From positions 41,973 through 105,972 of the IMG/VR virus record IMGVR_UViG_3300032053_000017: a DNA stretch of 64,000 bases, one strand, 5' to 3'. The translations under genes were made by a program, and so were the position numbers. This stretch comes from a virus. Positions 1 through 64,000 of the stretch are shown here, piece by piece; positions within the stretch are counted from its first letter, which is position 1, and each line of letters begins with the position of its first letter. The notes beneath the pieces were generated by a model, which worked only from the letters and a program-made list of their open reading frames with translations, had not been told where the DNA came from and made no database searches.

Positions 1-1
1 T

Positions 2-187
2 TGCGCTGTCAACCCGCAGCTGAAGTCGCTAGAGACCTCTGAGGGTCACGGCGACAGTTTTTGGTCGAACGCGTTGATGGTTCAGGCGGCAGCAGATGGG
101 CCGGGGATAACGATTCTGGGCGACGTCAATGAGATCTGGTCGCGTAGTCCAGTTGACCAGTTCAAACGCGGCAATAGACCCGTATGA
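2..187 (+). CDS. Terminase large subunit, C-terminal fragment (truncated by window start)
   Basis: Frame 2 reads ...LKSLETSEGHGDSFWSNALMVQAA...RPV*. HGDSFWSxAL resembles the HxD-F-W-x-x-AL end of the TerL nuclease domain, and the gene lies upstream of the portal. Confidence 0.7.
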   Translation, partial: CAVNPQLKSLETSEGHGDSFWSNALMVQAAADGPGITILGDVNEIWSRSPVDQFKRGNRPV

Positions 188-220
188 GGTTTCTAGATAG
201 GGCACGGTGAGATAGTATAG
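187..220 (+). promoter_or_regulatory. Phage promoter motif copy 1 (AGGTTTC-N19-TAGTAT-AG)
   Basis: Same motif and exact 19-nt spacing found at 7 gene-boundary sites. Confidence 0.75.
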
Positions 221-224
221 TACT

Positions 225-449
225 ATGCCAAATATCAACACGAATCGACGGCATCTTGAGGAGGCGCAGCGGCGCAGAGCTTTGAGGGAACGCGCCGGCA
301 GTCTTGCCGGACGTCGTGGCCAATTCATCAGGTACATGGAGGATAACGGTTTTTCGTCCGAAGCCCGTGAGGCCGAACTTAAGAAGTACGAGGAGCTGGT
401 CGAGCGTCTGGAGGAGCAGGCCGAGTACGAGGCTGTAGATGGACTCTGA
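225..449 (+). CDS. Hypothetical protein (charged, helical)
   Basis: ORF directly after the promoter motif; coupled to the next ORF. Confidence 0.55.
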   Translation: MPNINTNRRHLEEAQRRRALRERAGSLAGRRGQFIRYMEDNGFSSEAREAELKKYEELVERLEEQAEYEAVDGL

Positions 450-756
450 TCACGGCTTTCGGCTTACTTCACCTTTTGCGCGGTCGCGTGAGCGGCCCAA
501 ACTTCCAGTTGAGTTGCTTGACTTGACCGAGGCTGACTATGCTGCGCAGCTGCGGGAGTACGGGTATGGCGAGCGCGCCATCCAGAAGGAGTTGGTCAAG
601 CTGCGGGACTACCTTATCAAGATGACGCCAGTGGACACGACGCCGACTGTGCAGCCCGGTCCCGTTAAGGGTCGGCTGTTCAATGACTGGGCGCGTGCGG
701 CGCGGAGACGGCGGGTACGAAAGGAATACAGCGATGACGAGACGAACGAGCGGTAA
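439..756 (+). CDS. Hypothetical protein
   Basis: Overlapping operon-like ORF. Confidence 0.55.
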   Translation: MDSDHGFRLTSPFARSRERPKLPVELLDLTEADYAAQLREYGYGERAIQKELVKLRDYLIKMTPVDTTPTVQPGPVKGRLFNDWARAARRRRVRKEYSDDETNER

Positions 757-1087
757 GATACCGGGTGTCGGGTATGTGCGCCAGTCTGTTTCTGTTGATG
801 CGCTCCAGATGATCGGGCGGTGGCTGGTGGTTGCGGAGGAGTTCGACAATCCGGTGCAGGCGTCGGGTCTTTTGATTGTTCGCCCTGGCACGCTGAATAC
901 TGTGTTTGGACGGGTGCTGCGTGCTGGCCCAGAGTGTGAGCTTGATGGCGTTAAAGAGGGCGATCGAATCTTGTTTGAACGGTGGGCTGGCGGACGGTGG
1001 GCCTTGAAGGACGCAGAGGGACTTGATGTACGCGTACTTATCATGAGCGCGGACTCGATTGTCGCCCGTGTCGAGGTAACTGATTGA
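734..1087 (+). CDS. GroES/Cpn10-like co-chaperonin 1
   Basis: LQMIGRWLVV..SGLLIV..GRVLRAGP..VKEGDRILFERWAG..LIMSADSIVARV follows the Cpn10 pattern. Confidence 0.75.
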   Translation: MTRRTSGKIPGVGYVRQSVSVDALQMIGRWLVVAEEFDNPVQASGLLIVRPGTLNTVFGRVLRAGPECELDGVKEGDRILFERWAGGRWALKDAEGLDVRVLIMSADSIVARVEVTD

Positions 1088-1797
1088 TGCCGACAGGCGT
1101 ATTTGAACGAACGCCCGAGTTACGCGCACGGATTGGCGCGACTTTGAGGGGTCAGTCAAAGTCTCCTGAGCATTGTACGGCTATCAGTGCTGCTCGGAAG
1201 ACATCTCCTGCGGCTGCTGCGCAGCTGGCGAGACTGCTTATGGATCCTGTGATACGGATGAAGCGAGGTACGTCATTGAGGATGAGCCTAAAGGCTATTG
1301 CTCAACGGGAGATGCTTAATCACGATCCCACAATTATGGCGAGGAGGCGTGAGTCACTGAGGACAAGTCCGAAAGCGAAAGCCCATAATCAAGTCGTGGG
1401 TGCTATGGGCAGGGCGGCCGCACGTCAAGCCCATCCTACTGGTATCGAGTGTATCTTGCGCGAGTTCCTGTTGCCGACGCTCCTGCCTGGGCGGCGTATA
1501 CTTAGCGAGCACCGTATCAAGTGCCCTGCGGATTTTCGCAATCAGCTTATGTATCAGGTCGATGCCTATGTCCCGGCCCTCCGTCTGGTGGTTGAGGCCG
1601 ACGGCGACTATTGGCACGGCCTGCACGACGTGCGGGTTCGCGACTACTACAAGGATGAGTTCTTGCGGACCGACGGTTTCACCGTGGTCCACTTCATGGG
1701 GAATGAGCTCAACGCGTGGGTCGGCGGGCGGGACCCTGGTTCAGAGTTTTGGCGGAAGATAGACATCCTCTTGGCAGTGGTCAGGGAGGAGGAATAA
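1084..1797 (+). CDS. NUMOD3-like + Vsr/DUF559 (PD-(D/E)xK, EDxHD-type) putative homing endonuclease 1
   Basis: KSPEHCTAIS NUMOD3-like motif; VDAYVPALRLVVEADGDYWH..RDYYKDEFLRTDGFTVVHF. Confidence 0.8.
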   Translation: MMPTGVFERTPELRARIGATLRGQSKSPEHCTAISAARKTSPAAAAQLARLLMDPVIRMKRGTSLRMSLKAIAQREMLNHDPTIMARRRESLRTSPKAKAHNQVVGAMGRAAARQAHPTGIECILREFLLPTLLPGRRILSEHRIKCPADFRNQLMYQVDAYVPALRLVVEADGDYWHGLHDVRVRDYYKDEFLRTDGFTVVHFMGNELNAWVGGRDPGSEFWRKIDILLAVVREEE

Positions 1798-1801
1798 CAG
1801 C

Positions 1802-3787
1802 ATGAGCTGGCAGACCTATCTGCGGTCAGTGATGAACCGCGCACTTGTGCCACCGGGTGGACAGAGCCTCGGCGCTGGCCCCAGCTCGTATGGATCGAAC
1901 CTCATGGACTTCCTAGGGGAAAGGATCCAGGCGGGAGGCTCGGGGCTGTCTACTGCGGAGTTTGCGCGTGACGTGATGCTGAAGTCTGCCGCGCACGCTT
2001 CTGGTGGACTCATAGGCATTAACGACTACGGGTTCAAGGGCAAGCGCCAGTACATAGCCGACAGGCGCTACCTGCTGGACCTTTATGTCATACACTACAA
2101 CAACTCTGACATCAGGACGGTGACCACCCACCTTCGGAATGAGATATTCCGGCGCGGCATCGAGTGGGAGCCGGCATTTGAGTGGAAGTGCGGGCAGTGC
2201 GAGAAGGAGTACACTTCGTCTGAGGCTAAGACGATGAAGAATCGCTGCCGTGCGTGCGGTCCTTGGCATAAGGTCGTGGATGGCCAGAAGGTGCTGCTTG
2301 GCGCGGATGGCAAGCCTGTCAGAGACGAGCAGCGACCCGATGGTCGGGTGGCAAAGACAAAGCCGGCACGACCGCCGCTCTATCAGCCAGACGAGCGACA
2401 GAAGAAGCGGTTTGAGGGTTTCTTGACCGAGGCGAACTACTTTGGACAGAGCCTCGAGACCGTTCTCAGGGAGTGCGAGGACGATATCAACACGATCGAT
2501 GATGCGTTCTTGTACTTGCGACCCGAGTACACCATCCGTGCGGAGGATCACCAGGCCGCGATTGAGGGTAAGGATGTCCACCCGCAGAAGACGGTAAGGC
2601 ACATCTTGCGGCTGGACCCGGTATTGATCGAGTATGACCTCGACTACCGTGGCATTCCCGGTATGCGCCATCATCTGTGTGTCTTTCACCGGGAAAACAT
2701 CATGGAGGTCCCGCCTGAGGAGGGATGGGAAGAGGAGTGGAAGGGTAAGTGCGGTGTCTGCGGACTTCAGACGTACCCTGTCTACTACAAGTACAACGAG
2801 CAGTACCTCCAGGGTGGCTATGGATCTGCGCAGACGAAGGTCATGTATCTGCTGCGCGATGAGGTTGTTCACTGGAGTTACTACACGCCGACGGAGCTCT
2901 ATGGATACCCGCCTATCCTGAGCATCTACGAGAAGGCTCTGACGCTTATCGGTATGGACCGGTACGTCTATGATTATTTCTACGAGCGCAAGGTCCCGCA
3001 GGGGATCATAGCGACGGCGACCGACGACCCGCAGGGTATGGAGCAGCGCAAGGCCACGATCGAGGCGCGCATGCGGCAGGACCCCCACTACATCCCCTGG
3101 ATCGCCGTGTCGAGCAAGACCGGCCAGGGGCGGACCGAGTTCGTACGGTTCGCTTACAGTCTCGATGAGCTGAACTACCTTCCGGTCCGTGACGAGATCA
3201 GGGAGCGTATCGCCGGCCTCTACGGCGTGTCCGCCATCTGGATGTCCTCGACCCAGAGCTCGGGCGGGCTCAACAACGAGAGCCAGCAGCTTGTCGTCAT
3301 GAGTCGTGTGGTTGAGGGCAAACAGCGCATCTACCACGAGGCGGTGTTCCCGCCCCTCATCGCCGCGTTTGGCATCACCGATTGGCACCTTCAGCTGCGG
3401 CAGCCGGAGGAGATGTCAGAGTTGGCGGAGATACAGGTACAGACCTCGAAGGCAGCTTGGGCCAGCACTATGGCTAGTATGGGCTTCGGCGTTCGGTACG
3501 ACCAGGGCAAGGACGAGTACGAGATCTTCGGCGAGGTCAAGCCGGCGACAGAGCGTCAGCAGCAACAGGGCGGCGAGGCTGGAGGTCAGCCCGGCGGTGG
3601 AGGCGCAGCGGGCGGTGGACCGCCGGTGCCTGGTACATTTGGGTTGATGCAGAAGTCTGACCCGGGCGCTGAGGAGACGGCTGAGGGCGATATCGATGGG
3701 ATCATCGATGAGCCGCCTCAGGAGCCTATGGACACGCGCGGTGAGGAAGAGGATGTTGTACTGGGTATAGATGATGACCTCTGGTAG
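1802..3787 (+). CDS. Portal protein with Zn-ribbon insertions
   Basis: VVHWSYYTPTELYGYPPILS..YFYERKVPQGII and REIRERIAGLYGVS-type portal motifs; lies between TerL and MuF. Confidence 0.85.
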   Translation: MSWQTYLRSVMNRALVPPGGQSLGAGPSSYGSNLMDFLGERIQAGGSGLSTAEFARDVMLKSAAHASGGLIGINDYGFKGKRQYIADRRYLLDLYVIHYNNSDIRTVTTHLRNEIFRRGIEWEPAFEWKCGQCEKEYTSSEAKTMKNRCRACGPWHKVVDGQKVLLGADGKPVRDEQRPDGRVAKTKPARPPLYQPDERQKKRFEGFLTEANYFGQSLETVLRECEDDINTIDDAFLYLRPEYTIRAEDHQAAIEGKDVHPQKTVRHILRLDPVLIEYDLDYRGIPGMRHHLCVFHRENIMEVPPEEGWEEEWKGKCGVCGLQTYPVYYKYNEQYLQGGYGSAQTKVMYLLRDEVVHWSYYTPTELYGYPPILSIYEKALTLIGMDRYVYDYFYERKVPQGIIATATDDPQGMEQRKATIEARMRQDPHYIPWIAVSSKTGQGRTEFVRFAYSLDELNYLPVRDEIRERIAGLYGVSAIWMSSTQSSGGLNNESQQLVVMSRVVEGKQRIYHEAVFPPLIAAFGITDWHLQLRQPEEMSELAEIQVQTSKAAWASTMASMGFGVRYDQGKDEYEIFGEVKPATERQQQQGGEAGGQPGGGGAAGGGPPVPGTFGLMQKSDPGAEETAEGDIDGIIDEPPQEPMDTRGEEEDVVLGIDDDLW

Positions 3788-4649
3788 TCCTGGTCCTCGG
3801 TACACATTGTATCCCGGCGTGCGGGATATTGCTCAGAGCCTCGAGAGTGTGCTCGGTGATGCGTACACCGGGCTTCTAGACAAGATCGTCGAGGATTGGC
3901 GTGCTCAGGGGGGCATGCTGACTCCGACGCTTGCTCGGCAGATCGTTGAGAGAGAACTGCTTGAGTGGCCGATGATCACGGCGGGGCAGTACGCTGGACT
4001 GATCGACGATATCTTCATCGCCGGGTTCATGGTCGGGATCGCAGACACGGGTGTACGCGTAGGACCTGACCATGGTGATGCGATGGCTCTGGACTGGATC
4101 AAGAGTAACCAGCATGGGTTCATCCCGGCGTTGCAGCGGTTCGCGGATGATGAGCGGAAGTTCTTCGAGGATGTGCTTGGGGACGCATACAAGGGGGTTG
4201 ACCGCGAGGGTCGTATACGTCCGTTTGACCTCGACGACATGACCAGGCGAGTTCAGGAGCATACGCAAGCCACTAAGTCGAGCATCGAGCGGGTGGTACG
4301 CACTGAGACTGCTAAGGTTACATCGCTGGGCAGGATCGCGGCCTGGGATAACGACCCTGACAAATACCTCTATGATTATCACTGGGTAGCGACCCACGAC
4401 GACAGGACGAAGGACGTTTCGCTCCTCTTTGAGCGTGAGGGGCCGTACGAGTTCGACGGCATCAAGCAGCGGTGGACCGAGGACCACAATAAGCCGTGGC
4501 CGGTCATTAACAGGCACACCAACAAGCTTGAGTATCAGACATCGGCGTTCAACTGTCGCTGTACGGCGGCCAGAGCGCCTAAGTCCCCAGATACGCTGCT
4601 CGCACAGGGGCTCATCACCCATGAGCAGTATGAGGCGATGACCACTTAA
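3771..4649 (+). CDS. MuF / SPP1 gp7-like minor head protein
   Basis: ERVVRTET, YHWVATHDDRT and FNCRCT motifs; follows the portal. Confidence 0.85.
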   Translation: MMTSGSPGPRYTLYPGVRDIAQSLESVLGDAYTGLLDKIVEDWRAQGGMLTPTLARQIVERELLEWPMITAGQYAGLIDDIFIAGFMVGIADTGVRVGPDHGDAMALDWIKSNQHGFIPALQRFADDERKFFEDVLGDAYKGVDREGRIRPFDLDDMTRRVQEHTQATKSSIERVVRTETAKVTSLGRIAAWDNDPDKYLYDYHWVATHDDRTKDVSLLFEREGPYEFDGIKQRWTEDHNKPWPVINRHTNKLEYQTSAFNCRCTAARAPKSPDTLLAQGLITHEQYEAMTT

Positions 4650-4680
4650 GAGGTATTCTATCTCTGGAGGGAGACTGATT

Positions 4681-6039
4681 TTGGAGATTTTCTGGACCGA
4701 GGAACGAAAGCGGGCGCTGGCCGACTGCGTGGGCACAGAACAGATGCGCGCAGCATTTCCTGACCATGACCTTCATTATCTTGTCCAGCGACGCGCGCTA
4801 TTTCGAAGGCAGCTGAAGGCACGCGGCGAGACGGTGCCAGAGGGGCGCAAGAGTCGGGCGTATGTCGCCGTAGAGGGCAGAGCGGTGGTGGAAGGGTCAG
4901 TGGATCAAGACATACTGATGTTGAAGGATCAGCGCATTGACCTGTTGACAACTGTCAACAAAACTCTTAAGGCTAAGCTGGCGCATGCCATCGGCGACAA
5001 GTCTGTGCTTGAGGCGCTGCGCTATACGTCTGATGAGGAGGCCAAACTGGTTCGCGCGAGTTTCGCCTCGTTGGGTTCCTCTGAACTGCCGATCCCAAAC
5101 ATCATCCACAAGCACCCTCAGGACGCGGTGCTGTTCGAGAGCTGCCTCCACTACGGTGAGGTGGTGTCGCTGGCTGAGACTGGCGGGATCAGCAGCTATG
5201 ATATCCCGACGGCCCAGGCCGCGTACCAGGTCTTGACTGAGGCAACGCTGGACCTACTGCGTAATCACCATTCAGGCGAGCAGTTCGAGACGGTGTGGGT
5301 TATCGACGTGGGCGACAACGTGTCGGGCGACATCCATGATGAGTTGAAGATCACGAATGAGCGGCCTATTGTCAGTCAGGTCAAGGGGGCGGCGCTGCTG
5401 AAGTCGCTGCAGTTGCGCGATATAGCCCGGCACTTCAAGCGCGTAGTGTTCGTAGGACTGCCGGGTAACCACGCGCGGACTACGCGCAAGCCCAGCTTCA
5501 AGCAGAAGTCTGAGGACTCGTTCGACCGTGCGGTATACGAGGACATGGCGCTGCTACTGTCGCAGATCCCGAACGTTGAGATGCGCATTCCGCGGTCGTC
5601 TCGCGAGGTCGTTAACATCAACGGGCACAACTTCATGTTTGAGCATGGGGACAGTATCCCGTCCTGGATGGGCATTCCCTTCTATGGTGCCCAGCGCGAG
5701 GACGCTAAGTTGACCAAGCTCTACACCAACTATTTCAACCAGGGGTTCCGTTACTTTGGGTTCGGGCACTTCCATCAGGTGGGGTTCCTTCAGACGCCGG
5801 GCGGTGGTGAGATGATCATGACTGGCTCGCCGAAGGGCGGTGATGAGTTCTCGTTGGGCAGACTTTCGACTGCGTCACAGCCTTCACAGATCCTGTTTGG
5901 GGTGCATCCGACGCGTGGGGTATCATTCAGGTACCCGTTGGACTTGAGCACCCGTGATCCGGAGATACATACGGAATACCAGTTTGAGCTGTCAGACATG
6001 ACTCTGCTGGAAGCCGCAAAGGGGCTTGGGTTGCTGTAG
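4681..6039 (+). CDS. Calcineurin-like metallophosphoesterase
   Basis: SCLHYG, GDNVSGDIH, GNHAR, HGD and GHFH motifs in canonical order. Confidence 0.85.
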   Translation: MEIFWTEERKRALADCVGTEQMRAAFPDHDLHYLVQRRALFRRQLKARGETVPEGRKSRAYVAVEGRAVVEGSVDQDILMLKDQRIDLLTTVNKTLKAKLAHAIGDKSVLEALRYTSDEEAKLVRASFASLGSSELPIPNIIHKHPQDAVLFESCLHYGEVVSLAETGGISSYDIPTAQAAYQVLTEATLDLLRNHHSGEQFETVWVIDVGDNVSGDIHDELKITNERPIVSQVKGAALLKSLQLRDIARHFKRVVFVGLPGNHARTTRKPSFKQKSEDSFDRAVYEDMALLLSQIPNVEMRIPRSSREVVNINGHNFMFEHGDSIPSWMGIPFYGAQREDAKLTKLYTNYFNQGFRYFGFGHFHQVGFLQTPGGGEMIMTGSPKGGDEFSLGRLSTASQPSQILFGVHPTRGVSFRYPLDLSTRDPEIHTEYQFELSDMTLLEAAKGLGLL

Positions 6040-6042
6040 ATC

Positions 6043-6345
6043 ATGGTTGAGGAGAACGCGGTACAATTTTCGCCAGAGGAACTGCTCTACTACCTCTACC
6101 TGAAGCGGCGGCGCAAGGCTGGGGAAGTTGGCTCGCGTATGACCATGGGTGATGTTGTTGTGGCGCACAACAAGCTTCGTGCTTTACTGGGTGACGGCAT
6201 GACCATATCCGAGGAGGGAGATGTAAGCTCGGTGAAGAGCACGGCGGGGCCGCTACAGGTCGAGATGACTGAGGAGATGCAGGCGCTCTGTGATCTGCTT
6301 TACGTTGAGATCTCGAGCGAGCAGGGAGGGGAGGATGCCCCTTGA
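6043..6345 (+). CDS. Hypothetical protein
   Basis: Operon-coupled ORF. Confidence 0.55.
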   Translation: MVEENAVQFSPEELLYYLYLKRRRKAGEVGSRMTMGDVVVAHNKLRALLGDGMTISEEGDVSSVKSTAGPLQVEMTEEMQALCDLLYVEISSEQGGEDAP

Positions 6346-6757
6346 GAATAGACTCGTACGCGCGATGACCCGTGGCCTGCAGGACTTTGGTGAGGCCGTG
6401 TTTCTCCTCTCGCAGCAGCCTGGCTACGTTCCAGTAGATAAGGGCACACTGAAGAAAAGCGGGGTTTTCAGGTTGCTGCCCAATGGTTTTGAGATCGTGT
6501 ACCGCACTCCGTATGCGGCGCCAGTTCATTTTGGGGTTCCTGAGCATGATGAGACGGTTCGACGGCATTGGGTGCGTCCTTTCAGAAGGATCAAGCCACG
6601 TTCAACGCTGGTGCACGGGCACTTCCGGGGTCCGTTTGGACGGCACATGAGCACACGGGAAGCTCGGCCCTGGCTGCAGAACGCTGTTGACAGTCTATAT
6701 CCAGAGATCGGCAAATACTTGAAACGGCGACTCGTCATTGAGTTCCAAGGGCGGTAA
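6335..6757 (+). CDS. HK97 gp10-like / minor capsid-neck protein
   Basis: VPVDKGTLKKSG..YRTPYAAPVHFG..RPWLQNAV. Confidence 0.75.
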   Translation: MPLENRLVRAMTRGLQDFGEAVFLLSQQPGYVPVDKGTLKKSGVFRLLPNGFEIVYRTPYAAPVHFGVPEHDETVRRHWVRPFRRIKPRSTLVHGHFRGPFGRHMSTREARPWLQNAVDSLYPEIGKYLKRRLVIEFQGR

Positions 6758-6758
6758 G

Positions 6759-6959
6759 ATGGCAGCCAGGCAACGTCGATATCGTAAGGCTACAGTGTCC
6801 GCGCGGGTGCTCGCTGCTGAGCTAGCTGCCGCGGTCCGCAAGTATGTGGTGCCTGCCGAAAGTGGTCCGAGGAAAAAGACATTCAGGCGTATCAATCCGC
6901 TCAATCTGCCAGACGACGCTGGCGCAAGCTACGGCAGTAACTACGGACCTGTCTCGTAG
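6759..6959 (+). CDS. Hypothetical basic protein
   Basis: Coupled ORF. Confidence 0.45.
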   Translation: MAARQRRYRKATVSARVLAAELAAAVRKYVVPAESGPRKKTFRRINPLNLPDDAGASYGSNYGPVS

Positions 6960-6974
6960 GGGAAGGGGTAGTAC

Positions 6975-7433
6975 TTGAGACTCATCGGACTTGACTTATC
7001 GACGAAGAAGATCGCGATAGCTGTATATGACGGCGAGGGTACCGTCCCGCGGTTCGTAGAGGTGGTTGCACGCGGCAGACACGCCACCGATAGGCTGGAC
7101 GCTCTTCTGGTGAACTTCCGCAACCAACTTGCACAGCTTAAGCCGGTGTGGGGCGCATTCATCGAGGACGTCTCGTTTGTCAGGAGTCGTCGCGCTGAGC
7201 TGGACCTGGCACAGGTCTTAGGCGGGGTGAAGGCGCACTTGATTGAGGCCGGGATCACCTACATAGCAGTCAACAACATGACCTGGAAGCATGATCTGGG
7301 ACTCGGGGGGCGAGCGTCCAAGACTAACATCGCCGAGTACGTCAGTGAGCGTTGGCTCGGCTTGGTGGTGCCGAGTCAAGACTGTGCTGACGCGCTTTGT
7401 GTGCTTGAGTGGGGGGTTCTGCAAGATGGGTAA
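6975..7433 (+). CDS. ruvC: RuvC-like Holliday junction resolvase
   Basis: IGLDLST, FIEDV, TWKHDLGLGGRASK and QDCADAL catalytic motifs. Confidence 0.85.
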   Translation: MRLIGLDLSTKKIAIAVYDGEGTVPRFVEVVARGRHATDRLDALLVNFRNQLAQLKPVWGAFIEDVSFVRSRRAELDLAQVLGGVKAHLIEAGITYIAVNNMTWKHDLGLGGRASKTNIAEYVSERWLGLVVPSQDCADALCVLEWGVLQDG

Positions 7434-8222
7434 GAATGCACAGAGGCGGCGGGAGGTTAAGGCCGCACGGCCTGCAGGGGTGGCGAGCGTGCTTATCCCT
7501 CTACGGGGGAGCCGGGCGCTGCGTCGGAGATTTGATCGGGTGATGCATAACGCGATTACGCGCGAGATGCGGCGTGCACAGCGTAGACACGTAGTGGAGG
7601 AGACCGATGGTGACGGCAGTAAAGCCAAAGCCCCAGACGGTCCAGACGATCAGAGTTCCGGTTGAGCTCAACAGAGTCGTAGATCGGGACCGGTTCTTCA
7701 TCTTTGTCGCTGACCTGCTGACAGCTCTCGTAGATCGGCGCGAGAAGTACGCCATGCTGGCGGCCGGTAGGGGTCAGATGACTGTATTTCTAGGCGACCA
7801 CGAGTACGACGTGCGCAACGCTCAGCGTCCCAAGGAGAGGTAAGATGCCAGACGATGAGTCGGCCTACACTATGGAGTTCGACGAGATCCTTGCCCTTCT
7901 GAATGGCCCGCAGGAGTCATTTCCTGAACTGCGCGGGCAGGCGGAGGCGTTGATGCTCGGCAAGTATGACGAGATGATTCATCAGGTCGCTCATCATATG
8001 CTGCTCTTGGGTATGGTAGCTCCCACCCGCTGCGACATCATGCAGCCCGTGCTGTACACGATGATCGTTTTCGGTTACATACTTGGTGCGACAGGCGCGA
8101 AACTGTCTCCTGATGAGGAGGGCGCGGAGCCGAAGCGCATCATGAGCGGTGAGGAGCTGGGCAAGCTACTGGGTGACCTTGATTTGAATCTGGAGTCAGA
8201 CAGTGAGGAGAAAATAGAATGA
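7426..8222 (+). CDS. Run of three small hypothetical ORFs (7426-7665, 7607-7843, 7845-8222)
   Basis: Tightly packed ORFs, SD sites visible for at least two. Confidence 0.5.
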
Positions 8223-8560
8223 CGGCTGTATACACGCCGATCGACAACCGGGTGTTGGTAGAGGTTGTCCGTCCCAGTGCGGAGACTGTCGGGGGAATCT
8301 TTATCCCTGAGTCGGCGCAGGAGATCTCGGCTGTCGGAATAGTGCTGGCGCGCGGCCCACTGGCGTACGAGGCCATCGTAGTAGGTGCTCGCGTGCTCTT
8401 TCATCCGCTCTTGGTTGATGAGGCATGGGATGAGGATGGCAGGCGGCTGGCGTTCATGCTCGATGATAACATCTACGCGGTCATAGCAGACGCCTATGAT
8501 GGTACTGGGAGGATCCCTGACACACTGCCAGGAACACTGTTGAGTGATAAAGGAGAATAG
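8219..8560 (+). CDS. groES: GroES/Cpn10-like co-chaperonin 2
   Basis: PIDNRVLVEVV..ETVGGIFIPESAQE..GIVLARGP..VVGARVLF. Confidence 0.85.
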   Translation: MTAVYTPIDNRVLVEVVRPSAETVGGIFIPESAQEISAVGIVLARGPLAYEAIVVGARVLFHPLLVDEAWDEDGRRLAFMLDDNIYAVIADAYDGTGRIPDTLPGTLLSDKGE

Positions 8561-8562
8561 CG

Positions 8563-8952
8563 GTGCAGGTTGAGCTGGTAACACTTCTGGGTATCTTTGC
8601 GGCGGCGTGCGCGGTCAACCAGATCTCGCACCTGATCTTGGAGGGAAGCCTGTTCGCAGGGCTGCGGCGGTGGGCGGAGCAGAAGGAGTTCGTGCGCGAG
8701 GGGCCCGGGGTGAAGGGCATAGCGCTGCGTGAGAAGAGAGGCCTCTTTTCATCATACATCCGCGGGTTGTTTGACTGTCGGCTCTGCTTCGCGCAGGAGG
8801 TCGCCGTCGCGGTGACGTGGGCGACACTCGCGCTGGCGTATTCGGTTGACCCGGGGTTGACAAGCTGGCAGGGCTGGGCGGGAGCTGCAGTCTTTGGCCC
8901 GTTCATTGTCGGTGGTGTTGACTGGATTCTCAACGCATGCAGGGAGAACTAG
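8563..8952 (+). CDS. Membrane protein, DUF1360-like
   Basis: Hydrophobic helices and GLFDCRLC (LxxCxxC) motif. Confidence 0.55.
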   Translation: MQVELVTLLGIFAAACAVNQISHLILEGSLFAGLRRWAEQKEFVREGPGVKGIALREKRGLFSSYIRGLFDCRLCFAQEVAVAVTWATLALAYSVDPGLTSWQGWAGAAVFGPFIVGGVDWILNACREN

Positions 8953-9212
8953 TAGTGGACAGCGTGCCCGTCGGTTCGATAGTCGAGATAACCTGGTGCG
9001 ACTCCGCGCAGCACATGCTGGAGTGGGCGACAGTTAAGGAGGCCGTGGGGTTTCCTCTAGCGACCGTCTACTCGGTCGGTTATCTTCTACTGGTGGACGA
9101 CGAGAAGATCGTGCTTGCATCGGATAAAGATGGAGACGATGACGTTAAGAACTTCACTGTCATCCCGCGCGGGTGCGTGCTTATGCTTAGCGCATTGGGG
9201 GTGGCAGAGTGA
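8937..9212 (+). CDS. Conserved small phage protein
   Basis: IVEITWCDS..W..SVGYLL..IVLAS..IPRGCV pattern, recalled as common in phages. Confidence 0.6.
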   Translation: MQGELVVDSVPVGSIVEITWCDSAQHMLEWATVKEAVGFPLATVYSVGYLLLVDDEKIVLASDKDGDDDVKNFTVIPRGCVLMLSALGVAE

Positions 9213-10000
9213 TGGGTGTGCTGGTGAGGACCCTAGTCACGGAGACAAAGGACGGACTTGTTTCCTACGTTACTCAGGAGACGGCCGACCGTATCAAGGC
9301 TGACGGGTTTACAGTTGTCCACCCGCTGGTCCATTTCAAGATCCATGTCAACCCTTTGACAAGGGGTTTCTTATCCGTAGTGACGCCAGAAGACGTTATG
9401 GCGCTGTTCGTGAAGCCATAATAATGCGGTACCTGCTGCGCATCAAGGTCGATAGTCAGCCTGTTCTGTACGTTGATACCCACGGTAAGGCGCACTGGGT
9501 TGACCTTGAGAAACTGCAAGGTTTCTGCGAACGTTTTCTTACGGCCACCATCATCGAGTCAGCTCGCCGTGGGCCGGCGACCGAACTGACAGACACGTCG
9601 GCTATAGATATGGATCTACGTTCGGTGGGACTACCTACAGATGGTTCCCGGGCCAGCGTGGTGCTGGGCTTCGGGGTGGAGGACCGTCGTGCGCTCTAGG
9701 CTTCCCTTTATCAGACCGCTGTCGCAGGGAATCGCTGAACATGTGGGTTTGACCTGGTTTTTGAGCTTCGGGGGCATAGCGCTTGCTATCATGGGGCAGC
9801 TGCGTCTCGCCGGCTTGGCATGGTTCGGGCTGGGGGCTGGCGCGGTGGGCGTCGCCTTCGCGCGGGCGACTGGTACCGAGGACCTCAGGTTTATGAATGT
9901 GCGCCGGCATCTGGACGAGAAGGAGGTCGACTTCCTTCTTGGACATCTGCCATTTCTAGTCTTCGGGCTGCTTGCTCTGCTGCACAGGGAGGATAGGTAG
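9209..10000 (+). CDS. Three small ORFs (9209-9421, 9424-9699, ~9688-10000 membrane protein)
   Basis: Coupled ORFs; the last is hydrophobic. Confidence 0.5.
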
Positions 10001-10002
10001 AC

Positions 10003-10224
10003 ATGCCGATATATGAGTTTCGGTGCCCATATTGCGGGCACGAGTTCGACAAACTGGTGCCTTATGGAACCGACGAGGCCCCGTGTTCAAATATCGGGAT
10101 GATGGATAGTTACGGTAAACCGTGCGGGGCGTCGGCCAAGCGCGTGGAGGTGCCGTCCTCCCCGCCGGTGACTATTTTTAAGGCTGGCGGGTTCACCCGT
10201 TCAAGCAATAACGAGAAGCGGTAG
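10003..10224 (+). CDS. FmdB-family zinc-ribbon protein
   Basis: MPIYEFRCPYCGHEFD..C..CG..FKAGGF. Confidence 0.8.
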   Translation: MPIYEFRCPYCGHEFDKLVPYGTDEAPCSNIGMMDSYGKPCGASAKRVEVPSSPPVTIFKAGGFTRSSNNEKR

Positions 10225-11072
10225 TGGACTGTTCAACTTGTGGTCGCGTACGATCTAGTGGGCCTGAGGTGCAGATCATTAGAGCATGGGATGGGACTGT
10301 GACGGCGGTGTCTCGTAATCATGAGGCTACGGAAAACGTGGTGGCCTTGACATACGCACCGAATGGGTTTAGGGAACGTGCCCGACAGCTCTTGGTCTTG
10401 TACGCTGAGAAGCACCAGTGCAATGGCATGTTTGACGACAGGCCGTCAATACCGAGCCACTATGCTGCTCGTTGGGAGCCTCTTACCCACGCGGTGGGCC
10501 ATATCGTGCCGCAAGAGTTGGCAGACCAGCTTGCTGAGTTGACACAAGAGGCTATCGAGTGGTTTCATGATCCTGCCCATGTACTGTTGGGCGACCCGAC
10601 GGTGCGCGTGATCCCAGACGATGAGGTGCATACACGCATCATGGGGATGCAGTATGCCATGGATAAGGAAGTCATGCGGATCAATGGCGGTGGGCAGATC
10701 ATGTCGCTGGTGAATCCCGAGACCATGGAGGGTTACGACCAGTTCATAGAGTGGTACGAGTTGAGTCTTGCGCGTCGAATGACATCACCTAGCTACAGTC
10801 TTGAGGCGCTCGGTTTCTACGCGGAGACTGTGGAGCGCTACGACTTGACGAAGTTGCCATACGAGCAGCAGCGCGCTCTGGTGGAGCGGTGGGAGCGTGC
10901 TCACATCGACTATCTTGCCGCGCATCTAGATGTCGGATACGACGTGGACGGAGGCTATCTGCGTCAGCCATATCGGATCTTTGATCGTGAAGAACTGAAG
11001 CCGGCATCCTGGTCGGCGTACGATCCTTCACAGCAGTATACGCATTATTTCTATGACTACGATGGGAGGTAA
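10224..11072 (+). CDS. Hypothetical protein
   Basis: 282-aa coupled ORF. Confidence 0.6.
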   Translation: MDCSTCGRVRSSGPEVQIIRAWDGTVTAVSRNHEATENVVALTYAPNGFRERARQLLVLYAEKHQCNGMFDDRPSIPSHYAARWEPLTHAVGHIVPQELADQLAELTQEAIEWFHDPAHVLLGDPTVRVIPDDEVHTRIMGMQYAMDKEVMRINGGGQIMSLVNPETMEGYDQFIEWYELSLARRMTSPSYSLEALGFYAETVERYDLTKLPYEQQRALVERWERAHIDYLAAHLDVGYDVDGGYLRQPYRIFDREELKPASWSAYDPSQQYTHYFYDYDGR

Positions 11073-11074
11073 AA

Positions 11075-11731
11075 GTGCCACGAAGTGATGAACTCGACAG
11101 TTACATAGGGAGGACCGTTCGAGCGATCAGGTTCGACGGCGCGCGTATCGAGGGCGTGCTGGAGTCGGTATCCCATCAGGATGTGGACGATATACTGGTG
11201 ATCGGTCCAGATCCAATTCGGCTTGGGAAGCTTACGCAGCTGTTCGTTATCGATGACAGCAGCCCGCCAGACATCGGGTATCCTCAGATCTGGCCGGAGT
11301 CAGGTGGCACGCCTTTCATCGAGGACGTAGCTGAAGAGACCGACCAAGAGATCTACGACAAGGCCATCCAGCTCTTGGAGAGGTCTGTCATAGTGTCTAT
11401 CGGACAAGAGAAGCTGAGCGGGACGCTTGAGGCGGTGAGTCCGTCGACTGCATCTGAGGGCTCTGTGCTGTATCTAGGTCTTACTGAGGGCGGGCCTACT
11501 TTGCGCATCAACCTGGTTGGGGTTACAGACATCGAGGAGGATATAGGCCAGGGCGTGCCGCTGACGGTCACGGATTTGGAGTCGATGCTTCTCTCGGAGG
11601 ATACCCCTGCCGAGGATGATCTGGACATCGTGCTAGACCCCGAGGTTAAGGGGGCAGCGGAGGAGCCGCAGTATCCGGCCGACGCCACGGTCGATCCAGA
11701 GGACGGTGGACTGCTCGCTCCGCCGGCATAG
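11075..11731 (+). CDS. Acidic protein with two possible Sm/LSm-like repeats
   Basis: IGRTVRAIRFDGARIEGVLESVS and VIVSIGQEKLSGTLEAVS. Confidence 0.5.
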   Translation: MPRSDELDSYIGRTVRAIRFDGARIEGVLESVSHQDVDDILVIGPDPIRLGKLTQLFVIDDSSPPDIGYPQIWPESGGTPFIEDVAEETDQEIYDKAIQLLERSVIVSIGQEKLSGTLEAVSPSTASEGSVLYLGLTEGGPTLRINLVGVTDIEEDIGQGVPLTVTDLESMLLSEDTPAEDDLDIVLDPEVKGAAEEPQYPADATVDPEDGGLLAPPA

Positions 11732-11763
11732 GTTTCTAGACCGTAGGTTCTCTGATACGATAG
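11730..11763 (+). promoter_or_regulatory. Phage promoter motif copy 2 (AGGTTTC-N19-TACGAT-AG)
   Basis: Exact motif and spacing at a gene boundary. Confidence 0.75.
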
Positions 11764-11825
11764 CATAGAGAAACGTTTGGGACGGTTTTGACTGGTTTGC
11801 GTAGCGGGCACTGGGGGGTTCCCTG

Positions 11826-12272
11826 GTGGCTGGAAGGGACCGTCCTTTACGCGATATGGAGGGCGAGATGCCAGCACTAAGTTTGAGCAAGTGTTCACAG
11901 CTGCTTGAGGCAGCCAGTTTCGAGCCCCTGCCTGGACGTACGTCGGGCGAGTCGGTAACTGCCCTCTGTATGGCGGCCAGCATGCATAAGTCGGCGGTCG
12001 AGAACGGATTGACTGCTGAGGTTCTGCTTGAGCTACGGACCAGTCGTTTTCCCATGCTGACCAAGACGGTCGAGGGCGGCTTCAAGCACATGATCTCAGT
12101 TGACAGCGGTGCCGTCTATGCTGAGCTTTGGAGCAAGGGCGACAACTGGTACGCGGTCACGGATGCCGCGATCAACCTAGTCAAGGGGATCCGCAAGGGC
12201 ATGGATGCGCGAGATGCGGTGCCTCTGTTTCTGAAGGCCGTGTTCCCTCGAAAGCGTTGCTGCGGTGGATGA
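11826..12272 (+). CDS. Hypothetical protein
   Basis: ORF after the promoter. Confidence 0.55.
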   Translation: MAGRDRPLRDMEGEMPALSLSKCSQLLEAASFEPLPGRTSGESVTALCMAASMHKSAVENGLTAEVLLELRTSRFPMLTKTVEGGFKHMISVDSGAVYAELWSKGDNWYAVTDAAINLVKGIRKGMDARDAVPLFLKAVFPRKRCCGG

Positions 12273-12777
12273 GCCGGTAGTACTACTTAGCAGTGGGGTT
12301 GGCGTCTACGGTATAACGCAGGGCCTCTATCAGTCGAGCGAGCCCATGGTGGACGCAGACTGGGACAAACTGTGGGAGCTGGCAGACGTGATCGTTGGGC
12401 TTAACGCGGCGGTAGTCAGCGAGGTGCCGACCAACAAGATGTTGGTCAAGTGGCCTATCGAGGATGGTCCGCTGCCGAACCTTGAGGTACTGCGCGGGCT
12501 GGTGGAGCTGCTGGCCGAGCTGCTAGAGAACGAGAAGCGTATCGTGGTATTCTGCGGCGCGGGTGCAAATAGGTCGGGACTGATCACAGCATTGGTCGTC
12601 CGCCAGCTAACAGGTGAGACTGGGCGCAGGGCCGCAGATCATGTGCGGACACGTCGACCGGGAGCGCTTATAAGCGGGACATTCAATATGTACCTCAACG
12701 CCTTGCCCGACCTGGAGGAAGAACTGGTAGGGGCAGGGCCTGAGACGCCCCAAGAGGGCGAGATCGAGGGGATCTAA
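12265..12777 (+). CDS. Dual-specificity / tyrosine protein phosphatase
   Basis: WPIEDG general-acid loop and FCGAGANRSG CX5R P-loop. Confidence 0.85.
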   Translation: MDEPVVLLSSGVGVYGITQGLYQSSEPMVDADWDKLWELADVIVGLNAAVVSEVPTNKMLVKWPIEDGPLPNLEVLRGLVELLAELLENEKRIVVFCGAGANRSGLITALVVRQLTGETGRRAADHVRTRRPGALISGTFNMYLNALPDLEEELVGAGPETPQEGEIEGI

Positions 12778-12935
12778 GATGATCGAGCAGAAGTCGCTGA
12801 CTCCCGAGGATCTGAGTAAGCTTGAGGCCGCCAAGGTGGCTCGCGAGCAGGAGCAGGCGAAGCCACGCGGCTGGCCGCCTATCCAGGGTCCTGCCGAGCA
12901 GCAGACCGGCGATGAGCCGGCGAGGGGGTAGTACG

Positions 12936-13607
12936 ATGCCGTCAGATATGCAGAAGGCGGTCAACAAGGCGAAGGACGAGGTCGACGAGGTCGAAGAGAT
13001 TGACTTCGATACTCTGTGGGGGCCAAGCAAGCCCGGTGATGGTGAGATGAGCGACAACATCTTCACTGATGAGACCAAGGACCCCGACAAGAAGTACGCC
13101 AAGGTCTACAACGTCGGCGACATCGACGTGGAAGGCGACGTGCCGGGTGTGATAAAGAAGGGTCTCTCGGTGAACGTGGCCGATGCGATCCATGACCTTC
13201 AGGAGGCGGCCGCGACTCTAGCTGAGATCGGGGACGGGCTGGACAACGTAGGTAAGGCCGTGTCCTGCAAGGCCTGCGGTGGTAAGGTCTCGGAGGGACA
13301 GCGGAACCTCTACCGGAAAACGATGATGCGGCGCGGCTGGAAGCCGGAGGGACACAAGGCCTTCTGGTCGAAGATCTCTTCGGGCATGGACAAGGGTGGA
13401 CCGGGTGGGCACCGGGCGTGCGTCGCGCGTATGGAGGGAAAGACGGATGATCCCCACTCGTACTGCGCATGGGCTGAGAACGAGGCGACTGGGAACTGGC
13501 CGTCAGAGGACCAGACCCAGGTGCAGGCTGTACGAAAGGCCCGCACGCTTGGAAGCCGCCTGGCCAAGCAGGCCCGGGCGCTGAACAGCTACCTCAAGGG
13601 GCTCTAG
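12936..13607 (+). CDS. Probable head-internal protein with many [LIVM]xK sites
   Basis: MQKA, VNKA, IKKG, VGKA, MDKG and VRKA; CVARMEGKTDDPHSYC motif shared with ORF 42380. Confidence 0.5.
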   Translation: MPSDMQKAVNKAKDEVDEVEEIDFDTLWGPSKPGDGEMSDNIFTDETKDPDKKYAKVYNVGDIDVEGDVPGVIKKGLSVNVADAIHDLQEAAATLAEIGDGLDNVGKAVSCKACGGKVSEGQRNLYRKTMMRRGWKPEGHKAFWSKISSGMDKGGPGGHRACVARMEGKTDDPHSYCAWAENEATGNWPSEDQTQVQAVRKARTLGSRLAKQARALNSYLKGL

Positions 13608-13636
13608 TTGCCAACTGCGGTCGGTTGTGTTATAAT
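13608..13636 (+). promoter_or_regulatory. Sigma70-type promoter TTGCCA-N17-TATAAT with TG extension
   Basis: Near-consensus match upstream of the ncRNA/tRNA region. Confidence 0.8.
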
Positions 13637-13668
13637 GGACACAGACAGGGTATAGTACTACAGAGGAG

Positions 13669-13940
13669 GACGGGGTGTTCGACGAGTCCATAGAGACGGC
13701 CCAAGGATGGAAGGGCTTTTACCGAAGTTCAGGAATAAGCACGCCTACTGCTAATGTCCGACAGGCGTGGAGCTTCGGCTGGCTCGTTGACCCCCGTCGT
13801 GGGAAAAGCGGTGGCGCAGCGGTCGCGGAAACGACAGGCGGGTTGGCTGGGCGCAATCGGTCCAGGCGCCACCACATTTCAGAACTGAATAGCGATGACG
13901 GTACATAGCGTGCGGTAGAGCCTAGACGGTTTTACTGCGC
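13669..13940 (+). ncRNA. Unclassified ~270-nt structured RNA
   Basis: Long stems GACGGGG/CCCCGTC, TCGACGAGTC/GGCTCGTTGA, CCGAAGTTC/GAGCTTCGG, CACGCCT/AGGCGTG, GGTGGCGC/GCGCCACC and GCGGTAGAGCC/GGTTTTACTGC, between a promoter and a terminator. Confidence 0.6.
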
Positions 13941-13966
13941 GCCGTGTCCACCGACACGGCGTTTTT
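13940..13966 (+). terminator. Intrinsic terminator
   Basis: CGCCGTGTC-cacc-GACACGGCG-TTTTT. Confidence 0.85.
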
Positions 13967-14031
13967 GTTGTCTAGGGTTCAGGTCTCGGTGAAAGTACCG
14001 ATAATACAGACGAGAGTGTATGACACGGGTG

Positions 14032-14122
14032 CGGGCAGGCATGGTGTAAAGCGAAGCACGCCGAGTCGGGGATCCCAACGACGCGGAGGCTGCTGGGCAT
14101 ACGGGTCCAGGCTGCCGGCTCG
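14032..14122 (+). ncRNA. tRNA-like RNA (aberrant anticodon and T arms)
   Basis: CGGGCaGGCA/TGCCgGCTCG stem, D-arm GTGT..GCAC, extended central arm, CTGGGC/GTCCAG arm without TTCG. Confidence 0.5.
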
Positions 14123-14134
14123 ATATAACAACAC

Positions 14135-14222
14135 GGACGGTTGGCCGAGCGGACTATGGCGCCGCGGTGCTAACGCGGAGGTCCTTCGGGGCCCGGGAGT
14201 TCGAATCTCTCACCGTCCGCCA
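14135..14222 (+). tRNA. tRNA-Ser(GCT)
   Basis: Cloverleaf, long variable arm, CCA encoded. Confidence 0.92.
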
Positions 14223-14229
14223 ATTTTAA

Positions 14230-14328
14230 CGGGGAGTGGTGTAACAGGGCACACTGGTCTTTGTAGGGCCAGAGGAGATGGGTAAAACGTCTGGGGCAAC
14301 CCAGGGACCGGCCCATCCTTCCCCGCCA
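14230..14328 (+). ncRNA. tRNA-like RNA with expanded T-loop
   Basis: Acceptor stem with CCA, D-arm GTGT/GCAC, CTGGTC/GGCCAG arm, T-stem enclosing a CTGGG-gcaa-CCCAG hairpin. Confidence 0.6.
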
Positions 14329-14351
14329 TATAGGTGAGAGGAACGATCAAG

Positions 14352-14492
14352 ATGACAGGTCTGTGTGGCAGGTGTAATCATCCGGCCATCATGAAGATGA
14401 CGGACAGCAATGCTACGGTCAAGGTCTGCGCGTACCACTGGCACGTGTTGTCTGGGCAAGGCTGGAAGCAGGTTTACCCGAAGGGGCGGTAG
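14352..14492 (+). CDS. 46-aa CxxC..CxxH zinc-finger microprotein
   Basis: SD GAGAGG; MTGLCGRCNHPA..VCAYHW; the stop codon overlaps the 5' end of tRNA-Asp. Confidence 0.5.
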   Translation: MTGLCGRCNHPAIMKMTDSNATVKVCAYHWHVLSGQGWKQVYPKGR

Positions 14493-14557
14493 CTCAGCGG
14501 CAGAGCGCCCGGCTGTCGACCGGGAGGTCGCGGGTTCGATGCCCGTCCGCCCCGCCA
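14483..14557 (+). tRNA. tRNA-Asp(GTC)
   Basis: Cloverleaf, CCA. Confidence 0.93.
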
Positions 14558-14560
14558 TAC

Positions 14561-14650
14561 TGGGGAGTGGCCGAGTCTGGATTATGGCGACCGTCTCGAA
14601 AACGGTTGGTCCGAGAGGGCACGGGGGTTCGAATCCCTCCTCCCCAGCCA
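14561..14650 (+). tRNA. tRNA-Ser(CGA)
   Basis: Cloverleaf, long variable arm, CCA. Confidence 0.92.
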
Positions 14651-14660
14651 TATTAACAAT

Positions 14661-14737
14661 GCTGGAGTAGCTCAAGTGGGGAGAGCGGCTGTCTTGTAAA
14701 CAGCGGGTTGGGGGTTCGAGGCCCTCCTCCAGCTCCA
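14661..14737 (+). tRNA. tRNA-Thr(TGT)
   Basis: Cloverleaf, CCA. Confidence 0.93.
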
Positions 14738-14746
14738 TAATAGCGG

Positions 14747-14822
14747 TGCGGGGTAGAGCAATGGTTAGCTCGACGGCCTCATAAGCCGTAGATTGAGGGT
14801 TCGAATCCCTCCCCCGCTACCA
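14747..14822 (+). tRNA. tRNA-Met(CAT), initiator-like (1:72 mismatch)
   Basis: Cloverleaf, GAGC/GCTC D-stem, CCA. Confidence 0.9.
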
Positions 14823-14835
14823 AATAATAATCAGC

Positions 14836-14912
14836 GCCGAGGTAGCTCAGCATGGTAGAGCGCCTGGTTGAAGGCCAGGGCGTCAGCGGTTCAACTCCGT
14901 TCCTCGGCACCA
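14836..14912 (+). tRNA. tRNA-Phe(GAA)
   Basis: Cloverleaf, CCA. Confidence 0.93.
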
Positions 14913-14914
14913 CA

Positions 14915-14991
14915 CGCGGGGTAGAGCGTTGGTCGCTCGCCAGCTTCATACGCTGGAGGTAGTTGGGTTCGATTCCCTTCCCCCGCTACCA
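14915..14991 (+). tRNA. tRNA-Met(CAT), initiator-like, imperfect T-stem
   Basis: CGCGGGG 5' end, C1:T72 mismatch, CCA. Confidence 0.85.
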
Positions 14992-15061
14992 TGGGGTCGG
15001 TAGCTCAGTGGTCAGAGCGCGGTCGCACCGAGGACGCGGGTTCGAATCCCGCCCCTCCCCA
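14992..15061 (+). ncRNA. tRNA-like RNA with collapsed anticodon arm (possible tRNA-Cys derivative)
   Basis: Perfect D and T arms; anticodon arm only CGGTCGCACCG; mismatched acceptor stem. Confidence 0.7.
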
Positions 15062-15074
15062 TTTTAACAAGCAA

Positions 15075-15153
15075 GGGCCCGTAGCTCAGTTGGAATCAGA
15101 GCGCCGGTCTTCGAAACCGGGCGGCGGGGGTTCGAGTCCCTCCGGGCCCGCCA
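15075..15153 (+). tRNA. tRNA-Arg(TCG)
   Basis: Cloverleaf, CCA. Confidence 0.93.
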
Positions 15154-15171
15154 TTAAACATAGGTGAATCT

Positions 15172-15585
15172 GTGCATAGGAAAGGAAACCCGAATCATCC
15201 CGCAATGTGCCAGTGTCCTTGGCACGGTGGATGTCGAAAGCCAGCGACGTTGGCTAAGACGGGCGTTCATTTGCGGCGTGGTAACGGGCATCATCGCATC
15301 GATTGCCTATGTCCGTTTTGTATTCCGAAGTCTGGCGATAAGAGCCCTACGTGGAAAGGCGGACAAGGGAAGTTTCAGTGGGAATGTAATGGATGGAAGG
15401 CCGCACGGCGGGTGGTCTGGGCGCGGGATAAAGTGTGCCGTATATGCGGCGGGCCGCCTCGGAAGCGGCGGTTGGATGTTCATCATATCATCGCTCGACG
15501 CGATGGCGGGACTAACGATCCGAGCAATCTGATCGGGGTTCATCAGGGCCGATGTCACAAGTCGGTCGAGACGTACAAAAACTGA
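15172..15585 (+). CDS. HNH endonuclease within the tRNA array
   Basis: RDKVCRICG..LDVHHII..GGTNDPSNL..CH. Confidence 0.85.
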   Translation: MHRKGNPNHPAMCQCPWHGGCRKPATLAKTGVHLRRGNGHHRIDCLCPFCIPKSGDKSPTWKGGQGKFQWECNGWKAARRVVWARDKVCRICGGPPRKRRLDVHHIIARRDGGTNDPSNLIGVHQGRCHKSVETYKN

Positions 15586-15587
15586 AT

Positions 15588-15663
15588 AGGGGCGTAGCTC
15601 AATTGGAAGAGTGCCTGTTTTACAAGCAGGAAGTTGGGGGTTCGATTCCCTCCGCCCTTACCA
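15588..15663 (+). tRNA. tRNA-Val(TAC)
   Basis: Cloverleaf, CCA. Confidence 0.92.
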
Positions 15664-15671
15664 GATATCGC

Positions 15672-15734
15672 AGGGGCTGGCAAGTCCTGGCTCTCACCAG
15701 GCACCGGGTGCCTACGTATAAGGCGTCAGCCCCT
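15672..15734 (+). ncRNA. Three-way-junction structured RNA
   Basis: AGGGGCTGG/TCAGCCCCT enclosing CCTGG/CCAGG and TGCCT/AGGCG hairpins. Confidence 0.4.
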
Positions 15735-15810
15735 ATCATGGGACATTTCGGTGGACATTTTGTCTGTCGAGTAGGTTCGAATCAGATAGGGACACAACAC
15801 GGGACATTAT

Positions 15811-15885
15811 GGGCTGGTAGCTTAATGGGAGAGCGGGTGCCCTGCAAGCATTCAGATGTCGGTTCGAGTCCGACCCGGTCCACCA
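15811..15885 (+). tRNA. tRNA-Ala(TGC)
   Basis: G3:U70, CCA; C33. Confidence 0.92.
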
Positions 15886-15898
15886 CCTTAACAAATGT

Positions 15899-15975
15899 GG
15901 CTCTCTAGCCCAACTGGTAGAGGCATCTGCCTTAGAAGCAGATCAGTCAGAGTTCGAATCTCTGGGGAGCCACCA
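15899..15975 (+). tRNA. tRNA-Leu(TAG), short variable loop
   Basis: Leu-type D-arm, A73, CCA. Confidence 0.9.
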
Positions 15976-15978
15976 TAA

Positions 15979-16054
15979 GCGACGGTAACTCAATTGGTAG
16001 AGTGTCTGCCCTCCAAGCAGGTCGTTGCGGGTTCGAGTCCCGCTCGTCGCTCCA
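15979..16054 (+). tRNA. tRNA-Gly(TCC)
   Basis: U73, CCA; C33. Confidence 0.92.
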
Positions 16055-16056
16055 AC

Positions 16057-16131
16057 GCGGGGGTAGCTCAGCGGCAGAGCGCCTGCTTGCCATGCAGGAG
16101 GTCGTGGGTTCGAGCCCCATTCCCCGCTCCA
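16057..16131 (+). tRNA. tRNA-Gly(GCC)
   Basis: Cloverleaf, U73, CCA. Confidence 0.93.
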
Positions 16132-16132
16132 G

Positions 16133-16207
16133 AGGCGGGTAGCTCAGGGGTAGAGCAACGGCCTTATAAGCCGTACGTCGAAGGTCCGATTCCTTCCCCG
16201 CCCACCA
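16133..16207 (+). tRNA. tRNA-Ile(TAT)
   Basis: ACGGC-CTTATAA-GCCGT anticodon arm, CCA. Confidence 0.88.
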
Positions 16208-16208
16208 T

Positions 16209-16284
16209 GGGCCGGTAGCTCAGAGGATAGAGCGGCAGTTTCCTAAACTGCGCGGCGCGGGTTCGAGTCCCGCTCGGCCTTCCA
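16209..16284 (+). tRNA. tRNA-Arg(CCT)
   Basis: Cloverleaf, CCA. Confidence 0.92.
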
Positions 16285-16285
16285 T

Positions 16286-16361
16286 AGACGGGTAGCTCAA
16301 CAGGCAGAGCAGGAGTCTGATACGCCCCAGGTTGGAGGTTCGAGTCCTCCCCCGTCTACCA
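16286..16361 (+). tRNA. tRNA-Ile(GAT)
   Basis: Cloverleaf, CCA. Confidence 0.9.
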
Positions 16362-16362
16362 C

Positions 16363-16437
16363 ACCAGGGTGGCGCAACGGTAGCGCGGCTCCCTGTTAAG
16401 GAGACGGTTGCAGGTCCGAATCCTGCCCCTGGTGCCA
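16363..16437 (+). tRNA. tRNA-Asn(GTT)
   Basis: Cloverleaf, G73, CCA. Confidence 0.9.
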
Positions 16438-16438
16438 T

Positions 16439-16512
16439 GGCCCACTCGTTTAACGGCAGGACATCTCCCCCTCAAGGAGAAGACGTCGGTTCGACCCCGG
16501 CGTGGGCTACCA
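16439..16512 (+). tRNA. tRNA-Glu(CTC)
   Basis: Cloverleaf, CCA; C33. Confidence 0.88.
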
Positions 16513-16568
16513 TTCCTTAATAAATAACGGTCATAACTGTAAGAATAGTCGGCCATAGCTTTACAATC

Positions 16569-16644
16569 GGCGGCGTAGCCCAATTGGCAGAGGTACCGGG
16601 TCCAAACCCCGGGGATCAGAGTTCGAATCTCTGCGTCGCCACCA
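16569..16644 (+). tRNA. tRNA-Leu(CAA), short variable loop
   Basis: CCGGG-TCCAAAC-CCCGG, Leu-type D-arm; C33. Confidence 0.85.
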
Positions 16645-16646
16645 AT

Positions 16647-16722
16647 GGGAGTGTAGCTCAACGGCTAGAGCAGCTGCCTTTTAAGCAGAGGGATGGGGGT
16701 TCGAGTCCCTTCGCTCCCACCA
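16647..16722 (+). tRNA. tRNA-Lys(TTT)
   Basis: Cloverleaf, CCA. Confidence 0.92.
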
Positions 16723-16729
16723 TAATGAT

Positions 16730-16805
16730 ACGGACGTAGCTCAGAGGCCAGAGCGGTTGTCTCCAAAACAACTGGTCGGAGGTTCGACTCCTCTCGTCCG
16801 TGCCA
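16730..16805 (+). tRNA. tRNA-Trp(CCA)
   Basis: Cloverleaf, G73, CCA. Confidence 0.92.
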
Positions 16806-16806
16806 A

Positions 16807-16884
16807 GGGGGCGTAGCTCAGTTTGGTTAGAGCGGCGGACTCTTAATCCGCGCGGCGGGGGTTCGAATCCCTCCGCCCCTACCA
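16807..16884 (+). tRNA. tRNA-Lys(CTT)
   Basis: Cloverleaf, CCA. Confidence 0.93.
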
Positions 16885-16886
16885 TA

Positions 16887-16963
16887 TCAGCGCGGTAGTG
16901 TAAGTGGCAGCACGAGAGGTTGTGGCCCTCTTAGAGTGGGTTCGAATCCCACCCCGCTGACCA
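16887..16963 (+). tRNA. tRNA-His(GTG), atypical acceptor stem
   Basis: AGAGG-TTGTGGC-CCTCT; A73; bulged acceptor stem. Confidence 0.82.
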
Positions 16964-16982
16964 TCATTCAGGTATTCTATAC

Positions 16983-17056
16983 TCGGGGGTAGGCTAGCGG
17001 TAGACCGCCTGACTCTGGATCAGGAAAGAGAGGTTCGAATCCTCTTCCCCGAGCCA
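16983..17056 (+). tRNA. tRNA-Gln(CTG)
   Basis: T1-A72, cloverleaf, CCA. Confidence 0.9.
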
Positions 17057-17066
17057 AGGAGATGAT

Positions 17067-17438
17067 ATGTGCGATGGTTGCGTATTCCATAACGGGCGCA
17101 GAGACCACAAGCCGGGGTGTCGATGTCCCTGGCATAGTGGGCATTCCGAACGCGCATTGAAGAATAATCCGCGGCATGCCCGTCCGCTCGCGGAGTTACT
17201 TGTGGAGAACGGCCAGGCGGGTAAGGCTCAGCGCATAAAGGCTAGGCTTCTCAAGGAGGGGCTTATCAAGGACCGCTGTGAGATATGTGGACTTGGGCCG
17301 GAGTGGCAGGGTCAGCAACTGGTGCTGCCGTTGGATCATCGCAATGGCAATAGGCGGGACTGGCGATTGGAGAATCTTCGGGTCCTCTGTCCCAACTGTC
17401 ATACGCAGACGGCTACATTTTCTGGGCGTAAACTATGA
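17067..17438 (+). CDS. HNH endonuclease 2 within the tRNA array
   Basis: RCEICG..LDHRNGNRRDWRLENLRVLCPNCHTQT. Confidence 0.9.
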   Translation: MCDGCVFHNGRRDHKPGCRCPWHSGHSERALKNNPRHARPLAELLVENGQAGKAQRIKARLLKEGLIKDRCEICGLGPEWQGQQLVLPLDHRNGNRRDWRLENLRVLCPNCHTQTATFSGRKL

Positions 17439-17608
17439 GCTGTACGCCGGGATACAACAAGCGGGAGCGGGCGCTGCTTTTCGCGCTTCGCCATCTGATA
17501 GGTAAGAACCACCCGCTCGACCCTGAAAGGTGCGAGGGATGCATGGAGATTGCCGGGTTCCTCACTATACCAGGGTATGAGTCGGTAAACAAGCAGGATG
17601 TCCATTGA
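17435..17608 (+). CDS. Small hypothetical protein (57 aa)
   Basis: Start and stop overlap the neighbouring ORFs. Confidence 0.45.
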   Translation: MSCTPGYNKRERALLFALRHLIGKNHPLDPERCEGCMEIAGFLTIPGYESVNKQDVH

Positions 17609-17937
17609 TGGTGCAGGTAGTACACTGCAAGCGTGAACGATACGATGTCTATATCGGTCGGCCGTCAAAGTGGGGCAACCCGTTTGTGATCGGACCAGAT
17701 GGCGACCGCGGTGAGGTCATAGCGAAGTACCGCGCATATCTGCTGGCCAGTCCGGGGCTTATGGCCGCCCTGCCGGAGCTGCGGGGAAAGGTGCTGGGGT
17801 GCTGGTGCAAGCCAGCCGCATGCCACGGGGACGTACTGGCGGAGCTGGTGGATTCTGAGCTCTGGACATTTGGCCAGCTTGATGAGCTTGATCGCATCAT
17901 CGCGGAGGGCGAAGGTCGCGATGAAGGCGTGCTGTAG
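17605..17937 (+). CDS. DUF4326-domain protein
   Basis: YIGRPSKWGNPF..LRGKVLGCWCKPAACHGDVL. Confidence 0.9.
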   Translation: MMVQVVHCKRERYDVYIGRPSKWGNPFVIGPDGDRGEVIAKYRAYLLASPGLMAALPELRGKVLGCWCKPAACHGDVLAELVDSELWTFGQLDELDRIIAEGEGRDEGVL

Positions 17938-17938
17938 T

Positions 17939-18016
17939 CGGGGTGTAGCTCAGTTAGGTCAGAGCACGCGGCCTGGGACCGCGGGGTCGGGAGTTCGAAT
18001 CTCTCCGCCCCGACCA
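17939..18016 (+). tRNA. tRNA-Pro(TGG)
   Basis: C1-G72, A73, CCA; C33. Confidence 0.93.
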
Positions 18017-18034
18017 TAACAAGGGTATTCTATA

Positions 18035-18131
18035 TTGGAGGGGAATTGCTCTATTTGAGGAGGGCTAGCCAGTGAGGCGGGACTGCTCATTCGCCGGTGA
18101 GACACCCGGTCTAGAGGTTCCGCCCCTCCAA
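18035..18131 (+). ncRNA. Unclassified ~97-nt structured RNA
   Basis: TTGGAGGGG/CCCCTCCAA closing stem with internal CTCTA/TAGAG, GTGAG/CTCAT and GCCGG/CCGGT pairings, between tRNAs. Confidence 0.45.
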
Positions 18132-18139
18132 ATGATAAT

Positions 18140-18231
18140 GGGCCGGTGGCCGAGTCTGGCTGAAGGCGGCGGATTGTAGACCCGCTCTTCCTAACGGGGG
18201 CACGGAGGTTCGAATCCTTCCCGGCCCACCA
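18140..18231 (+). tRNA. tRNA-Tyr(GTA)
   Basis: Cloverleaf, long variable arm, CCA. Confidence 0.92.
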
Positions 18232-18266
18232 ACATCTTTGACCGAACTGTGTTACAATAAGGAGAG

Positions 18267-18560
18267 ATGAAGATGAAACTGTATAGAGACGGACATACCT
18301 GGGTAGCTGAGAACATCGGCGAGACGCTGGGTAACCTCATCGCGTTCAGCGGCGACCTGAAGCTCGTGCTGCTTGAGTTGAACTTCGGTCTGCAACTGTT
18401 CGGATTTGGGTTTGACGGTTGGTTCAGCGCAAGCAAGTTCTACGGTCAGGCGGGTGGTGGGATAAGCCTCTTTACGCCAGCTGCTGGGTTCACCGTGGAA
18501 GGTGGGGTGAAGTGGACAGGGGAACTTGAGCGTCTGGACAGGCGCTCGGGTTGCATATAG
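18267..18560 (+). CDS. Beta-strand-rich protein A (paralog of the next ORF)
   Basis: SD AAGGAGA; alternating hydrophobic pattern. Confidence 0.6.
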   Translation: MKMKLYRDGHTWVAENIGETLGNLIAFSGDLKLVLLELNFGLQLFGFGFDGWFSASKFYGQAGGGISLFTPAAGFTVEGGVKWTGELERLDRRSGCI

Positions 18561-18576
18561 CGAGGAGAAGGATAGC

Positions 18577-18939
18577 ATGAGCATCAAGCCGTATGTATCT
18601 GTCGGTTCGTCTATAGCCAAGAGCGTTGGTGAGGCGCTGAAGAGGATCCCGGTCTTTGACCTGCAGGCGTACGCCACCCTTTCCGATGGGTTCGAGCTCG
18701 GCATTGGGCTCACGATAGCCGGCTTCTCGCTGGCGGTAGCGCTCAGTGCAGACAATGGGTTCGGCGACCTGAGCATCCAAGCTGGGTTCGAGACGCCCGC
18801 GTTCGGCGCAGACGTCATCATAGGACTAGCTTGGCCGGGTACCCTCCAGCGGCAGTTCGAAGCTGATGTACGCGCGGCGCTGACGACCCTAGCGACTGGT
18901 GACGCTGCCGGCGACGTTGCTGAGGTAGACCCGAAGTAG
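18577..18939 (+). CDS. Beta-strand-rich protein B
   Basis: Aligns with the previous ORF. Confidence 0.6.
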   Translation: MSIKPYVSVGSSIAKSVGEALKRIPVFDLQAYATLSDGFELGIGLTIAGFSLAVALSADNGFGDLSIQAGFETPAFGADVIIGLAWPGTLQRQFEADVRAALTTLATGDAAGDVAEVDPK

Positions 18940-19085
18940 CGGCGGGGTGGATAACGCAGAACTGGTTCACTGGATGCTCATAGGAGCCATCGGTCTTGTG
19001 GTAGGAACCGTCTGTGGCGGTGCCACAGCGAGTGTTCTCATCTTCTGGCTGATGATCAAACAGGGGTTCTTCAAGAAGGGTTGGC

Positions 19086-19607
19086 TTGACTGATAGCATG
19101 ATCCACAAAATAGTCATAGAGAAGAACAGAAGGCGGCCGGTCCTGCACGAGGTCTGCCGCGCGGTGCTGCCAGACGATGTGGACTGGCCGAAGATCCAGA
19201 AACTGGCGGACGACCTCGCTGACACGCTTGAGGCGAATCCCGATGCTGTTGGCCTCGCGGCCCCACAGGTCGGGGTCCCAGTGCGCGTCATCGCGGTACG
19301 GACCGGCAAGACGCAGATCACCGTGTTGGTGAACCCAGAGGTGGAGGTCGAGCGCGGGTGGAGGATGATTGAGGAGGGCTGTCTGTCGCTTCCGAAGCGT
19401 ACGTTCCTTGTGCAGCGTTCACAGACTGTGTGCGTGCGCGCTCTCAAGGCATCCGATGGCACTTCGGTGAAGCTGACGGCGCGGGGCAACGCGCTAGCTC
19501 AAGCGCTTCAGCACGAGATAGACCACTTGAACGGGGTGCTTTTGACCGAGCGGGGTAAGGAGCGCCTGCCAGGTGTCCAGAAGATCATCGACCCCTGGGC
19601 GAAGTGA
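19086..19607 (+). CDS. def: Peptide deformylase
   Basis: GLAAPQVG, EGCLS and QHEIDHLNG motifs. Confidence 0.95.
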   Translation: MTDSMIHKIVIEKNRRRPVLHEVCRAVLPDDVDWPKIQKLADDLADTLEANPDAVGLAAPQVGVPVRVIAVRTGKTQITVLVNPEVEVERGWRMIEEGCLSLPKRTFLVQRSQTVCVRALKASDGTSVKLTARGNALAQALQHEIDHLNGVLLTERGKERLPGVQKIIDPWAK

Positions 19608-19711
19608 TGTCGAAGCGTGGGAGCAGAAAACGTCATTCCCTACCGCGGCCGACCAAGTCCCGCAGGGGAAGCAGGAAGGCCAACGCCAGGCGGTACAAGC
19701 GGCTGGGGTAA
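19607..19711 (+). CDS. 34-aa Arg/Lys-rich peptide
   Basis: TGATG coupling to def; MSKRGSRKRHSLPRPTKSRRGSRKANARRYKRLG. Confidence 0.45.
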   Translation: MSKRGSRKRHSLPRPTKSRRGSRKANARRYKRLG

Positions 19712-19735
19712 AGGTTCTGGCTAAGGTGCCGATAA
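19709..19735 (+). promoter_or_regulatory. Sigma28 (FliA/SigD/WhiG)-type promoter TAAA-N15-GCCGATAA
   Basis: Perfect consensus TAAAGGTTctggctaaggtGCCGATAA, followed by an SD and ORF. Confidence 0.85.
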
Positions 19736-19756
19736 TAGAGGTAGGAGGCGTAGATC

Positions 19757-19888
19757 ATGGGTACTCTGGTAAACATCGTCGTTATACTTTTGCTCGCGTG
19801 GCTTGGCGTGATTGTGCTCTTAGGCTTGACAGCCGTATTTTGTACAGTATTTGCGGCGGTCACATACCTGCTACGGTCGTCCAGATAG
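19757..19888 (+). CDS. Small membrane protein (43 aa)
   Basis: SD AGGAGG; almost entirely hydrophobic. Confidence 0.55.
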   Translation: MGTLVNIVVILLLAWLGVIVLLGLTAVFCTVFAAVTYLLRSSR

Positions 19889-19901
19889 GAGGCTAGCGGC
19901 C

Positions 19902-20237
19902 ATGACTATGAAATACCGGGGCAGGAACGGGCACACGGTCGAGAAGCTCGTGTATGGCTGCTGGGAGCCACTCCCATTGGCGCCGAGTCTTAAGATCAGA
20001 AACCATTCTCCGACGGGGTTCAGCTGGGGCTACCTTGGCAGTGGTCCGGCACAGCTCGCGCTGGCGCTGCTGCTGGACGCGATGGACGCACAGACCGTCG
20101 ATGAGATCGCCGACATCACCAGTGAGTACCAGAACTTCAAGACGAAGTTTGTGGCCAGGTGGCACACAGATGGCGAGTGGGAGATCGACGCCATGACGAT
20201 CCGTGACTGGCTGTTTGAGAAGGGAAACCCACTGTGA
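19902..20237 (+). CDS. DUF6166-domain protein
   Basis: NHSPTGFSWGYLGSGPAQLALALL..YQNFK. Confidence 0.8.
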   Translation: MTMKYRGRNGHTVEKLVYGCWEPLPLAPSLKIRNHSPTGFSWGYLGSGPAQLALALLLDAMDAQTVDEIADITSEYQNFKTKFVARWHTDGEWEIDAMTIRDWLFEKGNPL

Positions 20238-20626
20238 GAGCTGAGAGCGCGGTATTCTATCTGTCGGGCGGCTTCTATGGCGACTGGCAGACGCGGCTCC
20301 AGAAGGAGTGCGCCGGCCTCAAAGCATTCAACCCTGAGACAGCCGTCGGTGGAGATGCTCTCTATATGTTCGTAGCTGCTGACCTCGATGCGATCGATGT
20401 GGTCGACGGGGTTATCGCGCGTTGGGACACCTACCCGTACGTCGAGGGGACGATGGCCGAGATAGGTTACGCCGTGGCACGGGGCAAGCCTGTGCTCCTT
20501 ATCTTAGACGGTGTGACTATTCCGAACCCCTTCATCCTTGGCCTGGCGCGACGGGTCTTTGTAGGTATGGATGCGTTCATCACCTGGTGGAACGACCGGG
20601 TGAAAAAGGGAACTCCGATAGCTTAG
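20234..20626 (+). CDS. Nucleoside 2-deoxyribosyltransferase-like
   Basis: YLSGG, FNP, DLDAID..DGVIA and GTMAEIGYAVARGKPV. Confidence 0.85.
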   Translation: MRAESAVFYLSGGFYGDWQTRLQKECAGLKAFNPETAVGGDALYMFVAADLDAIDVVDGVIARWDTYPYVEGTMAEIGYAVARGKPVLLILDGVTIPNPFILGLARRVFVGMDAFITWWNDRVKKGTPIA

Positions 20627-20646
20627 CTAGGTGAAAGGACGGTACA

Positions 20647-21678
20647 ATGGGTAAGTGGTTTAAGGTAGCTATAGTAGGACTCATAGCGGCAGCGGCTGTC
20701 GTGCTGGCCTCCGCGGTGTACACGCCGGCATCGGCAGTTGGTGTTGGTGGTGGCGGCGGCGGCGGCGGCGGCAAGACGCACACGCCGACAGCGACGGCGA
20801 CGGCAACATCTACGCCTCAGACGTACCAAGTCATTGAGGCGAAGGCGCTGACCGAGCACGAGTGCGACTGCCACGAGTGGCACTTCGTCATCAACAAGGT
20901 CAAGGAAGGCCCGCAGGGCGACAGGTACAAGTATGTTCCGTCGCACATCCACGTAACTTGGGCCAATGGCGATACTGAGCGTGTGGACGTGGACGAGAAG
21001 TATGCGGACGGCAATTGGAGGGTTGGGCACTACACCGTGGACCATAACCTCAACTTCACGGTTACCAGCGCTACGGCCGAGATATATGGGGAGTGGGACG
21101 GGCAGTTCAACCTCAGTCATGGTCCGTGTCCTCCGTCAACTAAGACGCCGACTCCGACGCTTACACCAACGGCGACTGCGACGACGGTTCCGACGGATAC
21201 TCCGACGGCGACTCCGACGGACACGGCTACGCCTGAGCCGACGGCAACGGATACCCCGGAACCTACGGCAACAGAGGTCCCGCCGACGGATACCGCGGTG
21301 CCCACGGCGACGCTGACCCCGACCCCGGAGGATACGGATACTCCTGTCCCGACGGACACGGCTACCCCGCTTCCGACGGATACGGCGACGGCGACCCCTT
21401 GGCATCGTGAGCACACTCCAACGCCTGAGGCGACCTCTACAGTTGCTCCGGAGCCTACAGCTACAGCGACGATACCTCAGGCGCGTCTTGAGCCTCTGGT
21501 CCCGCCGGCGCCGCCTGCGGTTGTACTACCTAGCGCTGGAGAAGGTTTGGAGAAGACTGACGTTCCGCTGGGGCTCGCGATTGGCGTGGCGGTATGTCTC
21601 GTCATCATGTCCGGGTTCATCACCGTTATCGTGGCGTGTTGCGTTCGTGGCGCAAGGTGGTTGAGGAGGGACAGTTGA
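20647..21678 (+). CDS. Secreted/surface protein with PT-rich stalk and LPxxG-like anchor
   Basis: Signal peptide, globular domain, long Pro/Thr repeat, then LPSAG + TM helix + basic tail. Confidence 0.75.
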   Translation: MGKWFKVAIVGLIAAAAVVLASAVYTPASAVGVGGGGGGGGGKTHTPTATATATSTPQTYQVIEAKALTEHECDCHEWHFVINKVKEGPQGDRYKYVPSHIHVTWANGDTERVDVDEKYADGNWRVGHYTVDHNLNFTVTSATAEIYGEWDGQFNLSHGPCPPSTKTPTPTLTPTATATTVPTDTPTATPTDTATPEPTATDTPEPTATEVPPTDTAVPTATLTPTPEDTDTPVPTDTATPLPTDTATATPWHREHTPTPEATSTVAPEPTATATIPQARLEPLVPPAPPAVVLPSAGEGLEKTDVPLGLAIGVAVCLVIMSGFITVIVACCVRGARWLRRDS

Positions 21679-22823
21679 GGATCATAGACAGCTCCCCAGA
21701 GGGTGGCCTGCAGATCTTCGACTGGGCAGACAACCTCGAGCAGGGGGCGTTTCACCAGGCGCGTGACATCGCGGCGTTGCCGTTCGCGTTCCATCATGTG
21801 GCTGTCATGGCTGACGGGCACCAGGGCTTTGGGATGCCGATCGGCGGGGTGCTCGCGACGCGCGGCGTCGTGGTCCCGAACGCGGTTGGCGTTGATATCG
21901 GCTGCGGGATGATAGCTGTCAGGACCGACAGGTCGGTCTTCGGCTTGACGCCGGATACGCTCAAGAGGATCCTTGCAGACGTGCGTAGGACGGTTCCGCT
22001 TGGTTTGGGTAAGCGCCATGACCAGTCGCAGGACTGGGAGGGGTTTGGTCGTGCACCGAATCTGCCCGTCATCCAGCGGCAGCTGGAGGCGGCTAGGAAG
22101 CAGCTCGGTACACTGGGCGCGGGCAACCACTTCATCGAGATACAGGCTGATGATGCTGGCTCCGTATGGGTGATGGTTCACTCCGGCAGTCGTAACTTCG
22201 GGCTGCAGGTTGCCGGCGAGTATCACAGGACAGCTAAGGCCCTGTGCGAACGGTGGCACTCCAAGCTCCCGACGCCAGATCTTGCATTCCTGCCCATCGA
22301 GACACAGGACGGCAAGGACTATATGGAGGCCATGAACTACTGCCTCGAGTTCGCGAAGGCGAGCAGGGCGTTGATGATGACTCGGGTTGTCGAGGCGCTT
22401 GGGGCAACGGTCTTTAAGTCACTTGACATACACCACAACTATGCTGCATGGGAGCGTCACTTCGGTCAGGATGTGCTCGTCCACCGGAAGGGCGCGACAT
22501 ACGCCGGCTTGGGAGTGGAGGGGATCATACCTGGTTCGATGGGTACGGCGAGCTACATCGTCAACGGGCTTGGCAACCGTCTGAGCTTCAACTCGTGCTC
22601 GCACGGGGCGGGCAGATGTATGAGTCGCACGGCTGCACGGCATGACCTCGACCTGGTGGAGGAGCAGGCGAAGATGGGCAGTGTGGTCGGAGGGCCACGG
22701 ACTGTTGCGGACCTCGATGAGGCGCCAGGCGCATACAAGGACATCGACGCGGTCATGGCCGCACAGGTCGACCTCGTGGAGGTTGTTACAAAGCTGCACC
22801 CATTGGCCAGCTTGAAGGGATAG
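21675..22823 (+). CDS. rtcB: RtcB RNA ligase
   Basis: DIGCG, GNHF, HSGSR, HN, HRKGA, PGSMG, SHGAGR and DEAPGAYK motifs; TTG start after GAGGAGG. Confidence 0.95.
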   Translation: MRIIDSSPEGGLQIFDWADNLEQGAFHQARDIAALPFAFHHVAVMADGHQGFGMPIGGVLATRGVVVPNAVGVDIGCGMIAVRTDRSVFGLTPDTLKRILADVRRTVPLGLGKRHDQSQDWEGFGRAPNLPVIQRQLEAARKQLGTLGAGNHFIEIQADDAGSVWVMVHSGSRNFGLQVAGEYHRTAKALCERWHSKLPTPDLAFLPIETQDGKDYMEAMNYCLEFAKASRALMMTRVVEALGATVFKSLDIHHNYAAWERHFGQDVLVHRKGATYAGLGVEGIIPGSMGTASYIVNGLGNRLSFNSCSHGAGRCMSRTAARHDLDLVEEQAKMGSVVGGPRTVADLDEAPGAYKDIDAVMAAQVDLVEVVTKLHPLASLKG

Positions 22824-22827
22824 AGCA

Positions 22828-24818
22828 GTGATGAAACGATGGGGCGGTGAGTTCCCGCACACGATCAAGAAGTGGCCGCAATTCTCCTGGCGCGTGGTGT
22901 GGGCGTTCGTTTGTCAGTGGGGTCCATGGCAGTTCAGCCACCATGGCGACATGGAGGCAGGGGGTGCCAGACACCTGATTCACGAGTATCGTGTATGCAT
23001 GTTTCCTGGCTGCGATGCGCGGCAATGGAGGAGTCGCTGGGTATGAGCACTGAGCCGGGGTGGTTGACAGAGTACTGGGACGCATACGTCGACCTCGTTA
23101 GCGAGAGGACCGCCAGCGTGTGGGAACTCTACCGCGGCGGGTCTTTTGTCGCGATGCTGCTGCTGTACTCGGCGGAGTTTAACGCTGAGATCTCGGCAGC
23201 TGCTCGGGAGGCGGTGAAAGCATAGTGGCTCCAACTCAAGAAGAGAAGAAGCAGTTCTACGAGAATGTCCAGACGCTTGGTGAGGCGCTGCTTGCGGCCA
23301 TGCCACACCTCGGGTGTGACGCGTGCAAGGCACCGAAGGAGGTCAAGCGGTGCCGATGTGATTGCCACGTGGACTACTACCCAGGTGAGGTGGAGCCGTG
23401 AGCAAACAGGTTATCTTTGAGATTGTGTTCTGGACATTGGCCTACGGCCTGTCAGTGGCGCTTTTGTTGGGGGTCTTCTATTCGGTTTTCAGGATAGAGG
23501 CGATTATGAGCAAGGGAGGCTGTCCATGAAGAAGAAGTTCTGTTATTCAGGTAGACGCCCGACCAAGCGTATGAAGAAGGGGCCAAAGAGTGTCTAGGAT
23601 AGCGTTGGTCGTTGTTGCAGGGCTGCTACTAGCAGGGGCAATTCCGGCAGAAGCGGGCTGGCTCTTGATTGTCTTTGGTCTAAGCCTGTGGGACTGGCTG
23701 GCGTCATGACCAAGGAGAGCAGCGCTGAGAAGAATAGGGCTCTTCTGCCGCTGGCTGAACAGATGGCGAAGAGCGCGCGGCTGCTAAGGGAGTTCAATAC
23801 TCAACGCGATGCGTGCAGAAGCTCGAACAAGGGTAGGAAGCAGTCGACTTTTGAATATCCGTTCGAGGAGACGATAATCGGTTTTGACAAGGGCGAGGTT
23901 ACCCTCGATGAGGTCATGGCCGAGTATAGGGAGCGCCTCCGCCTTGCTAGAGAAGGGAGGACACACAGGTCGTGAGTGTTGGAAAGGTGATCAACCGACT
24001 TGTAACGGCGGTAGTGTGCGCGGCTCTGTCGGTATGCGTGGTCTTAATGCTGTGGGTGATGTTCAATAGCGCAGTTACGCTGGTGGAAGCGGTGCTGGGT
24101 AGCGACAGTGCGCCGCGCACTTGCTACACCGTGACGGACGAGCGCGGCGGGATCTACAGAACGGACTCGCCGGTGCAGGCCATGGAGGTGGTAGCTGGGA
24201 TGCCGGCCGTGAGGTGGGAGGATAATGGGGAGGTGATCTATCTCTTCAGGCCGCTGTCGGTGACGTACAACGCGGACCTGTGCGAGACCGGCCAGAACAT
24301 CAAGGCTGTGGAGGCGCAGAGATGACAGACGCTGGGATATTCAGAGACACCGATTATCGTCTTCCCGAAGAGCCAGCGCCGGAATTGTGTGATGAGGACG
24401 GCTGCGAGGAGGAGGGGATCCACGAGCTGGAGTGCGGGACGTGCGGGGGTATCGTGGGCCGGCTCTGCGACGGGCATATCGAGGAACTGGAGAGAAGGCT
24501 GATGGCCAATCGCGCAAGGAAGGTCGAGGTGCAGAAATGATGACCGACGAGGCTCCCAGGCAGCGGTGGGAGATCGTCCCGCCGCCGGGGTCTGACAAGG
24601 CCCTGGATGCGGGGTGTAGGTGCCCAGTCATGGACAACGGTCATGGCAGGGGACGGGGTAACCCGCCGGAGTTCTGGGTTAGCGAGGATTGCCCGATGCA
24701 TGGGAAGGGTTACGCGGTTGACGGACCTCAGGGTCCTGATGGCATAGACCCAGGCCACTCAGTCGATGGTATAGACCCGGGCCATTCAGTCGATGGACCT
24801 CAGGGGAGGCGCGCATGA
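22828..24818 (+). CDS. Run of small hypothetical ORFs (e.g. 22828-23046, 23688-23975, 23972-24325, 24322-24540, 24537-24818)
   Basis: Overlapping start/stop codons; several Cys-rich or membrane proteins. Confidence 0.5.
24738..24797 (+). repeat. 27-bp tandem repeat (DGIDPGHSV x2)
   Basis: GATGG(C/T)ATAGACCC(A/G)GGCCA(C/T)TCAGTC twice. Confidence 0.8.
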
Positions 24819-24963
24819 AGGATAAGCAGGTGTGTAGACTTAACAGCAGGCTGGGGGTGGCTGATAATCGAAAGGGGGTGATCCAGTATCGTCTTTCGGA
24901 TGCTGTTGGTCTGAGTCGCTCTAAGGAGTGCGTATGAAGTAGCAGAGAGCTAAGTGTGTTATG

Positions 24964-24995
24964 GGCCGGTCCGGGTTTCTCGGGCCGGTCTTTTT
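24964..24995 (+). terminator. Intrinsic terminator
   Basis: GGCCGGTCCGG..TCGGGCCGGTC-TTTTT. Confidence 0.75.
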
Positions 24996-25017
24996 GTCGT
25001 ATAATGGCAATGAGGAT

Positions 25018-25500
25018 ATGATGCCAATTGGAGTGTATGAACGAACGCCTGAAACGCGCATAAAGATGGGCATAAGCCAAAGGACAAGTGTTAAGGCTAT
25101 TGCTCATCGAACGGTTATGCACACAGCGTTGAAGCGATGGTGGGCGTCAATGACTTTAGATGCGCGTCAGAAACATCTTGCTCACGCGTGGAACGCTGCT
25201 CGTCATGCTAGAAGCCCTAATAAGGCGGAGTTGCGACTGTTTAAGATAATTGAGAATCTAGGCTTTCCGCGCTTCACCGGTAGTGGCACGGTTCGGATAG
25301 GCAGTAAATACCCTGACTTTGTACACAGCGGGTTGCCGGTGGTGGTTGAGATGTTCGGTAATTGGTGGCACAAAGGGGATGACGGCCGTGCTCGTAGAGC
25401 CTATCTCGCCCGGCGCGGCTATCGGATGGTGATCGTGCGTGAGCGCGAACTCAGTCATCCAGATGTTATCCGGCGTCGAGTAGAACGAGCGCTCAATTAG
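25018..25500 (+). CDS. Vsr/DUF559-type putative homing endonuclease 2
   Basis: MPIGVYERTPE; PNKAE..YPDF..VVEMFGNWWH..GYRMVIVRERE. Confidence 0.8.
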   Translation: MMPIGVYERTPETRIKMGISQRTSVKAIAHRTVMHTALKRWWASMTLDARQKHLAHAWNAARHARSPNKAELRLFKIIENLGFPRFTGSGTVRIGSKYPDFVHSGLPVVVEMFGNWWHKGDDGRARRAYLARRGYRMVIVRERELSHPDVIRRRVERALN

Positions 25501-25714
25501 CCAAAGGAGGTGGTTCTTATGGAGGCAGACGACTATGACAGACAAGAAACTGCCACCGGTAGTCCTCAGCGGCGCGGTTGCGCTCTTCGTGTACCGTTAC
25601 TTCATGCGTGTTTCTCCGCCCGGACCAGCTTCCGAGAAGGTGTTTCAGATAGTGCGCAAGAGTCTTAAGCGGGGGCTTGACGACTCTGGAATTGACGCCC
25701 AGATTAATGTCTAG

Positions 25715-25746
25715 AGGTTTCATCAGTACATCACAAAGTATACAAT
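25715..25746 (+). promoter_or_regulatory. Phage promoter motif copy 3 (AGGTTTC-N19-TACAAT)
   Basis: Exact motif and spacing, intergenic. Confidence 0.72.
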
Positions 25747-25762
25747 TGATACGTCGGTAGAA

Positions 25763-27720
25763 ATGGACGCCCCCATCTATAATAGAAGGGCTGAATCTGA
25801 TCGATGTAAGCACCGGCCAGCAAGAAGAGAGGGGTTGACGATGGTTAAGCACGACTCGTTCCTCTGCCCACCGCACGTGGACGACTGCGACTGCGACGAC
25901 AAGGTGAACACGGTGTGCAACCCGTACTGCGTCCTGGGCTACTGTCCGACAGACGGCGCTGGCGATGAGTGCCAAGCGGACCCGAGCCAGTTGGAGAAGG
26001 TACCCTCGGGTATCGGCTTCACGTGGGCGTTCAAGAAAGGAGCAGAGCGGTGAAAGACAGACGGAGTGTGAAGCGGATCCGCGAGGACGCACGACAGCCC
26101 GATATCAGCGAGCTGCACGAGCTGGTCAGGCGCTACAAGCCAGCGTACGCCGAGGGTGGTATGCAGGACCCGCCAGGACTGCGGGGCATCCCACTGGCAC
26201 GCACACCACTGGGTCCGACCAAGATCAAGGGCGCAGCTCGGAAGGTACAGGCGGCGGTGATGGCAGCAGCAACGCTGCCGTTCGCTGAGCTCATGCGCAT
26301 CAGACGTGATACCGGCAGCTTTGAGCCTGGGGTGGGCACCGTTCATGACATCGCGGGCAAGCTGGACCAGACCATAGACGAGGCCATGGACAGTCTCGTC
26401 GTTGACCCGGTCAGGACCGGGCCGATCGGACCAGAAGGTCAGGTATCGTAGTGGTCATCGACATCGAGCAGTTCCTCGCCATCATCGGTGGCACTGTCCT
26501 TGCTCTAGTCCTGGGTACGGCGTTCGTCCACTGGTTCTTCGAGATGTTCAGCTGCCTCACCGACTGCTACGGCAACTGTGTAGAGTACGGGCCGGGAGCG
26601 CGACTTGTCAGGACCCTGCTGCGGAGGCACGACTGATGGACCCAGCCAAGGAGATCTGCAAGGCGCTCGGCCTCGATGAGCTGAGCGTGACGAACCTCAA
26701 GATCAACGTACGGCCGACAGAGATCCGTGTAGAGGCTGTCGTGGTCGTCCGTGAGAGCGGCAAGCTGGTGGAGGTACTCAGGCGCTTCAAGCTGGTGCCT
26801 GACGAGCTGGCCGTGGAGCCCGCATGTGTGGTCTGCGGTGCACGGTCCTGGTGGCTGCAGCATGACGGCAGGTGCGGCAACTGCTATACCCCGGAAGTAG
26901 ATGACGAGCCAGCGGTGCGTAAGTGACCGCGACCGAGCGGCTCAACAAGCGCTACCGTGAGGGGCGCATAACGGCGTGGCAGCACTACTGCCTGGTGCAG
27001 CGTCGCACGGCACGGCTGCTTGGAACGGAAGTTGGACGAGCACAGATCGCGCGCGAGGCCGCGCAAAGACTGGTGGAGCGGATGTCCAAGGACTGGCAGC
27101 CCATCAAAGACTGCGGCGAACGCGTCCACCACGTGGCTTCGGAGCCTGACGACTAGAGGGTGAGGACGACCCTGGTGTCAAGTGGTACCACGGCTCAGGA
27201 CCATGCAGATCTGGGAGCGGGGGACGCACCGGGTAGTGATAGCCGGCAAGTTCGTCATGGTGGTCAACAAGAGGACCGGACGCTCGTGGCACATCTCACT
27301 CAAGAGGATGCGGTGCGACATGGGCGAGCACGGGTACGACCTGGTCGACCAGGTGAGGTACAGGATGTCGAAGCGGGGACAGCTGCTGTGAGCATACAGG
27401 TCGGAAGGTATATACGACGGCTGCTGCTCAAGGTCCTCCGCGTGGAGGTGGTCTTGCAGCTGGACGCGGCCAAGGCGTTCGATGTGCTGCCGCCCCAGGA
27501 CCCCATGTGGGAGCGGGTCCGACAGCGGCTGGTACGCGGTGAGTTTCCGTCCAAGCGGCACAGGCTGACGGTCTACGCTATGGACACCAGCGGCAACAGC
27601 GTGGTGCTGCGGTGCGTTGACATCGACGAGGAGGTCTTCCTGGCCGACATCAAGGTGGATGCCGACCTGCTTAAGAAACTGCTCCATATCGCGAGTATCG
27701 CGCTTGGGACCGACAAGTAG
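25763..27720 (+). CDS. Run of small hypothetical ORFs (Cys-rich ~25841-26053, 26050-26451, 26451-26636, 26636-26926, 26923-27156, ~27182-27391, 27388-27720)
   Basis: Coupled ORFs. Confidence 0.5.
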
Positions 27721-27743
27721 ATAACAACCGGAGGTAAAGCAAC

Positions 27744-28112
27744 ATGCCAGACAAGCCATTCAGATTTGGACCAGTAGCGCTGACCAACACCCTGACCACC
27801 GACCTCCTGAAGGGACCGGTGCAGGCGGCGGCAGGAACGGGCATCGCCGCTCAGAACATCTATATGCTTATGCGCCATATCCGGGTCGTGAACAAGACGG
27901 CGGGTGCCGTGACCTTCAGCCTGTGGCTGGGTGCTACCGGTGGCAACGCGGCCGGTACCGAGGTCATCGGACAGGCCAAGTCGGTGGCGGCCAACTCAGA
28001 GTTCGACTGGTACGGGCAGATGCGCATGGATCCCGCTGACTACCTGGTCGGCGGTGCAAGTGCGAACACCTCTCTGACCATCCAGGGTGAGGGTGTGCTA
28101 GCCGTCGCCTAG
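27744..28112 (+). CDS. Small virion structural protein (beta-sandwich)
   Basis: IRVVNKTAGAVTFSLW..SVAANS..DYLVGGAS; precedes the collagen fibre gene. Confidence 0.6.
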   Translation: MPDKPFRFGPVALTNTLTTDLLKGPVQAAAGTGIAAQNIYMLMRHIRVVNKTAGAVTFSLWLGATGGNAAGTEVIGQAKSVAANSEFDWYGQMRMDPADYLVGGASANTSLTIQGEGVLAVA

Positions 28113-28123
28113 GGGAGCTGAGC

Positions 28124-29713
28124 ATGCCGATCCTTGAGGTTGACCCAGCAACAGCCGCGCACTACGCCTATGTGCACCGGCCGGACTTCATCAACGAGCC
28201 GACGCTGCCTCCGTTTATCTATGTGAACCGGGGCACAAGCCGGCAGCTGCTGATCAACCTCGCAACGGTCCTGGACGAGGCGGCGGGACTTGTCGAGCAC
28301 GATGCACTTGAGGGTCCGTTCGGCGGTGCTGGCAGCGCTCTAGCCAGTATCCCGGGGATCGATGGCGTTGACGGGGAAGACGGTTTGGACGGCTTCCCCG
28401 GTGCTGAGGGTGCAGCAGGTGCTCCAGGCGCTGATGGTTCAGACGGGGCGGCTGGTTTCCCGGGCGTTGATGGGGTAGATGGTACGGACGGTCTGGATGG
28501 CTTCCCTGGCGCTGCAGGCTCAGATGGAGCCCCTGGCGCTCCAGGAGCCGGTGGGGCAGATGGTACAGACGGAGCCCCAGGACTTGACGGCTTGGACGGG
28601 GCCGACGGCTCGGATGGTGTGCCTGGTCTACCTGGTCTAGACGGAACTGACGGTGTAGGCGTCCCAGGACTTGATGGTCTGGATGGGGCTGACGGCTTCG
28701 ATGGTATACCCGGTCTTCCAGGTGCGGCCGGTGCGGCCGGGGCAGCAGGAGCTGACGGAGCTGACGGGGCAGTCTTTGGACTGAACCTCTGGTTTGACAA
28801 CGTCGACTGCGACGTTGTCCTGCCGACCATCACAGCCGACAACACCATCGCCTTTGTAACAGCCTCAACCCCTGACACGATGACTATCGGGGGCGGGGCA
28901 GACCTTGTGACCTTGGGGTTTGTCGCCGGGATGAAGATCAGGGTATCGGGCGGGTTGAATGACGGCAGGATCTACGTGATCCTCTCGGTCGCTGCCGGCG
29001 CGCTTACCTTCATCAGATCGACTGCGGTGGTCAATGAGGCTGCTGGGGCTGCAATATCGATCCAGGTCCAGAGGGAAAAGCTCACCCGCGTTCCAGTCTC
29101 AGGAGTACAGATAACAGAGAGCGTCTTGGTCAACAGCGACGTTCCAGAAAACACAGTTGGCGCGGCGATAGACTCCTATGTGACCCCTCCCCTGGTCCCT
29201 GGAACGGTTACTGTCCCTGCTGGACTCTGGACCTTCCGCTTCTGGGCTTACGCGGACAGTCAAGCTAGTAACTCATACATCCATTTCGTCGTCTCCAAGA
29301 TCTCGGCCCTCGGGATCGAGACGGTGCTGTTTACCACCATCGCGGGTAAGACACAGATCACGTCCCTTGTGGGGAGTACGAACGCGCAGAAGAGGTTCGT
29401 CCATCCCTACGCCATGGTTACGGACAGCACGATCTTGACTACAGACAGACTGGTGGTCAGGGTGGTGGGAACTGTTGCGACCAACGCAAGAACTATATCA
29501 TTTATCTATCAGGGGACCGCGATGGCCTCTTACATCGAGACGCCGCTTGCGGTCTCCGCTCCAGCAGGACCGGCGGGCGCGGCCGGAACTCCAGGGGTCG
29601 ATGGTATGGACGGCATCGATGGCCTGGACGGTGTACCTGGTGTACCTGGTGCAGACGGAGCACCTGGACCAGGAGATGAGGTGCTGGTGCTGGCGTACGC
29701 GGTAGCACTCTAG
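28124..29713 (+). CDS. Collagen-like fibre protein
   Basis: Long Gly-X-Y runs (GLDGADG, GAPG) in two blocks. Confidence 0.85.
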   Translation: MPILEVDPATAAHYAYVHRPDFINEPTLPPFIYVNRGTSRQLLINLATVLDEAAGLVEHDALEGPFGGAGSALASIPGIDGVDGEDGLDGFPGAEGAAGAPGADGSDGAAGFPGVDGVDGTDGLDGFPGAAGSDGAPGAPGAGGADGTDGAPGLDGLDGADGSDGVPGLPGLDGTDGVGVPGLDGLDGADGFDGIPGLPGAAGAAGAAGADGADGAVFGLNLWFDNVDCDVVLPTITADNTIAFVTASTPDTMTIGGGADLVTLGFVAGMKIRVSGGLNDGRIYVILSVAAGALTFIRSTAVVNEAAGAAISIQVQREKLTRVPVSGVQITESVLVNSDVPENTVGAAIDSYVTPPLVPGTVTVPAGLWTFRFWAYADSQASNSYIHFVVSKISALGIETVLFTTIAGKTQITSLVGSTNAQKRFVHPYAMVTDSTILTTDRLVVRVVGTVATNARTISFIYQGTAMASYIETPLAVSAPAGPAGAAGTPGVDGMDGIDGLDGVPGVPGADGAPGPGDEVLVLAYAVAL

Positions 29714-29722
29714 GAGACCACT

Positions 29723-30046
29723 GTGGCATCTACTCCGATCCCGATCAACCTTGAGGTTACGAACGCGGCGACCACACTCTACACGGCGTATGTAGGCGGT
29801 ACGACCACGTCTGCCCAACTGGTGTCGCTTGACCTGCAGAATAAGACCGACTCGGAGATCACGGTTGACGTGTGGATACTGGTCGGCGCCACCCTTACCC
29901 TGCTCGCTGATGATATGCCCATCCGTCCCAGGGGCCACGCGGCCTGGCGGGGACTGGTCGCGCTGGCAGACGGCGATATCTTGAAGGCACAGTCATCGGT
30001 TGCCAACTCTGTTGACGCCCTCGGTACAGTGGTGGAGACTGTATAA
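29723..30046 (+). CDS. Small virion structural protein (paralog of 27744)
   Basis: LQNKTDSEITVDVW..LADGDILKAQSS. Confidence 0.6.
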   Translation: MASTPIPINLEVTNAATTLYTAYVGGTTTSAQLVSLDLQNKTDSEITVDVWILVGATLTLLADDMPIRPRGHAAWRGLVALADGDILKAQSSVANSVDALGTVVETV

Positions 30047-30648
30047 TGGTGATGGAAAAGGGCGGTTGGTCCCTCGGGCAGGTTGGGATACCACTGGTGA
30101 CGTATCCGTTGTGGGTAGCGGGGCGCTACTATAGCTCTCCTGCAACATACACTCTGTCAACCTCCAATACTGCGGAGCGCCTTTTCACTTTTCCCATCTA
30201 TGTGCCTGGGGTAAATGGGTGCGCCATCGACGAGTTGGGGCTTGAGATAACGGCGGGTGGAACTGCTGGCGGCTTGGCCCGCGTTGGTCTCTACGCTGAC
30301 AAGGAGGGTATCCCTTGGGACCTACTTTTGGACGCCGGCACTATCCCTATAGATGGGGTAGGCTGGCAGCACGCAAATGTTAACGTACGGTTGCGTGGAT
30401 GGGTCTGGGTAGCCATAGCCATAGGCAAGTACGCATCGAAGCCAACATACAGGGCAAGCTCGGCTCAGGTTACGCTCCTGGGCTACAACGGCACTATTGA
30501 CATACGAAACATCATAGGCTATACGTGCACGTGCGAGAACGGCAACATACAGGTTGGTCTGTACGCGCGTTTTCCGACGAATCACGAGCACACGGTCTTG
30601 CCGGGCCTCTACGGGGTATTTCCTAGACTGATGGTGAGGGCCGCATAA
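30046..30648 (+). CDS. Fibre/receptor-binding-type domain protein (1 copy of repeat domain)
   Basis: GRYY..ARVGLYAD..P..LLLDAGT..GWVW. Confidence 0.6.
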   Translation: MVMEKGGWSLGQVGIPLVTYPLWVAGRYYSSPATYTLSTSNTAERLFTFPIYVPGVNGCAIDELGLEITAGGTAGGLARVGLYADKEGIPWDLLLDAGTIPIDGVGWQHANVNVRLRGWVWVAIAIGKYASKPTYRASSAQVTLLGYNGTIDIRNIIGYTCTCENGNIQVGLYARFPTNHEHTVLPGLYGVFPRLMVRAA

Positions 30649-31805
30649 TGTGGAGGAGAACAAAGAAGCTGGCCTTGCGGCAGGTCCCGAGCAGTGAGAC
30701 GGGGGCTGTCAGAACGCCTCTTCGGGGCGGTCTTTGGACCGCACCGGCGACAGAGCAGACTGCGGGGACGTTGGTCCTTGCCGTTGACACGCTCTACGCG
30801 ATGCCGTTGTACGTTCCAGTCACAGCCTTCTGTCAGGCCATCGGCATATCGGTCACGATAGGCGCGGCCGGATCTCATATCCGCATGGGTATATATGCTG
30901 ACAGCGGCGGTCTACCTGGGGACTTGATAGTAGACGCCGGCGTAGTTTCCGGCGCGGCTATTTCTGAGGTTGCACTGGCGTTGACAAACTGGCTCCGCCC
31001 CGGCTGGTACTGGTTGGCTGTCTTGACTGATGGCACGCCATCAGTTAGGGGGGTATCGCCTGGATTGTCTCTGCTGGGGCACGCTACGAATATCGACTCG
31101 ACCGTTGGTAGCCCCGGAGTGTCTGTCGCGCAGGCATATGGCGCGTTGCCTACGCCCTTCACACCGGGCGCTGCTTATCTAGGGGCCAACGCCGGTCCGC
31201 GCTCCATGCTTTTGGCACTGTCAGGCATGGAAGATGTCAGTGATGGCTGGCGGGCAACCCAGGATGTTGAGGAGGGCGAGCTTCTTATACCGCCCCACAT
31301 CAGTGGCCGGTACTACGGGTCCTCGTTCATGGTCGGCGCATTCAGTACGCGCGTCATAACACTGGTCGCTGACCAGATATACGCGATGCCATTCTTGACC
31401 GATGAGACACGGGCCTTTGACCGTATCTCGATCCAGGTAACGACCGCTGGCGCTGCTGGTACACTGGCGCGGCTTGGGATCTACAACGACAGCGGGGGGC
31501 TGCCTGACGAGCTTGTCCTTGACGCGGGAACCGTATCCGTTGCCTCAACCGGCGGTAAGGAGATCAACATCAACCAGACCTTGACGCCCGGCTGGTACTG
31601 GCTGGTCTGCCTCTCCGACGGGACGCCTATCCTGCGAAGCTACGAGGTGGGGACCCAGTTGGGCTGGCTCGGCTTCAACACCGGCATTGATGTGACCTAT
31701 CATGGCGGTATGATAGTGAAGGAGATTTTCGGCGCACTGCCAGACCCGTTCACACCCGGCGCTATCCTGGGCGCGGTACACCGCGGTATGCTGAGGGCCA
31801 CCTAG
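30648..31805 (+). CDS. Fibre-type protein with 2 copies of the same domain
   Basis: YAMP..R(M/L)GIYxDSGGLP..DAG..PGWYWL twice. Confidence 0.65.
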   Translation: MWRRTKKLALRQVPSSETGAVRTPLRGGLWTAPATEQTAGTLVLAVDTLYAMPLYVPVTAFCQAIGISVTIGAAGSHIRMGIYADSGGLPGDLIVDAGVVSGAAISEVALALTNWLRPGWYWLAVLTDGTPSVRGVSPGLSLLGHATNIDSTVGSPGVSVAQAYGALPTPFTPGAAYLGANAGPRSMLLALSGMEDVSDGWRATQDVEEGELLIPPHISGRYYGSSFMVGAFSTRVITLVADQIYAMPFLTDETRAFDRISIQVTTAGAAGTLARLGIYNDSGGLPDELVLDAGTVSVASTGGKEININQTLTPGWYWLVCLSDGTPILRSYEVGTQLGWLGFNTGIDVTYHGGMIVKEIFGALPDPFTPGAILGAVHRGMLRAT

Positions 31806-34800
31806 ATGAGCAGAAGTTTCTACCGTATCGCGACCGTTGACGGTGAGGGTTCTGTCAGCCTCTTCAAGGACAGGTCTGGCAACCTCCAGATCCACACGCG
31901 CGGTGCGGTCTACGACCTCAAGGACGTCCTCCGTGGCAGCGTCTCCATAAACATGCTCGGCGCGCTGAACACGCTGGCTCGGGCTGGGCTGCTGCCAAGA
32001 CTCGCGACAGAGACGGTGGGTAAGGCTGTAGCACACATCTTGCAGGGCTCAAAGTTGACCAAGGCCGCGCGGCACTTCCTAGTTACACCTGATACCGTGC
32101 CGCACTACGAGCCCAACGCGGGGCCGCCCGCCAACAGACTGCCGATGCACTATGCTGAGAACTCCGACGGACGACTGGCATACCTCGTCGAGCGTCCAGA
32201 TGGTACGTTCGACGTCGAGACCCGTGATGAGCGCAAGCCGCTTCGAGATATTGTAGGCCTGCCTGAGATCCACGTCCACATCGACCTTGGTGCCGTCGTA
32301 GACGATATGGTCAAGATACGCGAGCAGGCCCGGGAGCAGGCACGACGGCTGCGCAAGGAGCAGAACTATTCCAGCCTCGCGACCGCCCCTGTACCCGCGG
32401 CTGACCAGGGGCGCAAGGTGCTCCAGGAGCCGGGGCAGCCATTGGTACGACGCCAGCGCAGGCCGCCCGGTGTACCGCTGGGTGGGGATGCACAGGCCGA
32501 GCAGCCGCTCTACATCCTCAGGACCGGTAACAACCCGCTGGGCAAGGCGGACGAGGAGCACATCTATCTGAAGCCGGGCGAGGAGCCACCTGACAACGAG
32601 TGGGTCCACGAGGGCGAGCGGGGCGGCCACTACTACATCCCCGGCCAGCGTGACCCGTCGGATAAGCCGAGCACTCCGAGCAAGCCTAGCCCGTTCAAGC
32701 GGCCGGAAGACGCCCAGAACCGGGAGTTCTTGGCGCTGATCAACCGGATCGTTGAGGGCGATATAAGCACGGGTCAGCTCAGGTACGCCACACAGAACAT
32801 GAGTGAGGGCGCGCTTGAAGACGCTATCTACACGCTTGGCGAGTACCAGGAGCAGCTGACAGCCACCGGCAGTGCGGGTCGGTACAGCGCTGCGCGCGAC
32901 ATCCTCGGGCAGGAGCTTAGTGAGCGGCGCAGGCACAAGCACGAGCAGCTCGTGCTGAGCGTCGGACTTGGTGATATGCCGCTGGGCAAGTTTGCTGACA
33001 TCATCAGCAGTTTTACCGATTTGGAGCTTGACAGCCTCAAGGGCTACGTGCTCCCGATGCAGCTGCAGATTATGGAGACGCGCAAGGCCAAGAAGCTGCT
33101 TAAGGACGCGCTCAGGAGTGTCAACTGGACGATCGGCTCGCGTGAACGGACCTACCTCCACGGCACGACCGAGGCGAACCTTAAGGCGATCTTAAAGGTT
33201 GGCCTGCTAACCAATAAGACAGCGTCCAACTTCGGCATCTCCAAGAAGGGGGTCGTCTATCTGAGCCCCTCGACCCCGGTGGGCAGGGAGCTGTCGCTTA
33301 CGGTCGGGGCTGCTGCTGCCATCATGCACAACCAGCGCAGGTTCGCGCTACTGAACGTCAAGACAGCTGCCTCGGACATCCAGACGGACCCTGACGCGGG
33401 CTTCGCGGGCGCTGTGCTCACCAGGAAGAATGTGCCGGCGCAGGCGGTAACGAGCTACGAGATCTACGATGTCAAGGACTTTGGGGAGCTCTACACGGAT
33501 GCGATGGCTCAGCGCGATAAGGCGCTTGCTGAGGGTAAGAAGGTCGGTGGCCTCGACTGGGTCAGAAACTTCGTCGACTCGTTCGAGGGGTACGTGCTGG
33601 ACCACGGTATGCCGAATCCGGTCCGTGAGGTCGATCTGAGCCGCAGGCACAAGGCAGCTGCGGGCGGCATGTTTGTCGCGCCGGCTACAGTCGACACTAT
33701 CAGGAGCCTGCACCAGGCGCTCGACAACATCGAGAAGCAGGGTTTCACCCACGAGCACGACGGCTACCCCAGGCACCCGATAGGCGTGAAGCACCACGAC
33801 GAGTACTTCCGCGACCGCGGTGAGACAGCCGATACAGCCAAGCCCTATGCGCAGCCTGAGGGGCCCTCGACAGGGGTGGCAGAGCCCCAGCAGGTCAGTG
33901 AGCACGCTGAGGTCGAGCTGACGCGCTGGTGGGAGGACCTGAACAGGAAGCGCCATCAGCACGGCGCTGAGCCGACAGACAATATGGTCATCTCGGCGAA
34001 CGACAAGGGTGAGGCCGGCGAGCTGGCACGACTGCTGTGGGACGAGGTCCACCCGCTCCCGGCGACGGAGGAGTTCGCGCCCGGCGAGGGCAGGGTCGGC
34101 CACTTCAAGGTCAGGACACGGCAGGTGGACACCCTGCGGAACGTCACGATCTTCGAGGAGGTCAAGGACCCGGGCAAGGGGCTGACACCGAAGCTGCGCG
34201 CGCGACTCGATGAGCGGGAGCGGCGACGACGTGTCGAGCAGGACAAGGTAGCACAGACACACGGACTGCAGCCCATGTTCACCCCGGACGGAAGGCACAG
34301 GCTTACTGATGGTAGGTCTATACCTCCGGAGGATTCTCGGGCACCAGAGGGAATTGGGGGGACGTCTGGCGTATCTGAGAAGAGCACCCAAAAACGGGAT
34401 ATCACCGGGGCGTCGCCCGAGGTGTTGAAGCACCCAGGCCACGATGACCAGAGCGTCCACGATCCACGGAGCAAGGCCTCGGAGGCTGGCAAGCGGGTAG
34501 CGATCCCCAAGGCTCTACGGGACGCCGTCTTGGGCGACGCGCCCATCTGTGCGTTCTGCGGCACGTCCAAGGGGCCATTCCACGCCGACCACATCGTGCC
34601 CGTCAAGGTGGGTGGCAAGAACTTGAAGATCAACCTGCAGCCGGCGTGCAGGGCGTGTAACCTAGCACGGCGTGCGAAGGACCCGTCGCAGAAGCTCGAC
34701 TGGATCAAGTACAGTCAGCGGCAGATGCGGGAGATCATGCAGCAGGTGCTCGCCAGGCCGCGTGTCAACCACATGCTGAAGATGTGGGGGGATACGCTCT

Positions 34801-37800
34801 ACCTGTCGGTGCCCAGCCCCGAGCTGGAGGCTATGCTGCGGAAGCACCCCGGACACGATGATCAGAGCGTCCACGGCAAGAAGGGCAGCGGCACGCCAAA
34901 GATGCCAGGCCCAGAGTGGAGCCCAGGTAGGGGCATGGCCTACCACGTCCTGCCAACACACGAGCTTGCGAGCATCAGACAGCGGGGCGTCAGGCCCGGC
35001 TCCCACAGCGAGGGGTACAAGCTGCCACGCGTGTTCGTGTTCACCAACCCGGACGAGGCCGAGTGGTACGCGGACATGCAGGCCGACGACGCTGAGAGCG
35101 AGGGCATCACAGCTCCCAATGGCGAGCGCATCAGGATGCAGGTTCTGCCGGTCGATATCACCGGCCTGCCGACGATGCACGACGATACGCTGCGGCCCAA
35201 CGATGAAGAGGAGACCACAGCACTGCAGGTGGCTTATGGCATCCCCTCGAGTCGCATCAGAAAGCACAACACGCCGCGCAGCCCGCACCGGCTCCACGAC
35301 CCCCGGGTCAGGGCCAAGGAGGAGACGCGCTTCAAGGAGCAGGCGCGACGTGAGCAGGAGGCCGCCGGCCAGGTCGAGAGGGTCGACGACGAGATGCACG
35401 CGAGCTTCAGGGCACTGGGCCTCAAGCGCACTACCAGGGTGCCGGTCGAGCGTGGCCCGTTGGACCGTAAGGCGTGGCGCGCGATCAGACACAACATCGA
35501 CGCCCACATCTCAGAGCACGCAGCGTACATGACACAGGACACACAGAAGATGACCAGGCGCGAGCTCAGCAGGCAGCTCGGCTTGTTCATCAGAACGGGC
35601 ATGGCCAAGGATGCTAGACTGCTGGATGCCTATATGGACCACGCGACCGACGCGCTCGCCTACCAGGAGCTGCACGCGTGGCGGCGCCAGCTCGGGGACC
35701 ATGGCATCAGGCACATCACCGAGGACCAGCGCCTGACGGACGAGATGCTGCGGGAGCTGGGCGGCACGGTCGGGCACGTGAGCAGCAGGGAACGCCTGCT
35801 GGCAGCCATCGCGCTGACGTATCACGACATCGGCTACACGGCCAAGCCCGCGCGTGAGACCTTCGCCGGCACAAAGCTGCACCAGGTCTACAGCGCTCAG
35901 TTTGTCAGACAGCAGCCCATCTTGCAGAAACTACTGGGCGATGATATGAATAGGGTCTGCGACTGGATCGAGACGCACCAGGACAGCGACATCGACTGGG
36001 CTGAGGATCCTGTAGGTTCGTCTATCAGACTGTCGGACAATTTGGCCTTGTTCGCCCGTGAGAAGCTGCCGGCGTTGTTCAGATATGTGCCGGGCGCGGT
36101 CGAGGAGCTGAAGGCGATGGCCATCGACCTGCAGAGTGGCAAGGCTGACCACGTCAAGCGTCGGAAGGCTAAGCTACGGAGCATGGTCGAGGGGGCACGT
36201 CTTGCGCCAGGCATGAAGCGCAACCTTATGAACGCGGTGGACGACATCTTCCAGCTTACACCGAAGTTCACGCTTGGGATGCTGGCTGGCCACACGCTGC
36301 AGCCCAAGTTCGATGGCCAGACGATGCACATCCCGATCCAGTACAGCGCGTTCGCTAAGACGCTCCAGGACCTGTTCCAGATGGGGCAGGAGCAGTTCAT
36401 CAAGCTGGGCGACTCGTACGGACTGAAGCCGGCGGATGTGGACAAGGGGGAGTTCACCTTCACAAACAAGCACGGCATCCCGGTGCTTCACTGCAAGGTG
36501 GTGGGTGCACCGAGCGGTGTGTTCAAGCACCTGCCGGACCAGCACGACCAGGCCGACCATGGAAGCGACGGGGAGGGCGAGAAGCCTAAGACGCCCTACC
36601 ACCGCTGGCTGCACAGGGACGAGCTTGACCAGGCCACCTTCGAGAAGCCGGGGTTCCCCGACATCAGGCGTGGCTACAAGTGTGACAGCGACGGCAGGGT
36701 CCAGGGCGCGCACACATTCTACCACGGCACAAGCGCCGAGAGCGCAGCGAAGATCCTGCACGAGGGGCTGCGGGACGAGAGCTGGCTCGCTGAAGAGCCG
36801 TCGGTCTCGACCCACTTCGCGCGGGTCCAAGCTAAGCACCACGGTGGGAAGAGGGACCGGGGTGTCCTGTTCGCGGTGCATGTCTCCTCGGGGGCAGCCC
36901 TGGACATGGACGCGGCCAACGAGGCCGGGATCGGCTTCAAGACGTTGGGCAATATCTCGCCGGACAACATCGAGGTGCTGGGCGCGGTCATATCGGTTGA
37001 GGGCGGCCGAGTGTATGTCGAGCTCAACGAGGAGCTCAACAACCAGCTCAGCAAGCACCTCCCCGGTGAGCACAGGCAGGAGGACCACGGCACGCCTGCA
37101 CCGCCTGACCCGCCGAAGCCGCTCGAGCTGCTGACGAACGATGAGTATCACAGGTGGATCAGGCCCTGGCTCCAGCAGGCGGAGGATGACGCCATGAAGG
37201 CGGCTGGAGCTACACAGGAAGGTTCGGACAAGTGGTATGAGATCCGCGACAAGTTCCGGCCTCTGGAGCGCGAGAACTATGAGAAGTGGCGCAAGGCCGT
37301 GGAGGGGCGCAAGCTTACACCGACACCTGGGGTGCCGCTGAAGCCGACGCCCAAGTACCGTGAGGCGATCCGCGCGTGGGCGACCGCTGAAGAGAAGAAG
37401 CACGGTGGTGTCATTGGGTCACCAGACGGTGTCGTCATCCTGAGCTCGCCCTACCGTGCGACCGACGAGACCGACGCGATGGCCGAGTACATGGAGAAAC
37501 GGTCGAGCAGGGAGTCGATGGTCCGAGCGCTATCATCGCAGACAAGCTGGAACATGGGCGGGGGCTGGGCCGAGTGGGCAGCGGCTGCCAAGATCGTAGG
37601 CCGGGAACTGCCGAAACAGTCTGGGGGGTTCTATCACAGGGATGAGCCGGAGCTTTCGGACGACGACCTCAAAGCGTATGAGGCGCGCGCGGAGTTTATC
37701 CAAGCCCGCATCCGCGAACGGTACGGCGACGAGATCATGGTCTTCCGTGGCCTCAAGGGCGCGTTCGCGCGCAAAGTCAAGGAGGCCGCTGTGAAGGTCG

Positions 37801-38093
37801 ACGAGCCCGGTGGCGGCTACCACTACGAGGCGGAGCTGCCTGTGCGTGAGCTCTCGAGCTGGACACCAAGCGCTAGGACGGCCGGCGACTTCGCCTACGG
37901 CTACAACCGACGGGGGCAGCAGAAGCACGGCAAGGGCTGTGTAGTCTCGATGCAGATGAAGACCGACGATGTCTTCAACTCGAACGAGGTGGGCGCGAAG
38001 AACGTCATCAGGTTTACAGATGATCACGACGAGCTGGTCATGCTGGGCAGGGAGCCCACAGTCACAGTGAAGATGGAGCGATGGGAAAACTAA
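31806..38093 (+). CDS. 2095-aa polyvalent effector polyprotein (ART-like x3, HNH, HD, R-S-E ART)
   Basis: YLHGTT..ILKVGL..VYLS; CAFC..DHIVPVKVGG..NLQPACRACN; YHV..IRQRGV..VFVF; DHGIRH..HDIGY..SDN; FYHGTS..ILHEGL; VFRGL..LSSWT..DELV. Confidence 0.8.
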   Translation: MSRSFYRIATVDGEGSVSLFKDRSGNLQIHTRGAVYDLKDVLRGSVSINMLGALNTLARAGLLPRLATETVGKAVAHILQGSKLTKAARHFLVTPDTVPHYEPNAGPPANRLPMHYAENSDGRLAYLVERPDGTFDVETRDERKPLRDIVGLPEIHVHIDLGAVVDDMVKIREQAREQARRLRKEQNYSSLATAPVPAADQGRKVLQEPGQPLVRRQRRPPGVPLGGDAQAEQPLYILRTGNNPLGKADEEHIYLKPGEEPPDNEWVHEGERGGHYYIPGQRDPSDKPSTPSKPSPFKRPEDAQNREFLALINRIVEGDISTGQLRYATQNMSEGALEDAIYTLGEYQEQLTATGSAGRYSAARDILGQELSERRRHKHEQLVLSVGLGDMPLGKFADIISSFTDLELDSLKGYVLPMQLQIMETRKAKKLLKDALRSVNWTIGSRERTYLHGTTEANLKAILKVGLLTNKTASNFGISKKGVVYLSPSTPVGRELSLTVGAAAAIMHNQRRFALLNVKTAASDIQTDPDAGFAGAVLTRKNVPAQAVTSYEIYDVKDFGELYTDAMAQRDKALAEGKKVGGLDWVRNFVDSFEGYVLDHGMPNPVREVDLSRRHKAAAGGMFVAPATVDTIRSLHQALDNIEKQGFTHEHDGYPRHPIGVKHHDEYFRDRGETADTAKPYAQPEGPSTGVAEPQQVSEHAEVELTRWWEDLNRKRHQHGAEPTDNMVISANDKGEAGELARLLWDEVHPLPATEEFAPGEGRVGHFKVRTRQVDTLRNVTIFEEVKDPGKGLTPKLRARLDERERRRRVEQDKVAQTHGLQPMFTPDGRHRLTDGRSIPPEDSRAPEGIGGTSGVSEKSTQKRDITGASPEVLKHPGHDDQSVHDPRSKASEAGKRVAIPKALRDAVLGDAPICAFCGTSKGPFHADHIVPVKVGGKNLKINLQPACRACNLARRAKDPSQKLDWIKYSQRQMREIMQQVLARPRVNHMLKMWGDTLYLSVPSPELEAMLRKHPGHDDQSVHGKKGSGTPKMPGPEWSPGRGMAYHVLPTHELASIRQRGVRPGSHSEGYKLPRVFVFTNPDEAEWYADMQADDAESEGITAPNGERIRMQVLPVDITGLPTMHDDTLRPNDEEETTALQVAYGIPSSRIRKHNTPRSPHRLHDPRVRAKEETRFKEQARREQEAAGQVERVDDEMHASFRALGLKRTTRVPVERGPLDRKAWRAIRHNIDAHISEHAAYMTQDTQKMTRRELSRQLGLFIRTGMAKDARLLDAYMDHATDALAYQELHAWRRQLGDHGIRHITEDQRLTDEMLRELGGTVGHVSSRERLLAAIALTYHDIGYTAKPARETFAGTKLHQVYSAQFVRQQPILQKLLGDDMNRVCDWIETHQDSDIDWAEDPVGSSIRLSDNLALFAREKLPALFRYVPGAVEELKAMAIDLQSGKADHVKRRKAKLRSMVEGARLAPGMKRNLMNAVDDIFQLTPKFTLGMLAGHTLQPKFDGQTMHIPIQYSAFAKTLQDLFQMGQEQFIKLGDSYGLKPADVDKGEFTFTNKHGIPVLHCKVVGAPSGVFKHLPDQHDQADHGSDGEGEKPKTPYHRWLHRDELDQATFEKPGFPDIRRGYKCDSDGRVQGAHTFYHGTSAESAAKILHEGLRDESWLAEEPSVSTHFARVQAKHHGGKRDRGVLFAVHVSSGAALDMDAANEAGIGFKTLGNISPDNIEVLGAVISVEGGRVYVELNEELNNQLSKHLPGEHRQEDHGTPAPPDPPKPLELLTNDEYHRWIRPWLQQAEDDAMKAAGATQEGSDKWYEIRDKFRPLERENYEKWRKAVEGRKLTPTPGVPLKPTPKYREAIRAWATAEEKKHGGVIGSPDGVVILSSPYRATDETDAMAEYMEKRSSRESMVRALSSQTSWNMGGGWAEWAAAAKIVGRELPKQSGGFYHRDEPELSDDDLKAYEARAEFIQARIRERYGDEIMVFRGLKGAFARKVKEAAVKVDEPGGGYHYEAELPVRELSSWTPSARTAGDFAYGYNRRGQQKHGKGCVVSMQMKTDDVFNSNEVGAKNVIRFTDDHDELVMLGREPTVTVKMERWEN

Positions 38094-40423
38094 GGGTCGA
38101 GGACGACGAGGGTCTGCAGGAGTGGGGGCGCTACCTCACCGGGCAGCGCGTCGAGAAACACCTCCCGGGTGAACACGACCAGGACACCCACGGCACCCGG
38201 CACGAGCGCAGCGCTGACCAGCAGAAGACGCTCAAGATGTTGCAGAGCTACATGAGCGCCATGGTGGAGATGCGCGGGGCGAAGAAGCCCAAGGGCTGGC
38301 GCTTCAACTCTGTTGAGGAGCTGCTGCTCAAGCACGGTCAGACGTTCTCCAACGACCCCTACACATCAGATGAGGAGGAGGTGATCCTCAGGTTGGCGGC
38401 CACACTTGGCCCATGCCACGAGAAGGAGTGCTACCTCACGGCCCTGCGCGGCGCGCTGGAAGCCGATATGACAAGCATGGAGATCCACTACGCCGAGGGT
38501 CTTGCTATGGCCAAGGGTCTGCCGCTCCCTATCAACCACGCGTTCTTGGTCCTCAACAACAAGCCAGTCGACCTAACGTGGCGACGCGACTACAGTGTTG
38601 GGCACGGTTACAGGTCAGCCAAGCGGCTGCTCGAGCGAGCGAAGGAGAACCTCGAGGACGACGTCTACATCGGCATCAAGATCCCGACTGACCATATCAG
38701 ACGGCAGGCGTTCGATACGGGCCAGGCCGCGCCGATCCTCGACGATTGGGAGCGTGGCTACCCGCTGCTGCAGCGCGGGATCCCCAAGAGCTGGGAGAAA
38801 CTGCAGAAGGCTCTGTCGCCGTTTACGCATGAGCACGACGAATACCCGCGGCACTCGATCAACAAGACTCATTATGACACCAATGATAATATCACCGACG
38901 TTGATAAGCACCTACCGGGCAAACATGACCAGGCCACCCACGCTGGCGTCGAGAGCGTCAAGCATGATCTAGACGAAGCCACGGACAAGGACCTCGAGGG
39001 GTGGCTCAAGTTTATTGGGCGCAGGGGAAGACAGAACGATAAGGACGCCAGCATCGACGAGGCGGTCTCGATAAGTCTGATGCAGAGCGCGCTCCGCGAG
39101 CACCCCGACAGGACCTGGGTACTGCGCGACCCAAGCGGTAAGGCTCAGGCATTCGCGGCGCTGTCGAAGCCTGATCCTAAGGGCTGGAGTGAGCTACAGT
39201 ACGGAGCAGCGCCCTGGCACACCGTAGCTGAGGGTGTACACGGCTACGGCCTGCAGGTGGTGCGAGAGGCAGTTCAGGCCGCCATAGACGGCAAGCGCTG
39301 CAAGGCTATCTGGGCTGAGCCTGTGAACGACCGCTCGTGGCATATCCTCGAGCAGGCGGGGTTCGAGGGTGGGCGTGAGGGGGAGCCGCCTGGTGGCTAC
39401 ATGGTGAGCATGAACCTGCGGCCGTTCCTGAGCAAGGCTGAGCCGATCAAGCACTTCACCCACGAGCACGAGGGCTGGCCGCGCCACCCTATCAATGTGA
39501 AGAACCATGCCAAGTACTTCACAAAGCATCCTGAGCTGCACGGGCCCTTCCCAAAGGTGCCCAAGCCGTCTCCGCCACGCGCGTCGTCGCCGTCGCTGTA
39601 CGCGCTCGCGGGCAAGACCCCACCAAGGGAGGAGATCGACGCCGAGCAGAGTTTTTCTGAGGCTGGCCTGCGCGGTGGCATCTGGCTGGAGCGCACGACC
39701 GTCGTCGAGTGCAAGCCTGGGATGCTTCCCGAGGTTGAGGGTCTGTCGGATGTACGGCTCATCCACAAGACCTTCACGGGGGAGTCTGTGACCGAGTACA
39801 CGGTGTACAAGTTGTTCGAGCTGCTCAGACCTGGCTTCTGTCCGACGGTCATGATAGACGAGAAGGGCGAGGGCCACACGATGCGGTGGGTGGACGACGC
39901 TGGCTTTGGCGGGAATGCTATAGTCCTGGAAAAGGATACCACGACCCGAAGCCACGGCTTTAGCATAGAACAGGCGGAGGACGCGGGCTTTATGCAGGTG
40001 GTCGACTGGCTGGCCGGAAACCCGGACAGACACACTGGCAATGTCGTCCTCGACGGCGACCGTCTCTGGCCGATCGACAATGGGCTCTGTAACCTCAGCT
40101 ACGGCCAATATCGTTTTAGTGTAAACTGGACCTGGACGTCGCGGCTGGAGCCTGGTGACGCGAAGTCGCGGCGGGCATTCAGAGACTCAGCTCTGCGTAC
40201 ACTCAACCAGGTAGCGGAGAACGCGGACAAGATCATTGAAGTTATAGCGACCAAGGGTGGGCTGCCGCAGCGTCAGGAGCCTGGTGCCTTTGCGCATGGG
40301 CCGGCCGTCAGGCCTAAGCCTAAGTTTGTTGTCTCCGCGGTCAAGGCTGCACGCAAGGAGCTGAGGGCGTGGTACAAGCAGGCGGAGGACAACGCTAACG
40401 AGAGGCGCAGGAGGATGGCATAA
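38081..40423 (+). CDS. Polyvalent protein: papain/transglutaminase-like + GNAT + HipA/PI3-4K-like kinase
   Basis: KECY..YAEG..HAF..VDLT; HGYGLQVV..EQAGFE; DWLAGNPDRHTGN..PIDNG. Confidence 0.75.
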   Translation: MGKLRVEDDEGLQEWGRYLTGQRVEKHLPGEHDQDTHGTRHERSADQQKTLKMLQSYMSAMVEMRGAKKPKGWRFNSVEELLLKHGQTFSNDPYTSDEEEVILRLAATLGPCHEKECYLTALRGALEADMTSMEIHYAEGLAMAKGLPLPINHAFLVLNNKPVDLTWRRDYSVGHGYRSAKRLLERAKENLEDDVYIGIKIPTDHIRRQAFDTGQAAPILDDWERGYPLLQRGIPKSWEKLQKALSPFTHEHDEYPRHSINKTHYDTNDNITDVDKHLPGKHDQATHAGVESVKHDLDEATDKDLEGWLKFIGRRGRQNDKDASIDEAVSISLMQSALREHPDRTWVLRDPSGKAQAFAALSKPDPKGWSELQYGAAPWHTVAEGVHGYGLQVVREAVQAAIDGKRCKAIWAEPVNDRSWHILEQAGFEGGREGEPPGGYMVSMNLRPFLSKAEPIKHFTHEHEGWPRHPINVKNHAKYFTKHPELHGPFPKVPKPSPPRASSPSLYALAGKTPPREEIDAEQSFSEAGLRGGIWLERTTVVECKPGMLPEVEGLSDVRLIHKTFTGESVTEYTVYKLFELLRPGFCPTVMIDEKGEGHTMRWVDDAGFGGNAIVLEKDTTTRSHGFSIEQAEDAGFMQVVDWLAGNPDRHTGNVVLDGDRLWPIDNGLCNLSYGQYRFSVNWTWTSRLEPGDAKSRRAFRDSALRTLNQVAENADKIIEVIATKGGLPQRQEPGAFAHGPAVRPKPKFVVSAVKAARKELRAWYKQAEDNANERRRRMA

Positions 40424-40424
40424 G

Positions 40425-41495
40425 ATGAGGGCAGTAGTCTGGGTCATGAGCGATGGTAAGCTGGAGCTGGCCGCGGAGGTGCTCGAGGACGGACAGGTGA
40501 ACGGCCCGTTCGCCGAGTCGCTCAGCCGCTGGATCCAGAGCAGCGGACTCGAGGGCGAGAAGATGCTGCGCGTCCTGGCCAAGCGGTGGACCAACGGTTA
40601 TATGGCCGTCGAGCTCCGCGGCGGCAAGGTCGAGAAGACCAGCACAGCCACAGCGATCAGGACGTACATCACGTCGGGCGAGGACGCGCCCGAGGGCGTG
40701 AGCGTCAAGCGCGGACCCCGCGGCGGCCGGTACTACGAAGGCAAGGCGCCTGAACCGAAGGAGCGGTTCGAGTTCAGTCCGAACGAACCACCAGATACCA
40801 AGGCGAAGCCGTACTCGCCGACCTTGGGCGAGTTAATCAACAACCCCTCGTGGGACGACCTGCCATGGAGAAAAGTCTCGTCGTACAAGGAGCTCTTCGA
40901 CCAGTACCATCTGAACATGCGCGCGAAGGCCGGCACAGCTGCAGCGATCGCGATGGATATCTGGAAGGATATACCTCTTGAGCACTTTATAGGCGTGCAT
41001 GAGGTTCACAATGAGCGCGCAACGCCAGAGAGGCTGGCCTCTTACGATCGGAACAAGATGAGTATAGCCCTCGCGTTCGACGGTTCACCGTGCGCGAAGA
41101 ACGTCAAACGACAGGGTGCCGTACACGAGGTAGGCCACGCCGTGTTTGACGGACTGTGGCGTCCACCAGGCCTCGACAAGAAGTCCGTTGATGCCGCAGC
41201 GACAGAACTGCGCAAACGGGTGCTGGCGTCCTACGCTGGGGCAATCAGGGAGGCCGGCGCTGATGTCATGCTGACTGTACTTACGGGCATCATGTTGGTG
41301 GGGACTCCTGAAGAATTCTTCAAACGCGTTCAAAAGGCGCGCGCGGTTACACCATACGCCCTGTCAGACGTCAACGAATGGTTCGCTGAGAACTACTCAT
41401 GGTATGTGCTGCACTCGAAGGGCTTGAAGAAAACGAACCCCGAGATGTATGATATAATGGTTACAGTATTTGGGGGAAAGGAATACAAGCGATGA
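40425..41495 (+). CDS. Zincin metallopeptidase (lethal-factor-like) with YITSGE..GPRGGRYY tag
   Basis: HEVGH..YALSDVNEWFAE. Confidence 0.75.
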   Translation: MRAVVWVMSDGKLELAAEVLEDGQVNGPFAESLSRWIQSSGLEGEKMLRVLAKRWTNGYMAVELRGGKVEKTSTATAIRTYITSGEDAPEGVSVKRGPRGGRYYEGKAPEPKERFEFSPNEPPDTKAKPYSPTLGELINNPSWDDLPWRKVSSYKELFDQYHLNMRAKAGTAAAIAMDIWKDIPLEHFIGVHEVHNERATPERLASYDRNKMSIALAFDGSPCAKNVKRQGAVHEVGHAVFDGLWRPPGLDKKSVDAAATELRKRVLASYAGAIREAGADVMLTVLTGIMLVGTPEEFFKRVQKARAVTPYALSDVNEWFAENYSWYVLHSKGLKKTNPEMYDIMVTVFGGKEYKR

Positions 41496-41926
41496 TCACC
41501 ATCAAGGACCCCCGTGGCAGAGTGGTGGGCAGCGCCGACGATAAGCGACTGACGGTCACCGACCCGCGCCTACGGCGCCACCTCGAGGCTGTGCTGCGTC
41601 ATGGCATCCCTATGGGGCCCGACGCGGGCGTCAAGGGCCGGCCAGGTGTCGTGCTGCTGTTGGACTACCTCAGCCGGGCAGGCTACACCATAGAGGTCAG
41701 CGGGGGACTTAAGAAGGCGCCTGGTATCTCAGCGAGCGGCAGCGAGAGCCCCGACCCAGGACATGTTATCAGCGGCGACAGCCCAGGACACCTCATCGGA
41801 CCGGTCCGCAGGGTACGGCGTATAAACAAGGACATCGGCGGGGTGGGAGCACCAACGACAGGCGCGATGGTGAGCACGCCGACAGCAGGCGGTGGTAGAC
41901 GCAGGAGAAGACCCCCAGCTGTGTAA
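41492..41926 (+). CDS. Hypothetical protein with LKKA/INKD sites
   Basis: Coupled ORF. Confidence 0.55.
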   Translation: MITIKDPRGRVVGSADDKRLTVTDPRLRRHLEAVLRHGIPMGPDAGVKGRPGVVLLLDYLSRAGYTIEVSGGLKKAPGISASGSESPDPGHVISGDSPGHLIGPVRRVRRINKDIGGVGAPTTGAMVSTPTAGGGRRRRRPPAV

Positions 41927-41944
41927 GTGATAGATACACGGAGG

Positions 41945-41978
41945 AGGTTTCCGCCGCGCCCACAAGAGGATATGATAG
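41945..41978 (+). promoter_or_regulatory. Phage promoter motif copy 4 (AGGTTTC-N19-TATGAT-AG)
   Basis: Exact motif and spacing, intergenic. Confidence 0.75.
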
Positions 41979-41982
41979 CGCT

Positions 41983-42369
41983 ATGAAGAGATGCTACAGG
42001 TGTGGGGAGTGGGTGGACCCAGAGAGCGACGGCCCCTGTCATGACGGCAAGTACTACTGCTTCGAGTGTATACTCGGCAACAAGTGCGGCTGCAGCATAG
42101 ACATCAAGAGACTACGCGGGCTCCTGGGCAGGATCTGGAACGCCGTCCGCGGTTTGCGCGTTTAGGGGGTTAAGCTCTTGAATGACACGGACGATCACAT
42201 CGACACAGACCGCGTGGACATCGATGCCCGCCGCGTCATCGTTAATACGGGCTGGACCATCGAGATGGCCAAGTGGAATACGATAGGCACGCTGGGCGGC
42301 TTCTTCGTTGGCGTGGCGTCGCTAGTGCTGTCCGCTATCGCGATCGTGATAGTGCTGACGCAGCGCTGA
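41983..42369 (+). CDS. Two small ORFs: Cys-rich Zn finger (41983-42165) and single-TM protein (42178-42369)
   Basis: CxxC..C..CxxC; C-terminal TM helix. Confidence 0.5.
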
Positions 42370-42379
42370 GGAGATAGAT

Positions 42380-44170
42380 ATGCCCTTCGCAGGATATGAT
42401 AATTTCGCTGACTGTGTGTCCCGCAACAGGGACAAGAACAACCCCGACGCGTACTGCGGTTCGATCAAGCACAAGGTGGAGGACAAGTCCATGAATGAGG
42501 TACTTGACCAGGGTGGGATGGCATCGACCCTCCGTCGGAAGCTCGCAAAGGCTGCGACATTCGCATTTGACCTGGCGACTGCTATCTTCAATGCGGGTCC
42601 ACCGCCGAGGGGCAAACGCAAGCCGGGCGACAGCGAGTACGAGAGGCCGTACGGGCCGGGTGTTGGCAGGCGTGGCAAGGAGCCAAGCACGCCAGCGGAC
42701 GAGGGCAACCTCGCCGGCAAACGTGAGGCCGCGGGACGCCTGACAGGCGACGAGGGTAAGGGTCGAGCGGGCCAGAACCAGAGCCGTGCTCGCACCTATC
42801 TGAAGCCAGGCGAGAGTCCGCCCCACGGCGTCGCAATCCGGCAGGGGGAGCGGGGTGGCCGCTACTACGAGGGCGGGCCGGCGGGTAAGCCTGGACCAGC
42901 ATACCAGCCTCGGGGTGCGAAGCCACAGCGGTCCGAGCGCGAGCCGTATGAGATGCCTGCTGGACAAGGTGTCCCAGACTTTGAGGGCACAGAGGCAGAT
43001 GAGCCGCCGAGGGGGGTCCCGGACTATGATCCTGACCGTGGACCGAGCTACAACGTACCAGGTAAGGGCGCGGCCGAGCGGACTCCCTACTGGGGACCAG
43101 ACGATGAGGGCAGTGAGGCTGACGAGCCGTCGCGACAGGAGACCTGGCCGTTCGAGGAGGACCAGGAAGGTAGCGAGGCCGATGAGCCCCCGCGGTCCGA
43201 ACAGGGCGGTAGCAACCTCCAGCACGTAGTTGACCAAGTAACAGATCACTTTGGCCCCGAAGGTCTCTATCGGATGCGCGTGAGAGATATAGCCACTGAG
43301 ATCCAGCGTCGTGATCCTGGTATCCCCAACGAGCGCGCCGCAATGGCCGCAAAGAAGATACACCGAAGCGCTCTGGAGGAACTGCGCTATGCTGGGATGC
43401 GGGGCATGGGTCAACCGTCTGGGAGTCCAGAACAGCACAAGATGCGCAAGGCTATCAGCACGGGAAGCGTCGCCGCGCTTTCACTTGAGGCTGACATCGT
43501 GCTTAAGGGTGGTGGCCGCACCTATCTGAAGCCAGGCGAGAAGGCTCCGGCAGGTCAGCACGAGCAACAGGGCGCGCGTGGTGGCCGGTATTACGAGGGC
43601 CCGCGCGGCACAAGTCCTGAGACCCAAGCCGATGAGAACTGGGCACGGGGTAAGAGACCTGGCGCAGGTTCCGCTGGATTTGGCCGGCCAATGGACGGGG
43701 GCGAGGAGCCGACAAAGCCGCCTACTCGTGCAGGAAGTCCCGAGACCCAAGCGGACGAGGACTGGGCACGGGGTAAGCGACCCGAGGGCTTTGGTAAGCC
43801 AAAGGGAGATGTGAAGCCTAAGCCGCAGCAGAGTTTCTCAGCGCGTCTGAAGGACCAGGCAAAGGCTGTCTATGCACAGTTGAAGGGCGGTGACTATCAT
43901 CACTGGCGCGGGCAGGAGGATGAGCTGGCGCAGGACATAGTTGACGGGATGTTTCCAGATGAGGAGCCCGGTGATACTCTTGACGATCAGCAGTGGGACG
44001 CAGCAGCCCATATAGCATACCGTATGGCTCAAAAGCTTATCAGGGGCGACACGCCAAAACGACAACCTCGCAAGCCCAAGTCGCACGCAGCCCGTAGAGG
44101 TGACGCGCTACCCCCGTCTAGCGGGCCGCTTCGACCGGGCGATAGAATCTACCCGCGAGACTACCCTTAG
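42380..44170 (+). CDS. Low-complexity head-associated protein with internal repeats
   Basis: YLKPGE..GGRYYEG x2, EG(S/T)EADEP x3, SPETQADExWARGKRP x2; directly upstream of the protease. Confidence 0.65.
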   Translation: MPFAGYDNFADCVSRNRDKNNPDAYCGSIKHKVEDKSMNEVLDQGGMASTLRRKLAKAATFAFDLATAIFNAGPPPRGKRKPGDSEYERPYGPGVGRRGKEPSTPADEGNLAGKREAAGRLTGDEGKGRAGQNQSRARTYLKPGESPPHGVAIRQGERGGRYYEGGPAGKPGPAYQPRGAKPQRSEREPYEMPAGQGVPDFEGTEADEPPRGVPDYDPDRGPSYNVPGKGAAERTPYWGPDDEGSEADEPSRQETWPFEEDQEGSEADEPPRSEQGGSNLQHVVDQVTDHFGPEGLYRMRVRDIATEIQRRDPGIPNERAAMAAKKIHRSALEELRYAGMRGMGQPSGSPEQHKMRKAISTGSVAALSLEADIVLKGGGRTYLKPGEKAPAGQHEQQGARGGRYYEGPRGTSPETQADENWARGKRPGAGSAGFGRPMDGGEEPTKPPTRAGSPETQADEDWARGKRPEGFGKPKGDVKPKPQQSFSARLKDQAKAVYAQLKGGDYHHWRGQEDELAQDIVDGMFPDEEPGDTLDDQQWDAAAHIAYRMAQKLIRGDTPKRQPRKPKSHAARRGDALPPSSGPLRPGDRIYPRDYP

Positions 44171-44178
44171 AGGATAGT

Positions 44179-47100
44179 ATGAAGATCAGCAAGTCGGTCG
44201 AGCAGGACTGGTCCAGTGTCCTCCAGGATGCTGTCCCCCAGGGGGTGGCGGCCGAGTACGGGCGTATCCAGATCCTGTACAAGCAGGGGGGCCTGGAGGA
44301 GGACTATGAACTGGTCGTAGCCGGCTATGCCTCCCCACAGATCATCGACCGCGAGAAACACCTGATCACCAAGGAGGCCATGCAGAACGACCTCCCGCGG
44401 TTCCTGGCGCACCCCCACTACCGGAACGCAATGATCGTGCACTCCAACATCCAGGTTGGTGAGGTACTGCCGCGCTGGACGAACCCCAAGACCAACGAGG
44501 AGTTCGAGACCAAGGTCGACGACATCGGCCTGTTCGTAGTGGTCAAGCTGCGGACCGACAAGTACCGTCCCGAGATCTGTGAGAAGGTCGAGAAGGATAT
44601 CCAGGCCGGTAAGCTCTCGGCGTTCAGCATCTCAGGCGATGCGCCGTTCGACAGCAGGCGGCACGTCTGCCACAACGGCACGTGTTTCTGGATTATCGAC
44701 AAGATCATCTTCTATGAGATCACCATCTGCGAGCAGGGCGTGAACCAGGACGCCAAGTTCGCCATCCTGAGCAAGATGGCCCACTGCACCGACGGCGTCT
44801 GCGAACTGCCGCTGCCGAGCTATGTGACCACCGGCGCTATTCAGAACGCCTTGGACAAGCACATGGAGCCGGGCATGAAGCCGCACCAACACGGGCCAGC
44901 GACCCACCAGCCGTTCAGCGAGCCGGCCGAGGGTGAAACACTGCAGCCCGAGCCAGAGCGGTGGCCCAAGCGGGGCGCCAGGCCACGTGATGTCTTTGGA
45001 CTTCCCAAGCGCGGGTATGGTCGCGAGATCGGCAAGGCCGGTGGGGGTGGCGCGATAACGCCGGAGACCCCGATGCAGGATACCGAGGCGGGCAAGGACC
45101 CGACCAAGCCTGACATCGGCGAGAAGGCGGGCGGTGCCGCGACAGGACACGGCAGTATCCCGACTGGGTCAACCGAGCAGAAGGGTGAGGTCACGGTCGC
45201 TGAAGACTTCGCGCAGCGTATGTGGCAGGGCATGGGCCGGCCGTACAGTTTCGACCAGTTCAAGGTGGGACTGGGCGTCGAGTGGGAGCATGCTGATATC
45301 CTGGGCGGCGACTGGATGAAGGTCGCAGCGGTCGTGCTGGACCACCTCAAGGAGGACGAGCAGTACTACACCAAGCTGGCGCAGGTCGAGAAGGGACACG
45401 GTGTGCTCGGCAGGGCTGTGGTCAAGACTGTTGCGCGGAAGTCCGGATTCGCAGGCGGGGGCAATACAGCTGATGTTGGCAGCGGCTGGGCCGAGGAGGT
45501 TCACGACGTCGATACCGCGGGCAAGCCGGGCGGCATGCAGACTGACCGGACGTTCGATGAGGCCGAGGAGGAGAAGCGCGAACCATACGAGGCTCCAGGA
45601 CTTGTCGGCAGTCCCACCTCTGGGCCACTTGAGACTAAGTGCAAGCACGGTATCGTGAAGGGTGGCCAGACATGGGGGCCGCCAGACTTCGAGTGGGCCG
45701 GCCAGGAAGATGATGAGAAGGCGGAGAAGCACGCCACGAACGATACACACAAGCATGGCAGTGACGGCGTGCTTCCGACGATCCCGCAGATCAAGCGGCC
45801 AAAGCCCGTCAAGCAGGCTGGCGTAACATACAAGGCTGCGATCGACCCGAGTAAGACTACGCAATTCAGCCCACAGTACGCGCGCGATGATGCTGCTGGT
45901 GGCGAGGAGTCTGAGGAGTATTATCTGAACAAGGGTGAGCTATCACCAGACCTGATGACCGGCAGAGAGTCCGATAGGTTCTACCAGCGCTGTCCACTCT
46001 GTGCGACACAGAGCATCATCGAGCGGGCGCTGGATAACAGGACGCTCTACAGCCGCATGTCCGGGGAGTTCCGGGGCGTGCTGAGGCACTGCCTCATGGT
46101 GCTCCAGCAGGGCACGGGCGGGCTCGATTATATCCCCGGCAAGGGCTGGCTCGCTCTGGCTGATGACCACGCGTACACCGGTTACATGCGCTCGGGCTAC
46201 GGGGTGCCGCTGGCGCTGGCCGTAGCTACCATCGGTGTAAGCGCGTTCGACATCGGCGACGCAGCGCTGGTTAGGGCAGCGACCGAGACGGCCAACAGAC
46301 TGCTTGACCAGCACCCGCTCAGCAAGGGCGAGTATGAGCAGTTACTCGCGCGGGTGACCGGGTGGATGGGCAAGAATTTGGGCCTCGTGATCGCCAGGGC
46401 TAAGACCCTCTCGAAGGGTTACTCTGTCGGGTGGCTCGGTGACGCGCAGCGAACACTCCAGAGCGTACAGGGCTCGCTGGCGAACGTCGACCGCAAGGCA
46501 CTGAGTGATGATTTGAATGTGGCGCTTGGGAGCATCAGCGATGACGTGGAGCACCTGGTGGCCGCGCTTGGCCTGACCGAGCAGATGAAGGGCCAGGTGA
46601 AGGGCGTGGAGCCGGCCGCTCTGGACGTAGTGCGTGAGGTTGCCAAGGATACCGAGCACGACGTCGATGCAGCCAACGAGGCGCTGGAGGCGATCGATCC
46701 CGAGCGGATCGAGCAGCGCGGCGATAGCGAGAAGAATGAGCTAGATAACCCCGATCAGACGATCCACCCTGACGAGGTCGCTGTCATGACAGGAGCGCCC
46801 CCGGGTGTACCGACCGGCAACGCAAATGCGAGCGTAATCCACCGTGGCATGGATACCATGGTGGAGCGCCTGCTGGGCTGGCTGCCGCCTGAGAATACGC
46901 TCCGTCAGCTTTACAGTCGTATCTTCGGACAGGAGGAGCCCATCGAGGGTCCGGACGATATCGAGACGCTCATCATCGAGTGGGGACGGGCGAACCCGAT
47001 GCCAGACGTGGGCACGGAACAGATCACTGAGGATACAGTACCGTTGGCTAAGGCTATGATGCCACCGGGGCTTGGCACAACTTCGAAGACGGATGAGAAC

Positions 47101-47811
47101 TTTGACCTTTGGGGCGCGCCAAACCGTAGCGAACAGAACAGAGGCCCGGGCCGACGTCAGATGGGACCGACGACCGAAGAGTTTGACACTCTCGACCAGG
47201 GTCAGCACCCGGCCTATGACTTCAGCAGGCCGACGCAACCTGAGGGTCTGACGAAGGACGCGGGCGCGCCGACCGCCGGGATGCCTGAGGCGGACGTTGC
47301 TGTAAACCGTGGGGTAGCGACCGACGAGGAGCCCGAGGATCCACTGGCTGTAGCAGCGTTCGGTATGGAGCCTGACGAGCCTAGACAGCCTGACCCTGAC
47401 TCAACGGCGGGGCACGTCGAGGAGAAGGACACGGGTGCACGGAACGATCGTTTTGTGCCAGACCCAAGCAGGGTAAGCAACTTGAACAAGGACCCTGCAA
47501 CGGATGAGCCGGTACACGTCAAGGGGGCTGGAGCGGGCAGACGTGACCAGTTCAGTGATCAGGGGCCGCCCGGTGTAGTAAACCACCGCCAGCCAATCCA
47601 AGAGCGGGAGTATGACAATAGAGGAGCATTGGTGCCCCAACTCAATATGGGGGTTGAGGATGCCAAGGCCCTGTTCAAACTGCACGCATCGTTGTGGTCG
47701 CGGTATGTCAGCGACAAGCACTTCGGCCTCGCTGTTGTAGAGCTGGACGACGATGGCGAGCCTGTCCAGATCGTTGATGTCGCGCGGAGGCAGAAACGCC
47801 GTGATAAGTAA
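44179..47811 (+). CDS. Prohead protease (HK97-type) with ~1000-aa extension including a DUF5661-like domain
   Basis: VAGYAS..IDRE..HSNIQVG..GLFVV..GKLSAFSISG..EITICEQGVN; GLGVEWEH..LDHLKEDEQYYTKL. Confidence 0.85.
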   Translation: MKISKSVEQDWSSVLQDAVPQGVAAEYGRIQILYKQGGLEEDYELVVAGYASPQIIDREKHLITKEAMQNDLPRFLAHPHYRNAMIVHSNIQVGEVLPRWTNPKTNEEFETKVDDIGLFVVVKLRTDKYRPEICEKVEKDIQAGKLSAFSISGDAPFDSRRHVCHNGTCFWIIDKIIFYEITICEQGVNQDAKFAILSKMAHCTDGVCELPLPSYVTTGAIQNALDKHMEPGMKPHQHGPATHQPFSEPAEGETLQPEPERWPKRGARPRDVFGLPKRGYGREIGKAGGGGAITPETPMQDTEAGKDPTKPDIGEKAGGAATGHGSIPTGSTEQKGEVTVAEDFAQRMWQGMGRPYSFDQFKVGLGVEWEHADILGGDWMKVAAVVLDHLKEDEQYYTKLAQVEKGHGVLGRAVVKTVARKSGFAGGGNTADVGSGWAEEVHDVDTAGKPGGMQTDRTFDEAEEEKREPYEAPGLVGSPTSGPLETKCKHGIVKGGQTWGPPDFEWAGQEDDEKAEKHATNDTHKHGSDGVLPTIPQIKRPKPVKQAGVTYKAAIDPSKTTQFSPQYARDDAAGGEESEEYYLNKGELSPDLMTGRESDRFYQRCPLCATQSIIERALDNRTLYSRMSGEFRGVLRHCLMVLQQGTGGLDYIPGKGWLALADDHAYTGYMRSGYGVPLALAVATIGVSAFDIGDAALVRAATETANRLLDQHPLSKGEYEQLLARVTGWMGKNLGLVIARAKTLSKGYSVGWLGDAQRTLQSVQGSLANVDRKALSDDLNVALGSISDDVEHLVAALGLTEQMKGQVKGVEPAALDVVREVAKDTEHDVDAANEALEAIDPERIEQRGDSEKNELDNPDQTIHPDEVAVMTGAPPGVPTGNANASVIHRGMDTMVERLLGWLPPENTLRQLYSRIFGQEEPIEGPDDIETLIIEWGRANPMPDVGTEQITEDTVPLAKAMMPPGLGTTSKTDENFDLWGAPNRSEQNRGPGRRQMGPTTEEFDTLDQGQHPAYDFSRPTQPEGLTKDAGAPTAGMPEADVAVNRGVATDEEPEDPLAVAAFGMEPDEPRQPDPDSTAGHVEEKDTGARNDRFVPDPSRVSNLNKDPATDEPVHVKGAGAGRRDQFSDQGPPGVVNHRQPIQEREYDNRGALVPQLNMGVEDAKALFKLHASLWSRYVSDKHFGLAVVELDDDGEPVQIVDVARRQKRRDK

Positions 47812-48472
47812 ACCGACCAAGAGTGAACGCAGGGAGCAGCGGCGCAAGACTGCCCGCAAGATGGGCGTGAGCGGAAGCGGCGTTAAGCGCGTATACCCAG
47901 ACGCTGTACAGAAGCGCGCTAAGGAGACGAAGGAGTAGCCATGATAATTCAGCAGAGGTCAGTGATGACGTGGGATGAGCTACGCACTCAGCTGGAGCTA
48001 CTCTTGATCGAGGACGTACACGCAGATGCGTACGGTCAACCGAACACAAGTGAGCTACGCAAGGCTACACGACACTCCACAGATATCATGCAACTGTTTG
48101 AAACGTACCTCGCAGGAAGGAGAAGTTAGTTTGAACGACACAACGGTACCGGTCAAGCTGACAGAGCAGGATGCGTGGGCGATCCAAAGCTCGGTCAAGC
48201 ATGACATGACCGTTCGACTTGATAGTAAGGAGGGGCGGGCTGCAGGACTGACGCTCCGGGAGAAGGTAAACAGTCTTATCGTCGAGTACGCTGAAAAACG
48301 AAATGGCGACCCGCGCCCGGAGGGCGTGGACATCGCGCTGACAGCCGAGGAGCTCTGGTTGATCGACAAGCAGCTACTTCTCACATATGCTGGGGCGCGT
48401 GAATTGTTGGTTCGCGTCTTTAAGGCCCTCATCAAGCTTGAGACAGCCTCGTTGTGGGACGGGGAAAGTTGA
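47801..48472 (+). CDS. Three small hypothetical ORFs (47801-47938 basic, 47941-48129, 48131-48472)
   Basis: Coupled ORFs. Confidence 0.5.
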
Positions 48473-48473
48473 T

Positions 48474-49094
48474 ATGCTCGGCAAGGGAATTTGCGGGTCT
48501 ACCCACGCCTGGTGCAAACTGTGTAGACCAGATGTTGTTAAGAAACTGAGCATAATTTTGACAAATAAGACGAAGTCGCCAGAACATACGTCAGCAAATA
48601 GGGTAGCTCAGTTAAAGTGTTATAGCAACCCGGCACGACGTGCTGTTCATAGCGCATCTATGGCTCGATGGTGGGCTAATGTGACGCCAGAAAAGCGCAG
48701 GAATAGACTGACTTCTGCCCAACATGCCGCTCGACATACCGCTGGCCCGTCGGGCATCGAATGCATTCTCCGCGAACTGCTGCTGCCCGTCCTGCTGCCA
48801 GGTCGCCGCATCGTGGCGGAGCACCCCTGGCACGGCTACTCCATGGACGCCTTCGTGCCCGCGCTGAACCTCTGCATCGAGGCCGACGGCTGGCGGCACC
48901 GCAAGGACCCGCGGACCCGGCGGATCGATCGTCGCAGAAATAGGCAGATGCGGGCTGCGGGCCTAAGTGTCGTGCGATTTTGGGACCGAGAGCTGGAGGC
49001 CTATGCCGTAGGGCAGGACCTTGGCCAACGCTTTTGGAAAAAGATTGACCGGGTCATAAGTCTGGAAGAGGTTTCAACCGCCTCTGTTGCGTGA
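48474..49094 (+). CDS. Vsr/DUF559-type putative homing endonuclease 3
   Basis: KSPEH; GIECILRELLLP..MDAFVPALNLCIEADGWRH..GLSVVRF. Confidence 0.8.
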   Translation: MLGKGICGSTHAWCKLCRPDVVKKLSIILTNKTKSPEHTSANRVAQLKCYSNPARRAVHSASMARWWANVTPEKRRNRLTSAQHAARHTAGPSGIECILRELLLPVLLPGRRIVAEHPWHGYSMDAFVPALNLCIEADGWRHRKDPRTRRIDRRRNRQMRAAGLSVVRFWDRELEAYAVGQDLGQRFWKKIDRVISLEEVSTASVA

Positions 49095-49102
49095 TATAGT
49101 AG
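49069..49102 (+). promoter_or_regulatory. Phage promoter motif copy 5 (AGGTTTC-N19-TATAGT-AG)
   Basis: Exact motif and spacing ahead of the structural/lysis operon. Confidence 0.75.
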
Positions 49103-49141
49103 CATCAGGAGTCCGGGCCCATGCGGCCCACGGGAGGTAAC

Positions 49142-49453
49142 ATGAGCGAAAAGGAGCAGATCGACTACTGCATCCTGTGTGACGGCGTGCAGGGGCCGGA
49201 CCACGTGCACATCTGTGCCAACTGCGGCGTAAAGGTCGAACTGGCACAGCTGCTGTCGTTTGGCAACGATGCAGAGCCCAGACGGATATACTGCAGCCTC
49301 TTTTGTCACATCACGGCGGAGCCTGACGGCGCGTACGCGCAGGGAATGACGGCAGAGGCCAAGAACAGGATGATGCGACGCGAGGAGCTGAATTTCAAGA
49401 TGCGTGAGCTGAAGCGCCAGTGCATCGAGGAGGGCGTACCGTGGATCCACTAA
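49142..49453 (+). CDS. Cys-rich hypothetical protein
   Basis: SD GGAGG; three CxxC-like pairs. Confidence 0.5.
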   Translation: MSEKEQIDYCILCDGVQGPDHVHICANCGVKVELAQLLSFGNDAEPRRIYCSLFCHITAEPDGAYAQGMTAEAKNRMMRREELNFKMRELKRQCIEEGVPWIH

Positions 49454-50010
49454 ACGAGGGAATCGGCGCAACTGAGGAGCTGGGTCTTGCTACCCGCGTG
49501 CACGATCAGATAGGCTGGAGCACGCACTGGAAGCTCGAGAAGCGTGAGGGTGACGGTGCGACATACCCAGGCGGCATCGAGGCCTTTAAGCGGGATGTTA
49601 AGCCCTACGAGGTACTCGAGTTCGATGGCAACTTGCTGGTGAACATGGGCGGCCACGCCATGTGGGACATCCTGACGGCGACGGGTCCAGTGCACGCCTG
49701 TTTCACCAATGCGCTTGCAAACCTGGGTGTCGGTGACTCGGCTGCGGCTGAGGCGGTCGGCCAGGTTGACCTGCAGGCGGGCCCCAACAAGCTCCGGAAG
49801 GCCATGAACGGCGGTTACCCGACGTATACCAACATGGTCGTCACCTTCCAGTCCGACTTCACGGGCGCGGAGGCCACGTGGACCTGGGCTGAGGTCGGAA
49901 CGTTCAACGCTGCCGCTGCGGGCGACATGCTGAACCGCAAGGTATCGGCGCTCGGTGTTAAGGGCGCTGGCGCGACCTGGACGCTGACCGAGACCATCAC
50001 TCTGTCGTAA
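49441..50010 (+). CDS. Virion structural protein (tail-collar/baseplate-like)
   Basis: NLLVN..LGVGD..EVGTFNAAAAGDMLNRKV..WTLTETITLS. Confidence 0.65.
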   Translation: MDPLNEGIGATEELGLATRVHDQIGWSTHWKLEKREGDGATYPGGIEAFKRDVKPYEVLEFDGNLLVNMGGHAMWDILTATGPVHACFTNALANLGVGDSAAAEAVGQVDLQAGPNKLRKAMNGGYPTYTNMVVTFQSDFTGAEATWTWAEVGTFNAAAAGDMLNRKVSALGVKGAGATWTLTETITLS

Positions 50011-50078
50011 GAAACGCCGGCTGGTACGACTCGGGGTCACCCGGGCACGACCGGCCTATCGGCGGTTAGGAGGAGCCT

Positions 50079-51326
50079 GTGACGACAGCCTTTAAGGCGG
50101 TCAAGGACAGAGCCTTCAGCACTGTCGCGGCTGGATTGAACAACGTCACTGACCCGGTTGCATTCACTGTAGCCGCTGGCGAGGGGACGCGTTTTCCTGA
50201 TCCTGCCGCAGACGGTGAGTTCAAGGTCACTATCGGCACTGAGATCGTACTTTGCACGGTCCGCGCTGTCGATACTCTGACCGTTTCGCGGGGACAGGAC
50301 GGTACGACGCCTGCGGTGCATGCCAACGGCAGCGGCGTAGAGCTGCGAGTCATCGCGTCGTTGTTTGACGACCTCTACACGGCCATCAACGCGGTTGAGG
50401 CTGGCTTTGTAAAGATGCCGGGCACACTAGCAAATGCCCTGCTGCGTATGAGCGGCGTCTATGTTGATGGCGACGAGTTTACCATCGGCACAGACATCTT
50501 CAGGATCGACCCGATCGCCACCGACTCGACAGATGATACGGGAGGCGGCCTCTGGAACAATGTCACCGACCCATTGACGGTCGCAATGGCGGCGGCCCAA
50601 TATCCTGTCATCGGAGTAGGTGGCACAGGCCCGCTGAAACTCGGCGAGCTGGTCTACATCAACACCGAGTACCTGCGGGTCACCGTCATAGCTGGTAACA
50701 ACGTGACCTTCAGACGCGGCGCGGGTGGCTCGGCTATCGGGGCTCACGCCAACGGCGTGCATATTATGGTCAGCGCGGCGCGGCCGATCACGCACATCCC
50801 GATAGGCGTACAGGCTGACTTCTCTATCGCAACTGTGACTCCGATCTTTGCCTCTTCGATCAACGAGCCAGCGGGCGCTGCAGGACAGTCGGCAGACGTG
50901 ACGGCGATGAGTCTTGAAGCCGGCGTCGTCATGCTGGTTGTGGCTGAGATAGCGGGTATCATGGTGCTCGCGACAACCCAGGTATCGACCAACGGACTGT
51001 GGGACAATGCGATAATGCGGCGCGGCGCGGCGGCTGTCATGAAGCAGGTTTACAGGACCACAGTTGTGCCTGACACCGAAGAGGTTACAGCGGAGAAGAT
51101 CTATATACCGCTACCATTCGCCCCCTCAACCGTACTCGTGCGCGTACTCGTAACAGCAGACGGTAAGGAGCTGGAGACAGCGGCCGCAAACGCTGTACAG
51201 AAGTGGGATGGGGCAACCCAGATTATAGCAGCGGCAGCGCCTGCGCCAGACTACGTGCTGTTGACAGCGGGCACGACTGTCAAATGGACAGGGGCCCACT
51301 CGTTGCACATACTAGCGCTGGAATAG
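50079..51326 (+). CDS. Virion structural/fibre protein
   Basis: EIV..TLTVSRGQDGT..HANGS repeat domain x2. Confidence 0.6.
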   Translation: MTTAFKAVKDRAFSTVAAGLNNVTDPVAFTVAAGEGTRFPDPAADGEFKVTIGTEIVLCTVRAVDTLTVSRGQDGTTPAVHANGSGVELRVIASLFDDLYTAINAVEAGFVKMPGTLANALLRMSGVYVDGDEFTIGTDIFRIDPIATDSTDDTGGGLWNNVTDPLTVAMAAAQYPVIGVGGTGPLKLGELVYINTEYLRVTVIAGNNVTFRRGAGGSAIGAHANGVHIMVSAARPITHIPIGVQADFSIATVTPIFASSINEPAGAAGQSADVTAMSLEAGVVMLVVAEIAGIMVLATTQVSTNGLWDNAIMRRGAAAVMKQVYRTTVVPDTEEVTAEKIYIPLPFAPSTVLVRVLVTADGKELETAAANAVQKWDGATQIIAAAAPAPDYVLLTAGTTVKWTGAHSLHILALE

Positions 51327-51338
51327 CAGGAGCTCGTC

Positions 51339-53363
51339 ATGTGGTCCTCTCAGATACTCCTCGACGAGGAAGAATTTGACAGTGTAGCCGCGGTGGTCCC
51401 TATAACCGTGGCTGATACCGTCTTGTTCACTGAGACACTCAGCCCATTTTGGAACGTTTTTCGATGGACACGGCTCGGCATCTCGAGCCTGTCTAACCCA
51501 CTTGGCTACCCCGGCGGGATCCCGATCATCGTCAAGAACGAGCCTGGTGCCGCGGGGATCTTTGTCGCCTACCAGGCCGGCAGTAAGGGCGCTGGAGGAC
51601 TGGTCTACCAGCAGAGCGATGACCGCGCTGTAACCTGGCTCGGCGAAGTGGTGATTGACGCTGACATCGACAAGCGAGCTGCAGCAGTCATAAACCCCGT
51701 CACGTACGACATCCACCTGATCTACTTCCAGATCGGCGAGCCGACGCTGACCACGGCCTCGAACGTCTGGTACCGTGTTCTAGCGTGGAGCGGCGGCGTG
51801 TGGACTATCGGGGTCGAGAAGCAGATCATACTCGCTAGCACTACACACGGCTATGCCAACGCATCGCTGGAGGTCAGGGCCGGCTATCTGATGGCCCTGC
51901 TTTACGACAGGACGTCAACCACCGTACGAAACTTGTACTCCGCCAAGGCCGTCGGTACGTGGGATCTAGCTACCAGCGTCAACCTGGACATCGAGCAGAT
52001 TATGACGCCTAGCGCCGTGGTCCACGTTGATCTGACGCGGGATGACGTAAATGACGAGTGGTACATCACCACCGAGCAGGGTGGTACGTTCACCATCTGG
52101 AGCATATCAGAGACGCTGCGACCGCCGGGTGAGATAACCCCAGTCAACCTCGCGACGTGGTACGCGGCGACTACTGAGCAGCTCGACACGGTATATAGCC
52201 CATCGACTCTTACCGTCGGCATCGTTCAGGAGAATGGCGGTGTGCTGCAGTTCCGGACGTTTGACCCGTTGACAAGCCTGGTAAGCGCGCCCACAATCAT
52301 TGAGGCAAGCGGCGCGTTCTGGCCCTGTATCGCGGTCGACTCAGCTGGACGGTTCATCATAGCGTATATGAAGACCATGTCGGGCGATAAGCGCAGTCTG
52401 GTGGTCGTGCGTTCGGACGACTGGACAGCGAAGCACGCGATCGCAACAGATAGCGCGGCTGAAGAGTGGGGTGGAACCCACATGGCGCGGATCCACGCCG
52501 GTGTCGACGGACTGGTTATCGCGTGGTGCGACACCGCGGATAATGACGCTGACACCAACTACCGGGTGTTCTGCGGGGTCCTCGATCAGCAGGTGTTTAA
52601 GAATGTGGCGGACACGATTCTTGCGACTGAGTTTATACGCACCTTGCACTCGGCCGCGGATGTAATCGCATTCACTGAGGCGCTGCACGCGTCAGAGCCG
52701 AAGAGCGTAGCTGACACGATCCACGCTACAGAGGCTTTGGCAACATGGATAAGAGTGGCGGATACGATCCACGCTACCGAGTATAACACGATCAACTATC
52801 ATGTCGCAGACGCGATCCTATTTACAGATGTGTTTCGGCTCAACATCCCCGTTGCTGACACCGGCGTCGTGACCGAGGCTGTTAGCTGGGCGGCACAGAT
52901 AACTGTCGGCGATACGATCGCCGCCACCGACGCGGTACAGCGGGTGGCTATGGCTGTAGCAGAAGTGATATCAGCCGATGATGCACTAGGCGCGATAGCC
53001 ATAGCGCTTGCGGATGCGATCGCGGCTGGGGACGCGCTTGTCGTCAATATCAACATCGCCGAAACCGCTGCTGCCGCAGATCAATTGACCATTGGTCAGG
53101 CAGTCGCGGAGGGTGTTGCTGCAACAGAGATCATCAACATGATCTACCGGGTTGCTGATAGTATACTGGCAACCGAAGGGCTAACAGCGGGCGCGCTGGC
53201 GGTCGAGCAGATCTCCGCGACAGATGCGATCTTGCAACTTTCGATCCATGCTGACGACACTGTGACCGCAGTTGAGGGTTTTACTAAGGCGACCGATATT
53301 CGTATCAGCGTACGGCTTCACCTGAGCAAGGGTGTCGCGCGTCTACGCATGGAAGGATGGTAG
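51339..53363 (+). CDS. Tail fibre/spike: propeller-like N-part plus VADxIxATE repeats
   Basis: SxDxxxTW Asp-box-like motif; many VAD(T/A)IxATE units. Confidence 0.6.
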   Translation: MWSSQILLDEEEFDSVAAVVPITVADTVLFTETLSPFWNVFRWTRLGISSLSNPLGYPGGIPIIVKNEPGAAGIFVAYQAGSKGAGGLVYQQSDDRAVTWLGEVVIDADIDKRAAAVINPVTYDIHLIYFQIGEPTLTTASNVWYRVLAWSGGVWTIGVEKQIILASTTHGYANASLEVRAGYLMALLYDRTSTTVRNLYSAKAVGTWDLATSVNLDIEQIMTPSAVVHVDLTRDDVNDEWYITTEQGGTFTIWSISETLRPPGEITPVNLATWYAATTEQLDTVYSPSTLTVGIVQENGGVLQFRTFDPLTSLVSAPTIIEASGAFWPCIAVDSAGRFIIAYMKTMSGDKRSLVVVRSDDWTAKHAIATDSAAEEWGGTHMARIHAGVDGLVIAWCDTADNDADTNYRVFCGVLDQQVFKNVADTILATEFIRTLHSAADVIAFTEALHASEPKSVADTIHATEALATWIRVADTIHATEYNTINYHVADAILFTDVFRLNIPVADTGVVTEAVSWAAQITVGDTIAATDAVQRVAMAVAEVISADDALGAIAIALADAIAAGDALVVNINIAETAAAADQLTIGQAVAEGVAATEIINMIYRVADSILATEGLTAGALAVEQISATDAILQLSIHADDTVTAVEGFTKATDIRISVRLHLSKGVARLRMEGW

Positions 53364-53366
53364 AAG

Positions 53367-53582
53367 ATGAAGCTAAACATCTCATCGAAAAAGATGATAC
53401 TGGGCCTGGCTGGCCTGACAGTCATCCTTGGTGAGGCGATCCTGGACTCTATACTGGGCTTGCCACACGCAGACCTGCTGGTCAAAGCGACCGTGACGAT
53501 GGGCCTCGGCGGTGTTGGTACACAGGGCGCTATCGACCTGGTCAAGGAGTTTCTTAAAAATGTGGGCGGGCCTCAAAAGTAG
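53367..53582 (+). CDS. Putative holin
   Basis: 71 aa, two hydrophobic segments, upstream of the endolysin. Confidence 0.55.
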   Translation: MKLNISSKKMILGLAGLTVILGEAILDSILGLPHADLLVKATVTMGLGGVGTQGAIDLVKEFLKNVGGPQK

Positions 53583-53775
53583 ACTACTCCGCCGGCTAGG
53601 CCGGGACGCTGCTGAGTATACAGAGTCAACGGTCGGTAAGATCGTGATCACGTGTGACGGGTGTGGCAAGCCGGTAGATTCTGTTATGAGATCTACGAAG
53701 AAACCAGATAAGTGGCTCTGCAACCCATGCATAATCAAGGAGCTGGCTGAATACTGGGATCCATAGAGGAACAAA

Positions 53776-54543
53776 GTGCCAGGAGATGACGTAGTAGACC
53801 TCAGCGGCTGGGGTGGCGAGCTCAGCGTTGATATCGTCCGCTGCTGGGCCAGGCAGGGGAAGCGGAAAGCCATCGTCGGCGTCGGGCCGGACGTCGCGCT
53901 GGCGCGCAGGCAGATGCTGGCGGTGCTCGCTGGTGGCCTGCTTCTGGAGGTATACGTCTACCCATACTACGAGATGGACCCAACGAGGTATCTCGACCGC
54001 GTGGATGCGGCGACAGCGGGACTGCCGGTCGGCTTCAGGTGGCTGGACTTCGAGGATACCGAGACGTTGCCGGGCGGGTACCTGTGGCAGCAACTCGTGG
54101 TTCTGTGGATCCACCAGTGCATGAATGAGGCGGCCACCCGTTGGGGCGCTGAGAGCATCGGTCTATACACTGGGGCGTGGTGGTGGCAGCAGTATACAGC
54201 CGACAGCACAGAAGGCGCCAGTTGGCCGCTGTGGGCTGCAGACTACGACTATGAAGCCAACGCGTTGTTTACCCCGTTTGGAGGCTGGACGCGGTGCCGC
54301 ATCAAGCAGTACAGTGGGACCACCGAGCTGTGCAAGTTCTCGGTGGACCTGGATTTCGAGGAGGGTCGTGAGATGGACGCGGAGACAGAGAAGCAACTGA
54401 AGCGTAGCATGGCTTACCAGCGGTGGGGCGCGATGGTCATGACTGGGGACGACACACAGATCGAGCAGGCACTGCGTGAACTGGTATATGTCAGACTGCT
54501 CGCGGGTCTGCCTGCGGTACCGCCTGTGCCGGAGGAGAAGTAG
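53776..54543 (+). CDS. GH25 muramidase endolysin
   Basis: VDLSGW..WLDFED..GLYTGAWWW..LWAADY..FGGW..KQYSG..VDLD. Confidence 0.85.
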   Translation: MPGDDVVDLSGWGGELSVDIVRCWARQGKRKAIVGVGPDVALARRQMLAVLAGGLLLEVYVYPYYEMDPTRYLDRVDAATAGLPVGFRWLDFEDTETLPGGYLWQQLVVLWIHQCMNEAATRWGAESIGLYTGAWWWQQYTADSTEGASWPLWAADYDYEANALFTPFGGWTRCRIKQYSGTTELCKFSVDLDFEEGREMDAETEKQLKRSMAYQRWGAMVMTGDDTQIEQALRELVYVRLLAGLPAVPPVPEEK

Positions 54544-54545
54544 TC

Positions 54546-54836
54546 ATGAACCCCGCGATCAATCCGATGACGGGCTTGCCGTATCCAGAGTACACCGAGC
54601 CGTGGCCCACTACGCCAGGCTGGCCATACACGCCGACATTTCCGCCGTACTACCCACCGATACCGGTGTTTCCGCAGGCGCAGCTTTGTCCTGTGTGCAT
54701 GGGTTCGGGTCGGTCGACATGTGGGACCTGCCATGGATGCGGCGGTAGAGGCTGGGTGGTTGTTGGGACAACGGGCTGTCCGCCTAATATCACGGTGACG
54801 TACTCGACTGGTGGGCCCCCGGGGCAGGAGGGTTAG
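54546..54836 (+). CDS. Pro-rich protein with DnaJ-type CxxCxGxG zinc finger
   Basis: CPVCMGSG..CHGCGGRG. Confidence 0.6.
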   Translation: MNPAINPMTGLPYPEYTEPWPTTPGWPYTPTFPPYYPPIPVFPQAQLCPVCMGSGRSTCGTCHGCGGRGWVVVGTTGCPPNITVTYSTGGPPGQEG

Positions 54837-54837
54837 C

Positions 54838-55527
54838 ATGGAGATCGTTGCGACACCGGTGGTCATCGGCCCGTTCTTCACCGGTAACACGAACCCAGAT
54901 GTGGAAGGGTTTCTTACGCATGACGCCGGCGGCTATGTAGACTTGACCGGGGCGTCCGCGCAATTCATTGTTCGACGTTGGAACCAGCTCAAGGAAGAGG
55001 CCTACGGTCCGGTTGTTACGGGCGGGCTCTGTAGCTTTGGCGCGACCGCAAATGGGGAGGTCATCTATAGTTGGACGACAGCTCCGTTGCCAGCCACCCC
55101 TGGCTGGTACTGCGGGCGGTTTATCATCACGTTCCCTGGTGCCAAGACTCAGGACAGCCAGGACTGCGTCTTCGAGGTTCAGGAGGGGTCGCCGACTGTC
55201 CTAGGGCCTACGGTGGTGGTCGTCGACCACGCGGACGCTTCGCCGAAGACACTTTTGGCCGCTGATGCGAACATCAATAGAGTGGTGATCGTGCAGGCTA
55301 CGGCGACTGAGGCGGCCGCTGGTGGGCCAGAGTTTGATGTGGGCTCGGAGACAACCGACACGAACGCTGTGTTTGATGACGTGGGCGCGGGGGTATGGGT
55401 GCTTGGCGCCAGTTATCTCGGCGTCTGTGTACTGCCCAAGACCGAGAAGCTCATCTGCACAATCATCGGTGCTGGGACTGCCGGAAAGATCTCGATGCGC
55501 TGCACCGCGCTACCGCCGCCGCCATAG
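54838..55527 (+). CDS. Virion protein: BppU-like N domain plus a C domain shared with ORF 63300
   Basis: VDLTGASAQF..GEVIYSW..PGWYCGRFIITF; ADAN.RVV.VQA.ATE..FDVG..VCV.PKT. Confidence 0.6.
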   Translation: MEIVATPVVIGPFFTGNTNPDVEGFLTHDAGGYVDLTGASAQFIVRRWNQLKEEAYGPVVTGGLCSFGATANGEVIYSWTTAPLPATPGWYCGRFIITFPGAKTQDSQDCVFEVQEGSPTVLGPTVVVVDHADASPKTLLAADANINRVVIVQATATEAAAGGPEFDVGSETTDTNAVFDDVGAGVWVLGASYLGVCVLPKTEKLICTIIGAGTAGKISMRCTALPPPP

Positions 55528-55559
55528 GTTTCAAAAGACCAGTGTTTGAGGTATACTAT
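55526..55559 (+). promoter_or_regulatory. Phage promoter motif copy 6 (AGGTTTC-N19-TATACT)
   Basis: Exact motif and spacing. Confidence 0.7.
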
Positions 55560-55564
55560 AGGTG

Positions 55565-55637
55565 AGCGGCCCGGGAGGCCAGATCTTCTCACCCTACACT
55601 ACTTAAAGGGAGATCTTGGACCTGCCTCTGGGCCGCT
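55565..55637 (+). ncRNA. 73-nt hairpin RNA / bidirectional terminator
   Basis: AGCGGCCC/GGGCCGCT and CCAGATCTTCTC/GGGGAGATCTTGG stems. Confidence 0.45.
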
Positions 55638-55905
55638 TTGTTATGTCTTAAGCGTATCAGCCGGCTTTTTGGGAACCCATACCGCACCCTCTTTAACCTG
55701 GACTCCGTGAGGGGCCGCCCGGATATTGGGCGCTACCGGAACCGAGACGCCGTCCGCATCTATGTAGAGACCGCCGGTCTTCATCTCGCGCCCCCCGCCC
55801 ACCATGTGAAAGCCGTCGGCGGGTTGAGATTCGGCGGTTCGGTGCGCGCGAATTCGCCCACCGTTATGGCGGCGATCGCAAACACCATCGCGATCAAGAA
55901 TCTTC

Positions 55906-56391
55906 TCATGATACCGCGCAGTCCCACGGCTGCCATGATCCGTTGGCCTGGTCCCAAATGATGCGCGCTGCCTGGTGGTTGAGCACATCATTGAGGACGA
56001 TGTCCTCCCACGTCCACCCATATTCATCGGCGAAAAAGTCTGCCCAGATAGCCTTACTGATCTGCATGACGCCACCGTGGGCTGCGTCAAGATCGTAGGT
56101 CCTGGGGTCTTGGCCATGCTTGGACTCGCAGCCCTCAACAGCATAGGCGCTCTCTCGCTCCTGCTCAGGCCACGCGTCAAACCGGTCAATGGGCTGTGGG
56201 GTGTCAATACCGGCTCCGCACTGGCCTACCGCACTCCCTGCTGGCGCCGTGCAAACTGGCGGTCGAGCTTCGCTGAGAACTGAGATGCTGATGAGCGCCC
56301 CAGTGTCTTGTTCGGCGCGCGCGGTACCTCCTCCGAGCATTAGCGCGCTCAACAAGATCATCGGCGCGATAAGATGATAGAGGGGTGTCAA
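55906..56391 (-). CDS. Secreted lytic transglycosylase (SLT-like)
   Basis: Signal peptide; AVEGCES..GVMQI..NHQAA..WQPWDC. Confidence 0.75.
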   Translation of the reverse strand: MTPLYHLIAPMILLSALMLGGGTARAEQDTGALISISVLSEARPPVCTAPAGSAVGQCGAGIDTPQPIDRFDAWPEQERESAYAVEGCESKHGQDPRTYDLDAAHGGVMQISKAIWADFFADEYGWTWEDIVLNDVLNHQAARIIWDQANGSWQPWDCAVS

Positions 56392-56886
56392 ACAGTCTCC
56401 TTACTCTCTTCGTTCTCCCGGTCTTCGTTGGCGACCGCCTCTTCAAGGACCCGGTTCAGCTCATCAAGCCGGCGTATTCGATCAGGGTTGAACATGCTGC
56501 TCACCGGGTGAGGGATCCGTTCGAGGAGCACCTGTAACAGGTCAAGTTCGCGGCTTGCCATGTACACGATGTCTCGCGCGGTCTCGAGCGGCATGGCCAG
56601 TACGATGTTCTTCGCCATGCTAGGCCTCCCCTGCTTCTTGAAATGCGGCCTTGGTAAGCTCCTGGGCCTTGCGCCACTTGCACTCGGAAGCGTGGTGTTC
56701 CAGCACGGAGCTGGCAAATTGGTTGCAGGACTTGCAGCGGTCCCAGTGGTCATCATTGCCCCACTGAGTCAGCTCATGCTGAGCCTTCAAGGCCTTCAAT
56801 AGCGTGGGTGCGGCGTGGTGCAGAATGCAGCGCTCGCGCGTAGGGGCGCGGATGAGGACGCGTCCTACTTGGACATATTCTGTCAT
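56388..56886 (-). CDS. Two small hypothetical ORFs (56388-56618, 56620-56886)
   Basis: Coupled reverse-strand ORFs with SD sites. Confidence 0.55.
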
Positions 56887-56887
56887 G

Positions 56888-57610
56888 CTATGACTCCTTT
56901 CGGGCCCGCAAGTCGTGCGTCAATCCCTTGTTAAATGTGTCCAAATGTTTCTCTGGGATATGCTTGGTGATCTTGTTGATATCGGCTATCCAGCGTCCGC
57001 GCCCAAGCTCGAAACCCAGCGCGAGAAGTTCAAACACGACCGCGTTCTTGCTGATCACCCAAGCGGTCGGCCCGTGCCTAGGGAACGCAGATACCGTGCA
57101 GAATCCAGCCAAGAAACTGGCTAGCCAAGCGGCCTCGTCGTTCGAGGCTTTGAAATGAATCCTGCCGGAGTAAGCATTCCACTGTCCTGGGGCCTCCTCA
57201 AGCACGTAGATCCCGCCCTGATCCTCTGACACGTGAGTCAGTCCCTGAAGGTCGTCGAGCAACTTGTCGAGCGCCATCGGCGGTACCTCGAACTGCAGCG
57301 CCCTGACACTCGTTGCCAGAAACCCGACCATCGTCCACCAGCGCCAGTCACGGCGTCTCCAGTCCTCGATGAACCTCTGGCCACGCTCCTCTGCTTCGAT
57401 ATCTTGGCTTGGAAAACGGGTGCCGTTGCGTACCCGCTGTCCGATCTCCTGGTTTGTGATGATGCGAGCTTGGATCTCAGCGTTCAGCGTCTCGGTTAGG
57501 AATGAGCCGTCGCGCCTGACTGTAAGCTCAACGCCGTCGTTGGCAAGCACCACATACGGTCCCTTGCCATTTTTGTATATCTGACCGACCTCAATCTCTG
57601 TTGGTTTCAT
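56888..57610 (-). CDS. Hypothetical protein
   Basis: SD GGAGGG after a sigma28-type promoter. Confidence 0.65.
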   Translation of the reverse strand: MKPTEIEVGQIYKNGKGPYVVLANDGVELTVRRDGSFLTETLNAEIQARIITNQEIGQRVRNGTRFPSQDIEAEERGQRFIEDWRRRDWRWWTMVGFLATSVRALQFEVPPMALDKLLDDLQGLTHVSEDQGGIYVLEEAPGQWNAYSGRIHFKASNDEAAWLASFLAGFCTVSAFPRHGPTAWVISKNAVVFELLALGFELGRGRWIADINKITKHIPEKHLDTFNKGLTHDLRARKES

Positions 57611-57629
57611 TTGGTACCCTCCATATCTA

Positions 57630-57656
57630 TAGTCGGCACAAACCTAGGAACCTTTA
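57630..57656 (-). promoter_or_regulatory. Sigma28-type promoter TAAA-N15-GCCGACTA
   Basis: TAAAGGTTcctaggtttgtGCCGACTA. Confidence 0.8.
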
Positions 57657-57856
57657 ACCTCAGGCTCCCAGAACCATAGGCCAAAGTTGGATCCTGTCTG
57701 ATATTCCACAAAGCCGCGTTCAAACAGGTGCCCTGGCGAGGGAGCCCCCAGCCCGCGCAGCCACATTATATCGCTGTCTTCAGTGATGACCCGATAGCTG
57801 TAGAAGTTGTCGCGAGTCGGAACCTCAGTGATCATAGCGCGTTTTCTGCTCTTCAT
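57644..57856 (-). CDS. Small hypothetical protein
   Basis: Coupled to the upstream ORF. Confidence 0.5.
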   Translation of the reverse strand: MKSRKRAMITEVPTRDNFYSYRVITEDSDIMWLRGLGAPSPGHLFERGFVEYQTGSNFGLWFWEPEVKGS

Positions 57857-58617
57857 CGCCCTGCCCTCCGGGGCCTAGCGCGCAGCAGTCGCCAGAACTC
57901 CTGTTGGCTGCTGATCTTCACGCGGTACTTGCTCATACTGTAACGCCCATCGAAGTAGCCGGCCCAGGCCATCACCTCTTTGTAACAGCGCCAGAACTGT
58001 GCGCCGTGGGCAGCGAATCCTGTAGAGCCGTAGATATGATAGACCATGTGGTGGGCAAACTCATGCAGCACGGTTAGGGCGCACGTTCCACGTTTGGCCG
58101 AGCTACGGATCCTGATGAACCCTGGGCTATAATAGGAAGCTGAGTCGCCGCTGCCCCGTGTGTACTCGAGAAGCGGCACCGACGTTCGGAACCGACGGGA
58201 CACGCGCTTGGCGAGGACCATAGCCTCCTCGACAGTCAGGCGCGCTTCTGCGGCCCCGTGGAACAAGCGGTACTCGAGTGTGTAGACCTTGCGGCGCTGC
58301 GCGTCGACTGGCCGACCGCGGCGCGTCCGCCCTGCCGTCCGATAACCGGAGCAGTAGTCGCACTCCTTGGCAGACCAGTACAGCGGCCGTCCGCACTTGC
58401 AACGGTAGATCCCACGCTCGCACCAGTGGCAGACGGGGCCGTCAACCTGGGTCCAGGTGTTAATCTCTGGCTTACCGTCGACGTGATATATGGATCTCCG
58501 TTCTTTGGTCGGGAACCCGCCTGCCTCTTGAAGCCGTCGTGGCAGGTTCTGGACCGAAACGTGGCCGTAGCCAACGCTGGTCTTGTGCCCGCAGACTACG
58601 CAAAGTTTGTTGTTCAT
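57853..58617 (-). CDS. SprT-like HExxH metallopeptidase with N-terminal Zn fingers
   Basis: DAQRRKVY..VLHEFAHH..HGAQF. Confidence 0.75.
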   Translation of the reverse strand: MNNKLCVVCGHKTSVGYGHVSVQNLPRRLQEAGGFPTKERRSIYHVDGKPEINTWTQVDGPVCHWCERGIYRCKCGRPLYWSAKECDYCSGYRTAGRTRRGRPVDAQRRKVYTLEYRLFHGAAEARLTVEEAMVLAKRVSRRFRTSVPLLEYTRGSGDSASYYSPGFIRIRSSAKRGTCALTVLHEFAHHMVYHIYGSTGFAAHGAQFWRCYKEVMAWAGYFDGRYSMSKYRVKISSQQEFWRLLRARPRRAGR

Positions 58618-58636
58618 GCGTATCCTCCTATATAGA

Positions 58637-58663
58637 TCATCGGCACAAACCCAGAAACCTTTA
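58637..58663 (-). promoter_or_regulatory. Sigma28-type promoter TAAA-N15-GCCGATGA
   Basis: TAAAGGTTtctgggtttgtGCCGATGA. Confidence 0.8.
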
Positions 58664-59335
58664 ATCTACCGGGCAGCCGATACAGACCGGCGTCCCATTG
58701 GGGCGCAGGCCGAGCTCAGCACCACATTTGATGCAGGGTCCCGGCTTCGGTAGCGAATTGCGACTTGGGAAGCGTCGGCTGGGCAGCGTCTTTTCGTACC
58801 ACCGGCGTCGTGCGACCTTGTCGGTCGAAAGGGCGGTATGATCTGCGGCAAGCTGGTCCCAGGACTCATCCCAGACCAAGAGGTGGAGCGGGTTCAGCAA
58901 CGTAGGGTGAACGCTTAGTTCGACCCACCAACGGTCTTGCCAGCCGAAGCGGACCTCGTCTAGATAGACATAGAAGTCGCCGGCCATGCGACCGTTGTAG
59001 CGCCAGATAGTGCCGCGGTCGTCGATAAGCAGACCCCACGAGGTGATCTCCTTACCCCTGGCATCATGCGGTATGAAGGGGCTAAGGGGGATAGGGATCA
59101 ATGGGTGACGCTCCTCAGGCTGCTCGGGCGTGTAGCGCCAGCGGCCCCGCGTCCCCTCCTGGAGATATTCTCGGCAGTCTGCGCAGGCCGCGATGGGTGT
59201 CTGCCAATCCTCGTGCCGCGAGGTGCGCAACTGGATAGACTTGCACTGGACCTTGTCGCCGAAGTAGGCGCTACTGTCACGTAAGCAGTAACCACACCGG
59301 GCCTCGGCGTCAATCCCGCGTGTCTTTGTAGCCAT
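58661..59335 (-). CDS. Hypothetical Zn-finger protein
   Basis: CxxC pairs at both ends. Confidence 0.6.
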   Translation of the reverse strand: MATKTRGIDAEARCGYCLRDSSAYFGDKVQCKSIQLRTSRHEDWQTPIAACADCREYLQEGTRGRWRYTPEQPEERHPLIPIPLSPFIPHDARGKEITSWGLLIDDRGTIWRYNGRMAGDFYVYLDEVRFGWQDRWWVELSVHPTLLNPLHLLVWDESWDQLAADHTALSTDKVARRRWYEKTLPSRRFPSRNSLPKPGPCIKCGAELGLRPNGTPVCIGCPVD

Positions 59336-59422
59336 CTGTTATCTCCGATCTTCTCGTCTGGGCTGCCCGAGCGGCCCAGGCCAGAGGGCCGGAGCCCCCT
59401 GGAGAATGCGTTTTCATTTATA

Positions 59423-59449
59423 TAGTCGGCGCGTTTCCCAGAACCTTTA
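59423..59449 (-). promoter_or_regulatory. Sigma28-type promoter TAAA-N15-GCCGACTA
   Basis: TAAAGGTTctgggaaacgcGCCGACTA. Confidence 0.8.
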
Positions 59450-59543
59450 ACCTACTACTATTATACCACATCCTGGATCAACTGGATCACCAAAGTGGGA
59501 TGATCTGGCATCAAATTTTGGTGATTCTTCAATCTCAGTCAAC

Positions 59544-59577
59544 AGGTTTCAATCTGCCGCCTGGTAAGTTATGATAG
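59544..59577 (+). promoter_or_regulatory. Phage promoter motif copy 7 (AGGTTTC-N19-TATGAT-AG), capsid operon
   Basis: Exact motif and spacing upstream of scaffold/MCP. Confidence 0.78.
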
Positions 59578-59644
59578 CCCTACAAGACTACTTAGGGGCG
59601 GGCAGTGTCCCGCGACTTTCACGACAGGAGGCATTGGAGAGCTC

Positions 59645-60517
59645 ATGAAGAAGGGCAGGAGCCTCATCCGTCTATCTGACAACCCCTACGGCGGCGACGA
59701 AGACCCGTTGGACCCAACTGGCGGTGAGCTAGGTGGAGACGACGAGGAGGAAGAGGCGCCGTTTGGAGAGGAAGCTCCAGAAGAGGACGAGATGAGCGGC
59801 ATGTACTCGATGCGAAAGGGGCGGAGGGTCAGCGGTCCCCGTGTCAAGCTGTCGCTAGAGAAGCTGGACAACCGCATGACCGGCATCGAGAGGGCTGTGG
59901 TAGATCTGGCCGAGACCGTATCGTCTTTGGCTCAGTCTAACTCTGTCGTGGGTAAGGCGGTTCTTGCCCGACTCCGCAAGGACGACGAGAAGGACGAGGA
60001 AGACGAGAAGGAAGACAAGGCCAGTCTCCGCAAGGACTATGCGTCGGACACCGGTATCGGTGATACCAAGGATGTCGGCGACGACAGGACTTCTGAAGAG
60101 GAGACCAAGAACGAGGTAGGCATCACCGAGGGTGACCTGACCAAGAACCGACGGCTCGCCAAGGACGACGCTGCAAGCAGCTTCGGCGAGAAGGACGACG
60201 ACATGCCCGGCAACAAGCCGGCCGGTATTGACGAGAAGGACAAGAGCCCCGACGACTACCTGCTTCAGGGTGACGCAAGTGACGGACCGGGCCCAACGGT
60301 GAGCGCGGCGCTCAAGGCTGACCTTGCGAAGGCAGCTGCTGCGGTGTACGCTCGACACGGAATCGTTATGAAGGCCTCGGGACCGCGTCCGGGTACGGGC
60401 GGCAGCGAGCCAACAACCGATGTGGATGATCTCTTCGCCAGGGCGCGCAACATGAGCTTCCGAGAGCTCAACAGGAAGCGCGTTGAGGTCGGAGATCTTC
60501 CTGACGGACTGATCTAG
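59645..60517 (+). CDS. Capsid scaffolding protein
   Basis: Acidic, coiled-coil, many [LIVM]xK sites, immediately before the MCP. Confidence 0.7.
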   Translation: MKKGRSLIRLSDNPYGGDEDPLDPTGGELGGDDEEEEAPFGEEAPEEDEMSGMYSMRKGRRVSGPRVKLSLEKLDNRMTGIERAVVDLAETVSSLAQSNSVVGKAVLARLRKDDEKDEEDEKEDKASLRKDYASDTGIGDTKDVGDDRTSEEETKNEVGITEGDLTKNRRLAKDDAASSFGEKDDDMPGNKPAGIDEKDKSPDDYLLQGDASDGPGPTVSAALKADLAKAAAAVYARHGIVMKASGPRPGTGGSEPTTDVDDLFARARNMSFRELNRKRVEVGDLPDGLI

Positions 60518-60530
60518 GGGGAGGGCGAGA

Positions 60531-61934
60531 ATGAGACTTCCAGCTTCGATGGTAAACAAGGGCGGTCAGGTCTGGACTCCCAAGACGCTCTCTGACTGGT
60601 TGCTGCGGGTTCCGGGCGGCGTCTCGCCACGTGAGGCACGCTACGGTTACTTCGGCCCAGGTTCTGGGTTGCTGCAGAAGGACATCACCGCGGCCGGTGA
60701 CGCCTTCCTAAGCACCGACTTCTTCGTCAACACGTTCGGCGCGAAGGTGTGGGACTCGCTTAACAGCCAGACCCGCTTCTTCAACCTGCTCCGCAAGGTT
60801 GCATGGGGACCAACAACTGGTTACAGGATCCGGTCGGGTCGTAACTTGAGCACACAGCCTGTCTCCGAGACAGGTGCGCTGCCCACGATCGACAGCCCGG
60901 ACCTGCAGACTGTGTACATCCAGCCGAAGTTCATCGTGACCTCGCTCGGTGTCACAGCTCTGGCCCAGTTCCTCGGCACTCTTGAGGGTGGTATCGGGGA
61001 CGCGCTGGCCGTGTCTCAGGAGACCGCCATGATCGACCACACCAAGAAGTTGAACCAGATGCTTCTGGCTTCTGGCTCGCAGCGTGTTGTGGCCGGTGGT
61101 GGTACCCCAGATGAGGTCGTAGATGTGAACTGGTTGAGCGTCGGTGATATCGTCAACGGCACAACGGTTGCCGGCGATGTCACGGTCGTCACCGTCACAC
61201 CAGCGACCAACATTATGAGCTACGCGGGCAACGCCCTGGCGACTGATGAGATCATCTTCATCAAGTCGCGGGCCGGTTTCGCGAGTATCGACGACATCGT
61301 CGAGATGACCAACCGCACCATCAACGGTGTAGCGCTGGGTGCTGCCAAGGCGCCGAACTACGGCTCCCTGGTTATGGCCGACCGTGACACCGGCGAGTGG
61401 AACGCGAGCCAGGTCTACGACAATGCCGGCGTTCTGCGCCACATGACCACGGGCCTTCTTGACCAGGCTATCGACTCGGTCCGCCGAAAGGGCGGTGAGC
61501 CTGACCTGGTCGTGACAGGCGTCGAGCAGGTCACGCGGCTGGGTACGATCCTGCAGGCTAACCAGCACTTCATCGGTGAGGGTACCTTCCAGGTCAAGCT
61601 CGGCGGCGAGGGCACGCTGAAGGGTTATCCGACCGGCTTCCAGGTTGCGACGTACAAGGGTATCCCAGTCTTCCACGACTTCGATGCTCCGACGTCCGTC
61701 CAGTTGGCTGCGAACGGTGACTCCAAGCGCGGCGCGAATGCGTACGTCCTGGACACGCGGTTCCTCGAGATCCCGGTGCTGTTCACAACGCAGTACATGG
61801 AATCGAGAGACTACCTCCAGAACAACATGCTGGGCATCAAGGCCATCTACCTGACGGCCGGTGACCTCCGATGTCTGGACTTCGTCAAGCAGGCTAAGAT
61901 CTGCGACCTGAGCGACGGTATCAACCTAGTCTAG
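60531..61934 (+). CDS. Major capsid protein (HK97 fold)
   Basis: FGAKVWDSLN..LRKVAWGPTTGYRI..GGEPDLVVTG..GFQVATYKGIPVF..YVLDTRFL..GDLRC..QAKICDL; size and position fit. Confidence 0.88.
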   Translation: MRLPASMVNKGGQVWTPKTLSDWLLRVPGGVSPREARYGYFGPGSGLLQKDITAAGDAFLSTDFFVNTFGAKVWDSLNSQTRFFNLLRKVAWGPTTGYRIRSGRNLSTQPVSETGALPTIDSPDLQTVYIQPKFIVTSLGVTALAQFLGTLEGGIGDALAVSQETAMIDHTKKLNQMLLASGSQRVVAGGGTPDEVVDVNWLSVGDIVNGTTVAGDVTVVTVTPATNIMSYAGNALATDEIIFIKSRAGFASIDDIVEMTNRTINGVALGAAKAPNYGSLVMADRDTGEWNASQVYDNAGVLRHMTTGLLDQAIDSVRRKGGEPDLVVTGVEQVTRLGTILQANQHFIGEGTFQVKLGGEGTLKGYPTGFQVATYKGIPVFHDFDAPTSVQLAANGDSKRGANAYVLDTRFLEIPVLFTTQYMESRDYLQNNMLGIKAIYLTAGDLRCLDFVKQAKICDLSDGINLV

Positions 61935-62066
61935 GTCGCGGCACGAGATAGGTTAGATTAGCTGAGGGGGCCGGCCAGGCGTCGGCCCCCCAGGCCTTGA
62001 AGGGGAGTCCCATAGCCCCGCTGCCTCCCACGGCAGCCAAAGAAACTATGGTGTAAGGAGGTCAAG

Positions 62067-62513
62067 GTGGGACGCGTGACTATCAGACAGGAGCTTGGCA
62101 AGGGTATGGAGGTTGCGCGGCAGTACAGCGCTACCGGCATCGACCCCGCTGGCTCGACCCAGTATATCCTCATCTGCGTGCCCAAGTTCCGCTACAACGT
62201 CGACAAGCTCGAGTTCTACTCGGCTGTCGCAATCGCGGTCGGGGCTAACTTCGTTGACATCTACAAGGACGAAGCCGCGCCTGTCGAGATCATGACACAG
62301 TTCGACCCCGACACGGTCGTTGCGGGTGCAGCGCCTCTCGAGAAGACCGTGCTTGCGGCCGGCAAGGGTGTCCTTGCAGGAACGCCACTGTACATGAAGC
62401 TCGTGTGTGCCGGCGGAAACGCAGCTGCACCGCCTGATCTGAGTGTAGTCGTCCACATATCGCCTGACATCAAGGGTTACGACGGTGAGTTGACCGTCGG
62501 GACCTACGAATAG
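62067..62513 (+). CDS. Putative capsid decoration protein
   Basis: Follows the MCP; paralog of the next ORF. Confidence 0.55.
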   Translation: MGRVTIRQELGKGMEVARQYSATGIDPAGSTQYILICVPKFRYNVDKLEFYSAVAIAVGANFVDIYKDEAAPVEIMTQFDPDTVVAGAAPLEKTVLAAGKGVLAGTPLYMKLVCAGGNAAAPPDLSVVVHISPDIKGYDGELTVGTYE

Positions 62514-62516
62514 GGG

Positions 62517-63287
62517 GTGTCGACGATGCTGAGGATACGTACCGAGGTCGGCAAGGGCCTTGAGATAGACCGCCATGCGGTCGCGGCGTTCCAGTGCGTC
62601 AACAACGGCGCCAACGCCATGACCAAGGCGGTATGCAGGCCGCGGACCCGATTCGACATCGCGCGGGTTGAGGTCTACTCCGCCGTAGCGCTTGTGGCCG
62701 GTGTCAACCTGCTGGACGTCTGCGTAGGGCTACCGGGGGGTACGGCACTTGTTGCTGCGGCCGACCCGAACGCTATGGTGGTGGCTGGATTTGCAACTAT
62801 CGCCACACAGTCAGACATCCCGCGCAGGGTGCAGATGCAGCTGTCGGACAACGCGGGTGCTGACCTCGTCGTGACCGCGACGGTGGTCGGTCGGGACGCG
62901 GACGGTGCGCCGCTTACGGAGGTCATCGTCAACGCAGCTCCGGGCACAGGTACCACGCTCGGTACCCAGCGGTTCAGGGAGATCTTATTGGTGACGATCG
63001 TTATCGGCGCGGGTGCCGGCGACGCGGCAGATACGCTCGCGCTCGCTACAGTCGATGAAGGTGTCATCGCCCAGTTCAACCCCGACACGATAGTTGCCGG
63101 CGCTGCGCCTGTCTCGCAGACGTTGACCGGCGCCGCGTATAACATCCCGGCCAACGCACCGGTGTGGGCGCGGCTCGTGACAGATAACGGTGCTGTAGCA
63201 GCCCCACCAGATATTGGTGTAGCCGTACACTGGCAGTCGTATATGGGCGCTTACGACGGTGAGACCGCTTACGGCGGCTACGAGTAG
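62517..63287 (+). CDS. Putative decoration protein paralog with ~110-aa insertion
   Basis: Shares GKG.E..YSAVA..QF.PDT.VAGAAP..APPD..YDGE. Confidence 0.55.
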   Translation: MSTMLRIRTEVGKGLEIDRHAVAAFQCVNNGANAMTKAVCRPRTRFDIARVEVYSAVALVAGVNLLDVCVGLPGGTALVAAADPNAMVVAGFATIATQSDIPRRVQMQLSDNAGADLVVTATVVGRDADGAPLTEVIVNAAPGTGTTLGTQRFREILLVTIVIGAGAGDAADTLALATVDEGVIAQFNPDTIVAGAAPVSQTLTGAAYNIPANAPVWARLVTDNGAVAAPPDIGVAVHWQSYMGAYDGETAYGGYE

Positions 63288-63299
63288 GGAGGACAGACA

Positions 63300-64000
63300 G
63301 TGGCTATTCCAATCCGAACCAGAATCGCGCTCAGTGCGCTTCCAGCCAGTATAAGCGGGGTGAGGCTCGAGTACTTCTACGATGATACCGACTCGAACCC
63401 CTTCTTCTGGATCACCGATACCAATGGAGCCTACTCGGGGTTTGGCATCAACCTTGCCGCGCTCATAGGCTCGACAGGTAAGATCGCCGCTGAGCTTGAG
63501 AACCTTGAGCTCGCGACGGCTGAGCTGGCGGACGGCGCGCTCTCAGCTGATGCTGCTGGCCGCTTGAAGATAGCTAACGGTTTCTTTGATGCTGCAACGG
63601 TGCTCAACAAGTTCGCCGCTGGTGCGCTGGTCGGCTCTCTGATATCAGACAAGGCGGTCAACTACACCGACGACGCGACGGAGGTTGAGGTCGAGCACAG
63701 CGGTGCCGCATCTGTAGTCCTCCTAGGGGCTGATGCGAACGTCGACCGGGTGGTGCTCGTACAGGCCATCGCTACCGAGACCTGCGTAGGAGCCGGTCCC
63801 CGCACAAAGTTTGATGTGGGCACAACGGGTCTCCTAACATCCTGCTTCAACGACCTAGCCACGGGCGCGTGGGTTGCCGGCGAACGGTACTTCGGCATCT
63901 GTGTTGTACCGAAGACAACAGAGCTCCTGTGCTCCGTTGTAAACGGTGGCGGCGGCGTACCGGCCGGTAAGGTCAAGTTCCGGATGCTGGTAGTCACGCC
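63300..64000 (+). CDS. Virion structural protein (truncated by window end)
   Basis: GTG start after GGAGG, open to the window end; C-domain similar to ORF 54838. Confidence 0.65.
   Translation, partial: MAIPIRTRIALSALPASISGVRLEYFYDDTDSNPFFWITDTNGAYSGFGINLAALIGSTGKIAAELENLELATAELADGALSADAAGRLKIANGFFDAATVLNKFAAGALVGSLISDKAVNYTDDATEVEVEHSGAASVVLLGADANVDRVVLVQAIATETCVGAGPRTKFDVGTTGLLTSCFNDLATGAWVAGERYFGICVVPKTTELLCSVVNGGGGVPAGKVKFRMLVVT

Follow-up and report, generated by a model that had tools for sequence, protein, structure and literature searches.

A 106-kb uncultured phage encodes about a dozen enzymes that are chained in giant proteins beside its capsid protease gene, which raises the question of how such chains might be divided and where their enzymes would act. 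The reading favored here, at a probability of roughly 55%, is that this block encodes phage-type polyvalent cargo proteins, which are cut at short recurring tags by an HK97-family protease. The block occupies the following positions of the window (the whole 64-kb stretch of DNA that was analyzed):

31806..38093, + strand: cargo polyprotein 1, 2095 aa; N-domain A, tag3, module B (an ART-like lead), tag2, module C, tag1 and HNH, followed by tag1, module E, degenerate tag1, HD, tag1, module G, tag1 and module H
38081..40423, + strand: cargo polyprotein 2, 780 aa; tag1, transglutaminase/papain-like module, tag2, tag1, GNAT-like module, tag2 and PI3/PI4-kinase-like module
40425..41495, + strand: 356-aa protein; small N-domain, disordered linker with V-E-K, tag3 and zincin
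41492..41926, + strand: 144-aa basic protein, 51% identical to its counterpart in the closest relative (L002)
42380..44170, + strand: 596-aa protein of low complexity; two tag3 copies, and near the N-terminus a Cys-containing motif that the N-terminus of the HVTV-1 protease shares
44179..47811, + strand: 1210-aa protein with a probable prohead protease domain (P0005), the last gene of the block

Through a six-frame regular-expression scan of the whole window, the tags were found to be confined to five ORFs of 31806-47811, on the + strand and in frame, and every copy lies where the first-pass annotation had reported it. Tag copies share just 61-77% identity as DNA, so that it is their protein sequence that is conserved, with the tag1 pair at 34422 and 34836 (91%) as an exception. 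Every tag stands directly or a few residues behind a hydrophobic-x-Lys (h-x-K) in a flexible linker. Tag1 is a 12-residue His-rich peptide (consensus [LIV]xK-H(L)PGxHDQxxH), and 7/7 copies in the window, the degenerate one included, are immediately preceded by V/L/I-x-K (a slash follows the Lys):

34422..34460, + strand: tag1 copy 1, VLK/HPGHDDQSVH
34836..34874, + strand: tag1 copy 2, LRK/HPGHDDQSVH
35256..35300, + strand: degenerate tag1, IRK/HNTPRSPHRLHD
36519..36560, + strand: tag1 copy 3, VFK/HLPDQHDQADH
37047..37088, + strand: tag1 copy 4, LSK/HLPGEHRQEDH
38150..38191, + strand: tag1 copy 5, VEK/HLPGEHDQDTH
38900..38941, + strand: tag1 copy 6, VDK/HLPGKHDQATH
aa 225-239 of the 1210-aa protein, after the protease domain: degenerate tag1-like stretch, LDK/HMEPGMKPHQHG

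Tag2 has the consensus FTHEHxx[YW]PRH, with an h-x-K (IEK, LQK, LSK) 2-6 residues upstream of its copies:

33744..33782, + strand: tag2 copy 1, FTHEHDGYPRHPI
38822..38860, + strand: tag2 copy 2, FTHEHDEYPRHSI
39455..39493, + strand: tag2 copy 3, FTHEHEGWPRHPI

Tag3 (consensus Y[LI]xxGE..P..G.RGG.YY) is predicted to be a three-stranded beta mini-domain of ~30 residues with Gly/Arg-rich stretches behind it. In AlphaFold models, the h-x-K falls in a low-confidence, strand-free linker directly ahead of the folded tag3, and in three of the four copies of the window [LV]xK is found 3-9 residues ahead of the first Tyr:

32565..32636, + strand: tag3 copy 1
40665..40736, + strand: tag3 copy 2
42797..42868, + strand: tag3 copy 3
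43523..43594, + strand: tag3 copy 4

The first-pass annotation had predicted that the tags recur elsewhere and are enriched behind [LIVM]xK, and both predictions held in related and distant viral genomes. Tag1 is present in 64 and 80 IMG/VR stretches according to two scans, i.e., in at least 80. Of 90 unique HLPGxHDQxxHG copies, 61 are preceded by Lys and 14 by Arg (together 83%), with Ala in about 7% of copies and Glu in 4%. A tag3 profile matches 908 protein clusters (E<=1e-3), a single protein being matched in as many as 6 stretches. When internal tag3 copies were recounted with a core-only profile against 679 Y[LIV] sites of the same proteins, Lys was found 4 residues before the tag3 Tyr in 191/273 copies (70%) vs. 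57/679 controls (8%), and h-x-K before tag3 in 154/273 vs. 9/679. The hits had first been gathered with a profile that also covered the columns ahead of the tag, a bias which the recount lessens and cannot remove. The tags are thus characteristic of a family, tag1 and tag3 being widespread and tag2 limited to the closest relatives.

The proposal that the block ends in a prohead protease gene is supported by profile matches and by two conserved residues. A probable HK97-family prohead protease domain lies at aa ~40-200 of P0005 and matches the PHROG head maturation protease (1.6e-9) and TIGR01543 (6.4e-6), with scores of 18.7 bits for PF04586 (cut-off 21) and 26.4 bits for TIGR01543 (cut-off 59). 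Alignment to HK97 gp4 with hhalign gives a probability of 80.6% (E 1.3e-5), and the protease is 30% identical to that of HVTV-1. His88 and Ser150 do not vary among 5 relatives, and in the alignment Ser150 lies opposite the catalytic Ser of HK97 gp4 'GMSVGF'. The remainder of the 1210-aa protein is a long extension with DUF5661 behind the degenerate tag1-like stretch. In HK97 gp5, the cut site reads TFNK/SLGSD, the mature protein beginning at Ser104, and the h-x-K before the tags matches this known capsid cut (FNK/S). The capsid proteins of the lineage likewise carry a conserved h-x-K followed by A or D. In the phage itself, the candidate cut follows Lys50, which is invariant in 6 related capsid proteins, has a hydrophobic P3 and is located ~10 residues before the conserved N-arm. 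These two sites are indirect evidence that the protease may cleave both capsid and internal proteins after Lys. The residues and head genes concerned are:

44440-44442, + strand: protease His88
44626-44628, + strand: protease Ser150
60531..61934, + strand: major capsid protein of the HK97 fold family, 22% identical to HVTV-1 gp120
60678-60680: codon of Lys50, candidate capsid maturation cut (LLQK/D)
59645..60517, + strand: acidic scaffold-like protein of 290 aa, encoded ahead of the capsid gene and containing eight [LIVM]xK sites internally
1802-3787, + strand: portal, head module
3771-4649, + strand: MuF-like head protein, adjoining the portal

The cargo block lies 27 kb downstream of the portal, and 12 kb separate it from the capsid gene. 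Of 10 tag3 loci, 9 have portal, MuF, protease or capsid genes around them, and in other viruses tags are embedded in C-terminal extensions of the portal (L006) and in fusions to the protease (L002, L003, L011); among 66 tag1 ORFs, 13 contain Phage_Mu_F and 5 contain portal domains. The expected co-occurrence with this protease clade is partial. A prohead protease was detected within 6 kb at 5/10 tag3 loci (of the same clade at 3/10), and an HK97-type protease was found in 2/4 complete tag1 genomes, six profiles having detected no prohead protease in the other two.

The enzyme names of the first-pass annotation were nowhere contradicted, but they differ in firmness. HNH and HD, both in polyprotein 1, exceed the Pfam cut-offs and are solid calls. 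The others are weaker: the kinase module has homologs with a match to PI3_PI4_kinase at 1.2e-16; the zincin of the 356-aa protein has an HExxH motif (HEVGH) and matches Pfam ATLF/M90 at E 0.007-0.01, its best Foldseek matches being lethal factor and PPEP at only E~0.1; the GNAT module has a weak match (0.0026); and the papain/transglutaminase-like module I is a structural lead (TM 0.66 to an McjB-like protein). The four ART-like modules are leads only and stay unconfirmed candidates. Tagged proteins carry ART, GNAT, kinase, topoisomerase IB, SAM lyase, zeta toxin, ddrB-ParB, HNH, and HD domains. As had been predicted, the tags precede variable enzyme domains, and modules are shuffled between viruses. 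For instance, the HD module is behind a degenerate tag1 here and behind tag3 in P0048 and P0053, the kinase module is behind tag2 here and behind tag3 elsewhere, and the module order differs in the closest relative. Module E, between tag1 copy 2 and the degenerate copy, has no counterpart in the homolog P0009 and is an indel placed exactly between two 'LRK/H' tags.

Polyvalent proteins were predicted to be capsid-packaged, processed and injected by Iyer, Burroughs, Anand, de Souza, and Aravind (Iyer et al., 2017; PMC5512222). Like those proteins, the present ones combine unrelated conflict enzymes in one polypeptide (ART, GNAT, kinase, HNH, zincin), and their genes lie with portal-terminase head genes (Iyer et al., 2017). 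Domains of disparate activity share one ORF (HNH and HD), a zincin-like metallopeptidase accompanies them, and the setting is that of virion and late genes (protease in the block; portal, MuF, and capsid in the genome). Relatives of the tagged proteins match the ART-PolyVal and ddrB-ParB families of the same study and are fused to MuF or portal. Processing was ascribed there to zincin peptidases, with assemblin-like peptidases being rare and at C-termini (Iyer et al., 2017). Term searches of that text turned up neither conserved inter-domain tags nor Lys sites, and its LPD families gave zero matches to the tags (Iyer et al., 2017). A search for a domain model or a paper describing the tags found neither, and the first-pass annotation likewise knew of no description of this grammar. 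The general concept of capsid-packed, processed and injected multi-enzyme proteins is already in print, as are the T4, phiKZ/SPN3US and P1 Dar systems, and only the tag grammar seems not to have been described.

The T4 targeting peptide stands upstream of the cleavage site and is lost on processing; cleavage occurs after Glu (L-x-E) through a gp21-family protease, and the cargo consists of separate small proteins. The prohead protease of phiKZ and SPN3US also cuts after Glu. In contrast, the tags of this phage stand downstream of the candidate site and would remain on the product, P1 is Lys (Lys/Arg across tag copies), and a polyprotein cargo is paired with an HK97-family protease, which rules out membership in the T4-type capsid targeting system, although the tag system may work like it. 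T4 loads enzymes, including an ART, into the prohead, trims them with its prohead protease and injects them with the DNA (introduction of Iyer et al., 2017; PMC5512222). The likeness to IPI-III/Alt lies in such prohead-loaded enzymes, packaging being putative here. In phiKZ and SPN3US, many head-internal proteins are cut at a short consensus by one prohead protease and then ejected (PMC10052503, PMC7411985); unlike the present phage, these are giant myoviruses with a T4-type protease, and no shared tag is known to follow the site. The Dar system of P1 (DarA, DarB, Hdf) places large anti-restriction enzymes in the head, and the prohead protease removes the DarA N-terminus (PMC12810830); its loading proceeds via the adaptors DarA/Hdf on the capsid wall, and it has neither repeated tags nor cleavage of a polyprotein. 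MuF polymorphic toxins join a head-protein domain to variable C-terminal toxin or enzyme domains, and linkers, cleavage or processing are unmentioned in the text describing them (Jamet et al., 2017; PMC5576092). The Phage_Mu_F domains of tag1 ORFs recall that class, to which the polyproteins of the window do not belong, as they contain no Phage_Mu_F and the MuF gene is separate.

According to the favored reading, the polyproteins would be built into the prohead, where the HK97-family protease from the end of the block would cut after the Lys of h-x-K, as the HK97 protease does after F-N-K. Each enzyme would then bear a tag on the N-terminus so created, exit the capsid with the DNA and act on the host. 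The retained tag may serve in addressing, in retention inside the capsid or as a primed-side recognition element of the protease. Of the original interpretation, recurrence, h-x-K enrichment and shuffling lend support, whereas the protease linkage is partial and tag2 is restricted. Further points count against it: the Lys could belong to the tag itself, as N-terminal tag1 copies retain it (MLSK/H), some tag1 copies have Ala or Glu ahead of the His, the block lies far from the portal and capsid genes, and the polyproteins hold peptidase folds of their own (zincin and transglutaminase-like).

It is unlikely, but conceivable, that the tags are cut by these own peptidases, in the capsid or after injection, with the prohead protease uninvolved. 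The zincin with HEVGH lies in the block behind tag3, module I has an McjB-like cysteine-protease fold as a structural lead, zincins occur in tag-bearing relatives (P0006/P0007 by motif; P0156, M90 1.6e-4), and two complete tag1 genomes yielded no prohead protease; the zincin has also been named a processing hub (Iyer et al., 2017; PMC5512222). On the other hand, h-x-K followed by a small residue matches both the HK97 protease cut and the candidate capsid cut of the lineage, some tagged proteins are themselves fusions with the prohead protease, and zincins were detected in just 1/55 tag3 proteins and 1/66 tag1 ORFs (Pfam, of low sensitivity). Moreover, we know of nothing in lethal-factor or PPEP-type specificity that predicts Lys at P1.

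The retained Lys of N-terminal tag1 copies would also fit an account, rather improbable in our view, in which nothing is cut: the tags would be adaptor, spacer, or metal- or nucleic-acid-binding elements, the Lys merely part of the motif, and whole chains packaged or active, as with the N4 virion RNA polymerase, cited as packaged unprocessed (Iyer et al., 2017; PMC5512222). The three His and one acidic residue in each of tag1 and tag2, and the mini-domain fold of tag3 with its Gly/Arg-rich stretches, point in this direction. However, most tag3 copies at a protein's own N-terminus begin M-x-[RK]-V-Y without h-x-K, which is therefore not needed for the fold, the gap between h-x-K and tag3 ranges from 1 to 9 residues with both elements kept, and the identical h-x-K occurs where lineage capsid proteins should be trimmed. 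That the proteins are ordinary intracellular enzymes, never packaged and only accidentally near head genes, is very improbable; the scattered head module, with tail-fibre genes to either side of the block, would agree with it, but portal extensions, MuF and protease fusions are parts of the head interior, and the tag3 loci in head modules (9/10) likewise argue for packaging.

Cleavage of polyvalent cargo at the tags, if correct, allows a broader and more tentative suggestion, which is less likely than not: tag and h-x-K together may form a portable cargo grammar of those bacterial and archaeal tailed viruses that have HK97-type proteases. Any enzyme behind a tag would be loaded into the prohead and freed as a separate protein by the maturation protease, its N-terminal tag serving as a docking or retention element in the capsid, comparable to encapsulin cargo-loading peptides. 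Injected enzymes could be swapped freely because of such a grammar, which would explain the rapid exchange of modules between close relatives. Two short peptides, found together in roughly a thousand protein clusters of uncultured bacterial viruses and also in cultured viruses of haloarchaea, would then identify capsid-loaded, injected enzymes straight from sequence. Early effectors of host takeover and anti-defence that lack other annotation could be catalogued by them, and the tags suggest a simple means of directing foreign proteins into phage heads. For the polyvalent-protein model, which protease frees the units, and where, would become testable, and a cultivable tag3 system exists in the haloarchaeal viruses HVTV-1/HCTV.

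Three short peptide tags recur in the block at window positions 31806-47811: tag1 (His-rich, HLPGxHDQxxH), tag2 (FTHEHxx[YW]PRH) and tag3 (a mini-domain, Y[LI]xxGE..P..G.RGG.YY). A regex scan of the whole window in six frames places all three in frame and only in the ORFs of this block, confirming the tags and positions of the first-pass annotation. The same annotation had nearly every module begin with [LIVM]-x-K and then a tag. This holds for tag1, of which all seven copies (six good, one degenerate) stand directly after V/L/I-x-K. For the other two tags the Lys is offset: each of the three tag2 copies has a hydrophobic-x-Lys (h-x-K) 2-6 residues upstream, with more h-x-K sites just downstream, and three of the four tag3 copies have [LV]xK 3-9 residues ahead of the first tag Tyr. 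Since the tag copies are only 61-77% identical as DNA, apart from a 91% tag1 pair around module E of the 2095-aa polyprotein, selection acts on the peptide, and an origin as recent DNA repeats was dropped. The 596-aa protein also has two copies of another peptide, SPETQADE[ND]WARGKRP (43612-43659 and 43735-43782; 90% DNA identity). The N-terminus of that protein (42380-42490, NFADCVSRNRDKNNPDAYCGSI), a small Cys-containing element, resembles the N-terminus of gp119, the protease protein of HVTV-1 (ECVDSVLDDNPDYSESRAYAICW).

The window forms the right-hand 64 kb of one 105,972-bp viral contig, and the block and head genes are arranged as follows.

Block and head genes, in window coordinates
1802-4649: portal gene and MuF-like gene, 27 kb 5' of the block
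31806-47811: block filled by six ORFs, all co-directional
59645-61934: scaffold-like gene and capsid gene, 12 kb downstream of the protease

The left arm encodes PolA fused to UDG, a DnaB-like helicase, a DnaG-type primase, RecA and an M23 peptidoglycan peptidase. The virus is a bacteriophage by these bacterial-type replication genes and the peptidase, on which an archaeal host was also dropped, although the nearest head genes are those of the haloarchaeal siphoviruses HVTV-1, HCTV-1 and HCTV-5 (Druskaviridae; protease 30%, portal 26% and capsid protein 22% identical). The virion module is scattered (1802-4649, 28124-31805, 50079-53363, 59645-61934), with collagen-like and other tail-fibre genes interspersed. 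Also in the left arm are genes for a myo-inositol-1-phosphate synthase-like protein and for a C5 cytosine methylase (genome positions 29229-30308 and 33252-34343; L016:9229-10308 and 13252-14343).

Enzyme modules of the block
HNH and HD modules: above Pfam thresholds
Kinase-like module: homologous (phmmer 3e-31) to a protein matching PI3_PI4_kinase at 1.2e-16
GNAT module: E 0.0026
Transglutaminase/papain-like module: a lead from structure (TM 0.66 to a McjB-like protein)
356-aa protein: N-domain, then tag3 between two disordered linkers, then a helical HExxH domain

The domain names of the first-pass annotation stood in part: HNH and HD by Pfam and the kinase by homology. The ART-like assignments (modules B, E, G and H) were not confirmed, as PDB sequence searches with all four returned nothing significant and pairwise BLASTP among B, E and G revealed no significant similarity. 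Domain checks gave no ART lead for E or H; the leads are Pfam PARP at E 0.094 for G and language-model leads at 0.88 for B. The HExxH domain has lethal factor and Pro-Pro endopeptidases as its best Foldseek matches, with weak E. The 780-aa protein has no close relatives in IMG/VR and one in a 5.8-billion protein set.

The same module is found behind different tags. The HD module follows the degenerate tag1 in the window and in P0009, which is closely homologous to the 2095-aa protein, and tag3 in proteins P0048 and P0053. The kinase module sits behind tag2 in the window, behind tag2 plus tag3 in P0010 and in L002, the closest relative, and behind two tag3 copies in P0044. P0009 begins at tag3 and has neither the 240-aa N-domain nor module E; the module E gap falls exactly between two LRK/H junctions (slash, candidate cut). 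The closest relative has a protease 81% identical, yet its order is tag3-HNH-tag3-moduleB-tag2-...-tag1-...-tag2-tag3-kinase.

A tag3 profile built from 27 copies (the window and ten IMG/VR loci) and searched against 1.84 billion representatives matched 908 proteins at E<=1e-3, of which 133 reached <=1e-10, and a single protein held as many as six matched stretches. Recounted with a profile of the tag3 core only, Lys stands four residues before the Tyr in 191/273 internal copies versus 57/679 other Y[LIV] sites of the same proteins, and L/I/V/M/F-x-K precedes 154/273 versus 9/679. The full motif is [LIV]-x-K-[AGS]-[RK]-[VI]-Y-[LVI]..GE..P.G....G.RGG.YY; most copies at a protein's own N-terminus start M-x-[RK]-V-Y, without h-x-K. 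AlphaFold predicts a three-stranded mini-sheet (core pLDDT 84-87), with h-x-K in a low-confidence, strand-free linker, and a fold search with the 46-residue model returned one chain only, at a Z of 2.5, which is not meaningful. Among cultured viruses, tag3 was detected only in Druskaviridae, in a search of GenBank phages with a five-copy halophile protein; a single 46-aa tag3 had no match among them by tblastn. HVTV-1 gp113, gp115 and gp116, encoded between portal and protease, carry tag3, here too placed behind I-A-K, M-E-K and L-D-K. Besides its N-terminal tag3, gp115 ('zeta toxin', L001:14171-18112) has its own repeated peptide, WVSDPTEQAPNRWT.T.TGEHRYQETKP, in two copies, one directly after V-L-K and the other with I-L-K nine residues upstream, which looks like a halophile version of the tag-plus-site layout.

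A degenerate DNA pattern for KHLPGxHDQxxH occurs in 64 IMG/VR stretches and reaches seven copies in a single locus; the pattern without Lys occurs in at least 80. Of 90 unique copies of HLPGxHDQxxHG, 61 have K immediately ahead, 14 have R, 6 A, 4 E and 3 F, and in 44 of them P3 (third residue before the candidate cut) is V, I or L. The h-x-K enrichment for which a search of IMG/VR had been proposed is thus borne out by the tag3 counts, and K or R precedes 75/90 tag1 copies. Ala replaces the Lys ('LVA/HLPGKHDQSSHG') in loci L083, L086, L098, L106 and L108, which appear G+C-rich by eye, and in P0011, a MuF and kinase-like protein. The strict form of tag2 is found in IMG/VR only in the closest relative. 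The only matches in scans of prokaryote genomes were a contig of a CPR MAG and a Bacteroidales contig; sequenced cells thus essentially lack the tags.

Of the ten tag3 loci, nine sit among portal, MuF, protease or capsid genes. In locus L006 (2429-7986), the C-terminal extension of the portal protein holds two tag3 copies, and the next gene encodes tag3, an ADP-ribosyl exotoxin, tag3 and a SAM lyase (the T3-type anti-restriction enzyme family). The prohead proteases of L002, L003 and L011 are fusions with tag3-bearing sequence. Because the capsid encloses portal C-termini and protease extensions, the tags are placed in its interior.

Pfam census of tagged proteins
55 tag3 proteins: topoisomerase IB 6; DUF5661 5; ADPrib_exo_Tox 5; GNAT 3; SAM lyase 3; DRAT 3; PI3_PI4 kinase 2; S78 protease 2; portal 1; ART-PolyVal 1
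66 tag1 ORFs: Phage_Mu_F 13; ADPrib_exo_Tox 7; DUF3626 6; portal 5; zeta toxin 3; HNH 3; ART-PolyVal, ddrB-ParB, Tpt1, PARP and M90 one each

Both censuses agree with the earlier proposal that the tags precede variable enzyme domains. The tagged proteins are phage-type polyvalent proteins (Iyer et al., 2017), and we put the probability that those of the block are cargo polyproteins at about 0.85. An ATP-dependent DNA ligase that contains a Hint/intein insertion and ends in a tag3 (L009:3547-6177) is possibly packaged, since it lies between MuF and prohead protease.

As first annotated, the block ends in a prohead protease gene. The predicted HK97-family domain starts the last ORF (PHROG head maturation protease 1.6e-9; hhalign to HK97 gp4, E 1.3e-5; TIGR01543 6.4e-6, under cut-off), with His88 and Ser150 invariant, and is directly followed by a degenerate tag1, 'LDK/HMEPGMKPHQHG'. 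The long C-terminal extension includes DUF5661 (window 45247-45393; aa 357-405), which also occurs in 5/55 tag3-bearing proteins and the L002 protease fusion and therefore looks like a member of one head-internal set with the tagged proteins. A DUF559/MTES_1575-type endonuclease-like ORF lies just 3' of the gene (48387-49094).

The prohead protease would cut the polyproteins after h-x-K, leaving the tag on the product. HK97 gp5 has the same pattern at its known maturation cut, TFNK/SLGSD (hydrophobic-x-Lys, then a small residue), the mature protein starting at Ser104. In six divergent capsid proteins (window, L005, L009, L010, L011, HVTV-1) one Lys is invariant and its P3 hydrophobic (LLQK/D, QILK/A, IIQK/A, FLAK/A, GMSK/A). 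It stands some ten residues ahead of the conserved N-arm, a place where trimming would be expected; in the window it is Lys50 (60678-60680), by its sequence a candidate maturation cut with the same layout as the sites that precede the tags. Because of the gp5 site, the capsid Lys, the 'LDK/' tag after the protease domain and the placement of the tags inside the capsid, this protease is the best reading of the cutter, slightly favoured overall. On the other hand, the Lys may belong to the tag motif itself, as N-terminal tag1 copies retain it, and in some tag1 copies P1 is Ala or Glu. The polyproteins themselves hold a zincin and a cysteine-protease-like fold, and Iyer et al. (PMC5512222) favour the zincin as processing enzyme. 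The earlier interpretation is thus partly supported, by the h-x-K sites, tag recurrence and variable, shuffled cargo; against it, an HK97-type protease was detected in only two of five tag1 genomes, four of which are complete, and six profiles found no prohead protease in the complete genomes G001 and G002.

Packaged cargo of this kind is familiar from the T4 internal proteins and Alt, with gp21. The tags differ from the T4 CTS in following the putative cut, in P1 = Lys and in the protease family. Cargo of the same kind includes polyvalent proteins (PMC5512222), phiKZ/SPN3US ejection proteins (PMC10052503 and PMC7411985), P1 Dar (PMC12810830) and MuF toxins (PMC5576092), from which the window's chains differ in having no MuF. 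No description was found of conserved retained tags after the site, a Lys-type HK97 site or polyprotein units exchanged at tags; the tags have no model in Pfam, PHROG or NCBIfam, and a literature string search for the tag peptides found nothing, in line with the first-pass view that this grammar had not been described. The packaged-cargo principle is known, and the tag grammar appears to be undescribed. The retained tag may serve in addressing, a tentative and rather doubtful role, in retention on DNA or the capsid wall, in primed-side recognition or, for the His-rich tags, in metal binding.
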